Assembly: GCA_965197745.1 (NCBI GenBank)
Contig: CBDANS010000007.1
Coordinates: 224,001 to 288,000 of the forward strand
Reading direction: 5' to 3'
Origin: Opitutales bacterium
Lineage (GTDB): Bacteria; Verrucomicrobiota; Verrucomicrobiia; Opitutales; PNEW01
DNA length: 64,000 nt
The position numbers and the translations under genes were made by a program. This document shows, in pieces, positions 1 to 64,000 of this stretch (positions are counted from its first letter, which is position 1; each line of letters begins with the position of its first letter). The notes under the pieces are model-generated. The model saw nothing but the letters and a program-made list of their open reading frames with translations, was not told the origin of the DNA and searched no databases.

Positions 1-1
1 A

Positions 2-1387
2 GCCCGTCGCTGGCGGCCCAAGCAATTTGATGAAATTGTTGGACAGGATCACATCGTACGGACACTTAAGAATGCCATTTTAACAACGCGTATTGCTCAC
101 GCCTACCTCTTTGTCGGCCCTCGGGGCACGGGAAAAACGAGCATGGCGCGGTGTCTCGCCAAAGCGTTGAACTGTGAAGATGGACCCTCTGTTCATCCGC
201 GAGAAGATTCTCCTCTCTGCCAGGATATTATGAAAGGGAGTTGCATGGATGTCATCGAAATCGATGGGGCTTCTAATAATTCCGTCGACCAGGTCCGTCA
301 ACTGCGTGAAGATTGTCAATACGCACCGGCCCAATGTAAGTATAAAATATACATTATTGATGAGGTGCATATGCTTTCCACTTCCGCTTTCAATGCTTTG
401 CTTAAGACGCTTGAAGAACCACCACCGCATGTAATATTCATCTTCGCCACTACAGAATCGCATAAAGTAATTCCCACTATTGTTTCTCGCTGTCAGCGAT
501 TCGAGTTCAGGCCTATTCCGGATCCTGTTATAGCCCAGCAACTGGCAACGATCGCGGAAGCAGAGGAAATAACAGTAGAGAACAATGCGCTTGATTCCAT
601 TGCCCGCCTCGCTAATGGGGGCATGCGTGACGCCGAGTCCATTCTCGACCAATTGATTTCATTTTGTGGAAAAACAATAAATGAAAGCGATGTTCTTGAT
701 GTATATGGACTTGCATCACAAGAGCAAATTGAAATGCTGACCCAGGCCATGGCCGCAGCTGATTATGAGGAAATCGTCACGCGCGTGGATGAACTTGCTG
801 GAGAAGGGCGAGATCTCTATCGCGTATTGCTTGATCTGGAGGAGTCAGTGCGTAGGGCATTACTCGACGCTATTCGACAAAAAGGAAAATCCGACAAGCT
901 CGGGTCCATGCTAAGCACGGAGTCGCTTCTGCGCATCCTTGATGCGCTTCACGCTGGCGAAGCTGCGGTGAAAACGGGTCTTTCGGAGAAAGTTAATTTT
1001 GAAATAACCTTGCTGAAGGCAGTCGAAGAAAGTCGCGCACGCGCCATCGACTCACTGATTAAAGAATTTACAGGTCTTGCCTCCAGTCTACCGAAGGAAT
1101 ACCAGGAAAAAAAAAACCAGGTAGAGCGACAACCACAAGAGGTTACTCCCAGGACCTATCCTGACCGGGATGAAACAACCCATCCCGAACCGGGAGAACC
1201 CGTGGGCACGGTGGAAGAAAGTGCAAATCTATCCGACGGGGAGATGCCCCCAGCACCTTCTGAAAGCAATGATGAACTCGAAAAGTGGGTGAGCAAGATT
1301 CCGGCATCGACACGGGAACTTCTTGAAAAAAAATTCCGTGGGCACTTTGTCGCAGTACGATCCGTGGAGATTGAAAAGACGGACTGA
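2..1387 (+). CDS. dnaX: DNA polymerase III subunit gamma/tau (5' truncated by the window edge)
   Basis: Frame is open from base 2: [15 protein letters not shown], Walker [16 protein letters not shown], Walker [24 protein letters not shown] motif, GGMRDA. Confidence 0.97.
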
Positions 1388-1448
1388 TTTTCTTTCAAAT
1401 AATCATATTCAATGAAAATGAGCTTGTTGGAAGACACCTGCTCTGACC

Positions 1449-1478
1449 TTGACTCACAATTTGCAAAATACCTATAAC
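1449..1478 (+). promoter_or_regulatory. Putative sigma-70 promoter
   Basis: TTGACT (1449-1454), 18-nt spacer, TATAAC (1473-1478), upstream of ATG 1501. Confidence 0.4.
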
Positions 1479-1500
1479 ATAAGCTTTTTCAGATCATCCC

Positions 1501-2838
1501 ATGGGTTTTCACAAAGGAATTATTAAAAAAGGTTTTCTCCTGCCGGAGTGTGAAAAACATTTTCACGACTACGACGAGACGTGGCTGATTCTAAAAGGCA
1601 GTGGCAACGGTTATTGGTTGGATCACAATGGGCAAAGGGAGGATTTTGAATTAGAAGCGGGTGACGTTTGGATGATTCCAGCCGGTTACGAACATGGAAG
1701 TGAAGGGCCCAACTCTGATGATTTTGAAATAAGTGCTTTTATTGGGACCCAGGCACCCGGCAGTCACCCACCAAAACATTACTACGTCGAAGAAGAGGGA
1801 TACATCCCATCCTTTCAGCTTTTAAAACATCCCACCCGTCGATATGCTGTCAGCAGTTCCATTCCGAAAACGATGAAAGGGCTGACTATTGTTGAAAAAG
1901 GTAAAGCCGTTTTAGAGGAGGAGCCGACTCCAGAGTGTGAAGCGGGGCAACTTTTATGTAAGACACTCTATTCAGGTTTAACCAATGGGACAGAACGCAA
2001 TGTATTAGTCGGCGGTAACTACGGAAAATCGTGGCCTAATCGTAGTGGCTACCAGGTTGTCGGACGCGTTCTCGAAGTGGGATTTGGCGTGGAAGGGTTT
2101 GAAGTAGGGGACACGGTTTATTCAGGTGAGCATTGCGGGCATGTGGAATACTTCAAAGTTCCGGAGGTCACAGGGGGAAATATTATGAGGAAGCTGATAA
2201 TCAAACTCCCTGCCACCATAGAAAAAAAAGAGGCCGCGCTATTTGGCATGGCCAGTGTTGCCCTGCATGACGTTCGCCGCGCGGGAACAAAACTGGGTGA
2301 CAAAGTGCTGGTCGTTGGGGCGGGTCCTGTCGGTCAGTTCACGGCTCAAGCAGCCCAGGCTGCTGGCGCGATCGTAAGTATTTGTGATATTGACGAGAAG
2401 CGCCTGGAGAAGGCGCAAGAATTAGGGATTGCCAGCAGATTTAAAAGTGAAACTGATGAAGATTGGGTGAAGATTAAAGATCATGGCCCTTATGAAATAA
2501 TATTTGAAGACAGCGGAGCGGCACTGCTCGATCGAATCATAGGTATTGACAGGCAGCGAGGTGTTTTAAAAAAACAAGGTAAAGTGATCATTGTTGCGGG
2601 GAGGACTGATGTTGGGTACGATTTTAATGCAGGACAATTCAGTGAGATTGAAATTAATCACGCCAGTCATTTTGAATTCGATGACCTGGTACAAGTAGTA
2701 AGATTAGTTGAAGCGGGGGTGATTAAAGTTGGCCCTGTAATTCAGGAAGTCGTCCCCATTCATAAAGCAGTTCAGATCTATGATCGTCTGCGTGATGCTC
2801 CGGGCAGTTTGCTTGGCACCGTTTTTTCATGGGAATAA
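1501..2838 (+). CDS. Cupin domain fused to a medium-chain (MDR-family) dehydrogenase
   Basis: N-terminal cupin motifs HFHDYDETW and IPAGYEH. C-terminal MDR fold with GYQVVGRVLEVG...FEVGD and Rossmann motif VVGAGPVG. Confidence 0.8.
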   Translation: MGFHKGIIKKGFLLPECEKHFHDYDETWLILKGSGNGYWLDHNGQREDFELEAGDVWMIPAGYEHGSEGPNSDDFEISAFIGTQAPGSHPPKHYYVEEEGYIPSFQLLKHPTRRYAVSSSIPKTMKGLTIVEKGKAVLEEEPTPECEAGQLLCKTLYSGLTNGTERNVLVGGNYGKSWPNRSGYQVVGRVLEVGFGVEGFEVGDTVYSGEHCGHVEYFKVPEVTGGNIMRKLIIKLPATIEKKEAALFGMASVALHDVRRAGTKLGDKVLVVGAGPVGQFTAQAAQAAGAIVSICDIDEKRLEKAQELGIASRFKSETDEDWVKIKDHGPYEIIFEDSGAALLDRIIGIDRQRGVLKKQGKVIIVAGRTDVGYDFNAGQFSEIEINHASHFEFDDLVQVVRLVEAGVIKVGPVIQEVVPIHKAVQIYDRLRDAPGSLLGTVFSWE

Positions 2839-2875
2839 AGATTTTAAAAATAATTGGGCTTATACCTGTATCGAG

Positions 2876-4105
2876 ATGGTTAAGATAATCTGTCTAATTG
2901 GCGCCTTTGACACGAAGGGGGTAGATTATAAATTTCTGCGAGAGAATATTTTGAGTAAAGGGCACGGTGTGTTTACGGTTAATACCGGTGTTCTCGGTTC
3001 AACTGAATTGTTTCCGGTCGATGTGGAGACCGATATGATTGTCAAAGCGGCAGGTGGTAATCTTGAAAAACTGCGCGAAAAAAGAGATCGAGGTGAGGCG
3101 ATGAAAGTCGTATCGGCGGGAGCGGAAGAACTGATTAAATCACTTTACGTGGAGGGGAAATTTAATGGCATAATCGGAATGGGTGGTTCAGGTGGGACCT
3201 CGGTGATCACCTCTGCCATGCGCGCATTGCCACTGGGGGTGCCCAAGGTATGTGTGTCCACGATTGCTTCGGGGGATGTGTCTGCTGAAGTGGGAACAAA
3301 AGACATCACCATGATCCCCTCGATCGTTGATGTTGCCGGTGTGAACAGGGTTTCGAGGATAGTCTATTCTCGGGCCGCAGGTGCCATCTGTGGAATGGTC
3401 GTTGAAGAAGTCATTCCTTCCGAAGTGGAGAAGCCTATTATTACCGCTTCCATGTTTGGCAACACTACCGACTGTGTGAACGCCTGTGTTAAATTGCTTT
3501 CAGATCAAGGATATGAAGTGCTCGTCTTTCACGCTACGGGAACCGGGGGCAAAACAATGGAGAGCCTGATTGATGAAGGTCTGGTCGATGCAGTACTCGA
3601 TATTACAACAACAGAGTGGGCGGATACTGTTTGTCATGGCGTCTTTGATGCGGGTCCAGAGCGCCTGGACGCACCGGGAAAAATGGGGATACCCCATTTA
3701 ATTGTTCCGGGCTGCGTTGACATGGCAAATTTTGGCGGCTCCCATACGATCCCTTCACAATATAAAGAGTCAGGGCGGCTCTTTTATGAATGGAATCCAT
3801 CGGTAACGTTGATGCGTACGAATGTAGAGGAAAATGAAAAGATGGGTAGGATTTTTGCGGAAAAAGCGAATGCGGCGTCGGGGCCAGTAGCTTTTCTCAT
3901 TCCCCTGAATGGAGTGTCCATCCTTGATGGTGACGGTGAACGTTTTTGCGATCGAGAAGCAGACAAAGCAATGTTTGACGCGATCAAAGCTAATCTTCGA
4001 CGCGATATCCTCTTAGTTGAGGTGGAACACAATATAAATGATCCGGAGTTTTCGACGAGAGCGGTCGAAATGATGCTTGACTTAATCAAACAAACAAAAA
4101 AATAA
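2876..4105 (+). CDS. Tm-1-like ATP-binding domain protein (UPF0261 family)
   Basis: [54 protein letters not shown]. Start placed at ATG 2876 rather than 2780, which overlaps the upstream gene. Confidence 0.88.
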
Positions 4106-4107
4106 AC

Positions 4108-4941
4108 ATGGCTTTCACACGAAAAGAAATTATTGAACGATTGAGAAAAAATACTGATGCAGGCCAACCAATCATAGGAGCCGGAGCCGGGACCGGTATA
4201 AGTGCAAAATTTGAAGAGGCTGGCGGGGTCGACCTGATCGTGATTTATAACAGCGGGCGTTTTCGCATGGCGGGTAGAGGATCGCTTGCAGGTTCCATGC
4301 CCTATGGAGATGCCAATGCTATCGTTATGGAAATGGCTGGTGAAGTGTTAACCGTGGTCAACGATACTCCTGTTCTCGCAGGAGTTTGTGGAACGGATCC
4401 TTTCCGGCAAATGAATATATTTTTAAAAGAGGTAAAAGAGATTGGATTTTCCGGTGTGCAGAATTTTCCTACGGTTGGGTTATGCGATGGTCTCTACCGT
4501 AAGAATCTGGAAGAAACCGGTATGAGTTATCAACTCGAAGTAGAGATGATAGGCAAAGCCCGTGAAATGGATCTTTTTACTTCACCCTATGCCTTTAATC
4601 CTGAGGAAGCTGAAGCAATGACCCAATCAGGAGCCGATGTCATCGTCGCGCATATGGGACTAACGACGAAAGGTGCCATTGGCGCTTCCACTGCTTTGAC
4701 CTTGGAAGAAGCGCCGGCAAAAGTTCAGGAAATATGTGATGCCGCTAAAGGCATCAATTCGGAGGTCATCGTATTATGCCACGGAGGCCCCATTTCGATG
4801 CCTGAAGATGCTGAATTTGTTCTTCAAAGAACAAAGCGTGTAGATGGATTTTACGGGGCATCGAGCATGGAACGTCTCCCTGTCGAAACTGCGATCACCG
4901 ATCAAATAGCGCAGTTTAAGGCGATAAGATTTAAAAAATAA
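4108..4941 (+). CDS. Phosphoenolpyruvate hydrolase family / TIM-barrel signal transduction protein
   Basis: [53 protein letters not shown]; starts 2 nt after the Tm-1-like gene. Confidence 0.9.
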
Positions 4942-5026
4942 ATCATCACGGGGGATTGGTAGGGAACCCTGTATTTAATTTGCTTGACCCCCTGTAAGGA
5001 CATAAGAGTCTAATTTAGAATCATAG

Positions 5027-5449
5027 ATGAGTGAGAAAAACAGGGAGTTTAACAAAGTCGTCGACTTGATTGTTAAGGATGACTTACGGTTTGATAAAGG
5101 CGCCTATTATTTTATGCGTGAAGCGCTCGACTACACTTTAAACGGTCTTAAAAGAAAAAAGAAAGTGCAAAAGACCAACCACGTATCGGGGCAACAATTA
5201 CTGGAAGGCATCCGTGATTTTGCCTTGGATCAATACGGGCCCATGACCATGACATTATTTGAGCAATGGGGTGTAGGTAAATGTTCAGATTTTGGTGATA
5301 TAGTTTTCAATCTGGTTGAATACGGAGTATTTGGTAAAACCGAGAACGATCAGAAAAAGGATTTTAGCGAGGGTTATGATTTTCAAGAGGTATTTGTCCA
5401 CCCCTTTCTTCCCCTGAGGCCAGATGGGACGGATAACAACGGGGACTAA
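5027..5449 (+). CDS. Planctomycetes/Verrucomicrobia conserved hypothetical protein (Minf_1886-like)
   Basis: AYYFMREALDYT, HVSGQQLLEGIR, QYGPM, WGV, DFGDIVFNLVE, DF motifs. Confidence 0.8.
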   Translation: MSEKNREFNKVVDLIVKDDLRFDKGAYYFMREALDYTLNGLKRKKKVQKTNHVSGQQLLEGIRDFALDQYGPMTMTLFEQWGVGKCSDFGDIVFNLVEYGVFGKTENDQKKDFSEGYDFQEVFVHPFLPLRPDGTDNNGD

Positions 5450-5519
5450 AACCGATATTGATTTAAATTCAGTTTTATTGATTTTCTGTTCAGGTTATGG
5501 TGACAATTAAGGGATATTC

Positions 5520-8090
5520 ATGGATGTGGATCGCAATATGAATAATCCTGCCGCAATGGAGCATATTCTGGAGACTCTGTTCTGTGAGAAAGAAGAGCGA
5601 TTTACGCTTTCAAATGGTTTGACGGTTTTACTCAAAGAAGAGCATGCCCATAAAATCGCGTCAGTCCAGGTGTGGGTAAAGACCGGCAGCATTCACGAGG
5701 GAGAAATGCTTGGCGCAGGTCTGTCCCATTTCCTCGAGCATATGCTTTTTAAAGGTACCGATCGTCGATCTGGAGAAGAAATTACACGATCGGTTCAGGC
5801 TGCAGGTGCTTATATTAATGCTTACACCACATTCGATCGAACGGTTTATTACATCGAAACACCAAGTGAAGAGATCGCACTCGCCGTCGATATCCTGGCC
5901 GATGCTGCTCTCAACTCCGCTTTACCTGGCGAGGAAGTCGTAAAAGAACGCGATGTTATTCTACGTGAAATAGACATGGGGCAAGACGATCCGGATAGAC
6001 AATTAACGCGCACCCTTTTTAGTAATGCTTTCCATGAACATCCCTATCGGTATCCGGTCATTGGCTACCGTGAAATATTTGAAACCGTTACCCGCGAGGA
6101 TCTTTTAAGCTATTACCAGGCACGCTATGTTCCCAACAACATGGTCCTGGTGGTCGTCGGTGACTTTTGTTCGCTCGAGCTGAAGGAAAATATCAAGCAA
6201 AGTTTTAGTCCCTTTTCCCGTAAGCGTCTATCGCTCCCCTATGTGCCGGAGGAACCATTGCAGCTTGGCCTGCGTGAAGAGCATCTGGGGGGAGAAGTCA
6301 ATATCTGCCGGGGCAGTCTGGCTTTTCGAATTCCGGGATTAAGGCACAAGGATACCCCCGGTTGTGATATCCTGGCATCAATTTTGGGAAACGGGTATAG
6401 CTCTATCCTATGGCAACGTTTACGCGATAATAGAAAGATTGTCCATTACGTCGATGCCTCATGTTGGAGTCCGGGTAATGCAGGTTTATTTTGGATCAGC
6501 TATTTATGCGACCCCGGGAAGCAGGAGAGCGCCCAGGAATCTATCCTCGAGGAGTTGGCCGTTATGGGTAAAGAAGGAGTGAAATCGGAACAGGTAGAAA
6601 AAGCCGTGAGACAGGTCCTGGTCAGTGAAGTGAGCTTGAGGAAAACCGTAAGTGGTCAGGCTTCTCGATTAGGTATGGCCGAGGTTGTGGTCGGAGATTT
6701 GGACTACCAACGCACGTATCTCGAAGGGATCCAGAAGGTCAAACCTGATACCGTGAGAAATTTATCTAATAATTATCTCAATAGCGATCGATTGACAGCG
6801 GTTTCTTTAAACACGATCGAATCAAAGAAATCGGTAGCATCCACGCAAAGCAGACATAGCGATTTAGCCGAGATTCAAACCCATATTCTGAATAACGGAG
6901 TGAGGATAGTTTATCAAGTCGATCAACGACTTCCGAAGACGCATATGAAGGTAGTCAGTTTAGGAGGATCATTATATGAAAAGAATACGCAACGTGGAAT
7001 TACCGGGCTATTATCCACACTATTGACCCGCGATACTGAACGTCGAAATGCGACTGAAGTTGCAGATACAATCGAAAAGATAGGGGGCGATTTCAGCGAG
7101 TTCTGTGGCAATAATACCTTAGGACTCTCCATGGAGGTAATGTCTCAGGACTATAAACTGGCATTGGAGTTACTGGGAGATGCACTCCTTACACCCGTGT
7201 TTGAAGAAAACACATTTACCACTGAATGCACTGCGCAAGTAGCTCAAATTAAAGAGGAAAATGATGACATTGTTCTTTATGGGCGCAAAAAACTAAGAGA
7301 AATATTTTTCGGTGATCATCCTTTCAAGATAGAATCGATTGGTAGCGAAGAGACATTGCAAAGCCTGAAGGTCGGCGATATAAAAGATCATTATAAACAA
7401 CTAATCAGTGGAAAAAATGTAGTCGCCGCTATCTTTGGCGATTTTGATCCCGATACTGTCATCCCCGAAATCAATGCCGTCTTAGGTAATTTACCCGATG
7501 GAGTTTTCGGTGTAAAAAAAGGGTCATTTAATGGACCATTAAAAACCGGTTCATTTGAATGCCAACTTCCCCGTGAACAGGCGGTGGTCTTTCAAGCGTA
7601 TCCCGATGTGGGTATCTACTCTAATGAATTTTACATCAGTGAAATAATCGATGAGCTTTTCAGTAATATGTCAGGCCGCCTTTTCGAACGCGTGCGCGAG
7701 GAAAAGAGTCTGGCATATTTTGTCGGAGCCCAGCGTATTGCGGGGCTGGAAAACGGGATGTTTTATCTCTATGCCGGAACTCATCCGTCTACCTACGAGG
7801 AAGTGATAGAAGAATTTAATCTTGAGGTAACTCGGGTCCAGAGCGGAGAGGTGAGCGAGGACGAACTGCGACGTTGTCAGAGGCGGTTGAAGGCTCAGAA
7901 ACGCATGAGCTTGCAGACCATTGGCGCCCGTGCCACCCAGGCGGCGTTAAATTTTACTTATGGGAAACAAGCCGACGAGTGGAAGCAGTATGATAACCAT
8001 ATTGAAGCGGTTACAGGCGATGATCTGAAACGTTTTACGAACCAATATTTTGTCAAAGAGAGAATGGTAAACCTCGTGGTAAAACCGTGA
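5520..8090 (+). CDS. M16 (pitrilysin/insulinase family) zinc peptidase
   Basis: Inverted zinc motif HFLEH in GLSHFLEHMLFKGT, NAYTTFDRT, duplicated inactive C-terminal half, RVREEKSLAY. Confidence 0.93.
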   Translation: MDVDRNMNNPAAMEHILETLFCEKEERFTLSNGLTVLLKEEHAHKIASVQVWVKTGSIHEGEMLGAGLSHFLEHMLFKGTDRRSGEEITRSVQAAGAYINAYTTFDRTVYYIETPSEEIALAVDILADAALNSALPGEEVVKERDVILREIDMGQDDPDRQLTRTLFSNAFHEHPYRYPVIGYREIFETVTREDLLSYYQARYVPNNMVLVVVGDFCSLELKENIKQSFSPFSRKRLSLPYVPEEPLQLGLREEHLGGEVNICRGSLAFRIPGLRHKDTPGCDILASILGNGYSSILWQRLRDNRKIVHYVDASCWSPGNAGLFWISYLCDPGKQESAQESILEELAVMGKEGVKSEQVEKAVRQVLVSEVSLRKTVSGQASRLGMAEVVVGDLDYQRTYLEGIQKVKPDTVRNLSNNYLNSDRLTAVSLNTIESKKSVASTQSRHSDLAEIQTHILNNGVRIVYQVDQRLPKTHMKVVSLGGSLYEKNTQRGITGLLSTLLTRDTERRNATEVADTIEKIGGDFSEFCGNNTLGLSMEVMSQDYKLALELLGDALLTPVFEENTFTTECTAQVAQIKEENDDIVLYGRKKLREIFFGDHPFKIESIGSEETLQSLKVGDIKDHYKQLISGKNVVAAIFGDFDPDTVIPEINAVLGNLPDGVFGVKKGSFNGPLKTGSFECQLPREQAVVFQAYPDVGIYSNEFYISEIIDELFSNMSGRLFERVREEKSLAYFVGAQRIAGLENGMFYLYAGTHPSTYEEVIEEFNLEVTRVQSGEVSEDELRRCQRRLKAQKRMSLQTIGARATQAALNFTYGKQADEWKQYDNHIEAVTGDDLKRFTNQYFVKERMVNLVVKP

Positions 8091-8124
8091 GGAACAGGAT
8101 ACCACGGTAAAAGGGTAGTGGTCT

Positions 8125-9120
8125 TTAATTTTGGATACCGACAAAAGCCCCACCGTGCTGGTAGGTTAATTCACGCATGAGATTGGCAAATTTCAATCCC
8201 GTTTTTGTATAGTGACGCTCGAATTTAACAATATGAGGGAAACCAATTGCGTTAATTGTAATCAATCTATTTCCCTCTTCGTCTGCCGGGTTTAGTTTGT
8301 CAATTCGGGTCAGCACTCTTTCTGCCGTATCGGTAAACTCGTCACCAAAAACAAAAATACCTATTTTTTTTTCGGGGTCATTGGGGTCGAGGAAGACTTT
8401 TATAGCCTTGGTGATACCGGGAACCGGGTTGCTCTGACTGTGGAAACCGTAAAAAGAAAGGGCGCGTCCAATAGCCGACCGCACGGTGGGACTGTCTGGT
8501 ATCCATTGTCCGGCAGACGGTCTCAGAACATAGTTGCCATCAGCATCCATAACTTGAATGGAGTTGACGATTGGGTAAATCTCAAGAGTTTCCTGGATTT
8601 TGCTGATTACGATATTCCAAATTCGACCGGATCGCGGATCACGCATGCTGCCTGATGTATCGAGAATGAAAATGAGATGGTTGCTTTCGACGGGGACCCC
8701 AATAGGGAGATCACTCTCTATATGTTCTAATTCGACGATAGCTTGTTGGGCGTCAACAAATTCCTTTACCTGATCTAATTCTACGAGCAGGTTTTCTTTA
8801 CCGTAAATAGCTTCCTTGATTTTCCTTTCGAGAATTTCAATTTCAACTTTCATCGAGGCCACGGTATCTTTCTCAAGTTCCATAGCGTCTTTTTTCGTTT
8901 TTAAATCTTGAGTTAAATGAATTGTTTTACCCTTGATAGCGTCAAGTTCGGTCATTCTTTCCTGATAAAGCTTGAAGAGCGTATCGCGAATATCCTTGAT
9001 CACCAGGCGCTCCGAACCAAGTGAGATCACGAATAAAAGGATTATCGCCCCAAACCCGCAACTTATACAGTCGAGAAAGGAAAGGCTGAACACAGCAATA
9101 TCGCGTCTTGGTTTTATCAT
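8125..9120 (-). CDS. Single-pass membrane protein with coiled coil and vWA domain
   Basis: N-terminal TM FSLSFLDCISCGFGAIILLFVI, heptad-rich segment, MIDAS DTSGS, IFVFGDEF, INAIGF. Confidence 0.8.
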   Translation of the reverse strand: MIKPRRDIAVFSLSFLDCISCGFGAIILLFVISLGSERLVIKDIRDTLFKLYQERMTELDAIKGKTIHLTQDLKTKKDAMELEKDTVASMKVEIEILERKIKEAIYGKENLLVELDQVKEFVDAQQAIVELEHIESDLPIGVPVESNHLIFILDTSGSMRDPRSGRIWNIVISKIQETLEIYPIVNSIQVMDADGNYVLRPSAGQWIPDSPTVRSAIGRALSFYGFHSQSNPVPGITKAIKVFLDPNDPEKKIGIFVFGDEFTDTAERVLTRIDKLNPADEEGNRLITINAIGFPHIVKFERHYTKTGLKFANLMRELTYQHGGAFVGIQN

Positions 9121-10181
9121 GTATCGGGCCAGGATCGTGCAGGTGAAATAAAAGATCCCTTAGTTTTATTGGCGAGGAGCCAGAATCGCGCCGGAGCGTC
9201 CGGATCGCGGTACCCGGAAGCCAAAAGAATAGTATTAATAGGCACACCGCTGAGGATTTGCTGCTCGGCTGCCCGATACATGTTTAGTCGCTTGATAGGA
9301 TCATTGCCATCGCCACTGATACTATCACTCAGTGTGGGCAGACCATCGGCGATGAGGATAACATTGTCAGGAAGCGGAAATAATTGTCTGGAATTCCAGA
9401 ACGCCCGTTCCAGATTAGCTCCTCCCTGGGGCACGATTTCATTCAATTTGATCAAGACCTCGCTTATCGTCTCTCGATCATCCAGATTCAGCCATTCATT
9501 GCGCTTGTTTTCCAGTAAGGGGAAAGTTTCCCGGTTAAAATAATATATTTGAATTTGTGTGGGTGGCAGCATCGAACCTAATAGCCATTCTACGGATCGG
9601 ACCACGCGGCGCCATTTTGGGGCCTGCCTTTTTTCTTCATCGGTATCTTCAAGCCTTTCAATAATCGCATCGGTGTCATCGTCAAGCATCCCCCCCGATG
9701 CTTCAACAAGGATAAGAACGCGTTCGCCATCCATTTTAAAATCAGTTAGATATTGTCGCCGAACGTAATTGGGAATCGGGATGGGGACCTCATCATCCGT
9801 CATGGGTATTTCTTCAAGTTCGCCGAGGAGTGTCTCTTTTGAATCTTCAAGTTCTGCAAGCAAGGAGAGGAGTAACTGCAGGTCCGTTTTTTTATCCTCG
9901 AGGATTTCATCAAGCGTTACCTTTTCTGAGGTCAGCTTGGTCAGCTTGGCTTGATGTTCTTGAAGGAGGCTGGCGAGAAGTCGCATGCGGGCGTCTTCAT
10001 CCAGAATGGACTTCTGCAGCATACCGAGGTCAATTTTTACATCAGAGAGCTGTTCGTTGAGAGCCTCAGATTTCTTCCCACTTGTCAGGACAAACAGCAA
10101 AATAACCGCACCAAATCCACAGCATATGCAATCGAGAAAGCTGATGCTAAACGGTTGAAACTGTTTTTTCCTTTTTAGCAT
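9117..10181 (-). CDS. Paralogous single-pass membrane protein with coiled coil and vWA domain (variant MIDAS)
   Basis: TM FSISFLDCICCGFGAVILLFVL, coiled coil, ILVEASGGM, GGANLERAF, ILIADGLPT, PINTIL; 4-nt ATGA overlap with the next gene. Confidence 0.8.
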   Translation of the reverse strand: MLKRKKQFQPFSISFLDCICCGFGAVILLFVLTSGKKSEALNEQLSDVKIDLGMLQKSILDEDARMRLLASLLQEHQAKLTKLTSEKVTLDEILEDKKTDLQLLLSLLAELEDSKETLLGELEEIPMTDDEVPIPIPNYVRRQYLTDFKMDGERVLILVEASGGMLDDDTDAIIERLEDTDEEKRQAPKWRRVVRSVEWLLGSMLPPTQIQIYYFNRETFPLLENKRNEWLNLDDRETISEVLIKLNEIVPQGGANLERAFWNSRQLFPLPDNVILIADGLPTLSDSISGDGNDPIKRLNMYRAAEQQILSGVPINTILLASGYRDPDAPARFWLLANKTKGSFISPARSWPDT

Positions 10182-10254
10182 GACTGCTTCGGTATATTTA
10201 TGGCATCGGGGTGAGTGCTGTTAATGAAAAATAATCATTACCACAACTAAACCA

Positions 10255-11754
10255 TCAAGTGTTACAATGTATAAGAAGCAGATCTATCTTGGGATCTTTA
10301 TTTCCCAGGGAAATGGCATCGCCCACCGTTAAATAGCGTTCATTGGAGATCAATTCGTGGTTAAGGTAGGTTGTTTCGCGATTATCGGTTTCGATCTTAA
10401 TCCCCTTCTTTTCATTATAAATACGACAATGGTGCTTTTCTATACCCTGATTAGAGGATGACAATCGAAGACCGTTTTGTTTATCGGGAATATCAGTGCC
10501 TATCTCAAAATGATCATTGCCTAAAGGATAAGCAATCCCTTCATAGACGATGTGTGTCGGCCGTAGACTTATTTCATCACTGCTCGAATCATTTGTGGTT
10601 TCATCGCCCGCGATCGAATCCTCTTTGATCTCCAGAGGGGGAGTGTTAAATGCTGGCTGGTCAACGGGTATGCGTGTAATGACCGGGGTGTGATCGAGGT
10701 CATCGACAAGAGGAATATCGCCGGCGTATGCCGTTGCTCCAAAAGCGGCGGAAGCAATATCCAAATGAATGAGCTGACATTCAGTGCCTGAACCCAGTTT
10801 TTCAGAGAGACCTGGAACGCGTGATACGCGCTCAGTCAAATAAAGTTTCATTGGGCCGAGGCCAGCGGTGGAGACCGCTTTTTTTACAAATTGAAGGATG
10901 GAGTCATTGACTGTATCAAGATGCCTGGCCAAAGAATCGCGTGTGACTACCATCTGCCGTGGGCGTTTGAGACCTCCAAGTTCTAAGGCGCATTCAGGTG
11001 CGGTTCGTAAGGCATCGATGAGACGCCGGATCTGGTTATAGAATGCCTGTTCAGTGTTGGCATCGTGAGTGACGTCAAAAGCGGTCTGACTTAGAAAACG
11101 ATTGGCCAATTTTGGCATGAGTTCATTTATTATTTGATTATTTCCGATATCGGAAGAATGCAAGAGGTGTTGGCGTTCTATTACCGCACCCACTTTTATA
11201 ATAGATACAAGGACCGCGTGTTGGTGAATGTCCAGATGCAAGGCGGTAAAGGGGAGATCACGCATCGCATGAAGTTGAGGAATGAGTGAGGCACAGGCCA
11301 TGTCTACGATACCGGCCAGAGGTATTTGTAGATCATGCACCATGCTTAAAATAAGCCCGATTTCCAATTCCTCTTCACTATCATCAGCAAGATATTGTCC
11401 GGGCAGGGCAAAAATAACTTTTTCCGCGGGAAGCCCGCTACTGTTTAGTCGCTGCCAAAGATGTTTTAAGTGATGGAATGCCAATTCAGAGTATAATGGA
11501 ATTTTATCACCTTCGGCGATGCTTGAGGAGCGAAGTGAGAGCAGATCCCAACAAGTATCGGTGACATTACGCGGGTGAATTCGCGATTGCCCTTCAGCTT
11601 CTCTCCCGGTTATATAACGGTTTCCTTTGAAGTAAACAAAACCCGGACTTGAGGGACCGTCATCTTCGAGTGGGATTAGACGTTCCTGACCGGCTACCCG
11701 TGAAGCCGCTAAAAAACCTTCATCACAAAATTCCAGACCGAGCGTATTAATCAT
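10255..11754 (-). CDS. Degenerate Hsp70/actin-like ATPase domain fused to a C-terminal FHA-like domain
   Basis: Segments collinear with the Hsp70 NBD (LGLEFCD, SSPGFV, VIFALPGQY, LHLDI, RVSRVPGL, AAFGA). C-terminal FEIG...HHCRI...TYLN...LTVGDAISLG. Confidence 0.6.
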   Translation of the reverse strand: MINTLGLEFCDEGFLAASRVAGQERLIPLEDDGPSSPGFVYFKGNRYITGREAEGQSRIHPRNVTDTCWDLLSLRSSSIAEGDKIPLYSELAFHHLKHLWQRLNSSGLPAEKVIFALPGQYLADDSEEELEIGLILSMVHDLQIPLAGIVDMACASLIPQLHAMRDLPFTALHLDIHQHAVLVSIIKVGAVIERQHLLHSSDIGNNQIINELMPKLANRFLSQTAFDVTHDANTEQAFYNQIRRLIDALRTAPECALELGGLKRPRQMVVTRDSLARHLDTVNDSILQFVKKAVSTAGLGPMKLYLTERVSRVPGLSEKLGSGTECQLIHLDIASAAFGATAYAGDIPLVDDLDHTPVITRIPVDQPAFNTPPLEIKEDSIAGDETTNDSSSDEISLRPTHIVYEGIAYPLGNDHFEIGTDIPDKQNGLRLSSSNQGIEKHHCRIYNEKKGIKIETDNRETTYLNHELISNERYLTVGDAISLGNKDPKIDLLLIHCNT

Positions 11755-11781
11755 AAAGAAAAGCGAAATAGATTTTGATTA

Positions 11782-12642
11782 TCAGGTAATTGAAATCTCG
11801 CTCTCTTCCTTAAAGGGAATCTTCATGACAGCGAGGAGTTGATTGCGGCAATAATCTTCTGTTTCTAAAATCAGGCTTTCTTGCCGTGACTGCAGGAGGT
11901 GAATAAAGTACATGAGTATGATGCTTAGAAATAAAGCGATAAGGGTAGAATTAAAGGCCAAGCCGAGAGATTCGGTAACCCCTTGAATATCACCTTTGAT
12001 AGCCTGATCAGCCTTGGTAAGTGCTTCACCAATACCCCGCACGGTACCGATAAACCCCACGGAGGGGATAGCCCATGCGATATAGCGGACAAGAGAGAGC
12101 TCGGAATCCAGTCTATCTGATTCCGATTCAGATATTTCTCTAACCGATAGAGAAACATCCTGAATGGAGTGCGAGGAGTGAAATCTCCGAAGAGCGGTGA
12201 GCACCACGCGAGGCAATAGTTTATCTTCGTAATGCGGTATATTGGTGAAACGCATTTCCACTCCTTTGGAGTGAGCAAGCGCTTCTTCAGGGATGATCCT
12301 TTCACCCTTTTCTATATCCAAAAGATTTTCGTTCAGAATCGATTTTTCCTGCCAGACCTGGCGAAGTTTATAAATGACAATCATCATCGCCCAAATTAAA
12401 AGAGTAAAACAAACCTGTTGCTCATAGTCTTTTATAATAATAAAAATTGATCGATCAGGGACAGAAGCTGTATCCGATTGCTGGGCTGCTTTCAATTCGT
12501 TGGCATACATGTCATCCTCTGCACGGGGGCGAATAAAAAATTTATAGGTAAGACCGATCAGGACGATGGAAATCACCAGCCCGGCAAATTGGTAAATATT
12601 CTCTCTGGAAAAAAGGCTGCTTTTTGAATTATTTGCTGGCAT
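11782..12642 (-). CDS. MotA/TolQ/ExbB proton channel family protein
   Basis: RYIAWAIPSVGFIGTVRGI and SLGLAFNSTLIAL TM pair, plus two N-terminal TM helices. Confidence 0.88.
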   Translation of the reverse strand: MPANNSKSSLFSRENIYQFAGLVISIVLIGLTYKFFIRPRAEDDMYANELKAAQQSDTASVPDRSIFIIIKDYEQQVCFTLLIWAMMIVIYKLRQVWQEKSILNENLLDIEKGERIIPEEALAHSKGVEMRFTNIPHYEDKLLPRVVLTALRRFHSSHSIQDVSLSVREISESESDRLDSELSLVRYIAWAIPSVGFIGTVRGIGEALTKADQAIKGDIQGVTESLGLAFNSTLIALFLSIILMYFIHLLQSRQESLILETEDYCRNQLLAVMKIPFKEESEISIT

Positions 12643-13050
12643 GATAATGGGATATGATCGATGAGCTATTGTATCTTCGATTGATCAAATATATATAGTT
12701 AGAGCGCTGAATGTAATATTAGTGCCCAAATATTTAACTTTTATCACTTCTAAAGGTGATAATTAACGCCATAAATTGTTAATAATAAACAATACGGGGT
12801 GGAACAAGTCATTTTTTCCCTTGTCTGATCAGAGATTATCTTTTCAATTGCTTTTCCCACCAGTTTTTACTTGATAAAACAAGGATTCAGTTTTAGAATT
12901 TATGTGCTTATTGGTCATACAAAGTTCAAGTATTGTGATTATTAATTATGACATGATAAACAAGGGAATATTAGGTCTATGAAACGCTCGTATCAAACAC
13001 CTCAATTTACATTCGGACAAGTATTTAAATATCATTTTTAGTTGAAGGTT

Positions 13051-13620
13051 ATGGCTTCTTTTAATCTCGGGAAAAAATTTTTGTTCAGCTCGCTTGTGGT
13101 AGCCATAGCCACCACAACGGGTTGTAATACGACGACACAAACGTCGCGTGGGGCTGTCAAAGGTGGCACTCTTGGAGCGGCGACAGGGGCAATTATTGGT
13201 CACCAAAGTGGTGAAACAGGTGAGGGCGCGGTCATCGGCGCGGCTGCGGGTGCGGTTATCGGTGGATTAATCGGTGCGGCAAAAGAGGCTCAAGAAAGAA
13301 AAGATCAGGAAACACTTGCCCAGCAGAGAGCACACCAGCAAGACCTGGCAAGAATACGTAAGGCGAAAGCAGAAGCCGAAGCATCGCGTCAAAAACAATT
13401 AGCGATTGCCGAAGGTATGAGAATTACTGAAACCGAAGTGAATGAAGCAGAAATTCGAGCGCGTGAAGCAGAGAAAAAACTTAAAGAGCTCCAATCGGAA
13501 TTGGATGCTGCCCTTTCACGCAGTGAAGCTATCGGCGATGCTGAAGGACGTAAACTGGCAGCTGAGGGGGAAATTCTTCGTCTTGAAAAGAAGCTGGAGG
13601 AACTACGGGCCAACAATTAA
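13051..13620 (+). CDS. Glycine-zipper lipoprotein with C-terminal coiled coil
   Basis: Signal peptide with lipobox-like TTGC, GxxxG repeats (GGTLGAATGAIIG, GAVIGAAAGAVIGGLIG), long Ala/Glu/Lys/Arg helical tail. Confidence 0.75.
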   Translation: MASFNLGKKFLFSSLVVAIATTTGCNTTTQTSRGAVKGGTLGAATGAIIGHQSGETGEGAVIGAAAGAVIGGLIGAAKEAQERKDQETLAQQRAHQQDLARIRKAKAEAEASRQKQLAIAEGMRITETEVNEAEIRAREAEKKLKELQSELDAALSRSEAIGDAEGRKLAAEGEILRLEKKLEELRANN

Positions 13621-13683
13621 ATTATTATAGAATACTGATCAGCAGGATACATATTTTTTCATCATAATTATTAGCAGTGCACA

Positions 13684-14409
13684 ATGTGGAAACATAAAAA
13701 CACTATATTCACTTACCTCATTACTTTTATTGCAGCGATTGTTATTAGTGGTTGTAATTCAACCTACTCGTTTAAAGTCGATGCTATAAATAATCCGGAT
13801 CCCACAGTTAAGGAGCTTAAGTCTTATAAAATCGTTAGTTCGAATGCCCAAATTAACGAGGAAGATTTGGAATTTAAGGAAGTTTCTCATTATATTAAGA
13901 CCGCATTATCAGGGAAAGGATATTATGAAGCACCGGATCTCCAGAAAGCCGATATGGTTATCGATGTATCCTATGGGGTGAGCGAACCTCAGACTGATTT
14001 TAAAACAAAGACCAGCCCCATCTATGGTCGTTCAGGCGGAGGGTACCGCTCGATATCTACACCTGTCATAGACAAAAATGGCAAAGTCAGGTATGTGAAT
14101 AGTACAGTTTTTACTCCCCCCCGAGTGGAAATGATCGGTGTCCAGGAACAAATAGTGCCGATCATCACCTATGAAAAGTACCTGAGGATGACATCCCGTG
14201 ATAACCGGGAAGTAGAAAATAATGAAAGTCCGACACAAGTGTGGAGCATTTATGTGAAGAACAAAGATGAAAGTGAGGATTTAAGAAAGTATGTCCCCCT
14301 CATGGCCGCGGCCGCGCTCCCTTACGTTGGAGAGAATACCGAGAACCAGCAGGAGATAAAGATCAAGGAGGAAGATGATATTGTCGACTTTGTAAAGAAA
14401 GGTTTATAA
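13684..14409 (+). CDS. Uncharacterised lipoprotein (DUF4136-like)
   Basis: Lipobox ISGC, ALSGKGY, ADMVIDVSYG, QVW motif; DUF assignment by resemblance only. Confidence 0.6.
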   Translation: MWKHKNTIFTYLITFIAAIVISGCNSTYSFKVDAINNPDPTVKELKSYKIVSSNAQINEEDLEFKEVSHYIKTALSGKGYYEAPDLQKADMVIDVSYGVSEPQTDFKTKTSPIYGRSGGGYRSISTPVIDKNGKVRYVNSTVFTPPRVEMIGVQEQIVPIITYEKYLRMTSRDNREVENNESPTQVWSIYVKNKDESEDLRKYVPLMAAAALPYVGENTENQQEIKIKEEDDIVDFVKKGL

Positions 14410-14454
14410 GGGAAGAAAATACTCAATTGCGACCCTCTCATAAATTAATTTATG

Positions 14455-14491
14455 ACAAGCGAACCCAGATCTCGGGTTCGCTTGTTTATTA
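14455..14491 (+). terminator. Rho-independent terminator
   Basis: Perfect 12-bp stem ACAAGCGAACCC / GGGTTCGCTTGT with a 7-nt loop, followed by a T-rich tail, about 45 nt after the stop at 14409. Confidence 0.8.
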
Positions 14492-14584
14492 TTAGCGCCA
14501 ATGAAATCCGGGGAGACGATTCAAAGGTCGCAGAGAAGATAACATTGGCATTTCTTTATAAGAAAAATTGATCTCAATTTACTC

Positions 14585-15088
14585 ATGGAAGAAGATGAAA
14601 TATTTGATGTGGTCGACGAAAAAGATTCGGTAATAGGGCAGGAGTCACGTGCGGTGGTCCACCGAATGAAGTTATTGCACCGTGCCGTCCATATTTTAAT
14701 ATTTAATTCCCAGGGGCAGATTTTTTTGCAAAAACGATCCATGCAAAAAGATAATTTCCCAGGTTTGTGGGACTCGTCAGCGGCAGGTCATCTGGATACT
14801 GGTGAAAATTACGAAGCGGCTTGTATTCGCGAGGTAGGAGAAGAGCTTGGGATACAATGTGAAATCCCTCCCGAGAAGCTCTTCAAAATTGATGCCTGTT
14901 CTCAAACAGGACAAGAATTTGTCTGGGTCTATCGTATCAACCACAACGGTCCCTTTATCCTTCACCCTGAAGAAATAGATTATGGTGATTGGCTTGATTG
15001 TGATGAAGTCACCGCCTGGATAAAAGAAAAGCCCGAGGATTTTGCCAGCGCTTTTATTTATATATGGGAATTATATATAAAGAGATAA
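14585..15088 (+). CDS. NUDIX hydrolase, isopentenyl-diphosphate isomerase/YfcD-like
   Basis: LLHRAVHI, LQKRS, PGLWD, Nudix box GHLDTGENYEAACIREVGEELG. Confidence 0.85.
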   Translation: MEEDEIFDVVDEKDSVIGQESRAVVHRMKLLHRAVHILIFNSQGQIFLQKRSMQKDNFPGLWDSSAAGHLDTGENYEAACIREVGEELGIQCEIPPEKLFKIDACSQTGQEFVWVYRINHNGPFILHPEEIDYGDWLDCDEVTAWIKEKPEDFASAFIYIWELYIKR

Positions 15089-15197
15089 CATCAATATTCT
15101 CGCCCCCAAAGATTTATATGCTAAAGACTCCTTGCCTATATGAAAATATTTTAAGCGTTAGCACCTGCAACTATGAGACGATTATAGTCGTTGAGAA

Positions 15198-16472
15198 ATG
15201 GATTTTGAAATAAATATCTGGGCACTCTGGATCCTCTGGTCGCTTCAGGGGCTATTCGGTTGGTTTAATGTTTTTATGTACCGAAAAAGAATGAGGTGGC
15301 AGGATGAACGTCTGGAAGCACAACTCGATAAACCGCCTCACCCGGCAGCTTTATTATCGCCAATGAAAGGGGTGCGCCACAATTTCGAACCTTATATAAA
15401 TGGATTGCTCAATCAGGATTATCCGGACTACCAGCTGATTTTCTCTGTTGAGTCAACACGCGAACCCCTTTACACCAAGCTTAGAGACAGGTTGGGGCTG
15501 AGCGATGAAAAATTAATCTGGAACCCAGGATTGGAGGCCGCCCCCGTGGGATCACCGGTGGTCTCGTCCGGGTTAAAGCGGGTGCAAATAGTCGTTGCCG
15601 GGATTTGTGAAACCGGCGCTCAAAAGGTGCATAATCAGCTCCAGGCATTAAAGGAGTTGCGCGAAGAAGATGCGCTTATCGCTGCTTGTGATGCTGATAT
15701 TCTACCCCCATTTGATTTGTTGGGAAAGCTACTCAAACCACTTAACCAGGGAACCCACATCGCATCGACCGGGTACCGTTGGATTATTCCTATGAACCAA
15801 AGACTCAGTGTGCTGACTGCAACCGTCATCAATGGATCGGTAGCTACGATGGGGGGGCCGGAGTGGTGTAACCTAATGTGGGGTGGGGCACACGCCTTAA
15901 CGAGGGAATTTCACGAAGAAATAAATCTATCTGAAAAATTTGTGGGCGCTTTTAATGATGACTTACAGACGGCCCACCACGTACGTAAAGAAGGTAAAAA
16001 AATTGCCTACATAAGGTCTCTCATGCTGCCCAGTCCCGAGGATTATGACTGGTCCATGATGTTTGAGTTTGGTTGGCGGCAATATTTTCATGTACGGGTA
16101 TATGCACCCTGGGCCTGGTGGTCGGGGCTATTTATTACGACCCTGTATCTCTGGGGATTGATCACCGCCTGGGGCGCATTAATGACGGGAAATCTGAAAG
16201 CCTTTATCCCCATTGCTCTCGTCTTTGTGCTTAATGAAATGCGCGCCCATGAGCGGATTCAATTGATTAAAATATTGTTCTCACCTGAGCATATAGAGGC
16301 GTTGAAACCCACTTTTTCCCTGGAACGATTTGGCACATTTTTCTGGATGTTCGTCCATTTCCTCACCGTCTGCCGTTCTGGAATGGGGCGGATCGTTACC
16401 TGGTCCGGCATTACTTACCGCGTTACCGGAAGACAAAAAACTGAAGTAATTTTAAGGAAGGAAATAAGTTAA
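15198..16472 (+). CDS. Membrane glycosyltransferase, GT2/GT21 (ceramide glucosyltransferase/HpnI-like)
   Basis: N-terminal TM, PMKG, QDYP, KVHN, DAD, DD, WRQ motif, C-terminal TMs and WSGITY. Confidence 0.75.
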   Translation: MDFEINIWALWILWSLQGLFGWFNVFMYRKRMRWQDERLEAQLDKPPHPAALLSPMKGVRHNFEPYINGLLNQDYPDYQLIFSVESTREPLYTKLRDRLGLSDEKLIWNPGLEAAPVGSPVVSSGLKRVQIVVAGICETGAQKVHNQLQALKELREEDALIAACDADILPPFDLLGKLLKPLNQGTHIASTGYRWIIPMNQRLSVLTATVINGSVATMGGPEWCNLMWGGAHALTREFHEEINLSEKFVGAFNDDLQTAHHVRKEGKKIAYIRSLMLPSPEDYDWSMMFEFGWRQYFHVRVYAPWAWWSGLFITTLYLWGLITAWGALMTGNLKAFIPIALVFVLNEMRAHERIQLIKILFSPEHIEALKPTFSLERFGTFFWMFVHFLTVCRSGMGRIVTWSGITYRVTGRQKTEVILRKEIS

Positions 16473-16474
16473 TT

Positions 16475-19400
16475 TTATATAGGGATATGCGTTTGTTTAT
16501 TATAGTCGCGAAAATCCACGCGGAAAAGAATAGCGTAGAGAACGGGAACAATCCCGAGGACGAGCAAAGTTGCGAACAATAATCCAAAAATAATCGCGGC
16601 TGCCATGGGTTGAAAAGTAGGGTTTCCTCTGAAGTATAGAGGGATAATACCGCCTATAGTCGTTATCGTAGTGAGGAGGATGGGGCGCACCCTGTTGAGT
16701 GACGCTTCGACGATGCTGTCCTGAGGCGAAAGTCCTCTCAAGTCGTTATTGATGCGGATACGGTCGATAAGAATGATCGCATTATTTACGACAATACCGA
16801 TGAGAGAGACTACGCCGACAAGAGTCATAAAGCCGAAAGGTTGTCGCGTAATTATTAAGCCGATTACGACACCGATGAGTCCCATCGGAACCGCGGACAT
16901 TATTATAAAAGTGCGCCGAAAAGATCGTGTCTGGCGTATGAGAAGAAGGACGATCAAAAAAGCGGTCCAGGGCAGCTTGTTGATAATAGACTTGTTGGCC
17001 CTTGCAGACTCCTCGCTCTCACCGCTAATGAGGATACTGTATTCATCTCCCCATGTATCTTTCTGCATTTTTATCCACTGCGTTAATTGTTTATCTATTT
17101 CTTTAGGATCGGCATTTTCTCGCAAGTCAGCTCGCACCGTAACCATTCGCTGATAATGTCGCCTGACGATTGAAATCGTCTCGCGGACTTCTTCTATTTC
17201 CGCTATGTCTCCAAGGGTAACGGTTGTCCCTGGTTTGATTCTTGAGTGAATATTCAGCGCTTTTATTTTTTCTATCTCGTTGTCACTGTCGACCATGGCG
17301 TGGACATTGATAGGGATAATCATGGTCCCATCGCGTATACTGTTAGCGGGGATGCCTGTGAGCAGGGATTGTAATGAAATCGCGACATCAAAGTGGGTGA
17401 TACGGGAGCGAAAAGCTTCCATTTCATTGATGACGACGCGGTATTTCTTTACCGGAGGCCCCCAATCATCATGTATATTGTAGATCCCTTGTAATGCGCC
17501 AAGTTTGTCTTTTACCTCATCGACAATATTGAACATCCCATCAATATCCTCTCCCAAGACACGAACTTTGATAGGATATCCAACGGTGGGGCCCGATTCC
17601 AGGGCACGGGCTCGAATTTGAGCCTCGGGTAATAAGGCAGTGCAATATTCCTCTATCTTATTGATCATCTCCGGGATCAGTTTAATCGACGTCAGGTTGA
17701 AGAGAAAGTAAGCATATTCGGGTTTACGTTCTACGGTTCGATGGTTAAGAATGAACCGTGGTGCATTTCTACCAATAAAAGTCGCCCAATTGGTAATACC
17801 TTGCCCGTCGTTTAAATCGGCGAGGAGATCTGATTCTACATAGGCGTCTATTGAACTTACAGCTTTATGTGTATATTCTATGTCTGTGCCCGCGGGAAAT
17901 TCAACTTCCAGGGTGATTATCGGTCTGTCCGAAGGAGGAAAAAATATTTTTGGGATATAGCGGAAACAATATAATGAACCCAAAAATAAAAGAAGGGTGA
18001 GGGTCACAACGAGAAAGGGACGGGGCAACATACAAAGGAGAATATGGTGATACCAACGGTAACCCGGTTTTTCCAATAATGTTTTCACTTTGTGCGGTTT
18101 AACTTTAAAAAGTGAAACTGAGAGTAAAGGGGTTAAAGTGAATGCGAATAAAGTTGAACAAAGAAGGGTTATCGCAACGACCGTAAAAAGAGATGAGACA
18201 TATTCCCCCGCGTTTGATTCTGCCAGATAGATGGGAAGAAATCCGGACAATGTGCTTAAGGCCGCCGTAATGAGAGGACTATGTAACTCTTGAGGCGATT
18301 TTTCAGCTGCAACCATGGGTGCTTCACCGCGTTCACGCAGGGTTATAATGCGCTCGGAGATGACAATATGCGTATCGACGATGATTCCGAAAACGAGAAT
18401 GAAAGCAGCAAGAGCGACAAGGTTTAAATTCATATTACAACCCAGCATTACGACGAGCGAGGAGAGAAAAGCCAACGGCATCATACTGGCAACAATCGAG
18501 CCGGTGCGCACACCGAGGGCAATCATAAGAATTAACATTACGATAACGAGACTTTGTGCGAGATTACCGAAAAAAGAGTTAATACGATTAGCCACACGCT
18601 CTGGTTCGAAGGCGATAAAGTCTAACTCCACACCATCCGGGACCTTGGCCGAAAAAGTTTTTATCAAGGCTTTAACTTCCTGCCCCATCTTTTCTATATT
18701 TCCGCCACTCTTCATGGAAACTGCGAGGCCCATGCAGCGTACCCCTGAAGATTTCATTATACTGTTCGGTGGTTGGTTCAGTTTACGGGTAACCTCAACC
18801 AGATCGCCAAGATAATAGGATTCTTCTTCATCGGGGAGGATAACTTCAAGATTCTGAATATCCTCTACAGATGTCAGCTCACTACTCAACTCCACGGGGT
18901 GCCTCAAATCCCCTTCCAGAATGCTTCCTCCTGGAGCTATCACATTCTGGGCTTCAAGATACATTTTCAATTGGTATGGGGATACTCCTGCCTCAGCCAT
19001 GTCGGTATCGTAAAAATCGACATATATTTTCTCTTCCTGGTCACCCAGGGAGATTACTTGAGATACATTACCGAGACGAAGTAATTTATCGTGGACCTCT
19101 TCGGTGAGTTTTTTTAATTTTGCATAGGTGATATCTTTTCCTGAAACGGTAACAATTGTGCCGTAAACCTCACCATACTCGTCGTTCAAAACAGGTTCCT
19201 GTACCCCTTCAGGCAAATCACTTTTTACCCGATCAATTTTGCGTTGTAACCGTGACCAGATAGGACGCATTTTCTGGTGGCGATCCGCTATTTTGACTAA
19301 AATTATCGAAGCATTTTTTCTTGAGATACTGTGCGCAAACTCCACTTCCGGCACTTCCCTTACCGCTTCTTCGATTTTCCGTGAAACCAAGCTCTCGACT

Positions 19401-19573
19401 CTTTGAGCTGATGCACCGGGATATATAGTGACAATTAAGGTGTATCGAAAGACGATTGGTGGGTCTTCAGTACGCGGCAACTGCATAAAAGCAATAATTC
19501 CCCCTATAAATAAAAAAAATGAGGTCAAAAGAGTGAATCTTGCCTCTTTCAGCGCAATAACCGTAAGTTTCAT
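16475..19573 (-). CDS. RND efflux transporter permease (AcrB/AcrD/AcrF family)
   Basis: YPGAS...VE, GIIVD in TM4, FFPPSD, GIVVNNAI, RVRPILLTT; about 1030 aa; start placed at ATG 19573. Confidence 0.92.
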   Translation of the reverse strand: MKLTVIALKEARFTLLTSFFLFIGGIIAFMQLPRTEDPPIVFRYTLIVTIYPGASAQRVESLVSRKIEEAVREVPEVEFAHSISRKNASIILVKIADRHQKMRPIWSRLQRKIDRVKSDLPEGVQEPVLNDEYGEVYGTIVTVSGKDITYAKLKKLTEEVHDKLLRLGNVSQVISLGDQEEKIYVDFYDTDMAEAGVSPYQLKMYLEAQNVIAPGGSILEGDLRHPVELSSELTSVEDIQNLEVILPDEEESYYLGDLVEVTRKLNQPPNSIMKSSGVRCMGLAVSMKSGGNIEKMGQEVKALIKTFSAKVPDGVELDFIAFEPERVANRINSFFGNLAQSLVIVMLILMIALGVRTGSIVASMMPLAFLSSLVVMLGCNMNLNLVALAAFILVFGIIVDTHIVISERIITLRERGEAPMVAAEKSPQELHSPLITAALSTLSGFLPIYLAESNAGEYVSSLFTVVAITLLCSTLFAFTLTPLLSVSLFKVKPHKVKTLLEKPGYRWYHHILLCMLPRPFLVVTLTLLLFLGSLYCFRYIPKIFFPPSDRPIITLEVEFPAGTDIEYTHKAVSSIDAYVESDLLADLNDGQGITNWATFIGRNAPRFILNHRTVERKPEYAYFLFNLTSIKLIPEMINKIEEYCTALLPEAQIRARALESGPTVGYPIKVRVLGEDIDGMFNIVDEVKDKLGALQGIYNIHDDWGPPVKKYRVVINEMEAFRSRITHFDVAISLQSLLTGIPANSIRDGTMIIPINVHAMVDSDNEIEKIKALNIHSRIKPGTTVTLGDIAEIEEVRETISIVRRHYQRMVTVRADLRENADPKEIDKQLTQWIKMQKDTWGDEYSILISGESEESARANKSIINKLPWTAFLIVLLLIRQTRSFRRTFIIMSAVPMGLIGVVIGLIITRQPFGFMTLVGVVSLIGIVVNNAIILIDRIRINNDLRGLSPQDSIVEASLNRVRPILLTTITTIGGIIPLYFRGNPTFQPMAAAIIFGLLFATLLVLGIVPVLYAILFRVDFRDYNKQTHIPI

Positions 19574-20321
19574 ATAATTGAATCCTGATGGAGAATAACC
19601 ATAATTGATTTTATTTCTTTTGGTAGATTTCCGATCCTCGGTCAATCCAACTTATACACCTTATTATTGCTTTGTTTGTCAGAAAGGCATCATTCTAACG
19701 GATTTTCTATCTTCTCCCTTTGCTTATTGACTGATAGCCTTATTTTTTCCAAAAATGGGCTTTAATTGTGTTTGGCAGTTATCTTAAATGATAAATGGTC
19801 ATAATATTCTTTAAAAATTAATAATGATTCTTATTGAATAATTATAAATTAGCTACATTAACGATGATCATCAGTAGAAATGTTTACCGGATATGTATAT
19901 CGATTTTGTTAACGGACAGAACCGATGGCGATTGTTGGTATCTAATTAACCTGCCAGAAATGGCATGAAATACCAGAGTGATTCTGCAGGTTCTTTTCGA
20001 GAGCTATAATAGTTTTCAGTATCCAATAAACGTCGAACTAAATTTTGAAAGATAAGTGAACAAACCCGGCCCGATGATCGTAATTGATCACCTGCACAAT
20101 CTTATTCCAAGAGACCTTCACTTGGATAGCTTTTTTATGATTAATAAAGCTGACACGAGAAGCATTTTGAGAACATCAATTCACAGTTTCTAATCTGAAT
20201 TTTTTATCATTTACCTAGACAAGAGAAGGGTCCAAAGCATTAAGATTAATTGAGAATTATAGTATGAAAATTGTGTATCGAATGCATGCTCTAGAGAAGA
20301 GCAGGCCTAGCTCTTTATTGT

Positions 20322-20327
20322 GGGAGG
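20322..20327 (+). promoter_or_regulatory. Shine-Dalgarno sequence of the PKS-NRPS gene
   Basis: GGGAGG lies 7 nt upstream of ATG 20335. Confidence 0.65.
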
Positions 20328-20334
20328 CAACCGA

Positions 20335-23300
20335 ATGATTAATCAAGGGAAGCGCCCCATAGCGATCATAGGAATAGGTTGCCGGTTTCCTGGTGGTGCA
20401 AAGAACTCAGCCTCTTTCTGGACCTCATTGCGCAATGGCCAGAATGCTATAGTCGAAGTTCCTGAGGATCGCTGGAATCTACAGCGATTTTATGATCCCA
20501 ATCCTCAATTGCCGGGTAAAATGACAACCCGTTGGGGGGGGTTCCTCGATACCATTGATCAGTTTGATGCTCAATTCTTTGGAATTTCGCCCCGCGAAGC
20601 ATTGAGGATGGATCCTCAGCAGAGATGGCTGCTGGAAGTGGCATGGGAGGCACTCGAAGATGGAGGATTAGCTCCCGATCAAGTAGCAGGGTCACGCACC
20701 GGTGTTTTTGTCGGCATTTCAAGCAATGATTATGCGAATATCCAAATGAAAGGGCCCCAGGATGTTGATATGTATACCAACAGTGGGAGCACCCTGAGCA
20801 TAGCTTCTGGCAGAATTTCTTATTTGTTTGATTTAAAGGGTCCAAGCCTGTCGGTTGATACCGCATGTTCATCGGCTCTTGTTGCCGTAAATCTTGCCTG
20901 CAATAGTATCTGGGATGGGCAGTGTGACACAGCTCTGGCAGGTGGAGTAAATGCACTGCTAACCCCTGATTCTTCTATAGGATTCAGCAAAGCGTCCATG
21001 CTGTCACCTGACGGCCGGTGTTACACCTTCGATGAACGGGCAAATGGTTATGTGCGTGGTGAAGGAGCGGGGTTAATCGTGCTCAAGCCGTTGGACGATG
21101 CACTGGAAGATGAAGATCCCATTTATGCCGTAATTCGCTCTAGCATTGTGAATCAAGATGGTCGCACGAGTTCAATGACGGTGCCGGGGCAATTTTCTCA
21201 GGAAGCTATGTTGAACGAAGCTTATGAACAAGCGGGAATCTCGCCGTCGAGAGTTTGTTACATAGAAGCGCATGGCACGGGAACACCGGTAGGGGACCCG
21301 ATTGAAGTTCTTGCCTTAGGGAATATTTTGTCCAAGGGAAGAAAAGCTGAAGATAAATGTGTAATTGGGTCGGTTAAAACGAATATTGGTCATTTAGAAT
21401 CTGCATCAGGTATAGCGGGTCTTATAAAAGCGGCACTGGTTCTAAAATATAAAGAGATTCCTCCTAATTTACATTTTGAAACCCCCAATCCCCATATTCC
21501 CTTTGAAAAACTTAAACTACGGGTTCCAACAAAGTTAGAGTCAATCCCGAAAGGATCAGACCCGGCGGTGGTCGCCGTTAACTCTTTTGGTTTTGGAGGC
21601 ACTAATGCCCATGTGGTATTAGAAGAAGCGCCGGTCATCGCTAAAAGACGGAAAAAAATAAATAAAGATGATGCCCCCAGGCCCTACCTTGTCCCTCTAT
21701 CGGGAAAAGGACAGCAGTCATTAAAAAAGAGTGCTGAGAATCTGGTTGATTTACTATCCGGACAATCGAATGGCACTGAAATATTCCTGCCTGATCTTGC
21801 CCACACGGCAAGCTTGCGCAAGGGGCACCATGACCATCGATTAGCACTCGTTGCGTGTTCGGAAAATGAAGTTATAGTAAAGCTTAATGGGTATCTTTCC
21901 GAGAATAAGGTGAAAGGCCTTGTTGAAGGAAGAGCAAAAACTGAAAATCAAAAAGAAATTGTTTTTATATTCACCGGTCAGGGTCCGCAATGGTGGGCGA
22001 TGGGGCGTGAACTTTTGGAAAAAGATCCGTTATTTCGTAAAAAGATAGAAAAGTGTGACAAACTGTTGAGCGAATACACCTCCTGGTCACTCGTTGAAGA
22101 ATTATCCCGAGATGAAGCCAGTTCCAGGATAGACGATACATCCGTTGCACAACCGGCGATTTTCGCTTTACAAATAGCCTTAGCTGATTGGTGGAAGGCG
22201 AGGGGCGTGTCCCCCACCTGTGTTATCGGGCATAGTGTAGGCGAGGTTGCTGCCGCTTACTGTTCCGGAATCTATACCCTCAACGATGCCATCAAGATAA
22301 TATATCACCGCAGTCACTTACAAGCAACAACGCGCGGCTCGGGACGTATGGTAGTGGTGGCCATTTCACCGGATAAAGCTAAGGCCTTAATTCAGGGGTT
22401 TGAAGATCAAGTGACGATTTCCGCGATCAACAGTCCGGGCCTTGTGACTTTAGCCGGAGATACAAAAGTTTTGGAATCAATAATCGAACCGCTTGAAAAA
22501 GATCAGGTATTTATCCGCTGGCTGGATGTCGATTATGCCTTCCATACAAATAAGATGGACCCTATTAAGGACGATTTACTTCAAGTCCTTTCAGAGATCA
22601 GACCACGCGCTTCAAAAATTCCCTATTACTCAACCGTCAGCGGAGAGGTTATGGACGGAAAGAAGTTAGACGCCAGCTATTGGTGGCGTAATATACGTGA
22701 AACCGTACTTTTTGGTCCGGCGATAGACGTTATTATTAGTAAGGATCACGACCTTTACCTGGAATTGGGCCCGCATCCTTCGCATTCCAGTTCTGTCTTA
22801 GAATGTCTGGCCCACAAAGGGAAGAATGGATCGGTTTTGCCCTCGTTGCGACGAAAAGAGTCGGATCAGCAGACTTTGCTTGAAACTCTAGCCACTTTAT
22901 ATACCCGGGGATATCCCATCCAATGGGATGCGCTCTATGGAAAGGAAGGACAATTTGTTCAATTGCCATCCTACCCCTGGAAGTCTGAACGACTATGGTT
23001 AGAATCACCCGTCTCTGAAGAGTACCGTTTTGGATCCATTGTGCATCCCCTCCTCGGGGAAAAAGTAAATGCTCCGAGCCCAACATGGGAATGCGAGCTT
23101 GATCCCCGCGCCTTACCCTACCTCGCCGATCACAGACTTCACGATTCCATGGTATTTCCAGGCGCCGCCTATGTTGAGATCGCGCTCGCGGCCCTTAATG
23201 AGCTATATCCCAATGAACCTTTTGTCATTGAAGATATCAAAATTCTTAAAGGGTTGTTCATGTCAGAAGACGGTGTCATTACCATTCAAATGGTCTGTGA

Positions 23301-26300
23301 TAAAACTGATGATTCCTTTAATATATTCAGTTCTACGGATACGACTGCTGGGGAATGGGAAATTCACGCCCAGGGACGCTATCAGAAATTAGCACCGCGT
23401 GATCCTGGCAATTTGGCTGTCGATCAAATTAAAGACGCGATGGAGGAGGAGATCGATCACGCCAAAATTTATTCAGATTTTGATGATGTTGGATATCAGT
23501 TCGGTCCCTGCTTCAGAGAAGTACAAAAAATCTGGAGAAAAGATGGGGAATCGTTGGCTGAGATTCAGGTAACAGACGCGGTTTTAGAAGATATGGAGTC
23601 AAACTTCTTTCAACCTGCAGTTTTGGATGCCTGCTTTCAAAGTGGCAAGGAATCCAGAGTTAAGGATGAAAACAGAAAGGCACGCGACAATTTTTATATG
23701 CCTATCGCTCTGAAAAGAGTGAGGTTCTTTAAAAGTCCGACTCCCCGTCTTTGGTGTTATACGCAATTAGTGAGCGACGAAGGAGACCGCGTTGAATATG
23801 ATCTTAAAGTCGCCAATGACGATGAATCTATCATCGCCGAGATCAAAGGCTTTTGCGTTCAGCGGGTAGATCAGTCTGAGACAAAAGCAGAAGAGGATCT
23901 CGAAAATTGCTATTATCAATTTCACTGGCATCCCTCATCGCTTCCCGGAGCGCGGCGTGACCCAATTGAACTCATAAGTCCCGAACGGCTTATAGAAGTA
24001 TTGGATCCTGAAATTATCCCTACCTACGATAAATATAATCTTGATGGTTACGTTAGTGATTTTATGCCTCAAATGGAAACTTTGAGCTTTAATTTCATTC
24101 TCACGGCTCTCCGAAAAATGGGATGGAAGCCGGCAATAGGTGATCGGGTATCGATTGACAGTTTAATCGAAGAATTGGGCATCATGGAGCAACATCACCG
24201 CTTATTGCAGCATTCCATATTTGAGACATTGAAAAAAGAAGCGGTGATTCAAGCGACCGAGGATGGAGAATGGGAAGTAGCCCGTACCCCTGATTCATTA
24301 AATTTAGAAGATCTATGCAGTGCCCTAAGAAATAACTTTCCTCACTTATGGGCGGAAATGGATTTGCTCATAGATTGTGGGTATGTTCTGGCAGAAGTGC
24401 TTACGGGTGAAAAAGATCCGCTCGATGTCATTTTTCCTGCCGGTGATCAGAAAAAAATTGAAAGTTTTTATAAGGATTCTTCTGACTTTCAGGCCTACAA
24501 CAGCTTGCTCCAAAAGGCCATCGACAAGCTTGCCAGTGAGCTGCCAGAAAAGGGCAAGCTGCGTATTCTGGAAATTGGAAGTGGCACCGGTTCTTTGACG
24601 GAAAGCTTGCTTGAAGTCTTATCCCCCGATCGTACCGAATATTACTTTACCGACATATCTCCCTTATTCATCGCATCGGCGAAAGAAAATTTTAAAAATT
24701 ATGATTTTATAGAATATAGTATTCTCGATATTGAGAAACCACCGGGAGAGCAGAAATTTGATCTCCAATCATACGATTTGGTTTTAGCTACGAATGTCCT
24801 GCACGCCACTAAAGATTTAAAGCAAACACTCCGTCATATTAATCAGCTGATGACGGAAGAAGGCCTTTTGCTATTTCTCGAAGTTACGACTAAAAGGTTA
24901 TTTTTGGATCTGGTTTTTGGTCTGCTTCCCGGCTGGTGGAGATATTCAGACGATGAATTGCGGACGACACATGCTTTGATTACTCGCCAGGAGTGGGAGG
25001 GGCTTCTTAATGAAAGTGGTTTTCGAAACGTAAATTCCTTTGTCAATACAATGGAGGAAAGCCACGCCAATCAATCCGTGTTCTTAGCCAACGCCTCCGA
25101 GCTTTTAACGGAGATGGATCGCAAAGAAGCCATCGATGAATCCTCAGATAAGAATAAAACCTGGTTGATTTTCGCTGATCAAAGCGGTTTTGCCGAGTCT
25201 CTAGTGAATCAAATGGAAGAGAGGGATAGCACATGTATCATGGTTACCCCGGGTGAATCCTTTGTCGAGGTGGGAGAACGCTGCTACCAGATTCATCCCG
25301 AACAATTGCAAGACATGGAGGATCTATTCACTCATCTCGAGCTTGATCCGAATGCCCTGCAAGGAATTATTCACATGTGGAGCCTTGACCATCCCACCGC
25401 TGATATAACAACACCTGAATCTCTCGAACTTGCTCAACAAACAGGATGCCTCAATGTTTTAAATCTCATTCAAACGCTTGTGAAATCAGAGCCCGATCCC
25501 GCACCACGGGTTTGGATGATCACGCACGGCATGCAGTTGGTTTCCGATACGGATAGAAACGAACGCATTGCTTCAGCTCCTTTAATCGGGCTCGCCCGGG
25601 TCGCCAATAATGAGCATTGGGATTATCACTGGACAGCTATTGATCTGGAATCTTCGAGCACTCCATTGGAATTAGAATTTTTAGTTAATGAGATCTGTTC
25701 TGCGGACGATGAATTGGAAATTGCTTACCGTGGAGGGGAGCGGTTTGTTAATCGAATAGAGAAAACGGTTAAGGATGAAATACCAGCAAGAACAAAAGAT
25801 GCGGTAAGACGTGATGGGGTAATTCCTTACCGACTCGAGATACCGACTCCCGGAATTCTTAATAATTTACGATTAAATGAGACAGAGCGCAGCGCGCCAG
25901 GACCTCAGGAAATAGAAATAAAAGTTGCTGCGGTCGGCCTGAACTTCCGTGACGTGATGAAAGTTTTAGGCATGTACCCGGGTAACAGCAGAGATTTGAA
26001 GTGGCTTGGGGACGAATGTTCGGGAACCGTTGTTTCTGTTGGTGAAGAAGTGAAAAATTTCCAGGTGGGTGATGAAGTTATAGGCATGATGGTTCCCTAT
26101 TGTTGTCGATCTTACGCCATCGTGAATGAGGCACTTGTTTTTCACAAACCTTCCAAGCAGTCATTCGAAGAGGCCGCGACCCTGCCGATTGTTTTCCTCA
26201 CCGCGCATTATACTTTGAACCATTTAGCCCACCTTCGTAAAGGTGAGAAAATATTAATACACGCGGGTGCAGGCGGTGTCGGCCAGGCTGCTATTCAAAT

Positions 26301-29300
26301 GGCTAAGCACATCGGGGCCGAGATTTTTGCAACCGCAGGTTCACCTGAAAAACGTGAGTTTCTTAAAAGCCAGGGAATAGCCCATGTCATGGACGACAGG
26401 ACATTGGATTTTGCTGATGAAGTCATGGAAATTACTGAAGGGAAAGGTGTCGATGTCGTATTGAACCAATTGGCTGGTGACTTTATCACGAAGAGTTTAT
26501 CGGTGCTCGCTCCCTTTGGAAGGTTTCTGGAAATCGGGAAAGTAGATATCTATCAAAACACAAAAATTGGGCTCGAACCATTTAAGAAGAACCTGACCTA
26601 TTTTGCCGTTGATCTTTCGAAACATATAGAAGAACGACCCGAGATAATTACCATGATGCTTCAAGAGTTATCGGTAATGTTTGAAAGAGAAGAGCTGAAG
26701 CCATTACCGTTTAAAGCATTTCCTATCACACAAGCAGTCGAGGCTTTCCGTTATTTTGCTCAATCGAAACACATCGGTAAAAATGTACTCTCACTGCAAG
26801 AGGATTCTATCCTTGTTGGCTTGCCTTCCGAGCAAAAAACACTGTTCCGTGCTGATGGAACATACCTTATCACCGGTGGATTAGGGGGATTCGGTCTGGA
26901 AGTTGCCAAGTGGATGGTAAAATCAGGGGCGAAAAATTTAGTCCTCATGGGACGTTCGGGTGCATCGACCGATGATGCCATGGAAGCTTTACAGACGATG
27001 CGAAATAACGGCGCCCAGGTGGTAGTGGCCAAAGCCGATGTAGTCATCCATGACGATGTAGAACGCGTCTTAAACAAGATCGATGAGGAAATGCCTCCTT
27101 TAAAGGGGGTCATTCATGCTGCTATGGTTTTGGATGATGGATTCCTTGTTCAGATAGACACTGAGAAATTCAAAAAGGTACTGCGTCCAAAAATGATAGG
27201 CGCCTGGCATTTACATCAGCTGACTCAGCAGATGCATATAGATTTCTTCGTGCTCTTTTCTTCTGCTTCGTCAATGCTTGGACCGAACGGACAGGGAAAC
27301 TATGCTTCGGCCAATTTCTTCCTGGATGCGCTCGCCCATTATCGCAATGCCATGGGTCTTCATGCCCTCACGGTCAACTGGGGTGCATTATCCGAAGCCG
27401 GATACGTGGCCCGGAATGAAAACGTTGCCAAGTATCTGGATATTCTGGGCCTGGAAAGTTTCACTCCGCAGGAAGCACTCAGCATTTTTGCTCAAATCCT
27501 GCCGAAAAATCCAGTTCAACTGGGAGCTTCCCATGTGAACTGGAAAACGATTTCAAAGATAAATCCACAGATGGGTAGTTCGAAGTTGTTCTCCCTGGTT
27601 ATAAGCCAGGATGCACTTTCAGAAAAGACCGGAGCCCACGCCCATTCATTCAGGCCTCAACTTCTTGGCGCTGCGCCTGAAGACCGGCATAAAATGGTAG
27701 AGAATTATATAAGTGAACAGGTAGCTCAAGTCTTTGGCACCTCAGCCGATAAAATTGATCGCGATACACCCCTGACCACGATTGGCCTCGATTCATTGAT
27801 GGCCATAGAGTTGATGAACCGCCTGGAATCTAATTTAGGAATTAATTTGCCCATGGGTAAATTCCTGCAAGGGCCGAATATTTCTCAACTTGCCATTCCC
27901 GTTCTCGAATTACTGGTTAAGTCTGATTCCGGTTCGGATACAGCGAGTTCGCCTCGAAATGTAACGGCGGGAGAAGAATTGATGGAGTTTCCCTTATCCC
28001 AGGGACAACGAGCGCTCTGGTTTTTACACCGCCTCGCGCCAAGCAGCGCTGCCTACAACCTGGTCTTCAGTTCGCGCATTACTCCTTATGTCGACATTGA
28101 CATTATGAAAAAGGCTTTTGCCCGTATCTTTCATTCCCATCCGATGCTCGACATTGTTATCTCCACGGTCGATGGAGAACCCATGCAGACATTGCAAAAA
28201 GGACGCAGTGTCGATTTTCGAGAACACGATGCAACCCAACTTAGCGATGATGAACTTAAGGCATTGCTCGTAGAGCACGCGCATAAACCCTTCAATCTTC
28301 AAACCGGCCCGGTTATCCGTTTGGAGCTGTTCCGTACTGCGACGGGGTCCCATGTGACGCAACTGGCTATGCACCACATTGTTTCCGATGCATGGTCTAT
28401 CGTGATTGTTCTCAACGAGCTCATGGAAACTTACTTGGCCATCAAGGCCGGTCGTGAGCCTGACGTTCAACCCCCTGAATTCAGGTATTCAGACTATGTA
28501 AACTGGCAGAAAAACCTCTTGCAAAGTCCTGAAGCTGATCGTTTGGGCAGTTATTGGTATGAATATCTCGCAGACTCATCGATGGTCCTTGATTTACCCA
28601 CGGACCACCCGCGTCCACCAGTCCAGTCTTTTAACGGCGCGACCTTTGGTTTCAAACTTGAAGAGGACCTTACGCAGAAGGTTTTGAAACTGGCTGAGGA
28701 GAAAAGAGTCACCCTTTATACTACCCTTCTGTCCGTATTTAATATTTTAATGCATCGTTATTGTAATCAAGAGGACATTATCATCGGGAGTCCTTTATCC
28801 GGACGTATAAATAAAGAATTTCATCATATTACCGGTTATTTTATCAATCCCGTTGCGTTGCGTAGCAGAATGGGTGATGACCCCGCTTATTTTGATTACC
28901 TGGATCGTGTCTATCAATCGGTAATTGGCGCTTTAGAAAATCAGGATTATCCATTTCCACTTCTTGTCGATCGACTTAAAGTAAAGCGTGATCCCAGTCG
29001 ATCGCCTATATTCCAGGCCAGCTTTTCTATGGAGAGAACACCTGGAGTTGATGATCAGGGCATAGCTGTATTTCTTATTGGTCAGGGCGGGCATAAATTT
29101 AATGCCGAAGACATGGTGATCGAGTCGATAGATCTTACTTTGCGCATGGCACAATTTGAGATTACACTCGTGGTGGAAGAAGCAGGGGGCAATATTTACG
29201 GCTGCTGGCAATATAACAGCGATCTGTTCGAGCCTGAAACGATTAGTCGTCTTAGCGGTTTTTATAAACAGTTGCTTAACGAAATCGTATCTCATCCTGA

Positions 29301-32300
29301 GAAAAAGATTTCCGAGTTTAATTTGCTTTCAGCGGATGAAGAAAAACAGGAAATAGTAGACTGGAACGCAACTGCCTCTAAATATCCTGAGCATTTATGC
29401 CTCCACCATATTATCTCTGACCAGTCAGCTAAAACACCCCATTCAACGGCGATCAGTTTCGATGGGGAATCCATGACTTATGAGGAATTGGAGAGAAAAT
29501 CAAACGGCCTGGCCCTAGCATTACATCAGAAAGGTATCGGTCCGGACACCCCCGTTGGGCTCTATCATGAACGGTCCATGAACATGGTTGTCGGGTTACT
29601 AGGTATACTTAAAGCTGGTGGTTGTTATGTGCCTCTGGATCCAGAATTCCCACCCCTCAGGCTGGAACAGATGCTCGACAATGCAAACCCATCTGTGGTG
29701 GTTACACAAAGCGAACTGGCGAGTGCCTTACCTCAAGGTCAATGGGAATCTATCTTTGTCGAAGAAGTGAGTGAGGCGGAGACAACACCTCAAGTCGATG
29801 GCCTGAATCCCGATTCGCTTGCTTATATTATTTATACATCCGGGTCTACAGGCGTGCCAAAGGGTGTGGAAATTTCCCATCAGTCTCTGGTTAACTTTTT
29901 ATATTCAATGCAGAGGGAGCCAGGTTTAAGTGATGAGGATAAACTTTTAGCAGTAACGACACTTTCTTTTGATATTTCAGGATTGGAACTCTACCTGCCA
30001 CTGATTTCCGGTGCTCAGGTTATTCTGGCCTCTCGTAAAGTCGCAGCTGATGGCAGACAGCTGGCAGCTCTCATAAAAAGCACCAATCCCACCATTATAC
30101 AGGCTACCCCGGCTACCTGGCAGATGTTACTGGATTCGGGCTGGTACGGAAAACAAAACCTTCGGATACTTTGTGGAGGTGAACCCCTACCACCGGATTT
30201 GGCGGAGCATTTATGTGAAATGGGTGCGGAAGTTTGGAATCTTTATGGTCCGACCGAAACAACCATCTGGTCTACGGCGTCACAAATTGAAAAAGGTGAT
30301 GATGTCGTCTCTATCGGCCGCCCCATCGCCAATACAAAAATATACATTTTAGATGAGGAAGAAAAACCCCTTCCCACGGGCTTTGCCGGCAATCTTTACA
30401 TTGGCGGTGACGGTCTGGCCCGAGGCTATCACAAACAACCTGAGCTCACTAAGGAATCATTTGTTGAGTTGTCGTTAAATCAGCAGGAAACTGAGCGCGT
30501 ATACAAAACCGGTGACTTAGCGCGCTATTTATCCGATGGCTCAATTGAATGCATTGGTCGCCGCGACTCTCAAATTAAACTGCGTGGTCACCGTATCGAG
30601 CTAAGTGAAATCGAAACGGTGCTTCGTGATCATCCCGCTGTAAAAAGTGCTTTGGTCCTGATGCGCAAAGATATGCCGGGAGGTCCGGGTATTGCCGCTT
30701 ATATTATACCCATGGAAAATAACGACAGATTAGTTCCGGATCTGCGATCACACCTCACTGAGCGCTTGCCTCAATATATGCAGCCTTCTGCTTATATGGT
30801 CCTCGATGAATTCCCGCTCACCCCCAATAATAAAATTGACCGCAATCATCTCCCGCTTCCCTCTTTAAAGCGTTCCGATTTGCGAACAGATTATTTGGCA
30901 CCCCAAACGCCGACTGAGAAGATTCTCTGTGATATATTAAATCAGGCTTTCAAGAGTGATAAGATTGGCATTCACGACAATTTCTTCGAGTTGGGTGGCG
31001 ATTCACTAATGGCGGTGGAAATATTGTCGAGTATCACTTCCGCTTTTAACCGTGAATTACCGATTGAGGTCTTTTTGCGCAATCCTACGGTGGAAAGTCT
31101 GGGCTATTATTTTGAACTCACTCCCGAAAATATTGAGGTGAATTCCTCCCCCCATAAGAATGGAGATTCAAAGGTTAATAACATTGATGACTTGTTTAAA
31201 AGCAGTTATCTGGATATCGAGCATGTAAATGGTAAAAATGGGGATCGCACTAAGTTCCCTGAGGTGGATGCCGTTGCTCTTGCTTACATCCCCGATGCTT
31301 TCCTCCCCCTCACGGGTCTTTCCAAAGATGAAATTTCACGTCAGTGGTTTCAACATCAGCCTTTTGTCAGCAATTACTACGAGACTCCATTTGGAAAAAT
31401 CGCTATCGTCATGTTACCGCGGTTAGGAGCTGAACTTTACAAAGATCAAGTGCCTCTCGGTGATAATATCTTAAGCTCCTTAAAATTGGCTGCCGATATG
31501 GGGGCCAGTACCGTATCCCTGACCGGCCTCATCCCCTCGGCTACTGACTATGGAAGAAGTATCTCACACTGGATAAACGGCCACGACAATTTACCCGCCA
31601 TAACTACGGGGCACGCCACAACCACAGCAACGATCGTGAAAACGATTACCGGTATGCTTGAGCAGACAATGCGTGACTTCAGTGAGGAAAAAATTGCCAT
31701 CGTCGGTTTGGGATCCATCGGCTATGCCACACTGCGACTTATGCTTGAAGTGATGCCGCATCCGGTTGAGCTTATCCTCTGTGATCTTTACCGAAAAGCG
31801 GACATTCTTGAGAATATTAGAAGTGAACTGATTGAAAAGGTTGGCTTTAAAGGAGCTATCCGTGTGGTGACAACGCGAGGCCAATTGCCCGACGCCATAT
31901 ACGATGCATCTTTTGTCCTTGGGGCCAGCAATGTTCCTGGTATCCTGGATATCAATCGCCTGCGTCCCGGCACCTTATTGGTAGACGATTCATTTCCACC
32001 TTGTTTCCGTCTCACCGATGCGATCAGACGAATTGAAGAAGAGCAGGACATTCTCTTTACAACCGGTGGGTTGTTGCGCTGTTCGGAAGAAATTAAAGAG
32101 ACTATATATCTGCCGGATGGAGCCGGTGAGTTATTCTCTAAATTAGGGGTTGATAAAGTGCAGAGACTGGCTGGACGCGACCCACGCGAAATCACGGGAT
32201 GTATCCTTTCCAGTCTCTTAACCGGACACGAACCGAATATTTCTACTACGATTGGACCAGTGGAAATCAAGGACTCACTCGCTCACTATAAACTTCTCGA

Positions 32301-32418
32301 AAAGTTGGGACTGGAGTCAGCAAGACCGCAATGTGAAGGCTTCTTTATCGATGACGTAATTATCGAACGATTCAAGAAACGCAACGGATCACATACCGTT
32401 CAGACTGAATCCGTTTGA
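20335..32418 (+). CDS. Hybrid highly reducing type I PKS-NRPS: KS-AT-DH-cMT-ER-KR-ACP-C-A-PCP plus acyl-ACP-reductase-like domain
   Basis: KS DTACSS/HGTGT/NIGHLE; AT GQG/GHSVG/YAFH; DH DHRLHDSMVFP and LDACFQ; cMT LEIGSGTG and NVLHAT; ER HAGAGGVG; KR TGGLGGFG/LDD/YASAN; ACP GLDSL; C HHIVSD; A YTSGSTGVPKG/YGPTE/YKTGD; PCP GGDSL; C-terminal Rossmann IAIVGLGSIG. Confidence 0.96.
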   Translation: MINQGKRPIAIIGIGCRFPGGAKNSASFWTSLRNGQNAIVEVPEDRWNLQRFYDPNPQLPGKMTTRWGGFLDTIDQFDAQFFGISPREALRMDPQQRWLLEVAWEALEDGGLAPDQVAGSRTGVFVGISSNDYANIQMKGPQDVDMYTNSGSTLSIASGRISYLFDLKGPSLSVDTACSSALVAVNLACNSIWDGQCDTALAGGVNALLTPDSSIGFSKASMLSPDGRCYTFDERANGYVRGEGAGLIVLKPLDDALEDEDPIYAVIRSSIVNQDGRTSSMTVPGQFSQEAMLNEAYEQAGISPSRVCYIEAHGTGTPVGDPIEVLALGNILSKGRKAEDKCVIGSVKTNIGHLESASGIAGLIKAALVLKYKEIPPNLHFETPNPHIPFEKLKLRVPTKLESIPKGSDPAVVAVNSFGFGGTNAHVVLEEAPVIAKRRKKINKDDAPRPYLVPLSGKGQQSLKKSAENLVDLLSGQSNGTEIFLPDLAHTASLRKGHHDHRLALVACSENEVIVKLNGYLSENKVKGLVEGRAKTENQKEIVFIFTGQGPQWWAMGRELLEKDPLFRKKIEKCDKLLSEYTSWSLVEELSRDEASSRIDDTSVAQPAIFALQIALADWWKARGVSPTCVIGHSVGEVAAAYCSGIYTLNDAIKIIYHRSHLQATTRGSGRMVVVAISPDKAKALIQGFEDQVTISAINSPGLVTLAGDTKVLESIIEPLEKDQVFIRWLDVDYAFHTNKMDPIKDDLLQVLSEIRPRASKIPYYSTVSGEVMDGKKLDASYWWRNIRETVLFGPAIDVIISKDHDLYLELGPHPSHSSSVLECLAHKGKNGSVLPSLRRKESDQQTLLETLATLYTRGYPIQWDALYGKEGQFVQLPSYPWKSERLWLESPVSEEYRFGSIVHPLLGEKVNAPSPTWECELDPRALPYLADHRLHDSMVFPGAAYVEIALAALNELYPNEPFVIEDIKILKGLFMSEDGVITIQMVCDKTDDSFNIFSSTDTTAGEWEIHAQGRYQKLAPRDPGNLAVDQIKDAMEEEIDHAKIYSDFDDVGYQFGPCFREVQKIWRKDGESLAEIQVTDAVLEDMESNFFQPAVLDACFQSGKESRVKDENRKARDNFYMPIALKRVRFFKSPTPRLWCYTQLVSDEGDRVEYDLKVANDDESIIAEIKGFCVQRVDQSETKAEEDLENCYYQFHWHPSSLPGARRDPIELISPERLIEVLDPEIIPTYDKYNLDGYVSDFMPQMETLSFNFILTALRKMGWKPAIGDRVSIDSLIEELGIMEQHHRLLQHSIFETLKKEAVIQATEDGEWEVARTPDSLNLEDLCSALRNNFPHLWAEMDLLIDCGYVLAEVLTGEKDPLDVIFPAGDQKKIESFYKDSSDFQAYNSLLQKAIDKLASELPEKGKLRILEIGSGTGSLTESLLEVLSPDRTEYYFTDISPLFIASAKENFKNYDFIEYSILDIEKPPGEQKFDLQSYDLVLATNVLHATKDLKQTLRHINQLMTEEGLLLFLEVTTKRLFLDLVFGLLPGWWRYSDDELRTTHALITRQEWEGLLNESGFRNVNSFVNTMEESHANQSVFLANASELLTEMDRKEAIDESSDKNKTWLIFADQSGFAESLVNQMEERDSTCIMVTPGESFVEVGERCYQIHPEQLQDMEDLFTHLELDPNALQGIIHMWSLDHPTADITTPESLELAQQTGCLNVLNLIQTLVKSEPDPAPRVWMITHGMQLVSDTDRNERIASAPLIGLARVANNEHWDYHWTAIDLESSSTPLELEFLVNEICSADDELEIAYRGGERFVNRIEKTVKDEIPARTKDAVRRDGVIPYRLEIPTPGILNNLRLNETERSAPGPQEIEIKVAAVGLNFRDVMKVLGMYPGNSRDLKWLGDECSGTVVSVGEEVKNFQVGDEVIGMMVPYCCRSYAIVNEALVFHKPSKQSFEEAATLPIVFLTAHYTLNHLAHLRKGEKILIHAGAGGVGQAAIQMAKHIGAEIFATAGSPEKREFLKSQGIAHVMDDRTLDFADEVMEITEGKGVDVVLNQLAGDFITKSLSVLAPFGRFLEIGKVDIYQNTKIGLEPFKKNLTYFAVDLSKHIEERPEIITMMLQELSVMFEREELKPLPFKAFPITQAVEAFRYFAQSKHIGKNVLSLQEDSILVGLPSEQKTLFRADGTYLITGGLGGFGLEVAKWMVKSGAKNLVLMGRSGASTDDAMEALQTMRNNGAQVVVAKADVVIHDDVERVLNKIDEEMPPLKGVIHAAMVLDDGFLVQIDTEKFKKVLRPKMIGAWHLHQLTQQMHIDFFVLFSSASSMLGPNGQGNYASANFFLDALAHYRNAMGLHALTVNWGALSEAGYVARNENVAKYLDILGLESFTPQEALSIFAQILPKNPVQLGASHVNWKTISKINPQMGSSKLFSLVISQDALSEKTGAHAHSFRPQLLGAAPEDRHKMVENYISEQVAQVFGTSADKIDRDTPLTTIGLDSLMAIELMNRLESNLGINLPMGKFLQGPNISQLAIPVLELLVKSDSGSDTASSPRNVTAGEELMEFPLSQGQRALWFLHRLAPSSAAYNLVFSSRITPYVDIDIMKKAFARIFHSHPMLDIVISTVDGEPMQTLQKGRSVDFREHDATQLSDDELKALLVEHAHKPFNLQTGPVIRLELFRTATGSHVTQLAMHHIVSDAWSIVIVLNELMETYLAIKAGREPDVQPPEFRYSDYVNWQKNLLQSPEADRLGSYWYEYLADSSMVLDLPTDHPRPPVQSFNGATFGFKLEEDLTQKVLKLAEEKRVTLYTTLLSVFNILMHRYCNQEDIIIGSPLSGRINKEFHHITGYFINPVALRSRMGDDPAYFDYLDRVYQSVIGALENQDYPFPLLVDRLKVKRDPSRSPIFQASFSMERTPGVDDQGIAVFLIGQGGHKFNAEDMVIESIDLTLRMAQFEITLVVEEAGGNIYGCWQYNSDLFEPETISRLSGFYKQLLNEIVSHPEKKISEFNLLSADEEKQEIVDWNATASKYPEHLCLHHIISDQSAKTPHSTAISFDGESMTYEELERKSNGLALALHQKGIGPDTPVGLYHERSMNMVVGLLGILKAGGCYVPLDPEFPPLRLEQMLDNANPSVVVTQSELASALPQGQWESIFVEEVSEAETTPQVDGLNPDSLAYIIYTSGSTGVPKGVEISHQSLVNFLYSMQREPGLSDEDKLLAVTTLSFDISGLELYLPLISGAQVILASRKVAADGRQLAALIKSTNPTIIQATPATWQMLLDSGWYGKQNLRILCGGEPLPPDLAEHLCEMGAEVWNLYGPTETTIWSTASQIEKGDDVVSIGRPIANTKIYILDEEEKPLPTGFAGNLYIGGDGLARGYHKQPELTKESFVELSLNQQETERVYKTGDLARYLSDGSIECIGRRDSQIKLRGHRIELSEIETVLRDHPAVKSALVLMRKDMPGGPGIAAYIIPMENNDRLVPDLRSHLTERLPQYMQPSAYMVLDEFPLTPNNKIDRNHLPLPSLKRSDLRTDYLAPQTPTEKILCDILNQAFKSDKIGIHDNFFELGGDSLMAVEILSSITSAFNRELPIEVFLRNPTVESLGYYFELTPENIEVNSSPHKNGDSKVNNIDDLFKSSYLDIEHVNGKNGDRTKFPEVDAVALAYIPDAFLPLTGLSKDEISRQWFQHQPFVSNYYETPFGKIAIVMLPRLGAELYKDQVPLGDNILSSLKLAADMGASTVSLTGLIPSATDYGRSISHWINGHDNLPAITTGHATTTATIVKTITGMLEQTMRDFSEEKIAIVGLGSIGYATLRLMLEVMPHPVELILCDLYRKADILENIRSELIEKVGFKGAIRVVTTRGQLPDAIYDASFVLGASNVPGILDINRLRPGTLLVDDSFPPCFRLTDAIRRIEEEQDILFTTGGLLRCSEEIKETIYLPDGAGELFSKLGVDKVQRLAGRDPREITGCILSSLLTGHEPNISTTIGPVEIKDSLAHYKLLEKLGLESARPQCEGFFIDDVIIERFKKRNGSHTVQTESV

Positions 32419-32442
32419 TTCATCCCATCAAGGAATTTTAGC

Positions 32443-33564
32443 GTGGAGTCGACATTGCTGCATCCGTTGTGCGGAAGCAATCTGATTACATTTCTACGTG
32501 CTTTTGCCCGCCCGCGTCCTCTTTGTTGGCAAAAGCTGCCTGTGGGGTTTATCGCGGCAGCATCAGTTTTGGGACGATTTCCCTTTTATCAGTTCGAACG
32601 CTTATCACAAGCACGTGCTATTATACAAACCCCATTACCAGCGGAACCCATTTTTATCATTGGACACTGGCGTAGCGGCACGACACACCTGCACAATCTC
32701 ATCAGTCAGGATTCACAATTTGGATCGATCAGTTTCCTTCAAACTGCATTGCCCTGGGACTTTATCGGCCAGGTCAATTTATCTCAGAAAATTCTCCGTA
32801 AGAAACTCCCCGACGATCGGGGGATGGACAAGGTAAAACTGACAATCGATTCCCCACAAGAAGAAGAGATGGCTCTGGGAAATATGGGTCCACTATGTTA
32901 TTATTACTGTTATTATTTTCCCCGGGAAATTGAAGAACACTTTAATCGGGCGGTCCTATTCAACGGAGTCTCATCAAGCGAAATAAAAAACTTTGAAAAT
33001 AATTACTGCTATCTTTTAAAAAAACTGACCCTGTTTCATGGAGATAAGAAAAAGCTGCTTTTAAAAAATCCCGCAAACACCGGTCGCATACGTTGGCTGC
33101 GGAGTATTTTTCCAGGCGCTAAGTTCATTCATATTCATCGCAATCCTTACACGGTCTATGCCTCAACCCTAAAGCATTTTAATAGAACCATGACGACTTT
33201 CGCCTGGCAGCCCTATGAGGGAATTGACTTTAATAAAATTACCCTGCGTCACTATCGCCTTCTCATGCAGCGTTACTTGGATGAGCGATCAACTATCCCC
33301 CCGGAAAACTTAATTGAGGTATCTATGGATGAAGTAGAGAAAGATGCGCCCGGGGTGATCGATAACATATACCGAAAATTTTCTTTGTCCAATCGGGATA
33401 GGGCGCTTGAAGCAATTAATTCATACTGCGAAGGACAGCGAAATTACCGTAAGAACAGTTATGTATTAAGCGGGGATCAAGTTGCTAATATAAATAAACA
33501 CTGGGACTTTACGTTGAAAGAATATGATTACGGAATGCCGGGTGAAATAAAGGTGGAAAACTGA
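32443..33564 (+). CDS. PAPS-dependent sulfotransferase
   Basis: 5'-PSB motif IGHWRSGTTHL, PQEEE, LLKNP, 3'-PB motif IHRNP...S; starts 24 nt after the PKS-NRPS stop. Confidence 0.88.
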   Translation: MESTLLHPLCGSNLITFLRAFARPRPLCWQKLPVGFIAAASVLGRFPFYQFERLSQARAIIQTPLPAEPIFIIGHWRSGTTHLHNLISQDSQFGSISFLQTALPWDFIGQVNLSQKILRKKLPDDRGMDKVKLTIDSPQEEEMALGNMGPLCYYYCYYFPREIEEHFNRAVLFNGVSSSEIKNFENNYCYLLKKLTLFHGDKKKLLLKNPANTGRIRWLRSIFPGAKFIHIHRNPYTVYASTLKHFNRTMTTFAWQPYEGIDFNKITLRHYRLLMQRYLDERSTIPPENLIEVSMDEVEKDAPGVIDNIYRKFSLSNRDRALEAINSYCEGQRNYRKNSYVLSGDQVANINKHWDFTLKEYDYGMPGEIKVEN

Positions 33565-33566
33565 AT

Positions 33567-35549
33567 TTAGAGGCGATTCTTAACCAGCATTTCGACTACT
33601 TTCGGGTCCGCAAGAGTCGTCGTATCTCCTATCTCATCCGGTGCATTCTCCGCAATTTTTCTTAGAATGCGACGCATGATCTTTCCCGAGCGGGTTTTCG
33701 GCAGACCGGGTGAGAACTGCAGTTTATCAGGGGTGGCAATGGGTCCAATCTCGGAACGCACATGTTTTACCAGTTCCTGTTTTAAGTCATCGCTCCCTTC
33801 CACCCCTCCGATGAGCGTGACAAAAGCATAGAGAGATTGACCTTTTATGTCGTGGGGCATTGGGGCGACCGCTGCTTCTGCTACCATGGGATGACTGACT
33901 AAGGCGCTTTCAACTTCGGCTGTTCCAATCCGATGACCGGAGACATTGACAACATCATCGACGCGGCCCATCAGCCAGTAATCCCCATCACTATCAATAC
34001 GGCAACCATCGCCGGTAAAGTAGAGATCATTAAAGGTGTTAAAATATGTATCGATAAAGCGATCATGATCACCCCAGGTGGTACGCATTATCCCGGGCCA
34101 AGGTTTTTTGATACAGAGTTTACCGCCTTCATTGGGATTACATTCACTACCATCATCCCGCAATATTACAGGTTCGACTCCAAAGAAAGGGTGTGAAGCA
34201 CTTCCCGGTTTTAAAACGTGAGCGCCCGGATAGGGGGTAATCAAGTGACCCCCTGTTTCCGTTTGCCACCAGGTATCGACAATGGGACAAGAGCCATGAC
34301 CAATTTCCCGAAAATACCACATCCAGGCCTCTGGGTTGATCGGTTCTCCCACCGTCCCCAACAGCCGAAGTGAACTTAAATCATACTTAGCCGGCCATTC
34401 ATTGCCCTGGGCGATCAATGCGCGAATCACTGTAGGGGCGGTGTAGAACACCGTTGCCTTGTATTTTTCACATACCTGCCAAAAACGGCCTGGATCAGGA
34501 TAAGTAGGGACCCCTTCGAACATGAGACTCGTCGAACCGTTGGCCAGCGGCCCGTAGACAATGTAACTATGTCCTGTCACCCATCCAATGTCAGCTGAAC
34601 ACCAATATATGTCATCCTCGTGAATATCAAAAATATATTTATGCGTGAGACTGGTGTGTAGGAGGTAACCTGCCGTGGAATGAACCACCCCTTTCGGTTT
34701 ACCCGTTGAACCCGAGGTGTAGAGAATAAAGAGAATCGTTTCGGCACTTAAAGCCTCAGGCGGGCAGTCTTCGTTTACCTTGCTCATTTCATCGTGATAC
34801 CACAGATCGCGACCTTCAATGAAATCACACGGTTCATCATTACGCTTAACCAAAATGACCTTTTCGATAGAGGGTGTATTTTCGAGAGCCTTATCAGAGA
34901 TATTTTTCAGGAGGATAAATTTTCCTGAACGCAAAGCTACATTGGAGGTGATTAGTATTTTACAATCAGAATCATTAATACGATCTGCCAGTGAATCCGC
35001 GCTGAAACCCCCGAAAACCACAGAGTGGATAGCGCCGATACGGGCACAACCAAGCATTACGATAGGCAACTCGACTATCATTGGCAGATATATCGCAACC
35101 CGGTCACCTTTTTTTATGCCATGTGCTTTTAGCACGTTGGCAAATTTACAAACTTCTTTATGTAATTCCTCGTAGGTAAGTGTCCGCGTGTCTTCTTCAG
35201 GTTCTCCCTGCCAGATCAGTGCCGGTTTTGTCCGTCGATCGGTTTTCAAGTGTCGATCAAGACAGTTTATGGTAATATTTATTTCACCATCTTCAAACCA
35301 TGTATGCTCTATTTTACGTGCCTTGGAATCCCAGGTATATTTGCATGCGGTGCCAGGCGCTTTAATCCAGTCCAATGTCTCAGCCTGCTCTAACCAGAAA
35401 GCATCGGGATCATTTACCGAACGTTCATACATTTCGCAGTATTTTTGATTATCAATATGCGCTTTCTCCACGAATTGCTCGGAGGGGGGAAAGGTGCGCT
35501 CCTCGGTCATTAATGAATCGGTCGATATAGTCTGTTTTTCTTCTGCCAT
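33567..35549 (-). CDS. acs: Acetyl-CoA synthetase
   Basis: LYTSGSTGKPKG, ADIGWVTGHSY, VGEPINPEAW, DTWWQTETGG, LPKTRSGKIMRR. Confidence 0.97.
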   Translation of the reverse strand: MAEEKQTISTDSLMTEERTFPPSEQFVEKAHIDNQKYCEMYERSVNDPDAFWLEQAETLDWIKAPGTACKYTWDSKARKIEHTWFEDGEINITINCLDRHLKTDRRTKPALIWQGEPEEDTRTLTYEELHKEVCKFANVLKAHGIKKGDRVAIYLPMIVELPIVMLGCARIGAIHSVVFGGFSADSLADRINDSDCKILITSNVALRSGKFILLKNISDKALENTPSIEKVILVKRNDEPCDFIEGRDLWYHDEMSKVNEDCPPEALSAETILFILYTSGSTGKPKGVVHSTAGYLLHTSLTHKYIFDIHEDDIYWCSADIGWVTGHSYIVYGPLANGSTSLMFEGVPTYPDPGRFWQVCEKYKATVFYTAPTVIRALIAQGNEWPAKYDLSSLRLLGTVGEPINPEAWMWYFREIGHGSCPIVDTWWQTETGGHLITPYPGAHVLKPGSASHPFFGVEPVILRDDGSECNPNEGGKLCIKKPWPGIMRTTWGDHDRFIDTYFNTFNDLYFTGDGCRIDSDGDYWLMGRVDDVVNVSGHRIGTAEVESALVSHPMVAEAAVAPMPHDIKGQSLYAFVTLIGGVEGSDDLKQELVKHVRSEIGPIATPDKLQFSPGLPKTRSGKIMRRILRKIAENAPDEIGDTTTLADPKVVEMLVKNRL

Positions 35550-35639
35550 AATAAAATTTCCGAATTTATAGAGTTAGAGAAAAAATACCGTCACAAATGC
35601 TATTTTCTGTCAACCGTTCGTAGCTATTTCAACGGCTTT

Positions 35640-37118
35640 CTAGCTTCTACCCTTGAAAAACCGTTTCGGTGAAAAATATTTTTCCGGGTAATAATCCGGA
35701 CAATCGATGTCCAGGATCTTGAAAACAATAAACTGAGTGGCGAGAAAGGATACCCCTGAACCCGAACCTGCCATACCGCCTACGATATAAAGGCGCTTAT
35801 TGTCCTGGAGACCAATGAGCGGAAATTCATCAGGCGTCATCCCCACCGTGCCGCTCCACTCATTGGTAACGCGTATCCGGGTTATTCCAAAAAGGGTTTT
35901 TAAAAAAGCAGACACGTAATTGGTAATAAATCGTGAGGGCTGATTCAGCCCCGCTTCATGATCGGGGACTTTAGACATATCCGAACCAAATAGGATACCG
36001 TCCTTTGTCCTGCTGAAAAACATTTCCGGACTGCTGATTGCTACTCCCTGTTGCATCGTTCCGTTATCACTGAGTCCATAGGCTGCTTGTGTCTGACCCA
36101 CATTTAAAATGTTATGAAATTCCTTAAAGAGGGTAGCAGTATGAGACTCCGTTGCGTTGAGGACATATTTTGCCTGAATTGTCCCGCGATCGGTATGAAT
36201 TTCATAAAAGTCACCGATGTCTTTCACCGCATTGACTTTAGTCTGCGAGTAAAATTCTACGTTGGGTGATTGAATGGCTATTTGCAATAGGCCCCAAATC
36301 CACTTGGCGGGATTCCAATTTGCGGTGCCTTGTGAATGCCCGGCATCGTAAGCTGTTTTTATACCTGCTTTTTCCATCGCCTCCTCAGGGGAGATTCTTA
36401 TCCAGTCAGAAAATCCCGTCTCTTCACCCATTCGCTGGGCGGCAAGGGGTTTCCCCTGATTTTTTTCATCGGTGGCCCAGACCCAACCTTTTTTGATATA
36501 GTCACACTCAATTCCCTCTGTTTTCACCGTGTCTTCAATCATCTGATTGCTTTTGATTCCGGCAGTTACATAGGGTTTGGCAAATTCATGAGCGATACTT
36601 ATTCGCTCCGCTTCATTTAATTCCGGCCGTGTTCTCTCTAGGTTTTTCAACACCGTGCTGTGGACATAATAGTAATAGCGACCCATCGTTACAACGCCGG
36701 CATTGCGACCCCCCGAGCCGCTCGCCGCCTCGTTCATTTCAAGTATGACCATCCTGGAATCTCCGTGTTTCGACCAGTGATAGGCAGCGCCCGCGCCAGC
36801 AAAGCCGGCACCGATAACCACAACCTGAGCTTTATCCGGTAATTTAACATTTGGATTCCCTTCCCAAGGATGATTTTCCAACGGATTTTTGTCACGTAAC
36901 CAGACAGGTGTTCTCGATACCGGATTGTTAAACTGAACCCAGGTCAGAGCATCAGGAATGGTCCGCCACATGGATTTTATCGACCAGCATAAAAAGAGCA
37001 GCAGCTTTTGAATCAGTAATCTACCCGGGTACATAGTGTTAATCCAGGTTCTGGCTGCACGGAATTCGTGTCGGCGCATACCAAAAATTAATTTAAAAAA
37101 AATAAATATTCTATTCAT
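35640..37118 (-). CDS. FAD-dependent oxidoreductase (DAO/glycine oxidase/PuuB-like)
   Basis: [38 protein letters not shown]. Start placed at ATG 37118, overlapping the stop of the upstream J-domain gene. Confidence 0.8.
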
Positions 37119-38070
37119 ATGTGTTCGCCAAGTCCTTCCATAAACTTTTTTGACGTTCATTGGCGGTGGATGGCAATTGTATTCTAATGACCGCATAGAG
37201 GTCACCGCGTTTCCCTTTGGCCTTCAGTAAACCAAGACTTTTAAGTCGAAATTTACGACCGTTTTCACAACCGGGAGGGACTTTAATAGCAACGCGTTGC
37301 TTGAGAGCAGGTATTTTAACAGTCGTCCCGAGAACCGCATCCCAGGGTGGAATTTCCAGATCATAATACAAGTCTGCTTCTTTAACCGTAAAGTCGGGAT
37401 GTTTGGCAAAGAGAACACGGAGTAGAATATCACCTGCCTGCCCATCCGCAGATCCTGTCCGACCTTTGCCGGCCAGACGAATAAGTTTACCTTCATGGAC
37501 ACCTTCAGGAATCTTGACGCGATAAGTTTCAGCTTTTTTTCCAGGCTCCCGACGCATGCTAACTTCTCTCACCGATCCGCTATTTACCTCCTCGAGGGTT
37601 ACCATGATATCCGCTTTGATAACACTACCCCGTGTCGCTTTTTTATTACGGGTGAAACCGCTCGGGTCCGTGAATCCACTTTTTCGATTTCTCCCGCCCA
37701 TTTCGCCGGAAGAGGATCCACCCCCAAAGAAAGCCTCGAAGAAATCACTGAATCCAGTGCCCCCAAATCGATATTCAAAACCGCCCTTTGGCCCACCTGA
37801 TCCACGATTCCAACCCGGGGGAGGGCGAAATTCAGCTCCATGCTCCCAATTTGGACCTAGAGCATCATACTTTTTACGTTTTTGAGGGTCGCTTAATACC
37901 TCATATGCTTCATTGATTTGCTTAAATTTTTCTTCGGACTTTGATTTATTCTTCGCATGGTCAGGGTGATACTGGCGGGCCAGTTTTCGAAAAGCCTTTT
38001 TTATGGCCTCCTGGCTGGCCTCCTTAGCTATTCCCAAGGTATCGTAGTAGTCTTTAAATTTAATGGCCAT
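37111..38070 (-). CDS. DnaJ-class chaperone without zinc finger (CbpA-like)
   Basis: J domain KDYY...YHPD...[12 protein letters not shown] region with FSDFF, C-terminal substrate-binding domain, no CxxCxGxG repeats. Confidence 0.92.
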
Positions 38071-38291
38071 ATTTTCTGATACTGCCTATTACGCGGTTTC
38101 TTTACCTGAAATTTGAACTATATCAGCTTATATTACTTAATATACGATCTTTTTTCAAATATCATTCCTGAGGTGATCGGTGATAATATTTCGAGCGACC
38201 GATCTCATAAAGAGAAAACTGTTGAAAGGTATGCTCTATCCATGTAGACGGCAGTTAAATATAAATATATTTCACTCTATATACCGAAGTC

Positions 38292-39299
38292 ATGAATGCT
38301 AATGAAAAACCTGTCATCCTGACCTGCATGCGCGCATCAGGTCAGCTGCACCTGGGTAATTACCTGGGGGCTTTAAAAAACTGGATCGCATTGATGGATG
38401 GCTATGAGAATTATTTCGGTATAGTAGATATGCATGCAATTACTGATAGGTATCTTCCCGCAGAATTGCGCCAGGATACTACTAGTCTATTGGCGCAGTA
38501 TATTGCCTGTGGGTTAGATCCAGAGAATTGTCATTTCTTTTTACAATCTCATGTTATCGGACACACCGAACTGGCCTGGGTGCTCGGTTGTCTAACACCC
38601 GTAGGACAACTGGAAAGAATGACTCAATATAAAGAATTAGCAAAAAAACAGCGGACCAACGTTAACGCCGGGCTCCTTTATTACCCCGTCCTAATGGCCG
38701 CTGATATTTTACTTTATAATGCCGATCTCGTTCCTGTTGGGGAAGATCAGAAGCAACATGTTGAACTCTGCCGCGACATCGCGCAGAAATTCAACAGTAC
38801 ATACTCTGAGACATTTAAGGTCCCCGATGTCAATCTTCCAAAGATAGGAGCTAGAATCATGTCACTTCAATATCCAACTAATAAAATGTCTAAATCAGAT
38901 GAAAATACCAATGGGACACTTTTTCTTCTTGATCCACCCAAAGTACTACGAAAAAAAATTATGAGTGCGGTGACCGATTCAGGTAGCGATGTTGTGGCCC
39001 ATAAGGATAAACCTGGAATTACAAACCTTCTCATTATTCTCAGTGCCGTCACTAATACACCCCAGGCTGATCTTGAGAATCAATTTTCAGGTAAAGGGTA
39101 TGCTGAGTTAAAAGCCGCGGTAGCAGATGCGGTAGTCGAGCTTGTGGAACCGATTCAAGAAAAATATAAATTAATAATAAATGATAAGGAGTTTCTCAGT
39201 GCCACATTGAGGGAGGGAGCTGAAAAAGCGCAGAGGCGCGCTAACAAAGTGCTGAGCAAAGTGTATCGCAAAGTCGGATTTGTTGAAAAAGTTCGCTGA
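38292..39299 (+). CDS. trpS: Tryptophan--tRNA ligase
   Basis: HLGN, YPVLMAADILLY, VPVGEDQKQH, KMSKS. Confidence 0.97.
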   Translation: MNANEKPVILTCMRASGQLHLGNYLGALKNWIALMDGYENYFGIVDMHAITDRYLPAELRQDTTSLLAQYIACGLDPENCHFFLQSHVIGHTELAWVLGCLTPVGQLERMTQYKELAKKQRTNVNAGLLYYPVLMAADILLYNADLVPVGEDQKQHVELCRDIAQKFNSTYSETFKVPDVNLPKIGARIMSLQYPTNKMSKSDENTNGTLFLLDPPKVLRKKIMSAVTDSGSDVVAHKDKPGITNLLIILSAVTNTPQADLENQFSGKGYAELKAAVADAVVELVEPIQEKYKLIINDKEFLSATLREGAEKAQRRANKVLSKVYRKVGFVEKVR

Positions 39300-39420
39300 A
39301 TATAATCAACCTGTAATCGCCACTAAAAAGATTGGTGTATTTTATTATTGAGATTAATTTGAATAGTATTTTATAATTGAAGCTGGATGCATTTCTAAAG
39401 GAGGAATATTCAATACATCG

Positions 39421-40479
39421 GTGAACGAAAATACGCACCTCCGTTTAACGAAGTGGCCTTTTTATACAGGCGATGCGCTCTTAGTTTTTCTCGCGATTCT
39501 AATCGTAATTTTTTCCGATAAACCTCTGGGTTCAACGGCCATATCATGGTGCGTCATCAGTATTACTTTCGGAGCGCTGCTTTTTATCGCGCCTTTTGTT
39601 TTGGAATACTTAAACGCACTTCGCGTGGCCAAAAACCAGCTCCAGGAGACTGTAGAGGCGCAACACCAAAGCCTGACTGCGGTGCTGCATGAGCTGAATA
39701 ATTACAGCAAAACACTATCTGATCTTGCTCAGAAATCGGCGAATTCATCTGAAAAGATTGATAATCTCGGGCCTGAATTGCAAAGTCTGCTGAACGAGAC
39801 CGGTCTAAAGCTGAAGGAACTTATCGACGACGCCCAGTCAGCATCTTCCCGGATCAAGTCTCAGGGAGATGACTTTAATCAACGTATGGAATCACTCGAG
39901 AATTCGGTTAAAGAAGTATCGACATATTTAACAGCTCAGATCGTGAATGATGATGAGAATGAGAAGGCTGCTCGTGGACAGAAAAAGGGGCCAAAGACGA
40001 AGAACCCGACCAGCAAGCAGGATCCATCAATCACCAATCCGGAAGAAGAGACAGAGGTGATTACGGTGGACACGGCAGCCGCTGATGAAGCAGACTCTAT
40101 CTTTAGTGAGTCTGTTGAGCCCGAAAGTAATGGCGAAAGGCTGAATCAATCAAGTGATGCGGAAGATGAGAGCGCAAAAATAAAAGGAGTAACAATTTCG
40201 TCTGCGGAGGACGCTGAATCAATTGCACTTATAGCCCACCTTAATATCAGCATAGACAGCACCCCCTATGTTCGTGGTGAGGGAGCCGGGTTGAAATGGG
40301 ATGAGGGGATACCGATGGATTTCATAGAAATCGGTAAATGGGAGTGGGTAGTGAATAATGCAAACGAAACAGCGTCCTGTCGGATTTTTAAAGATGACAC
40401 TATAGCCGCCCGGGGCGACGATATCATTATCAACATCGGTGAGCGGGCAGAAGTATATCCAGAATTTCCAGAGGAGTAG
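39421..40479 (+). CDS. Membrane-anchored hypothetical protein with coiled coil, acidic linker and a small C-terminal beta domain
   Basis: Two N-terminal TMs, heptads, low-complexity linker, C-terminal YVRGEGAGLKWDEG...W motif. Confidence 0.65.
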   Translation: MNENTHLRLTKWPFYTGDALLVFLAILIVIFSDKPLGSTAISWCVISITFGALLFIAPFVLEYLNALRVAKNQLQETVEAQHQSLTAVLHELNNYSKTLSDLAQKSANSSEKIDNLGPELQSLLNETGLKLKELIDDAQSASSRIKSQGDDFNQRMESLENSVKEVSTYLTAQIVNDDENEKAARGQKKGPKTKNPTSKQDPSITNPEEETEVITVDTAAADEADSIFSESVEPESNGERLNQSSDAEDESAKIKGVTISSAEDAESIALIAHLNISIDSTPYVRGEGAGLKWDEGIPMDFIEIGKWEWVVNNANETASCRIFKDDTIAARGDDIIINIGERAEVYPEFPEE

Positions 40480-40542
40480 AATCTGAATGCCGTTTGCTTC
40501 TACACACCGATCGTGCTTGTGGTTATAGGACTTAATATAGCT

Positions 40543-41291
40543 CTATAATCCTGAACCCGATGTGTTATCGGGATCGTATATAAAGCCTACCCCGTGTATG
40601 GTACGGAATCCTTCCAGCGTATGGTCATTACGGGAATAACATTCGCGGATTTTGACAATATACTGATCAAGTGATCGACTGCGCACATCGGCGTGAATAC
40701 CCCAGACAGCGTGTATTAAACTTCGACGTGTTAGGACGGTACCTATATTTGAAGCTAAATAGGTAAGTATTCCTAATTCCTTGCGCCCTATCTTTTCGAT
40801 CTTGCCATTGGGAAAAGCGATTTCAAGACGAACAGGATTAACATCGACATCACAAAACTGGAAAGTTTCCTGTGAGAGTGCCGCGTTTTTTGTAATATGG
40901 AAATCATGGGCTGTCTCAGCGCGACGCAGGACAGCATGGATGCGCGCGATAAGCTCGGGAAAACTGAATGGCTTGGTAATATAATCATCGCCCCCCATGT
41001 CCAGCCCCTTTACCCGGTGGACCTCAGAATCATTGCCTGTTAAAAAATAACAGGGACTTGAATATTATTCTTCTTGAGCTCATCGAGGAGGGTAAATCCA
41101 CTGGTGTCGGGTAAATTTACGTCCAGCAGGAGCAGATTCGCGAAATTCTGTTTGAGGAACCGCATGACATTTGAAGAGCGATGATACACCTGAGTCATCA
41201 TCCCAGCAGCTTCCAGCTGTTCGGAGATTAAAGCAGCCAGTTCCTTTTCGTCTTCGACAATTAGAATAAGTGGTTTTGGATTGGTGGCCAT
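40543..41291 (-). pseudogene. OmpR/PhoB-family response regulator split by a 1-nt frameshift (real or sequencing error)
   Basis: Receiver ORF 41291-41040 (LIVEDE, LLDVNLPDTSG) stops at PVIF*. The adjacent frame continues LTGNDSEVHRVKGLDMGGDDYITKPF into a winged-helix domain (VWG, RTIHGVGF). Confidence 0.85.
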
Positions 41292-41493
41292 AACAGCAGC
41301 GTTATGTTTTTATGCTCTCTTGGATTTAAAATACCCTTACAATATCCCAAATTTATTATGATATCTTTCTAGATATATATAAAAATACTCCTATATTTAC
41401 AATTTTTTTATTTAATTTTCTGAATAATCCAACAATCAATGGAATAAGAATAAGCTTGTGTGCGACGAGACCAAGCGTCATCTAGACTGTATT

Positions 41494-42378
41494 GTGTCAG
41501 AAAATAAATCATTGCTAATGCTGGGGCTCCCGAAAGGTAGCTTAGAGGAAGCTACAATCAAGCTATTTGCCAAAGCAGGTTGGAAGATTCAACAGCACGC
41601 TCGATCCTATATACCTATTATCGACGATACCGAAGTCGAAGGCCGATTTATTCGTGCTCAGGAGGTCAGTCGCTACGTTGAACATGGATTTTTTGATGCC
41701 GGGCTGACGGGACATGACTGGATATTGGAAAATGAGTCTGATGTGATTGAGGTCTGTAGCTTGGTCTACAGCCGGTCATCTAATGTCAAGTCACGCTATG
41801 TCCTCGCTGTTCAGGAGTCATCGTCAATAAAGACAGTTAAGGATTTGCAGGGTAAACGGATCGCGGCAGAAGTGGTTAATCTTACCCGGCAATATTTAGA
41901 GGATCAGGGAGTTGAAGCGGAGGTGGAGTTTTCCTGGGGGGCTACCGAAGTGAAAGTTCCCGATCTCGTGGACGCTATTGTTGATATTACCGAAACGGGA
42001 AGCTCTCTTCGTGCCAATGATTTAAGGATTATCGATACGATTTTCTGGACGGATATAAAGTTTATTGCCAACAAGGAAAGTTGGAAAGACGCGGATAAAC
42101 GTCAAAAGATAGAAAACATGGCCATGCTTTTGCAAAGTGCTCTCGATGCGGAAAACAAGGTAGGGCTGAAGCTTAACGCGCCTAAAGATAAGTCTGAAAT
42201 AATAATAAAAGAACTCCCCTCCCTGCGAAATCCAACGATTTCTCAACTGAGCAAAACCGATTGGATTGCCATTGAAACGGTTCTTGATGAATCGATCGTG
42301 CGTGAAATTATACCCCTGCTTAAAGCGCACGGCGCTGAAGGTATAATCGAGTATCCACTTAATAAGGTCGTCTATTAA
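41494..42378 (+). CDS. hisG: ATP phosphoribosyltransferase (long form)
   Basis: [35 protein letters not shown]-terminal regulatory domain; start uncertain (GTG 41494 or ATG 41518). Confidence 0.95.
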
Positions 42379-42660
42379 TACGCTGGAATGAATAATTACA
42401 GCACTATACCGACAACTCCGGGACGGGCAATTCGGGATCACAATCCCTTCGCAGGTTAGCACTTTTTTGACTTGCGCAAGTGAATAGATCTATGTCAACA
42501 TGTTCGTTTCCCTCCAGTGTGGAGGGAAGCTTTACTATCCTTACAGACCATTAAGATTCTACTTTGAACTTTGACCTCAACGTTTAATTAAACCTCAACC
42601 TTTCAACTTTTACAGAAATCCAAATGGAGTCCTATTTGGATTTTCTGAGATCATTCGATT

Positions 42661-44325
42661 ATGAGTTCCTCCATCATGGAAGATCTGCTGGCTGAGAGCC
42701 AGTTTGAGTTGCTTAAAGAAGGCGCCATTATTCCCGGGACGATTACAGAAATCCGTGAAAATGAGGTGGTCATTGATATTGGGGCTAAAGCCGAGGGGAC
42801 GATATCCGCATCGGAGTTTGTCGATGTTGGAGAGCTCCAGATCGGTTCTCAGATTGAAGTTTATGTCGAAAAACTGGAAGATCGTGATGGCAATCCCATC
42901 CTTTCCTACGACAAAGCTGAACAAAAGAAAAACTGGGAGAATATCCTTTCTAAATGTGAAGAGGGGACGGTTGTATCCGGGCGCGTGAAGAGTAAGGTCA
43001 AAGGGGGTCTCATCGTTAATATCGGTGTCGATTCTTTTCTCCCCGCCTCTCAAATTGATATTCAACCGCCCAAAAATCTCGATCAATATGTAGGTCAGAC
43101 CTATGACTTTAAAGTTCTTAAGATCAATCAGGAACGTCGCAATATCGTAGTTTCTCGCCGCGAGCTTATTGAAGAACAGCGCCTGATGAAACGTCGTCAG
43201 CTTCTCGACAATGTAAAGCCGGGTGATGTTCGCCAGGGAATTGTAAAAAATATCACCGATTACGGTGCCTTCATTGACCTTGATGGTCTTGATGGTCTCC
43301 TGCACATCACCGATATGAGCTGGGGCCGTATATCGCACCCCAGCGAAATGCTTAAGATGGGCGAAGAGGTCAATGTGATGATTATTGAGGTAGACCGCAA
43401 TCGAGAGCGTGTTTCACTTGGATTAAAGCAAACCACTTCAAACCCATGGGAGGGCATTGATACCCGCTTTCCAATTGGCTCCAAAGTACACGGGAAAATT
43501 GTTAATCTCGTGCCTTATGGTGCCTTTATTGAACTGCAAAGGGGTGTCGAAGGCCTGGTTCATATAACCGAGCTGTCTTGGACGAAACGTATCAATAAGC
43601 CCAGTGAAGTTCTAAAAGTGGGGGATGAAATTGATTCTGTGGTTCTCGCTATTCAAAAAGATGAACAGAAAATATCTTTAAGTGTACGTCAGCTCGATCC
43701 TAATCCCTGGGATATGGTCAAGCATAACTATCCTGCCGGCGCGCGTGTGCGTGGTAATGTGCGCAATCTAACAAACTATGGCGCATTTATTGAACTCGAG
43801 GAAGGAATTGACGGGATGATTCATGTCTCCGATATGTCCTGGACCCGTAAAGTGAATCATCCCAGTGAATTCGTAAAAAAAGGGGATGAAGTTGATGCTA
43901 TTGTCCTGGATGTGGATTCTGATAACCAGCGTATTTCACTTGGGATGAAACAACTCTCGGCAGATCCCTGGAGTGAAATCGATCAACTCTTTAAAATTGG
44001 TGATGTCGTAAATGGTAATGTTACTAAGGTCACGACCTATGGCGCTTTTGTGGATCTGGGAAATGGCATTGATGGTCTGGTCCATATAAGTCAAGTCAGC
44101 GAGGATCATATTGAGAAAATAAAAGATGTCCTTAAAAACGGCCAGGAGGTCACCTCACGTGTTATCAAGATCGATCTCGAAGAGCGACGCATCGGCTTAA
44201 GTATCAAAGCCGCAAATTACGATGCGGAACAACTCGCTGCCGAAACTGCTGCCTACGAAAATATCAAAAACGACGATTTGACAAGTCTGGGTGACATCCT
44301 TGATGAGGCCACCAAAATAGACTGA
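42661..44325 (+). CDS. rpsA: 30S ribosomal protein S1
   Basis: Six tandem S1 repeats (YGAFIDL, GLLHITDMSW, RISLGMKQ). Confidence 0.97.
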   Translation: MSSSIMEDLLAESQFELLKEGAIIPGTITEIRENEVVIDIGAKAEGTISASEFVDVGELQIGSQIEVYVEKLEDRDGNPILSYDKAEQKKNWENILSKCEEGTVVSGRVKSKVKGGLIVNIGVDSFLPASQIDIQPPKNLDQYVGQTYDFKVLKINQERRNIVVSRRELIEEQRLMKRRQLLDNVKPGDVRQGIVKNITDYGAFIDLDGLDGLLHITDMSWGRISHPSEMLKMGEEVNVMIIEVDRNRERVSLGLKQTTSNPWEGIDTRFPIGSKVHGKIVNLVPYGAFIELQRGVEGLVHITELSWTKRINKPSEVLKVGDEIDSVVLAIQKDEQKISLSVRQLDPNPWDMVKHNYPAGARVRGNVRNLTNYGAFIELEEGIDGMIHVSDMSWTRKVNHPSEFVKKGDEVDAIVLDVDSDNQRISLGMKQLSADPWSEIDQLFKIGDVVNGNVTKVTTYGAFVDLGNGIDGLVHISQVSEDHIEKIKDVLKNGQEVTSRVIKIDLEERRIGLSIKAANYDAEQLAAETAAYENIKNDDLTSLGDILDEATKID

Positions 44326-44419
44326 TTTATTCATTGATAAATCATTTGAGGCAGAAGTTATACGCATATCAGCGTGTAATGATAGGCACTTAAAATGATC
44401 GGCTATTTAATAGTAAATA

Positions 44420-45925
44420 ATGCATAAGAGTCGTTTGTTTATTGCCTGCATTATTTCTCTTGTAACGACATCGTTTGGATTTATCGTTCGCGCATTTTTA
44501 CTGACTGATTGGGGCGTTAAATTTAATCTCTCCGAATCACAATTGGGTTCTATCCAAGGAGCAGGACTGTATCCCTTTGCGCTGAGCATCATTTTATTCA
44601 GTTTGATTATCGATAATTTGGGCTATGGGAGAACCATGGCGATCGCTTGGATTTTCCATGTGGTATCAGCGGTCATCACGATCACAGCGAACAGTTATGT
44701 CGCACTTTACCTGGGGACTTTTATGTTCGCGCTCGCCAATGGGGCAATTGAAGCGGTGATTAACCCTGTTACGGCTACTCTTTATCCCCGAAATAAAACG
44801 CATTACCTGAATATTCTCCACGCAGGATGGCCAGGTGGATTAGTCCTGGGTGGCATCATCGCCATTGCCATGAGCGGTATTAAAGTAGAATGGGCCTGGC
44901 GTTTGCAAATTGGGCTCTTCCTTATCCCCACATTTATATATGGTATTCTTTTTTTCAGGCAAAAATTTCCTATTCAGGAGCGAGTTACGGCTGGGGTCAG
45001 TTATAAAGCCATGCTTTCCGAATTTGGATGGATAGGATGCTTCATCAGTTGCCTTTTAATGGTCTATGCCTTTGACGAAGTATTGCGGGTTTTTCACCTG
45101 AATATAAATCTTTTGTGGAAGGCACTGTTAACGATTATTCCCACGGCCATTTTCATCATTAAAATTAAAAGCCCGGGTCGGCCGGTATTTGTTTTTCTTA
45201 TGTTTATCATGATTCTTGGTGCTACCACCGAAGTGGGAACTGATAGTTGGATAGCGTCCCTTCTGACCCCAATACTCTCCGACCTGAGCCAGAATGCGGG
45301 GAATTGGGTCCTTGTTTATACTTCTCTTATAATGTTCATCCTCAGATTTTTTGCCGGGCCCATTGTCCATCGAATATCCCCTCTGGGGCTTCTTGCCGTG
45401 TGTGCCGCTATTGCCTGTATCGGACTCTTTTGGTTGTCCGCGGCCACATCTGCCTTTATCATTTTTCTGGCTGCGTCATTTTATGGTGTCGGAAAGACCT
45501 TTTTCTGGCCAACCATGTTAGGGGTTGTCTCAGAGCAATTTCCAAAGGGTGGGGCGCTTACCCTCAACGCCATCGCTGGAGTGGGCATGTTAGCCGTTGG
45601 GGTTATCGGTAACCCGATTCTTGGCACCATTCAGGACAAATATCTGGATGCGCATCTCTCTGAGCAAAATTCAGCGCTCCATTCTAAAATTACTAAAGAC
45701 GAACAAACGAAATATGGAGTCACTTATCGGCCGCTGGATAAAGTTAAGATCGGCCAATTAACGGATGAAGATAAAATCGAAGTAGAGAGAATACGGAAAG
45801 ATAATAATCTAAGCACTTTAGCTAAAGTTGCTTTCTTACCGCTTGTTATGTTTTTCTGCTATCTCAGTTTAGTTCTCTATTACCGGAAAGCAGGTGGATA
45901 TCAGGTCGTAGCCTTGGGGAATTAA
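44420..45925 (+). CDS. MFS transporter
   Basis: About 12 hydrophobic helices, DNLGYGR motif-A-like loop, HAGWPGG, RFFAGP, FFWPTMLG. Confidence 0.88.
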   Translation: MHKSRLFIACIISLVTTSFGFIVRAFLLTDWGVKFNLSESQLGSIQGAGLYPFALSIILFSLIIDNLGYGRTMAIAWIFHVVSAVITITANSYVALYLGTFMFALANGAIEAVINPVTATLYPRNKTHYLNILHAGWPGGLVLGGIIAIAMSGIKVEWAWRLQIGLFLIPTFIYGILFFRQKFPIQERVTAGVSYKAMLSEFGWIGCFISCLLMVYAFDEVLRVFHLNINLLWKALLTIIPTAIFIIKIKSPGRPVFVFLMFIMILGATTEVGTDSWIASLLTPILSDLSQNAGNWVLVYTSLIMFILRFFAGPIVHRISPLGLLAVCAAIACIGLFWLSAATSAFIIFLAASFYGVGKTFFWPTMLGVVSEQFPKGGALTLNAIAGVGMLAVGVIGNPILGTIQDKYLDAHLSEQNSALHSKITKDEQTKYGVTYRPLDKVKIGQLTDEDKIEVERIRKDNNLSTLAKVAFLPLVMFFCYLSLVLYYRKAGGYQVVALGN

Positions 45926-45979
45926 CTTTTGGCATATTAGCGACGGTGAGAAAATATAGTAACAGATAGCTATTTATTT

Positions 45980-47005
45980 CTACTCATCCCCGTTTTTTTC
46001 TTCGATCTTTGACTGGAAAAACTCTTGAAGCACTTCCATGCGTTGTTGTTTTAACTGTTCTTCGCGAATTTCTTCAGCATTGCGTTGTCGCTCATTTTTG
46101 GTTAACGATTTTCTCATCTTAGACAGCGCCATATTTTGAAGCTGACGGACTCGCTCACGTGTAATATTGAATACCAGGCCCACTTCTTCCAAGGTCATTG
46201 GTTTTTCATTATCCAACCCGAAACGCATGCGTATAATATTTGCTTCACGTTCGTTCAGTTGAAGTAACATCTTGTTGATGTCATTGATAAGCGACTTGTT
46301 GCGGAGGTTTTCGAAGGGATTAATGGCATTCTCATCGCCAACTAAATCCCCAAATTCAGTACTTTTATCATCACCTACCGGTGCATCCAGTGATGTGGGT
46401 CTTACACTTACTGATTTTAAATGGGCAATCTTGTTGGCAGGCATTCCCATTTCCATTGCCAGTTCATCATCGGTTGGCTCCCGACCAAACTCTTCAACAA
46501 GTTCAAGTGTTAGTTTCCTCATTTTCGCGATCTTGTCTACGAGGTGGACGGGTAAACGTATGGTCTTACTCTGATTAGCCAATGCACGTTTAATCGACTG
46601 TTTTATCCACCATGCAGCATAGGTGCTGAGTTTGCCCCCCTTGTCAGGGTCAAAACGTTCAACGGATTTGATCAAACCGATGTTGCCTTCGCTTATCAGA
46701 TCCAAAAGGGGAAGACCAAAATTCGAATAATCGTGAGCGATCTTAACTACTAATCTCAGGTTTGCCTGGATCATCTTTTTACGTGCTTCAGCATCGCCTT
46801 TTTGAATACGACGCGCGAGGGCAACTTCTTCCTTGGGCTTTAAAAGGGGGACTTTGCCGATTTCCTGTAAATAAAGTTTAATCGCGCTATGGTCAGAAGC
46901 CTGAAGATCATTCTTCTCCTTCGGCTTATCTGAGCTCGCGTCCGGTTGCCTCAAGACTTCAATAGCTCTGTCTTCAGATTGTAACTTATCGGCTTTTAAA
47001 CCCAT
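45980..47005 (-). CDS. RNA polymerase sigma-70 factor, RpoD/RpoS type lacking region 1.1
   Basis: YLQEIG, ANLRLVVKIA, DLISEGNIGL, STYAAWWIKQ, TIRLPVH, TLEEVG...TRERVRQ. Confidence 0.93.
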   Translation of the reverse strand: MGLKADKLQSEDRAIEVLRQPDASSDKPKEKNDLQASDHSAIKLYLQEIGKVPLLKPKEEVALARRIQKGDAEARKKMIQANLRLVVKIAHDYSNFGLPLLDLISEGNIGLIKSVERFDPDKGGKLSTYAAWWIKQSIKRALANQSKTIRLPVHLVDKIAKMRKLTLELVEEFGREPTDDELAMEMGMPANKIAHLKSVSVRPTSLDAPVGDDKSTEFGDLVGDENAINPFENLRNKSLINDINKMLLQLNEREANIIRMRFGLDNEKPMTLEEVGLVFNITRERVRQLQNMALSKMRKSLTKNERQRNAEEIREEQLKQQRMEVLQEFFQSKIEEKNGDE

Positions 47006-47229
47006 AATACAGTTAGGACACCTGCAATTATCTTTGGTTCTTCTTAAATTCCACCCAACTCATTATAAAGCGAATCCTCTTATTATGGCAATGGGCATAT
47101 CGCTAATCGCTCAAACGCTCTAAATATTGCCTAAAATATTGAATGGTATAAACTTAAATTGATAAATACTTCCCTCCTTAAAGGGTCAGAAGGAAAATTA
47201 TCACTCTATGTCAGATATCTTTTCGCTAT

Positions 47230-48726
47230 TTATCCTCGAGTCATACGCTCTGCTTTAGCTACGGCACGAAGCATCCCCTTAGCTTTATTAAGGGTCTCTT
47301 CAAACTCACTTTTTGGATGTGAATCGGCAACCAATCCAGCTCCTGATTGGATGTAAAGAGTATCCTCCTTAAGGAGCGCAGTGCGTATGGCGATACAGGA
47401 ATCAAGATTTCCATCATAGCTAAAATACCCGAGAGCACCAGCGTATGGCCCACGCTGTTCTCCTTCAAGTTCTTCGATGATCTGCATGGCACGGATCTTG
47501 GGCGCTCCGCTTACGGTACCTGCAGGAAAGGTCGCTCGCATGAGTTCAAAGGCATTATGCTCAGAAGAAAGAAGGCCTTCTACTTGCGAGACAATATGCA
47601 TGACATCCGAATAGCGTTCAACGATCATGAACTCAGGGACCTTGACGCTACCGAATTGACAGACTCGCCCGATATCGTTTCGCGCAAGGTCAACGAGCAT
47701 AAGATGCTCAGCCCTTTCTTTTTCGTCCGAGAGCATTTCGCGTTCGAAGGCAATATCTTCTTTGTCATTTTTTCCCCGGGGACGTGTTCCAGCAATGGGA
47801 CGAACTTCGACCAGACTCCCTGTTAATTTGACATGCACTTCCGGAGAAGCTCCCACAAGGGCGAACTCACTCGTTTCGTAAAGAAACATATAGGGAGAGG
47901 GATTAATAGTGCGCAGGGCGCGATAGAGCACGAGCGGTGATTGAGAAAATTGTCGTTCGAATCGCTGTGAGCCAACGACTTGAATGACATCACCTGCGCG
48001 AATATACTTTTTACTCCTGGTGACTAAAGCTTCAAATCCCTCTTGCGTGAAGTTTCCCGGCGGAACATCCATAGTACCATTTTCAATCATAGGTATCGGA
48101 GCCAACGTCCGACTCTCCTGTAGGGTATGATAAAGCTCCTCTAGTCCTTTAACCGCTTCTTCATAAGCATTTTCTGGATCATCCTCGATATGGGCGTTGA
48201 CAAGTAATCGCAGGGTTTGGCGAGCGCGGTCAAAAATAACTACCTTATCACTTATCATAAAATGAATGACGGGCATTTTAAGTGGATCTCCGCCAGCGAT
48301 GGAAACGGTAGGTTCGATACTATGAATATATTCGTAGCCTATGATGCCGACAGCGCCCCCGATAAATGGAGGCATGCCCTCTAATTTTACGGGATGATAA
48401 CGTGACATTTCTTTCTCGACGATAGCCAGCGGGTCCTTGCTCGGAGGGAGAGTCACTGTTTCACCGCCACGTTCGCTCACGACAATTTTATGATGATAGG
48501 CTTTGATCGTTTTTCGCGGTTGGCATCCGATAAATGAGTAGCGAGCAAGTCGCTCACCACCCTCTATCGACTCTAATAGAAATGCTGGTCCCGATTGATT
48601 CAACTTGAAGTAAGCGGATACTGGTGTTTCAAAATCTACCATTAAATCAGCGTAAACCGGCACCAAATTACCTTCTTTGGCCAGCTTTTGAAATTCATCC
48701 AGGTTGGGAACTATATTTATATTCAT
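47230..48726 (-). CDS. trpE: Anthranilate synthase component I
   Basis: LLES, NPSPYM, GASPE, PIAGTRPRG, EHLMLVDLARND, FPAGTVSGAPK; start placed at ATG 48726. Confidence 0.93.
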   Translation of the reverse strand: MNINIVPNLDEFQKLAKEGNLVPVYADLMVDFETPVSAYFKLNQSGPAFLLESIEGGERLARYSFIGCQPRKTIKAYHHKIVVSERGGETVTLPPSKDPLAIVEKEMSRYHPVKLEGMPPFIGGAVGIIGYEYIHSIEPTVSIAGGDPLKMPVIHFMISDKVVIFDRARQTLRLLVNAHIEDDPENAYEEAVKGLEELYHTLQESRTLAPIPMIENGTMDVPPGNFTQEGFEALVTRSKKYIRAGDVIQVVGSQRFERQFSQSPLVLYRALRTINPSPYMFLYETSEFALVGASPEVHVKLTGSLVEVRPIAGTRPRGKNDKEDIAFEREMLSDEKERAEHLMLVDLARNDIGRVCQFGSVKVPEFMIVERYSDVMHIVSQVEGLLSSEHNAFELMRATFPAGTVSGAPKIRAMQIIEELEGEQRGPYAGALGYFSYDGNLDSCIAIRTALLKEDTLYIQSGAGLVADSHPKSEFEETLNKAKGMLRAVAKAERMTRG

Positions 48727-48999
48727 CCGATTAAACTTATGAGAAGCTGTTGATTTTGCGTCAGGGAACAAGCATATTTCTGACCTATAGCTTTACCCTT
48801 GACTTTTCAATAGCCTTTAAAATCAATCAGGTTAGCGTCTGCTTTTTTAACCTTTAAACATATCAATACCTTGTAGCAATATTAGGATTAAGCCTCACCT
48901 TTCAGTTTACCATTAAACAAAGGTGGATACGCCAGCTTTTGAATAACAGTGCTAATCAAATATATTTAACCCACTATCTAATCGAAAATAGAAATCAAC

Positions 49000-50316
49000 A
49001 TGAAAAGTTCTCTCCTCCCCATATCCACACGGTTTATGTTCAAGTTTTTTATAATTGTTGCCCTTTTTCCTGCAACACTGCTGGCCGGTGAACATGACGT
49101 TTTGAACAATGGTGACACTGCATGGATGCTCACAGCCACGGTACTCGTTCTCTTCATGACTATACCGGGACTCTCTCTCTTTTACGGTGGTTTGGTACGC
49201 AATAAAAACGTCCTCTCCGTGCTGATGCAATGCTTTGCCACCGTTGGTTTAATAACGGTCCTCTGGATTCTATACGGGTACAGCCTGGCATTTACCGATG
49301 GTGGTGGCTTGCACAAGTTCGTCGGTGGATTTTCCAAGGCCTTTTTAAGCGGCCTTACCGTTGATACGGTTAGTGGCACCATCCCGGAAACTGTATTTCT
49401 TACATTCCAACTGACTTTTGCCATTATTACACCTGCCCTTATCGTTGGAGCATTCGCCGAGCGCATGAAATTCAGTGCGATGCTATGGTTTAGCGCTATC
49501 TGGTTTACGCTGTCCTATTTACCGGTTTGCCATATGGCCTGGGGCGGGGGCATATTAGGTGATTGGGGGGTGCTGGATTTTGCCGGTGGTACCGTTGTTC
49601 ATATAAACGCCGGAATTGCTGGATTGGTGGCCTGTGTCATGGTTGGCAAGCGTCAAGGGTTTCCCCAACAGCCCATGAAGCCCCATAGTCTGCCCTTAAC
49701 CGTGATTGGGGCCTCTATGCTTTGGGTTGGCTGGTTCGGGTTCAATGCCGGAAGCCAATTGGCGGCCGATGGCGTCGCGGGGATGGCGATGCTTGTCACC
49801 CAGGTGGCTACTGCTACTGCAGCCCTGACCTGGATGTTCATCGAGTGGATTCGGCATGGTAAACCAAGCGTCCTCGGTATTGCTACCGGTGCGGTTGGTG
49901 GTCTAGTAGCTATCACGCCGGCATCGGGATCTGCTGGTCCCATGGGAGCGCTGCTTATCGGGTTTGCCGCAGGATTATTTTGCTATATCTTCTCAACTTC
50001 TGTGAAGAAAAAATTCGGCTACGACGATAGTCTGGATGTATTCGGCGTCCACGGAATAGGAGGGATTGTCGGTGCTCTCTTGACGGGATTGTGCGCGGCG
50101 GAGTTTATGGGAGGATCAGGAATGGCACACGAGACGCTTGGCCTTCAGCTCTGGAATCAATTACGGGGAGTCATCTTAACCATAGTCTGGTGTGGGGTGG
50201 TCTCCATAGTATCCCTATTAGTGATCGATAAAATTATCGGATTGCGTGTCACGGATGAGGAGGAAGTCATTGGGTTGGATATCAGTCAACACGATGAACA
50301 AGGCTACGAGATTTAA
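49000..50316 (+). CDS. amtB: Ammonium transporter
   Basis: GDTAW, PGLSLFYGG, FAIIT, DFAGGTVVH, GWFGFNAGS, DDSLDVFGVHG. Confidence 0.96.
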   Translation: MKSSLLPISTRFMFKFFIIVALFPATLLAGEHDVLNNGDTAWMLTATVLVLFMTIPGLSLFYGGLVRNKNVLSVLMQCFATVGLITVLWILYGYSLAFTDGGGLHKFVGGFSKAFLSGLTVDTVSGTIPETVFLTFQLTFAIITPALIVGAFAERMKFSAMLWFSAIWFTLSYLPVCHMAWGGGILGDWGVLDFAGGTVVHINAGIAGLVACVMVGKRQGFPQQPMKPHSLPLTVIGASMLWVGWFGFNAGSQLAADGVAGMAMLVTQVATATAALTWMFIEWIRHGKPSVLGIATGAVGGLVAITPASGSAGPMGALLIGFAAGLFCYIFSTSVKKKFGYDDSLDVFGVHGIGGIVGALLTGLCAAEFMGGSGMAHETLGLQLWNQLRGVILTIVWCGVVSIVSLLVIDKIIGLRVTDEEEVIGLDISQHDEQGYEI

Positions 50317-50562
50317 TCAGTAGCAATTAATCGAACCAACGGCGCAGATTTACAATTCTGAGTACGACACGCTCTATTACAGGTGTCGGGTGTTTATTAT
50401 TGAGATGGCGTAGTTCTATTTTAAATTCACAGAACATACCCGGTAGCTCCGCTTTAATCCGCACTGTTTCTCATCTCTATTGTGCTTAGGGAGTTAATCC
50501 CGCAAAAAAGGATAATTGGGTTGGAATTTAAGTCTTATTGAAGCATATTACTGAAGAGGGCG

Positions 50563-51846
50563 ATGAAATCGAAGGTTATATCCGTCATAATGGGTGGAGG
50601 TAGAGGCAAGCGACTACACCCGTTGACCAAAATGCGATGTAAACCCGCAGTCCCTCTGGGTGGGAAATACCGACTGGTAGATATTCCTATCAGCAACTGC
50701 CTGAATTCCGGACTCAATCAGATTTATGTTCTCACTCAGTTTAATACCGCTTCACTTCACCGGCATATTCAGGAATCCTATAACTTTGATCCCTTTGGCG
50801 GAGGATTTGTTGACATTCTATCAGCAGAGCAGACTGAAGCAGGAGAAAGCTGGTATCAGGGAACTGCCGATGCGGTACGTCAGAATATGCACCATTTTAA
50901 TGCGAAAAATAATGATCTTTTCCTGATTCTCTCGGGTGACCAACTCTATCGCATGGATTTCAACGCGATCATTGATCAACACCGAAAAACCCAAGCCGAT
51001 GTCACCATTGCGGCAAAAGCAATCCCCCTATCTCATATCGAGGGGTTGGGGCTCATGCACGTGGAAGATGATCTGGAGATCAAGGAATTTGTAGAAAAAC
51101 CTAACGATGCCAAAACGATTGAGGGACTTCAACTCAGTGATAAACTAATGAAAGGGATTAACCATGATGAAGGTGGAAAATACTGCCTGGCATCCATGGG
51201 CATTTATGTTTTTAACGATGAAACCCTTCGTGATTCGCTTAACCATATAACTTCTGCTGATTTTGGCCGTGAAATTATACCGCAATTATTAGGTAAAGTC
51301 CGGCTTTATAGTTATATCTTTGATGACTACTGGGAAGATATTGGAAGTGTTCGCGCTTTCTTTGAAGCCAATCTTCGCCTCACTGACCCGCTACCGCCTT
51401 TCAACTTTTTCGATCAGGACCGCGTTATTTACACCCATCCCCGTTACCTGCCCGCAAGCAAAATCAATAATGCGTCAATTGAAAATTCTATCATTGCCGA
51501 TGGGTGTATTATTTCCGGAGCCACCCTAAAACGCAGTGTAATCGGTGTGCGTTCGGCCATCGAGAATGGCACCCGTTTGGAAAATGTGGTGATGATGGGG
51601 CAAGATCATTTTGAAAATCTCGACGAACTTGATCACGATCTGGATTTTAATATTCCACAAATTGGAATTGGCAAAAATTGTTGCATCAAAGATGCGATCA
51701 TCGATAAAAATGCGCGCATTGGTGATAACGTGAAAATATCACCGGAAGATAAACCTGATAATTATGAGAATGGTGACATTGTGGTACGCGATGGTGTTCT
51801 TATTGTTACTAAAAATGCAATTGTCCCTGAAAACACCGAAATTTAA
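50563..51846 (+). CDS. glgC: Glucose-1-phosphate adenylyltransferase
   Basis: GGGRGKRL, KPAVPLGGKYRLVD, WYQGTADAV, FVEKP, ASMGIY, YWEDIG. Confidence 0.96.
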   Translation: MKSKVISVIMGGGRGKRLHPLTKMRCKPAVPLGGKYRLVDIPISNCLNSGLNQIYVLTQFNTASLHRHIQESYNFDPFGGGFVDILSAEQTEAGESWYQGTADAVRQNMHHFNAKNNDLFLILSGDQLYRMDFNAIIDQHRKTQADVTIAAKAIPLSHIEGLGLMHVEDDLEIKEFVEKPNDAKTIEGLQLSDKLMKGINHDEGGKYCLASMGIYVFNDETLRDSLNHITSADFGREIIPQLLGKVRLYSYIFDDYWEDIGSVRAFFEANLRLTDPLPPFNFFDQDRVIYTHPRYLPASKINNASIENSIIADGCIISGATLKRSVIGVRSAIENGTRLENVVMMGQDHFENLDELDHDLDFNIPQIGIGKNCCIKDAIIDKNARIGDNVKISPEDKPDNYENGDIVVRDGVLIVTKNAIVPENTEI

Positions 51847-51896
51847 CCGTTACACCGGTCTGAAAAAGTGATCAAAACTCTCTATGAGCAGACAGC

Positions 51897-52760
51897 ATGA
51901 CTACAGAAAAAGCCATAAATAAACTCCTTGTATGCACCGACGGTTCTGACTATTCGCAAGTATGTTGCCAATACGCCGCATGGTTATCGGGCCGCACCGG
52001 GGCATCTATTGACTTGCTCTACCTCACAGATTTGCGGCAATTTGAAGTGCCTCTTGTTGCCGACCTTAGTGGAAGCCTCGGTATCCAACCCTACCAGGAT
52101 ATGCTTACGCATCTTCAGGAATTAGAGAAACACAAGGCCGAAGTGATCGATAAAAATGCCCGTGATGTTTTCGCCAAGCATGAGTTAAAAAATTCAATTA
52201 AATTCAATCACCATACGGGTCTGCTCGTCGATTGCCTGGAAGATTACGAGAAGGACGTTGACCTCGTCCTGCTTGGAAAGCGTGGAGAAAATGCTGATTT
52301 TGCCACCGGGCACCTGGGTTCAAACATGGAACGTGTCATTCGCGCCAGTAAAAAACCTACGCTCACCACATCACGAAAATTCAGACCTATTAATAAAATA
52401 CTTCTCGCTTACGATGGGGGACCCAGCTGTCATGACGCACTTCAGTTTCTCTATGATAATGCAGCCTTTAATGACCTGGAACTACATATTGTCACGGTAT
52501 CTGAAAGCGAGGATGATAAAATAGCTTTTGAAAACCTTGAGCAGGCCAAGTCAGTTAATTATGAAGGTAAGGGTAAAACGGTTTTTCAATTACTTAATGG
52601 TAATGTGGAAGATCAAATTATCCGCTATGTTGATAATGAAGAGATCGACCTCCTGGTGATGGGAGTTTACGGGCACAGTCGCATCCGCTACTTATTGATT
52701 GGCAGCACAACCACCACGATGATTCGCGCCTGTCGTATCCCCGTGCTTTGCTTCCGGTAA
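51897..52760 (+). CDS. Universal stress protein (tandem Usp domains)
   Basis: CTDGS, LGKRG...LGS, AYDG, MGVYGHSR...GSTT. Confidence 0.9.
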   Translation: MTTEKAINKLLVCTDGSDYSQVCCQYAAWLSGRTGASIDLLYLTDLRQFEVPLVADLSGSLGIQPYQDMLTHLQELEKHKAEVIDKNARDVFAKHELKNSIKFNHHTGLLVDCLEDYEKDVDLVLLGKRGENADFATGHLGSNMERVIRASKKPTLTTSRKFRPINKILLAYDGGPSCHDALQFLYDNAAFNDLELHIVTVSESEDDKIAFENLEQAKSVNYEGKGKTVFQLLNGNVEDQIIRYVDNEEIDLLVMGVYGHSRIRYLLIGSTTTTMIRACRIPVLCFR

Positions 52761-52917
52761 ATTGGCTATCTATAAACACATGTTGCGCGCATACCGTTAA
52801 TGTTTAGAACGCTATACATTGCATTGAGATAATCAGTAGGATAGCTTACCGGTTATCCGTTTATTCGGATTTAATTCATCAGTGTAAAATTGTGTTTTAC
52901 TAGTGGTTTAAAAACCC

Positions 52918-53976
52918 ATGCGGAAGATCATCCATATCGACATGGATTGCTTTTATGCGGCAATTGAGATCCGCGATCAGCCCGATCTTGCCAGGAAAGC
53001 AGTAGCAGTAGGCGGTACCTCGGGACGGGGCGTCCTTACTACCTGCAACTATGAAGCGAGGAAATTCGGGTGCCACTCTGCCATGCCCACTTTTAAAGCT
53101 CTACAACTTTGTCCGGACCTGATAATTCTCCCTCCAAATTTCTCGCTTTATCAGAGTGAGTCTCGTCGTATTCGCAAAATTCTTTTAAGTTATACACCGA
53201 AGGTTGAACCGCTCTCGCTCGATGAGGCCTTTCTTGATGTATCAGCTCTGCGGCGTTCAGGAGGGGAAATTGCCTCGGATTTGAGGAGAGAGATATATGA
53301 AACGACAAATCTTACCGCATCTTCAGGAATTGCACCCAATAAGCTATTGGCTAAAATCGCCAGTGATTGGCATAAGCCAAACGGTCAATTCGAAATAAAG
53401 TCAGAAGCGATTCCTGATTTTATGAAGACCCTTTCTGTTAACAAAATCTGGGGAGTAGGTCCGAAAAGCGTCGAAAAATTGAATGAGATTGGCGTAAAGA
53501 ATTGCGGTCAATTGCAGGGCTTAACGGTACTTGAGCTGGAGCGATTATTCGGTAAATTCGGCGATGAGCTCTATCACCTCTGTCGCGGGAAAGATGATCG
53601 GATAGTAGAACCTCATCGTGTGCGGAAATCAATGAGCAACGAGCGTACTTTCAGGGTCGACCTGGACTCCCTCGCTGAATGCGAACATGAACTCGCAAAA
53701 TTGCACCTGGAATTACGGAAGGAATTAGAGATGAACGCTTCTCATCGAGAGATAAATAAACTGTTTGTTAAATTAAAATTTTCAGATTTCAAGCGAACTA
53801 CGGTGGAATGTCCGGGGACCCATCCGGATTTAGAGGTCTTCAAAACATTACTTGAGGAAGCCTATGGGCGAAGCCTTTTAAACGTACGTCTGATTGGAGC
53901 GGGAGTAAGGTTTCGTGATATTGAGAAGAGCCGTTGGTCGCAACTGGATCTCGCCCTCATTGAGGGCGTGGACTAA
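52918..53976 (+). CDS. dinB: DNA polymerase IV
   Basis: HIDMDCFYA, NYEARKFG, SLDEAFLD, NKLLAKIASDWHKPNG. Confidence 0.96.
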   Translation: MRKIIHIDMDCFYAAIEIRDQPDLARKAVAVGGTSGRGVLTTCNYEARKFGCHSAMPTFKALQLCPDLIILPPNFSLYQSESRRIRKILLSYTPKVEPLSLDEAFLDVSALRRSGGEIASDLRREIYETTNLTASSGIAPNKLLAKIASDWHKPNGQFEIKSEAIPDFMKTLSVNKIWGVGPKSVEKLNEIGVKNCGQLQGLTVLELERLFGKFGDELYHLCRGKDDRIVEPHRVRKSMSNERTFRVDLDSLAECEHELAKLHLELRKELEMNASHREINKLFVKLKFSDFKRTTVECPGTHPDLEVFKTLLEEAYGRSLLNVRLIGAGVRFRDIEKSRWSQLDLALIEGVD

Positions 53977-54061
53977 TCCCTGTAAACCAGGCAATTTCTC
54001 AAAGTAACGAAAAGAATGATGCTTGACCCATTCAGGGAAAAAACCAACTTTTAGCGCTCTT

Positions 54062-55573
54062 ATGTCAGAGCAGGTTGTCTCTTCAGTAAACATGGATACC
54101 CTCGTCGGCCTGTGCAAGCGTCGCGGATTTATTTATCAATCTTCCGAAATCTTTGGGGGTATTAATGGGTTTTTTGACTATGCCCCGCTGGGGGTTGAAA
54201 TGCGTCGAAATATCAAAGAAGCGTGGTGGCGTGATATGGTCCACCGTCGCGAGGATATCGTAGGTATTGACGCATCCATAATCATGCACCCTGACGTCTG
54301 GAAAGCATCGGGCCATCTCGAAAATTTCACGGACCCGATGGTCGACTGTAAAGAGTCAAAAATGCGCTACCGTGCCGATCATTTATATTATGCATCCGTT
54401 ATCGTCGATGGTGAATTGATCGGTTATATCTCGGTTCTGGAATCACCGGATATAGAGGATAAGGCAAAAGAGCAAGCTGAGGCTTTGAAGCGAAAATTGG
54501 CGAAACAAGGTAAGCTACAGGCGATTGAGCTGAAAGAATACATGGAGGCGGGAGAGGATGAGTGTAGTCTCATTCCATCACCCGCTACGGGTCAACCGGG
54601 TTCATTAACTCCGCCACGCAATTTTAATCTCATGTTTCAGACCTATGTAGGAGCCTTGCGCGATGAGTCATCTCTTGCCTACCTGCGACCAGAGACTGCT
54701 CAAGGTATTTTCACAAATTTTAAAAATGTTGTTGATACGGGGCGGGTAAAAATACCCTTTGGGATCGCGCAGATCGGTAAGGCTTTCCGCAATGAAATCA
54801 CGCCGCGTAATTTTATTTTTCGCTCCCGCGAATTTGAAGCTATGGAGATTGAATATTTCATTCCCCCTGATGATGATATCTGGCCGAAGTATCATCGTGA
54901 TTGGATCGATACCCGGTTAGATTGGTTCGAGAGTATCGGAATAAGTCGTGATTTGCTTGGAGAAGATATTCACCCGAAAGAAAAACTGTCTCATTACTCT
55001 AGAGCTACGACGGACATTACTTTTCATTATCCTTTTGGCGTGCAAGAGCTCGAGGGAATTTCTGCTCGCGGTGACTATGATCTGCGCCAGCATCAGGAAC
55101 ACTCCGGGAAATCGATGGAATACTTCGATGAGGCGCGTAAGGAACGCTACCTACCCCATGTTATAGAACCGGCCCTTGGTGTGGATCGCACCTTTCTTGC
55201 CGTCTTATGCGCGGCTTATAAAGAAGACGAAATCGACGGTGACAAACGCGTTGTCCTGCGGTTTCATCCGCGGATAGCCCCGATTAAGGCAGCGGTGTTT
55301 CCACTTGTTAAAAACAAACCCGATCTTGTTAAGAAGGCGCGTGAAATATTCAAGCGTCTCCAACTTCGCTGGAATGTATTTTATGACGAATCAGGCGCAA
55401 TTGGCCGCCGTTACCGTCGTATGGATGAGATCGGCACACCCTTTGGGATAACTATCGATTTTGATACCCTTGAAGACGGCACTATTACCCTTCGCGATCG
55501 CGATACCACAAAACAGGCGCGTTTAAATGAGAATGAACTCATGGCCCACCTGAGTGAAAAAATAGAGGGTTGA
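54062..55573 (+). CDS. glyQS: Glycine--tRNA ligase (homodimeric type)
   Basis: [35 protein letters not shown]-like [15 protein letters not shown]; start placed at ATG 54062. Confidence 0.96.
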
Positions 55574-55718
55574 AGTTTAGCTTGTTGTAAGCTTTGTCGA
55601 GTGCTTCAAATTAGTCTGAGATGGATTACTTTAATGGGGTATATTTTTTTCACGCCATCCAGAATTAGAGGTTCCTTGACTAATATACCGAGTCGGTTTT
55701 TAATTATGCGCTATACTG

Positions 55719-56516
55719 ATGCAGAAACTCACTACCAGGCGACATACGGATTATTTTGAATATCATACACTGTCTGATGAGCAATTGCATTTCTATAATG
55801 AGAATGGTTATCTCCTGCTAGGGCGCACCCTTACCGATAAGGGCGTTGAACTGATGCTTGAACAGAGCATGCAGGCATGGGCCGCCGAAAAAGGTGAATA
55901 TGATCCTGAAAAAAACTGGCTCCAGAATGCATTGCTTACGAATATCCATCACAAGTCACCACTCGTCAGGAACTATTATTTTGAAGGTCCTCTCGTAGAT
56001 GTTGCTGAACAGATTATCGGCCCTAATATTAAAGGAGTTACTACTCAACTTACATTTAAAATGCGCGGTAATACGAAACCATTTAACTGGCATCAGGATA
56101 ACGGATACGGCGAACTTGAACCTTACAACGCTATCTCCTGTTTAACAGCATTGGAAGACAATGACGAGAATAGCGGGTGCATCAGGATAATCCCTGGCAG
56201 TCATAAGGACGGACAGAGAAAAGTGGTGCATTCCAGCGAGGACAAAGATCAACGGAAAGATATCAAACTCGAAGTCGATGAGTCAAAAGCAGTTCCTTCC
56301 CCCTTGAAAGCAGGGGAGTGTCTTTTTTTCAATTGTTGGATGCTCCATCAGTCAAAGGGTAATTTTTCCAAGGATCGTGATCGTCGTATTCTCTTCATGC
56401 GGTATGCCGATGCCGACGCTATTGAAGTCTATAACGATGGTAAACCACGTCTCGGGCGTTTAGTAAGAGGCCAAACCCGCTTTCCCGAAGTCGCTTCATT
56501 TGAAACGGACCTTTAA
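55719..56516 (+). CDS. Phytanoyl-CoA dioxygenase (PhyH) family Fe(II)/2-oxoglutarate dioxygenase
   Basis: YNENGY, WHQD, PGSH, GECLFF..LH..N..R. Confidence 0.88.
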   Translation: MQKLTTRRHTDYFEYHTLSDEQLHFYNENGYLLLGRTLTDKGVELMLEQSMQAWAAEKGEYDPEKNWLQNALLTNIHHKSPLVRNYYFEGPLVDVAEQIIGPNIKGVTTQLTFKMRGNTKPFNWHQDNGYGELEPYNAISCLTALEDNDENSGCIRIIPGSHKDGQRKVVHSSEDKDQRKDIKLEVDESKAVPSPLKAGECLFFNCWMLHQSKGNFSKDRDRRILFMRYADADAIEVYNDGKPRLGRLVRGQTRFPEVASFETDL

Positions 56517-56580
56517 GTCAGAATTGCATTACCTTATGGTTAGCGGAGCTGCCATTATCGTAACACGGATAGCGCTCAAT

Positions 56581-57534
56581 TTAATATTCTATATTACCGT
56601 GAATCTCATCATGGTACCAATTAACCATGCGCTCAAGACCCACTCTCGGAGATATCTTCGGGTTATAATCTAAAAGCTTGCGTGCTTTGCTGATATCAGC
56701 GCAGGTGGCAATCTGGTCGCCCGGACGTTGGGGTTGTTTTTTGATTATTACCTTTCTGCCCATTATAGCTTCAATCGTGCTTATCCCTTCACCTGTGCTT
56801 ATCGAGGCATCGTTCCCGAGATTAAATATTTCACCCACTGCTGAATCCCACTTTTCAAGCACCGCAACCATGCCATCAATAATATCACTTATGTAGGTAT
56901 AGCTGCGCTCGTGATCCATGCTTCCTTCAAAGAGTGGAAATTCAGTGTTAGTAGCAATGGCCTTGATAAGTTTCGGATAAAGTTTATCGGGGCGCTCTCT
57001 TTCACCGTATACAGAGTAGAGTCGTAGCGAACAGGCGGGTAATTTTGATATATGCTGGCGAGCGAAAACAAGCTGTTCAGCAGCCAGCTTGGTTACCCCA
57101 TATAAGGAAGCAGGTTTGGGAGCAGTCTCTTCATTCTTCCTGGCATACACACCATAAACCGATGATGTCGAAATATTGATAAAAGCCTTTAACGCCGGTG
57201 CGTTGTTCAAGCCTTCAAGGAGCTGTTGTGTCGCGAGGATATTGTTACGGAAGTATGACTCAAATGAAGTACTCGCATTGTTACCCGGTTGTGCTGCGAG
57301 ATGAAAGACCCCTTCGATATCTTTCAGCTGTGAAGTTATATCATCTGAATAGAGATCCGTGACACTCATTTCAATTCCCCCATCAGAAAGTTTTTTAAAA
57401 TTATTTTTTTTCAACTTCGGTGAATAATAATTGTCCAGTGAATCAATACCCGAGACATCATGCCCCTCATGTTTTAATCTTTCTGCGAGGTGTGAGCCGA
57501 TAAATCCAGCTGCTCCGGTAACTAATAGCTTCAT
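56581..57534 (-). CDS. NAD-dependent nucleotide-sugar epimerase/dehydratase
   Basis: TGAAGFIG, HLAAQPG, STSSVYG, YGVTK, VYG...RPD. Confidence 0.92.
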   Translation of the reverse strand: MKLLVTGAAGFIGSHLAERLKHEGHDVSGIDSLDNYYSPKLKKNNFKKLSDGGIEMSVTDLYSDDITSQLKDIEGVFHLAAQPGNNASTSFESYFRNNILATQQLLEGLNNAPALKAFINISTSSVYGVYARKNEETAPKPASLYGVTKLAAEQLVFARQHISKLPACSLRLYSVYGERERPDKLYPKLIKAIATNTEFPLFEGSMDHERSYTYISDIIDGMVAVLEKWDSAVGEIFNLGNDASISTGEGISTIEAIMGRKVIIKKQPQRPGDQIATCADISKARKLLDYNPKISPRVGLERMVNWYHDEIHGNIEY

Positions 57535-57561
57535 AATCAGGTTGGAAAAATGTATTTCTCT

Positions 57562-59280
57562 TTAGCTGTCTTCAGTAAATCTCCAATCAACCAGTTTGAG
57601 CTGAGGCGATTTTCGACCATTCCAGAAATTCCATGCCAGTTTGGCGGCTAAATCTATGGGTTTGTTTCGAGGAGGAATTTTATCACCCTGGTTCCAGGCT
57701 ACTCCAAATAGGCGCATGCCGCTATTGGGTTCAAGCTGGAAACGGAAGTGATTTTGACCAAACGGTTCTGGTTGTGACTTTAATATAATATTGTGCAAAC
57801 CAAATATAGGCTCTGCGTTGCCTTGGCCAAATGGATGGAGGAGATTTAAATCATCGAGAAACTGCTCATTGATGGACTCGGGGGTTATCCATATGGCAAT
57901 TTCTAATTCTGGCTCTTGCCGCAAACCTTTCAAATAATCATCTACGGCCTCATGAAATGCTTTTTGAAATTCCATTAAACGACTGGGGTCAAGAGAGACA
58001 CCAACGGCCATGGGATGCCCTCCCCACTGCCCAAGCAATTCTTGACACTTTTTGAGGATCTCAACCAGGTTGACTCCCTTGATACTTCGTCCCGAACCTT
58101 TAGCCAAATTTCCTTCAGCCCCTAAAACAATACAGGGCCGATAATATTTTTGGGTCATGCGACTGGCAACGATACCCACTACGCCGGGGTGCCACGCATC
58201 GTTATAAAGGACAATTCCCGCAACCTCAGGACAGGTATTTTCAAATAGCTCTATTGCTTCTGAAAAAATATTGCGTTCAATAGCCCGGCGTTCCTCATTA
58301 AAGTTATTGAGCGTGTGTGCTGCTTCCTGGCACAGCTTTTGATCATCGCTCAAGAGCATTTTAATGGGAAGAGTAGCGTCAGCTAATCGCCCGCTGGCAT
58401 TTATACGGGGACTTAAACGATAGGATATATCCACCGTTGACACCTCTTCTCCGAGTGTCATGCCACTTATTTCGCAGAGGGCGTTTAGGCCCAGACGATT
58501 AGAATTTTTGAGGGAGTTTAATCCCGCCTTAGTTAGAATGCGGTTTTCCCCGCAAAGGGGAACGAGATCAGCGATAGTCCCCATTGCCACGAGGTCTAGA
58601 TAGTCTTTCAACTCGATATCACTGGCCAGGGGATGGCCGCGATTACGCAATTCTTTAAGAAAGCCGTGCACTAATTTAAAGACAAGCCCAACGCTGCATA
58701 AGTGTCGCCATGGCTCTGCTTCGTTGTCATAAACATGAGGATTAATAATAATACAATCATTGGGTATTGCTTCTTTCGAAGGGTGGTGATCAATAATAAT
58801 GACATCAACCCCCTGTTCACGGAGGAAAGAAACTTCATCATTTGAATTGGTTCCACAATCGATGGCGATGAAAAGATTTACATGGCCTCCTTGTAGGGCC
58901 CGTTCTATAGCGGCATGGGAAAGGCCATATCCTTCCTCCATGCGTCTTGGTACGAGATAGCGTGGATAAAGACTAAAACGATTGAGGATACTGACGAGTA
59001 ATACAGTACTCGTTATGCCGTCGACATCATAGTCGCCAAGGATCAGGATTTCTTCATTCGATGCCATCGCCTGGCACAACCGCTCCACCGCGCGCTTGAG
59101 ATTGGTGACACGAAAGGGATCATCAAGCACCCCAAGCCGGGGGTTAATGAAGTCATTGACAGCTTGTGTTTCGGTTAATCCCCTGTGGACAAGAAGGCTT
59201 GCTATGATTTTACTGATACCGAGCTGATTGTTTATATTATAAACATGATCCTCGGCTATCGGCGTATTTATCCAGCGCAT
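57562..59280 (-). CDS. recJ: Single-stranded-DNA-specific exonuclease RecJ
   Basis: GDYDVDG, DCG, DHH, GTIAD, PRINASGRL, GSGRS, GGHPMA, PFGQGN. Confidence 0.96.
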   Translation of the reverse strand: MRWINTPIAEDHVYNINNQLGISKIIASLLVHRGLTETQAVNDFINPRLGVLDDPFRVTNLKRAVERLCQAMASNEEILILGDYDVDGITSTVLLVSILNRFSLYPRYLVPRRMEEGYGLSHAAIERALQGGHVNLFIAIDCGTNSNDEVSFLREQGVDVIIIDHHPSKEAIPNDCIIINPHVYDNEAEPWRHLCSVGLVFKLVHGFLKELRNRGHPLASDIELKDYLDLVAMGTIADLVPLCGENRILTKAGLNSLKNSNRLGLNALCEISGMTLGEEVSTVDISYRLSPRINASGRLADATLPIKMLLSDDQKLCQEAAHTLNNFNEERRAIERNIFSEAIELFENTCPEVAGIVLYNDAWHPGVVGIVASRMTQKYYRPCIVLGAEGNLAKGSGRSIKGVNLVEILKKCQELLGQWGGHPMAVGVSLDPSRLMEFQKAFHEAVDDYLKGLRQEPELEIAIWITPESINEQFLDDLNLLHPFGQGNAEPIFGLHNIILKSQPEPFGQNHFRFQLEPNSGMRLFGVAWNQGDKIPPRNKPIDLAAKLAWNFWNGRKSPQLKLVDWRFTEDS

Positions 59281-59288
59281 GATTTACT

Positions 59289-61859
59289 TTAAGTGGTCTT
59301 TCCCGTGCTCTCCCAGTCACGTTTGGGAACCACATCGTGCTGATCTTCGACGTGTCTGCGATCACCTTTATGCCACCAGTAAAATACAGGACTGGCAATA
59401 AAGATAGAGGAAAAAGTACCCGTAAGTATACCGATTAGAAAGACAAGAGCGAAATCGATAATCACTCCAGCCGCAAAAATATAAAGGGCGAGCGTGGCTA
59501 GCATGGTTGTCAAACTGGTTAATATAGTGCGTGCCAACGTGCGGTTAATTGCGTTGTTAACTATTTTTTTAAGGTTCATGCCAGGATTAAGTTCTAACTC
59601 TTCACGTATGCGGTCAAAAACGACAATGCTATCGTTAATAGAGTAGCCTATGACCATAAGGATGGCAGCGACCATCGGCGCGGTGAATTGTCCACTTCCA
59701 ATCCCCAGCATCCCTAGAAGAACAAATAGTCCGAGGGTCATTAATACATCATGGATGGTCGCAACGACAGCACCCACTCCATACCCGAACTCGAATCGAA
59801 AAGCGACGTAAAGCAGTATTCCAATTAAGGCCACGGAGAATGAGAGAAGGGCACTGTACTGAACTTCCTTTCCCACCGATGCGCCAACATGAGTCTCACC
59901 CACCATCTTCAATCCGGCGTTTGGGTAGGCATTTTCTAAAGCGGTGAAAAAGCTTTGTCCCATTTCACTCTCGGTCTGAATTTTTAATATTTCTCCCCCC
60001 TCACCGATGATACTCTGGTAGATGGGATTAACTTCTCCGAAGTCTCCATTCTCGGCGATACGCTGAATTTCCTCGTAACTGAGTTCGCGTTCGTAAGTGA
60101 GGGTAATCTCATCACCTCCGAGGAAATCAATACCGAGGATTTTATTAAAACTGGAGAAAACAGAAATTAAACCAATGAGGACAATGATCCATGATGTGAT
60201 AAAAGCGGGTCTGCGGTAATCGAGAAAATTGATTATATTAGCCTGGTGAATACTTAAACGCATCATTCTTTTAATGAGGCCTGTATTGATGAGGAATTCG
60301 AGAATAAATCGGCTGACGATAAGCGCGCAGAACATGGAAGCCAATATACCAATGGCGAGAGTGACGCCGAATCCCTTTACCGGGCCGGACCCCAGCCAGA
60401 TGAGAATACCCGCGGTAATGAGTGTTGTGACATTGGCATCAATGATTGTCGAAAGCACTTTGTCATATCCGGAGATAAGTGAAGTGAGAAGTTTTTTCCC
60501 GGATTTTAACTCTTCGCGTATGCGTTCAAAGATGAGAATATTGGCATCTACGGCCATGCCTATGGTGAGAATAAGAGCAGCCACACCGGGAAGACTCACA
60601 GTGGCCCCGATGCTGGCCAGCGTTCCCACGACAATGACGATATTTATCGTTACAGAAATTACGGCAACCAGGCCAGCTGATTGGTAGTATATAATCATGA
60701 AAAAGATAACCAGTACCGCGCCGAAGAAAGCGGCTTCGATACTGGCCAGGCGGGCATCCTTGGCCAGGGTTGGACCCACTTCATACATTTCTACGACTTC
60801 AAGGCCAACTTCCAGCGGATTGTTTAAGACATTAGCTAATTCAACTGCTTCTCTTTGTGAAAAGCGTCCAGAGATTTCCGCCCCACCCCGAATTTCATCT
60901 TTTACCGTTGGAGCCGAATAAAGTTTCCCGTCGAGTATAATCGCGAGCTGTCCTAAGATGTTCTGCCTGCTGCTTTTATTTTCTTCGCCTATGCGTCGGG
61001 TGATATCGGCAAATTTATTCTCCCCTTCATCAGTAAAGCTCAAGAGGACACGATACCCGCCAAACTCATTAGGCGAAGCATAGGCATTGCTGATGATTTC
61101 ACCCGTTGTCTCAGGTACTTTTTTGATAAAGTAAGAGCGTTCAACGATTTCGCCACTACGGGGATCCTCGTCTTCTTCGACCATGAGGACGTAACCGGGC
61201 GGTGTCAGTTCAGGTGGTGTCGTGCGGGGGTCTGCGGTGCGGTGGACAAGACTGAACTCAAGGAGAGCGGGCGCCTGGAGAGAATCGATGGCATCGGGAT
61301 TATCGCGGGTGGATAGCCCTGGCATCTGCACTTCGATAGCATTGTTACCCCGAATACGAATCACGGGCTCCGCGACACCCAGACCATCAACGCGGCGGGC
61401 AATAATGCTTTTTGCTTGTGATAATTGTTCATTGCGTTCCCAGTCCTCCTCTGAGAGGTCTTCCTCTTTGACTTTAAAAGTGAAAGCTACACCACCCTTA
61501 AGATCTAACCCCAGCTTTACCTTGCCATGAGATTCATCTAAGAGGTAACGCAAAATAGTATCATTGCGTTTTTTGATATTCTTTATGTCATGCGCGTTGA
61601 TCTCGGGAAAATGTTCTTGAAGATCGATATTCTCCTCATCGACAATCCGCTTCAGCGCAATAAATAGAGTAGGATCCTCTCCGGCTTCAACTTGATCCTT
61701 GGCGCGTTGGAGGATACTATTGAACGTTTCCTCTTTGAATGTAACATTTGCCTTAACAAAGTCTTCAAAGGGGGTGTCCTCCCATGGGACTATATTAAGG
61801 ATAGCCCAGGCGAGAATTAAAGCGGAAACCACACTTTTCCAAAGAATGCTACCAGTCAT
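59289..61859 (-). CDS. secDF: Protein translocase subunit SecDF (fused)
   Basis: LGLDLKGG, GMAVDANILIFERIREE, GIDFLGG, GYSINDSIVVFDRIRE. Confidence 0.96.
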   Translation of the reverse strand: MTGSILWKSVVSALILAWAILNIVPWEDTPFEDFVKANVTFKEETFNSILQRAKDQVEAGEDPTLFIALKRIVDEENIDLQEHFPEINAHDIKNIKKRNDTILRYLLDESHGKVKLGLDLKGGVAFTFKVKEEDLSEEDWERNEQLSQAKSIIARRVDGLGVAEPVIRIRGNNAIEVQMPGLSTRDNPDAIDSLQAPALLEFSLVHRTADPRTTPPELTPPGYVLMVEEDEDPRSGEIVERSYFIKKVPETTGEIISNAYASPNEFGGYRVLLSFTDEGENKFADITRRIGEENKSSRQNILGQLAIILDGKLYSAPTVKDEIRGGAEISGRFSQREAVELANVLNNPLEVGLEVVEMYEVGPTLAKDARLASIEAAFFGAVLVIFFMIIYYQSAGLVAVISVTINIVIVVGTLASIGATVSLPGVAALILTIGMAVDANILIFERIREELKSGKKLLTSLISGYDKVLSTIIDANVTTLITAGILIWLGSGPVKGFGVTLAIGILASMFCALIVSRFILEFLINTGLIKRMMRLSIHQANIINFLDYRRPAFITSWIIVLIGLISVFSSFNKILGIDFLGGDEITLTYERELSYEEIQRIAENGDFGEVNPIYQSIIGEGGEILKIQTESEMGQSFFTALENAYPNAGLKMVGETHVGASVGKEVQYSALLSFSVALIGILLYVAFRFEFGYGVGAVVATIHDVLMTLGLFVLLGMLGIGSGQFTAPMVAAILMVIGYSINDSIVVFDRIREELELNPGMNLKKIVNNAINRTLARTILTSLTTMLATLALYIFAAGVIIDFALVFLIGILTGTFSSIFIASPVFYWWHKGDRRHVEDQHDVVPKRDWESTGKTT

Positions 61860-61892
61860 AAAAGGATAAGCTAGGTCTTAGACAACTGACAC

Positions 61893-62222
61893 TCAGGAAT
61901 CTGATTTGTCCTTTTTCTCAAGTTTGCTCTGAACATAACTTTTGTTCAGTTCTATTTTCGTGTTATCGGACACTCTTACCACGAAACGATCACCTTTTAC
62001 ATTGGTGATGATGCCGTATATTCCTCCGTTTGTTACAATTTCATCTCCCGTCCCTAATGATCGAATCATCTTATCATGGTCTTTTTGTTTTTTGCGTTGA
62101 GGGGCAATAATAAGAAACCACATGCCCGCGAAAAGCAGACCAAATATCAGAATTTGAAAAGATGGGTTAGATCCTCCCTGTTGTGCCATTACGATCGGAT
62201 AATGTAAAAGAGAATCAATCAT
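61893..62222 (-). CDS. yajC: Preprotein translocase subunit YajC
   Basis: TM followed by PQRKKQK, GDEIVTNGGIYG; directly upstream of secDF; start uncertain. Confidence 0.92.
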   Translation of the reverse strand: MIDSLLHYPIVMAQQGGSNPSFQILIFGLLFAGMWFLIIAPQRKKQKDHDKMIRSLGTGDEIVTNGGIYGIITNVKGDRFVVRVSDNTKIELNKSYVQSKLEKKDKSDS

Positions 62223-62347
62223 GATAATATATATTGCGGGATTGGAATAATGGAAAGGGTCAATCAAATTTACTGATATTTAAAAGGCAAGTCATTTCAA
62301 ATTTGCTTTTTTAACAGTCAGACTTCACACAGCTGGAATTAAGAATT

Positions 62348-63598
62348 TTATTCGGGAGAAAACGCAGCGACTTTTATAAAGGCATCATCAGCCATACAAA
62401 TAGCCGCATCGATATCTGATTCCTGGTGAGCGGCGTTAACGAACCAATTGTGGTGGGGGTGAAAAAAAACACCGTTTTCCATACAATATCCACTAAATTT
62501 TTGCATGCGCATTAAATAGGATTCTCCATAAAAACGCATGTATGGTAAAGCGGGCGGTCCAGAACATTTTACTTCAATTCCATGTTTTGCCGCAGCATTC
62601 TCCAGACCCTGCGTGAGACGTCTGCCCATATTCTCGAGGTGTTCAACAACCTTATCTCGCTTGAGAATATGAAGGCAGGTTAGAGCAGCCGCCATGGGCA
62701 CTGCACTGAACCAATAGCTGCCTGTCATAAAAACCTTGCTTGCGGCCTGTTTAATATCTTCACGTCCGAGCGCGGCAGAAAGGGGGTAGCCGTTGGCAAT
62801 CGCCTTACAGTAACAGGCAATGTCAGGAGTAAAATCAAATACCCGGTGTGAACCCCCGTGATGGAGGCGAAATCCAGCCCTTATGTCGTCGAGAATTAAT
62901 ACGATGCTTTCACTTCTACAGGTATTCTCGATCTCCTTTAAATACCCCTCCGCCGGCAATAGGGAATCAGCAGCGCCAGGGTGATGGTATGGAGTCGTAA
63001 ATACAGCCGCAATTTGATCTTTGTGTTGTGTAATCAAATCGTGGAAGCTTTTTAAATCATTCCATTTATAGGTGTGGGTGTGAACATGATCTTCCTCAAT
63101 GGAACCGCTCGTTACCCGCTGGGAACACCAGGAGGCGGTGCCATGGTAAGCGCCCTCGACGGTCAGGACTTTTTTACGACCAGTATATTCACGTGCGATT
63201 TTAGTAGCCCAGTGTATCATGTCAGATCCGTTTTTCCCAAAGACAGCCCAATCGGCAAAATCTATCGTATCTACAAGATATTCAGCTAATTCAACGAACC
63301 GTTCGCTGGGATGATTGAAACAATCCCCAGCTTTACTTTGTTCATCGGCTGCAGCGCATACTTCAGCGTTATTATGACCTAAAATGATGGGGCCATAACT
63401 GCAGAGGAAATCAATGTATTCGCGTCCATCGATGTCCCAGTAACGACAGCCGTCAGCGCGAGCCGCAAAATAGGGCGCAATTCCTGGTACGGTGTTTGCG
63501 GGACTGTTATGACCGTAGATCCCGCCGGGAATGACTTGAACCGCGCGTTCAAATAGTTTTTGAGTGTTTTTTGCAAGCTTCGGCGCTTTAGTTTCCAT
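62348..63598 (-). CDS. Class III PLP aminotransferase (glutamate-1-semialdehyde aminomutase-like)
   Basis: IPGG, DIDGREYID, YGPIILGH, YHG, DDIRAGFR, PLP lysine in CKAIANGYP. Confidence 0.88.
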   Translation of the reverse strand: METKAPKLAKNTQKLFERAVQVIPGGIYGHNSPANTVPGIAPYFAARADGCRYWDIDGREYIDFLCSYGPIILGHNNAEVCAAADEQSKAGDCFNHPSERFVELAEYLVDTIDFADWAVFGKNGSDMIHWATKIAREYTGRKKVLTVEGAYHGTASWCSQRVTSGSIEEDHVHTHTYKWNDLKSFHDLITQHKDQIAAVFTTPYHHPGAADSLLPAEGYLKEIENTCRSESIVLILDDIRAGFRLHHGGSHRVFDFTPDIACYCKAIANGYPLSAALGREDIKQAASKVFMTGSYWFSAVPMAAALTCLHILKRDKVVEHLENMGRRLTQGLENAAAKHGIEVKCSGPPALPYMRFYGESYLMRMQKFSGYCMENGVFFHPHHNWFVNAAHQESDIDAAICMADDAFIKVAAFSPE

Positions 63599-63998
63599 GA
63601 TTGAGATATAATGAAATACGATCGCTGATCAGCCCCAGGCGTTCGGCTAAGGTGATATCTCCTTCAATGCGTAAAGATCCCAATCCAATTTCCGCCATGT
63701 TGATTATTTTGTTACGAAATGCCGCTAATGCAATATTGGAATCTTCAAATATAATTTTTACGTCCGGGGAGTGGGGAGGTGCGCCCTTACCGTGATTGAT
63801 TTTACCTCCCTTCCATTGAATCCAACCGGTAATATCACAGTCATTGATTGTTAAATATGCCAGTCCCTCCGGTGTCGCTTTTATGAGTTGACGGGATGTC
63901 TCTTCGTTTTCACCTAACTCTTTTGTCGCCGCTAAAATGATCCCGAAGAGGATTTTTAAATGCTTAGCACGAAATGCCGAATCCTCCAGAGTGTTGGC
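63588..63998 (-). CDS. Partial protein (5' end outside the window) with an SCP2 lipid-binding-like C-terminus
   Basis: Frame is open from the window edge: ...PDVKIIFED...ALAAF...GLGSLRIEGDITLAERL...LNHGN*. Overlaps the aminotransferase start by 11 nt. Absent from the ORF track. Confidence 0.6.
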   Translation of the reverse strand, partial: ANTLEDSAFRAKHLKILFGIILAATKELGENEETSRQLIKATPEGLAYLTINDCDITGWIQWKGGKINHGKGAPPHSPDVKIIFEDSNIALAAFRNKIINMAEIGLGSLRIEGDITLAERLGLISDRISLYLNHGN

Positions 63999-64000
63999 GT

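Follow-up and report, generated by a model that had tools for sequence, protein, structure and literature searches.

Organization of the Locus

The window analysed is a stretch of 64,000 nucleotides from an Opitutales bacterium. It contains a large megasynthase gene with a transporter gene upstream, divergently oriented, and a sulfotransferase gene directly downstream. The features are as follows:

16475..19645, − strand: RND (AcrB-type) permease gene (PF00873, 8.5e-135, 451 bits, profile positions 5-1020 of 1021)
19646..20334, no strand: intergenic region between the RND and megasynthase genes, 689 nt, AT-rich
20335..32418, + strand: megasynthase gene, 4,027 aa, KS-AT-DH-cMT-ER-KR-ACP-C-A-T-TAD (Pfam and open reading frame list)
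20353..21624, + strand: KS, residues from 7 (Pfam KS 7-382; PF00109 2.8e-100, PF02801 1.4e-39)
21961..22908, + strand: AT, residues 543-858 (PF00698 1.3e-72; GHSVG and YAFH, the latter at 734-737)
23044..23880, + strand: DH, residues 904-1182 (PF21089 and PF14765; HRLHDSMVFPG, LDACFQ)
24505..25032, + strand: cMT, residues 1391-1566 (PF08242 1.7e-19, PF13489 1.6e-16)
25900..26790, + strand: ER, residues 1856-2152 (PF08240, PF00107, PF13602; nucleotide motif LIHAGAGGVG intact)
26857..27393, + strand: KR, residues 2175-2353 (PF08659 1.5e-68; GGLGGFG, LDD, YASAN)
27706..27894, + strand: ACP, residues 2458-2520 (PF00550 and PF23297; GLDSL, Ser2487)
27985..29349, + strand: C, residues 2551-3005 (PF00668 2.1e-102; HHIVSD)
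29419..30834, + strand: A, residues 3029-3500 (PF00501 1.9e-87, TIGR01733 9e-129)
30907..31104, + strand: T (PCP), second PF00550 stretch (GGDSL, Ser3557)
31252..32394, + strand: TAD-family terminal domain (PDB 9e4s/9e4x, E 8e-89; acyl-ACP-reductase-like fold)
32443..33564, + strand: PAPS-type sulfotransferase gene, 24 nt after the megasynthase stop (PF13469 1.4e-29)

The megasynthase reading frame is uninterrupted on the + strand from 20320 (GTG) or 20335 (ATG) to 32418. The motif GGGAGG lies 7 nt 5' of the ATG at 20335, and the database copy of the protein (P0002) has the same 20335 start and 4,027 aa. The intergenic region is presumed to hold promoters; Rfam gave no match in 19646..20334 at E ≤ 0.1, and the four promoter-like sites counted there are uninformative, because 3.8 were expected from shuffles; a terminator scan there was uninformative too. 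Among the open reading frames of the window scanned with Pfam there was no other PKS, thioesterase (TE) or phosphopantetheinyl transferase (PPTase), as the initial annotation had stated; the single Sfp-type PPTase of the genome (4PPT_N + ACPS) is located elsewhere, outside the window (contig C7, 1833899-1834570).

The two neighbouring genes had been omitted from that annotation, as had the PPTase and a second reducing PKS of the genome. The permease is a full-length, 12-helix match to the AcrB type, and its NCBIfam match to RND_permease_2 (1.5e-117) was below the cut-off; no gene for a membrane-fusion or outer-membrane partner adjoins it. The sulfotransferase, a stand-alone protein, matched PF13469 with 104 bits (cut-off 27) and PDB entry 2zq5 with an E-value of 8e-9, its P-loop-like motif GHWRSGTT being aligned to the equivalent loop. 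The nearest solved sulfotransferases were 2zq5 and 2z6v, which we take to be the mycobacterial Stf1 and Stf9.

Domain Composition of the Megasynthase

Pfam matches (E-values from 1e-102 to 1e-11) and motifs confirmed the order KS-AT-DH-cMT-ER-KR-ACP-C-A-T in one polypeptide. The features of a type I PKS-NRPS hybrid were all present within this polypeptide (the Cys-His-His of the KS, GHSxG of the AT, the carrier serines, HHxxxD of the C domain and the core motifs of the A domain) and were kept across 95 homologues. The PKS part comprises one type I module, fully reducing and C-methylating, of the bacterial cis-AT type. Its KS, with the motifs DTACSS, HGTG and NIGH and the active-site Cys178, begins at residue 7, and the KS Cys was found at positions 175-185 in 88 of 95 full-length homologues, in agreement with the earlier reading of a KS near the start of the protein without a loading or docking region.

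An AT with GHSVG and YAFH is of the malonyl type by the usual specificity rules. YAFH was present in 93 of the 95 homologues and FAFH in the remaining two. These motifs fit the malonyl-CoA preference proposed by the initial annotation. The cMT and the ER, the latter previously described as apparently intact, also appear active: the cMT retains the SAM motif ILEIGSGTG, the His of NVLHAT (conserved in 95/95 homologues) and the Glu of LEVT (94/95), and the nucleotide motif of the ER is complete. The initial description was upheld in that the reducing PKS stands alone, has a single module and is fused to one NRPS module. Few products are known from the lineage, and the named relatives are all Verrucomicrobiota/Opitutales MAGs.

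The A domain of the NRPS module is predicted to be of the glycine type. Its specificity code, read by hand, is D-I-L-Q-I-C-L-I-W-K, which is glycine-like, and the form D-I-L-Q-[I/V]-C-L-[V/I]-W-K is kept across the 95 homologues. For comparison, PMC12283262 reports Gly-activating domains with the code DILQLGMIWK. Known glycine codes have Gly at position 301, and this family has Cys or Ser there. The best single-domain PDB matches were 5u89 (440 bits) and 4zxh (386 bits), both presumably Gly-activating; alignment with LgrA did not discriminate between its Gly module (305 bits) and its Val module (299 bits).

Distribution and Co-inheritance of the Three Genes

Of 301 genomes of the order, 16 contained the TAD megasynthase. 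The same 16 genomes had sulfotransferase and RND permease orthologues, at least 49% identical in both cases; elsewhere the best identities were at most 37% and 40%, respectively. The carriers constitute four whole families of one verrucomicrobial order, in an all-or-none distribution (3/3, 1/1, 9/9 and 2/2 genomes) with none in all other families. The RND gene is adjacent to and divergent from the megasynthase gene in 14 of 16 carriers, with a contig break at the other two. The sulfotransferase gene adjoins the megasynthase gene in 15 of 16, the exception being one genome (G057) in which it lies about 510 kb away, and it was also adjacent in 4/4 family loci from metagenomes. These linkage counts cover the 16 carriers and the four metagenome loci; the patterns of the metagenome scan fit only Asp-type loops (four family loci among 78, zero of the Tyr type). 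A contig scan with a single protein query returned one locus. In samples of the class and of the phylum, with 401 genomes each, the query genome was the only carrier returned (1/401 each).

Co-inheritance of the three genes extends over four families; the other neighbouring genes differ from family to family. Genes for a MiaB-like protein, an SNF symporter and LptF/G recur beside the cassette in some families; they were set aside as housekeeping synteny.

Descent and Mode of Use of the Polyketide Module

Against solved chains, the KS-AT region scored 739 bits with CurL, 714 with PikA1, 657 with DEBS, 653 with MAS, 517 with LovB and 489 with PsoA, a ranking of scores among solved chains only and not a phylogeny. 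The initial annotation had called the architecture fungal-style, which stands as regards the domain order. The term describes layout and not descent, because the KS-AT resembles bacterial modular PKSs more than fungal ones. The terminal SDR or Dieckmann domain of the fungal type is absent. The order DH-cMT-ER-KR is generic among reducing type I PKS modules. The top NCBIfam match of the megasynthase was Pks2; its 1,376 bits fell short of the family cut-off of 2,400.

Iteration, also part of the earlier proposal, draws no support from similarity, since the KS is most like that of modular PKSs acting once. The module may nevertheless be used iteratively, a reading towards which we lean slightly and on which the sequence bears only indirectly. 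No N-terminal docking or carrier domain was found family-wide among the megasynthase homologues. The neighbourhoods read, 10 on the downstream and 8 on the upstream side, showed no co-conserved FAAL, acyl-CoA ligase or loading ACP, and the FAAL-type domain PF23024 was not found in the 92%-complete genome, in a scan in which control genomes gave matches. No partner PKS co-conserved with the megasynthase was found either. A second reducing PKS of the same genome, on another contig (C5) and outside the window, was rejected as a partner module because it is not co-distributed with the megasynthase, having no match in three of the five carrier genomes tested (G060, G017, G051). With neither loader, docking domain, co-conserved partner PKS nor detectable FAAL, the KS would therefore start from a small primer or a cellular acyl-thioester. 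The closest sister proteins, of about 2,530 aa, consist of KS-AT-DH-ER-KR-ACP-TAD; they stand alone and look like self-sufficient chain builders.

These same observations bear on a different scheme, in which the KS would take a ready-made fatty acyl-ACP or acyl-CoA of primary metabolism and add a single C2 unit with a 2-methyl branch, after which glycine would be joined and the product released, sulfated and exported. The closeness of the KS-AT to CurL, PikA1 and DEBS speaks for such a scheme, one cMT acting in a single round would give a chemically simple 2-methylacyl amide, and MAS-type enzymes, which are also KS-first, use long-chain primers. However, the missing activating and loading functions and the apparent self-sufficiency of the sister proteins argue against it, and we regard non-iterative tailoring as unlikely.

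The Terminal Domain and Chain Release

The initial annotation had placed an R domain at the C-terminus. This assignment was not borne out: the last ~390 aa lack a PF07993 or SDR match, and Pfam applied to the last 432 aa gave no PF07993, no other SDR match and no Pfam family at all. Residues 45-425 of these 432 matched PDB entries 9e4s/9e4x (E 8e-89), which were equated with the putative terminal amidation domain (TAD) of CarI by motif spacing, as the TTG, GxGxxG and Asp positions match the CarI numbering in the only preprint that we found on this domain (Rankin et al., bioRxiv 10.1101/2024.10.28.620694), whose text names no PDB codes. About half of the aligned residues are identical to those of the CarI TAD, as read by eye from the alignment. 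The region also matched the thioester-reductase region of PigE (4e-12) and, weakly, the acyl-ACP reductase (AAR) family TIGR04058, with 20 bits (E 3.5e-4) for a cut-off of 449.7.

Judged from its residues, the terminal domain is a member of the TAD family that keeps the catalytic Cys and the NAD site. It directly follows the T domain and retains, of the CarI TAD, TTG (TTGH, 3757-3760), GxGxxG (GLGSIG, 3791-3796), the NAD-selecting Asp (Asp3817), the Asp-Asp-Ser of a loop (VDDSFP, 3883-3888) and the Cys (Cys3956). The loop reads Asp-Asp-Ser-Phe-Pro here and, stacked on the nicotinamide, Asp-Asp-Ser-Gly-cisPro in CarI, with both Asp residues kept; the change from Gly to Phe was seen in 95 of 96 megasynthase TADs. 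Among 146 TADs from other proteins, the invariant Cys was present in 145 and the Gly of TTG in all 146. The family is large: a profile search with a limit of E ≤ 1e-30 retrieved 478 clusters, and 757 homologues are listed in the preprint (bioRxiv 10.1101/2024.10.28.620694).

In a tree of 242 TADs, those of the megasynthases form one clade of 97 tips with a support of 0.99. A 15-tip subclade that includes our protein keeps the Asp/His of the outgroup, whereas the other 82 tips have Tyr together with Asp or Asn. The preprint describes a mostly verrucomicrobial TAD cluster in which Tyr replaces Asp2170 (bioRxiv 10.1101/2024.10.28.620694); our subclade differs from it in keeping Asp.

The CarI TAD has an acyl-ACP-reductase-like fold, binds NAD(H) and carries an invariant Cys within reach of the PCP arm, and TADs terminate three pathways with primary-amide products. 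Neither NAD(H) nor ammonia nor any of the amino acids brought about release, and the activity was never reconstituted (bioRxiv 10.1101/2024.10.28.620694); amide formation by the TAD is for this reason a correlation only. Of 15 other TAD proteins that were scanned, three have a TE and one an SDR reductase in the same polypeptide, so chain release may depend on other catalysts as well. The C-terminus of the product could be an amide or an aldehyde or alcohol. The primary amide is the leading candidate because of the homology to CarI and because the clade keeps the CarI active-site residues, and we propose it tentatively.

A reductive release would instead have the TAD act like its structural relatives, AAR and the reductase domain of PigE, and reduce the acyl-glycyl thioester on Cys3956 to an N-acyl-aminoacetaldehyde. 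Further reduction would give an N-acyl-ethanolamine, which would be O-sulfated. This comes close to the R domain first envisaged, with another enzyme family. The domain shares its fold and catalytic Cys with AAR, its sequence matches AAR and the reductase region of PigE, an enzyme that reduces a thioester according to the available part of PMC8341465, and the TAD preprint itself names a reduce-then-reoxidise route (bioRxiv 10.1101/2024.10.28.620694). A primary alcohol would also be the obvious acceptor for a sulfotransferase co-inherited in 16/16 carriers, for which the amide model provides none. On the other hand, amides and not aldehydes are the end products of the three known TAD pathways. 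The CarI TAD is specific for NAD, and the authors of the preprint read the Asp that stacks on its nicotinamide as favouring NAD+ (bioRxiv 10.1101/2024.10.28.620694); our clade keeps this Asp. Moreover, AAR chemistry stops at the aldehyde, and the alcohol would therefore need a second reducing enzyme, none being co-conserved. Reductive release is considered doubtful.

Proposed Pathway and Product

Release as a primary amide is retained in the pathway proposed here. The RND exporter, the megasynthase and the sulfotransferase probably form a three-gene lipid cassette, and its product is likely to be an exported lipid derived from acyl-glycine, methyl-branched and sulfated. It is the co-inheritance with a sulfotransferase and an exporter that makes a sulfated lipid probable and that shifts the predicted product away from the plain acyl-amino acid. 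Of the interpretation given in the initial annotation, the stand-alone hybrid with a malonyl AT and an active-looking cMT and ER is kept, and the fungal kinship and the R domain are abandoned.

The single Sfp-type PPTase of the genome would prime both ACP and PCP. The KS would start from the small primer or cellular acyl-thioester and would most likely carry out several malonyl extensions, which, with reduction by KR, DH and ER and SAM-dependent alpha-methylation, would yield a methyl-branched, largely saturated acyl-ACP. The C domain would then amidate this chain onto glycyl-S-PCP. The acyl-glycyl chain would pass to Cys3956 of the TAD for NAD-dependent release, most likely as the primary amide, and the sulfotransferase, with PAPS as donor, would sulfate the product at a hydroxyl or, with lower probability, at a nitrogen. 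Finally, the RND pump would extract this anionic lipid from the cytoplasmic membrane. A fully reduced acyl-glycinamide has no obvious hydroxyl for the sulfotransferase, which speaks against the scheme and makes it likelier that a hydroxyl is kept or that the C-terminus is reduced.

The whole locus could also be read as encoding an iterative, highly reducing, C-methylating bacterial PKS-NRPS that makes, de novo, a lineage-defining sulfated lipo-glycine envelope lipid with a reductive TAD, a combination that we hold to be improbable. An ordinary accessory secondary-metabolite cluster, in which the sulfotransferase and the RND pump would be unrelated neighbours and the product an unsulfated acyl-amino acid, is very improbable: sulfotransferase paralogues of 30-37% identity do occur in 11 genomes without the megasynthase, and RND pumps are common and have many paralogues, but orthologue-level copies of both genes are confined to exactly the 16 carriers among 301 genomes, the gene order is kept over four families while other neighbours change, and G057 retains its relocated sulfotransferase.

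We found no characterised product of this cassette in print, no paper joining Verrucomicrobia, PKS-NRPS and sulfotransferase, and, in the literature on natural-product clusters of Opitutales, no paper on this enzyme; the available part of a squid-symbiosis preprint mentions the expression of a hybrid T1PKS-NRPS in general terms only. Presence throughout entire families, with absence from the neighbouring ones, is a pattern more in keeping with a structural or surface lipid than with a sporadic antibiotic; little is known of the lipids and natural products of this phylum. The predicted substrate of the TAD, an acyl-glycyl thioester, is simple and easily synthesised, and the obligate sulfotransferase constrains the product, so that the function of the TAD could become directly testable. 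If the TAD were reductive and the sulfotransferase esterified the resulting alcohol, the sole function proposed for a family with hundreds of members would be overturned. Should the PKS prove iterative, it would parallel in bacteria the programming of fungal HR-PKS-NRPS enzymes, with an active ER and cMT.

Comparison with Known Systems

The closest likeness is to the TAD modules of CarI, VatR and HcaD (carmabin, vatiamide and hectoramide; PDB 9e4s, 9e4u, 9e4x, 9e50, 9e56), which show the same C-A-PCP ending in a Pfam-less domain of about 390 aa. The megasynthase differs from them in that a complete reducing PKS module precedes this module in the same polypeptide, that its A domain is of the glycine type (theirs activate a methylated aromatic or aliphatic residue), that the loop of its TAD reads DDSFP instead of DDSGP and that a sulfotransferase and an RND pump accompany it in every carrier; the main text of the preprint makes no use of the word sulfotransferase (bioRxiv 10.1101/2024.10.28.620694). 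Cyanobacterial AAR and PigE/TamH have in common with the TAD a two-lobed fold, a Cys acyl-enzyme beside the nicotinamide and a carrier-bound thioester, according to the TAD preprint and the available parts of PMC8341465 and PMC9594044. The sequence similarity to AAR and PigE is weak, and AAR is free-standing and NADPH-using, whereas the TAD is fused, NAD-specific and tied to amide products.

Fungal PKS-NRPS enzymes (PsoA, LovB-type HR-PKS) share the linear order and the single module without a loading domain. Their KS-AT similarity to the megasynthase is lower (489-517 versus 653-739 bits), and the megasynthase has an intact, non-degenerate ER motif and ends in a TAD instead of an SDR R domain or a Dieckmann cyclase.

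In the mycobacterial sulfolipid-1 system, which comprises Pks2, MmpL8 and the sulfotransferase Stf0, the methyl-branched acyl chains are the product of a reducing PKS that resembles MAS. The logic of a reducing PKS with a sulfotransferase and a lipid exporter of the RND superfamily is the same, homology of the pathways not being implied. The methyl branches would come here from SAM via the cMT and come there from methylmalonyl-CoA; glycine would be joined here by an NRPS module, trehalose there by acyltransferases; and the pump is of the AcrB type here and an MmpL there.

Among bacterial single-module hybrids, the PKS-NRPS enzymes of the polycyclic tetramate macrolactams (HSAF, ikarugamycin) are the accepted precedent for iteration. 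Compared by description only, they lack cMT and ER, use ornithine and end in a TE.

Megasynthase gene and domain organization

The PKS-NRPS gene under study (hereafter, the megasynthase) has a domain set with intact active sites, ends in a homologue of the putative terminal amidation domain (TAD), and is co-inherited with a sulfotransferase gene and an RND permease gene. Its frame is single and open on the + strand, with a start at 20320 or 20335 and an end at 32418. The motif GGGAGG lies 7 nt 5' of the ATG at 20335, which is also the start of the database copy P0002 (4,027 aa). The following domains were detected with Pfam:

Residues 7-382, KS
Residues 543-858, AT
Residues 904-1182, DH
Residues 1391-1566, methyltransferase (cMT)
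Residues 1856-2152, ER
Residues 2175-2353, KR
Residues 2458-2520, ACP
Residues 2551-3005, C
Residues 3029-3500, A
3' of the A domain, second carrier domain (T)

Pfam and a motif search bore out the domain list of the initial annotation up to the T domain. All catalytic motifs sought were found, and all are conserved in 95 full-length homologues; the cMT histidine is kept in 95/95 and the cMT glutamate in 94/95. The ER, described earlier as apparently intact, has its nucleotide motif, likewise conserved among the homologues. The KS had been placed close to the start, without a loading or docking region, and since the KS cysteine falls at residue 175-185 in 88 of the 95 homologues, the missing region is a family trait. 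The AT motif YAFH (residues 734-737; first residue Y in 93 homologues and F in two) was taken by us as indicating malonyl-CoA specificity.

By bit score against solved chains, a ranking and not a phylogeny, KS-AT was closest to CurL (739 bits), followed by PikA1 (714), DEBS (657), MAS (653), LovB (517), the fungal PKS-NRPS PsoA (489) and animal FAS (about 375). The label "fungal-style" thus holds for the layout, the domain order being common to fungal hybrids, but not for kinship; by score ranking rather than by a tree, the PKS part is of bacterial cis-AT stock.

Terminal domain

The terminal "R" assignment was not upheld. The last 432 aa gave no significant Pfam match (best E 0.17), and the sole NCBIfam matches were to PigE (its reductase part, 4e-12) and to AAR (20 bits, cut-off 450). 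Against the Protein Data Bank, nearly the whole domain was covered by 9e4s/9e4x (E 8e-89), titled "Amino acid adenylation domain protein". The spacing from TTG through GxGxxG to Asp in the printed sequence equals the numbering given for CarI (TTG 2042-2044, GxGxxG 2076-2081, NAD-selecting Asp 2102; Rankin et al., bioRxiv 10.1101/2024.10.28.620694), and therefore 9e4s/9e4x is the CarI TAD. According to the same preprint, this domain has a two-lobed AAR-like fold, binds NAD(H) and not NADP(H), has an invariant Cys beside the nicotinamide within reach of the PCP arm, and is linked to products with a primary amide at the terminus (carmabin, vatiamide and hectoramide); its authors obtained no substrate release under any condition (bioRxiv 10.1101/2024.10.28.620694). 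All the named CarI residues are present in the megasynthase TAD:

Residues 3757-3760, TTGH
Residues 3791-3796, GLGSIG
Asp3817, NAD-selecting Asp position
Residues 3883-3888, loop VDDSFP
Cys3956, invariant Cys

Distribution and phylogeny of the TAD and megasynthase family

Among the 120 best matches of a word-indexed protein search, 95 proteins of 3,862-4,100 aa had the same architecture, with 47-78% identity over 95-100% of the query (97-100% except P0021); every named one was from a Verrucomicrobiota MAG. A contig search with one protein query gave "MAG: Opitutales bacterium" (87%) as its sole match.

When the TAD by itself served as query in an exhaustive profile search, 901 proteins passed E ≤ 1e-3 and 478 passed E ≤ 1e-30, with the domain mainly at NRPS-module C-termini. 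Unexpected company was seen in P0152, P0185, P0234, P0218, P0133 and P0137. Among 15 proteins scanned by Pfam, three carried TAD and TE in one polypeptide, the TE before or after the TAD, which bears on the question whether the TAD is the actual release catalyst; one had a fused SDR thioester-reductase domain (P0218); and the TAD-bearing NRPS module has an insertion in two, PilZ in P0133 and FkbM methyltransferase in P0137.

In a FastTree phylogeny of 242 TADs, those of megasynthases formed one clade (97 tips, support 0.99). The subclade of the query (15 tips) carries Asp where CarI has residue 2170, and its TTG is followed by His; the other (82 tips) has Tyr and Asp or Asn, respectively, at these two sites, and agrees with a mostly verrucomicrobial cluster with invariant Tyr mentioned in the preprint (bioRxiv 10.1101/2024.10.28.620694). 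This coupled change was seen in about 80 of the 95 homologues (P0016-P0099). Since all outgroup TADs share the Asp/His state, the active site retained by the query subclade is ancestral and CarI-like.

The closest outgroup consisted of KS-AT-DH-ER-KR-ACP-TAD proteins, stand-alone enzymes about 2,530 aa long that lack an NRPS module (loci L077, L082, L085 and L089; shorter, L064, L087, L088, L090, L093 and L094), with 57-59% KS identity to the megasynthase and the TAD loop VDDSYPP. In these proteins the TAD directly follows an ACP of fatty-acyl type, and such acyl-ACPs are the class of substrate on which AAR acts. The genes around them differ: fatty-acid desaturase, FtsX and LolA-like genes at one locus, an Asp/Asn beta-hydroxylase at another. 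The KS-to-T chassis of the megasynthase, cMT included, also occurs with other release domains (46-49% identity over 89% of the query): where the megasynthase has its TAD, P0103 has an SDR R domain, and P0108, P0109, P0111 and P0118 have a TE. This single-module hybrid is conserved, but its release domain has been exchanged.

Co-inherited genes

A PF13469 sulfotransferase gene (closest solved chains 2zq5 and 2z6v) lies directly 3' of the megasynthase after a 24-nt gap, and a divergent AcrB-type RND permease gene, with no adaptor gene beside it, lies upstream. Among 301 sampled genomes of the order, the megasynthase was present in 16, filling four families (3/3, 1/1, 9/9 and 2/2, query genome excluded) and found in no other. 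Exactly the same 16 contain orthologues of the sulfotransferase (49-71% identity; outside them, just 30-37% paralogues in 11 genomes) and of the RND permease (49-75%; best match elsewhere ≤ 40%). The sulfotransferase adjoins the megasynthase in 15 of the 16, and in 4/4 metagenome family loci; the RND gene lies beside it in divergent orientation in 14, the other two being cut by contig ends. In the exception, genome G057, the sulfotransferase is retained about 510 kb off, and the cassette is rearranged but not lost. This genome also has a second, distant RND copy (47% identity); the two regions concerned in G057 are C3:436274-439330 and C3:1382346-1383434.

The remaining neighbours (among them acetyl-CoA synthetase, DAO oxidoreductase, TrpRS, glycosyltransferase, NUDIX, MiaB-like, SNF symporter, LptF/G) are common to single families or represent housekeeping synteny. 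In class and phylum samples of 401 genomes each, the query genome was the sole carrier.

Other candidate partners

The genome has just one PPTase, an Sfp-type enzyme (4PPT_N + ACPS) encoded at a distance of 1.58 Mb. A scan of the query genome (92% complete) for a FAAL-type domain (PF23024) gave no match; control genomes gave matches. Contig C5 carries a second reducing PKS, a stand-alone KS-AT-DH-ER-KR-ACP without cMT:

C5:309807-317747 (locus L039, 4808-12748), second PKS, broken inside the AT into two ORFs of 607 and 1,516 aa

It is followed by a 511-aa protein without Pfam family. The pair recurs, adjacent, in genome G012; weaker matches (32% and 42%) lie far apart on a contig in G057. Neither was found in three of the five carrier genomes tested (G060, G017, G051), one of them, G017, a single contig, 98% complete, and one a member of the query's own family, which rules out the second PKS as an obligate partner.

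Proposed product and release

The hand-read A-domain code (A4-A5 motifs) is D-I-L-Q-I-C-L-I-W-K. Across the 95 homologues, the D, I, L, Q and W residues never change. Position 299 has I or V in 88 of them, 301 has C in 88 but S in seven, 322 has L in 92, and 330 has either V or I throughout. The top single-domain PDB matches, 5u89 and 4zxh, are presumably glycine-activating. PMC12283262 gives DILQLGMIWK for Gly-activating domains. Glycine is the likely substrate, the megasynthase departing from known glycine codes at position 301 (Cys).

The PKS would build a methyl-branched, largely saturated chain, probably over several rounds, because no conserved partner could load a long primer. The C domain would amidate this chain onto glycyl-PCP, and transfer to Cys3956 would precede an NAD-dependent release. 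Release as a primary amide is tentatively favoured, because the megasynthase clade retains the CarI active site. Reductive release, a serious rival that we consider somewhat less likely, would supply an obvious acceptor for the sulfotransferase. The product would then be sulfated and exported.

The individual parts are of known kinds, and published work already describes the TAD family and a verrucomicrobial cluster within it. Literature searches found no account of the megasynthase or its product, nor of the sulfotransferase and RND permease that accompany it, and the word "sulfotransferase" is absent from the main text of Rankin et al. (bioRxiv 10.1101/2024.10.28.620694). The main value lies in a tractable route into TAD chemistry and in a conserved orphan lipid pathway.

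Additional observations

Just upstream of the split PKS, a TonB-dependent receptor is also present as two ORFs:

C5:307225-309432 (L039, 2226-4433), split receptor (Plug 217 aa, barrel 498 aa)

This 5-kb stretch thus contains two split genes, a sign of either real decay or locally poor assembly. In the window, two ORFs overlap by 95 nt:

35640-37205 (-), DAO-family FAD oxidoreductase
37111-38070 (-), DnaJ-like gene

The true start of the former is probably further in, because its orthologue in G060 is shorter (488 vs 521 aa).
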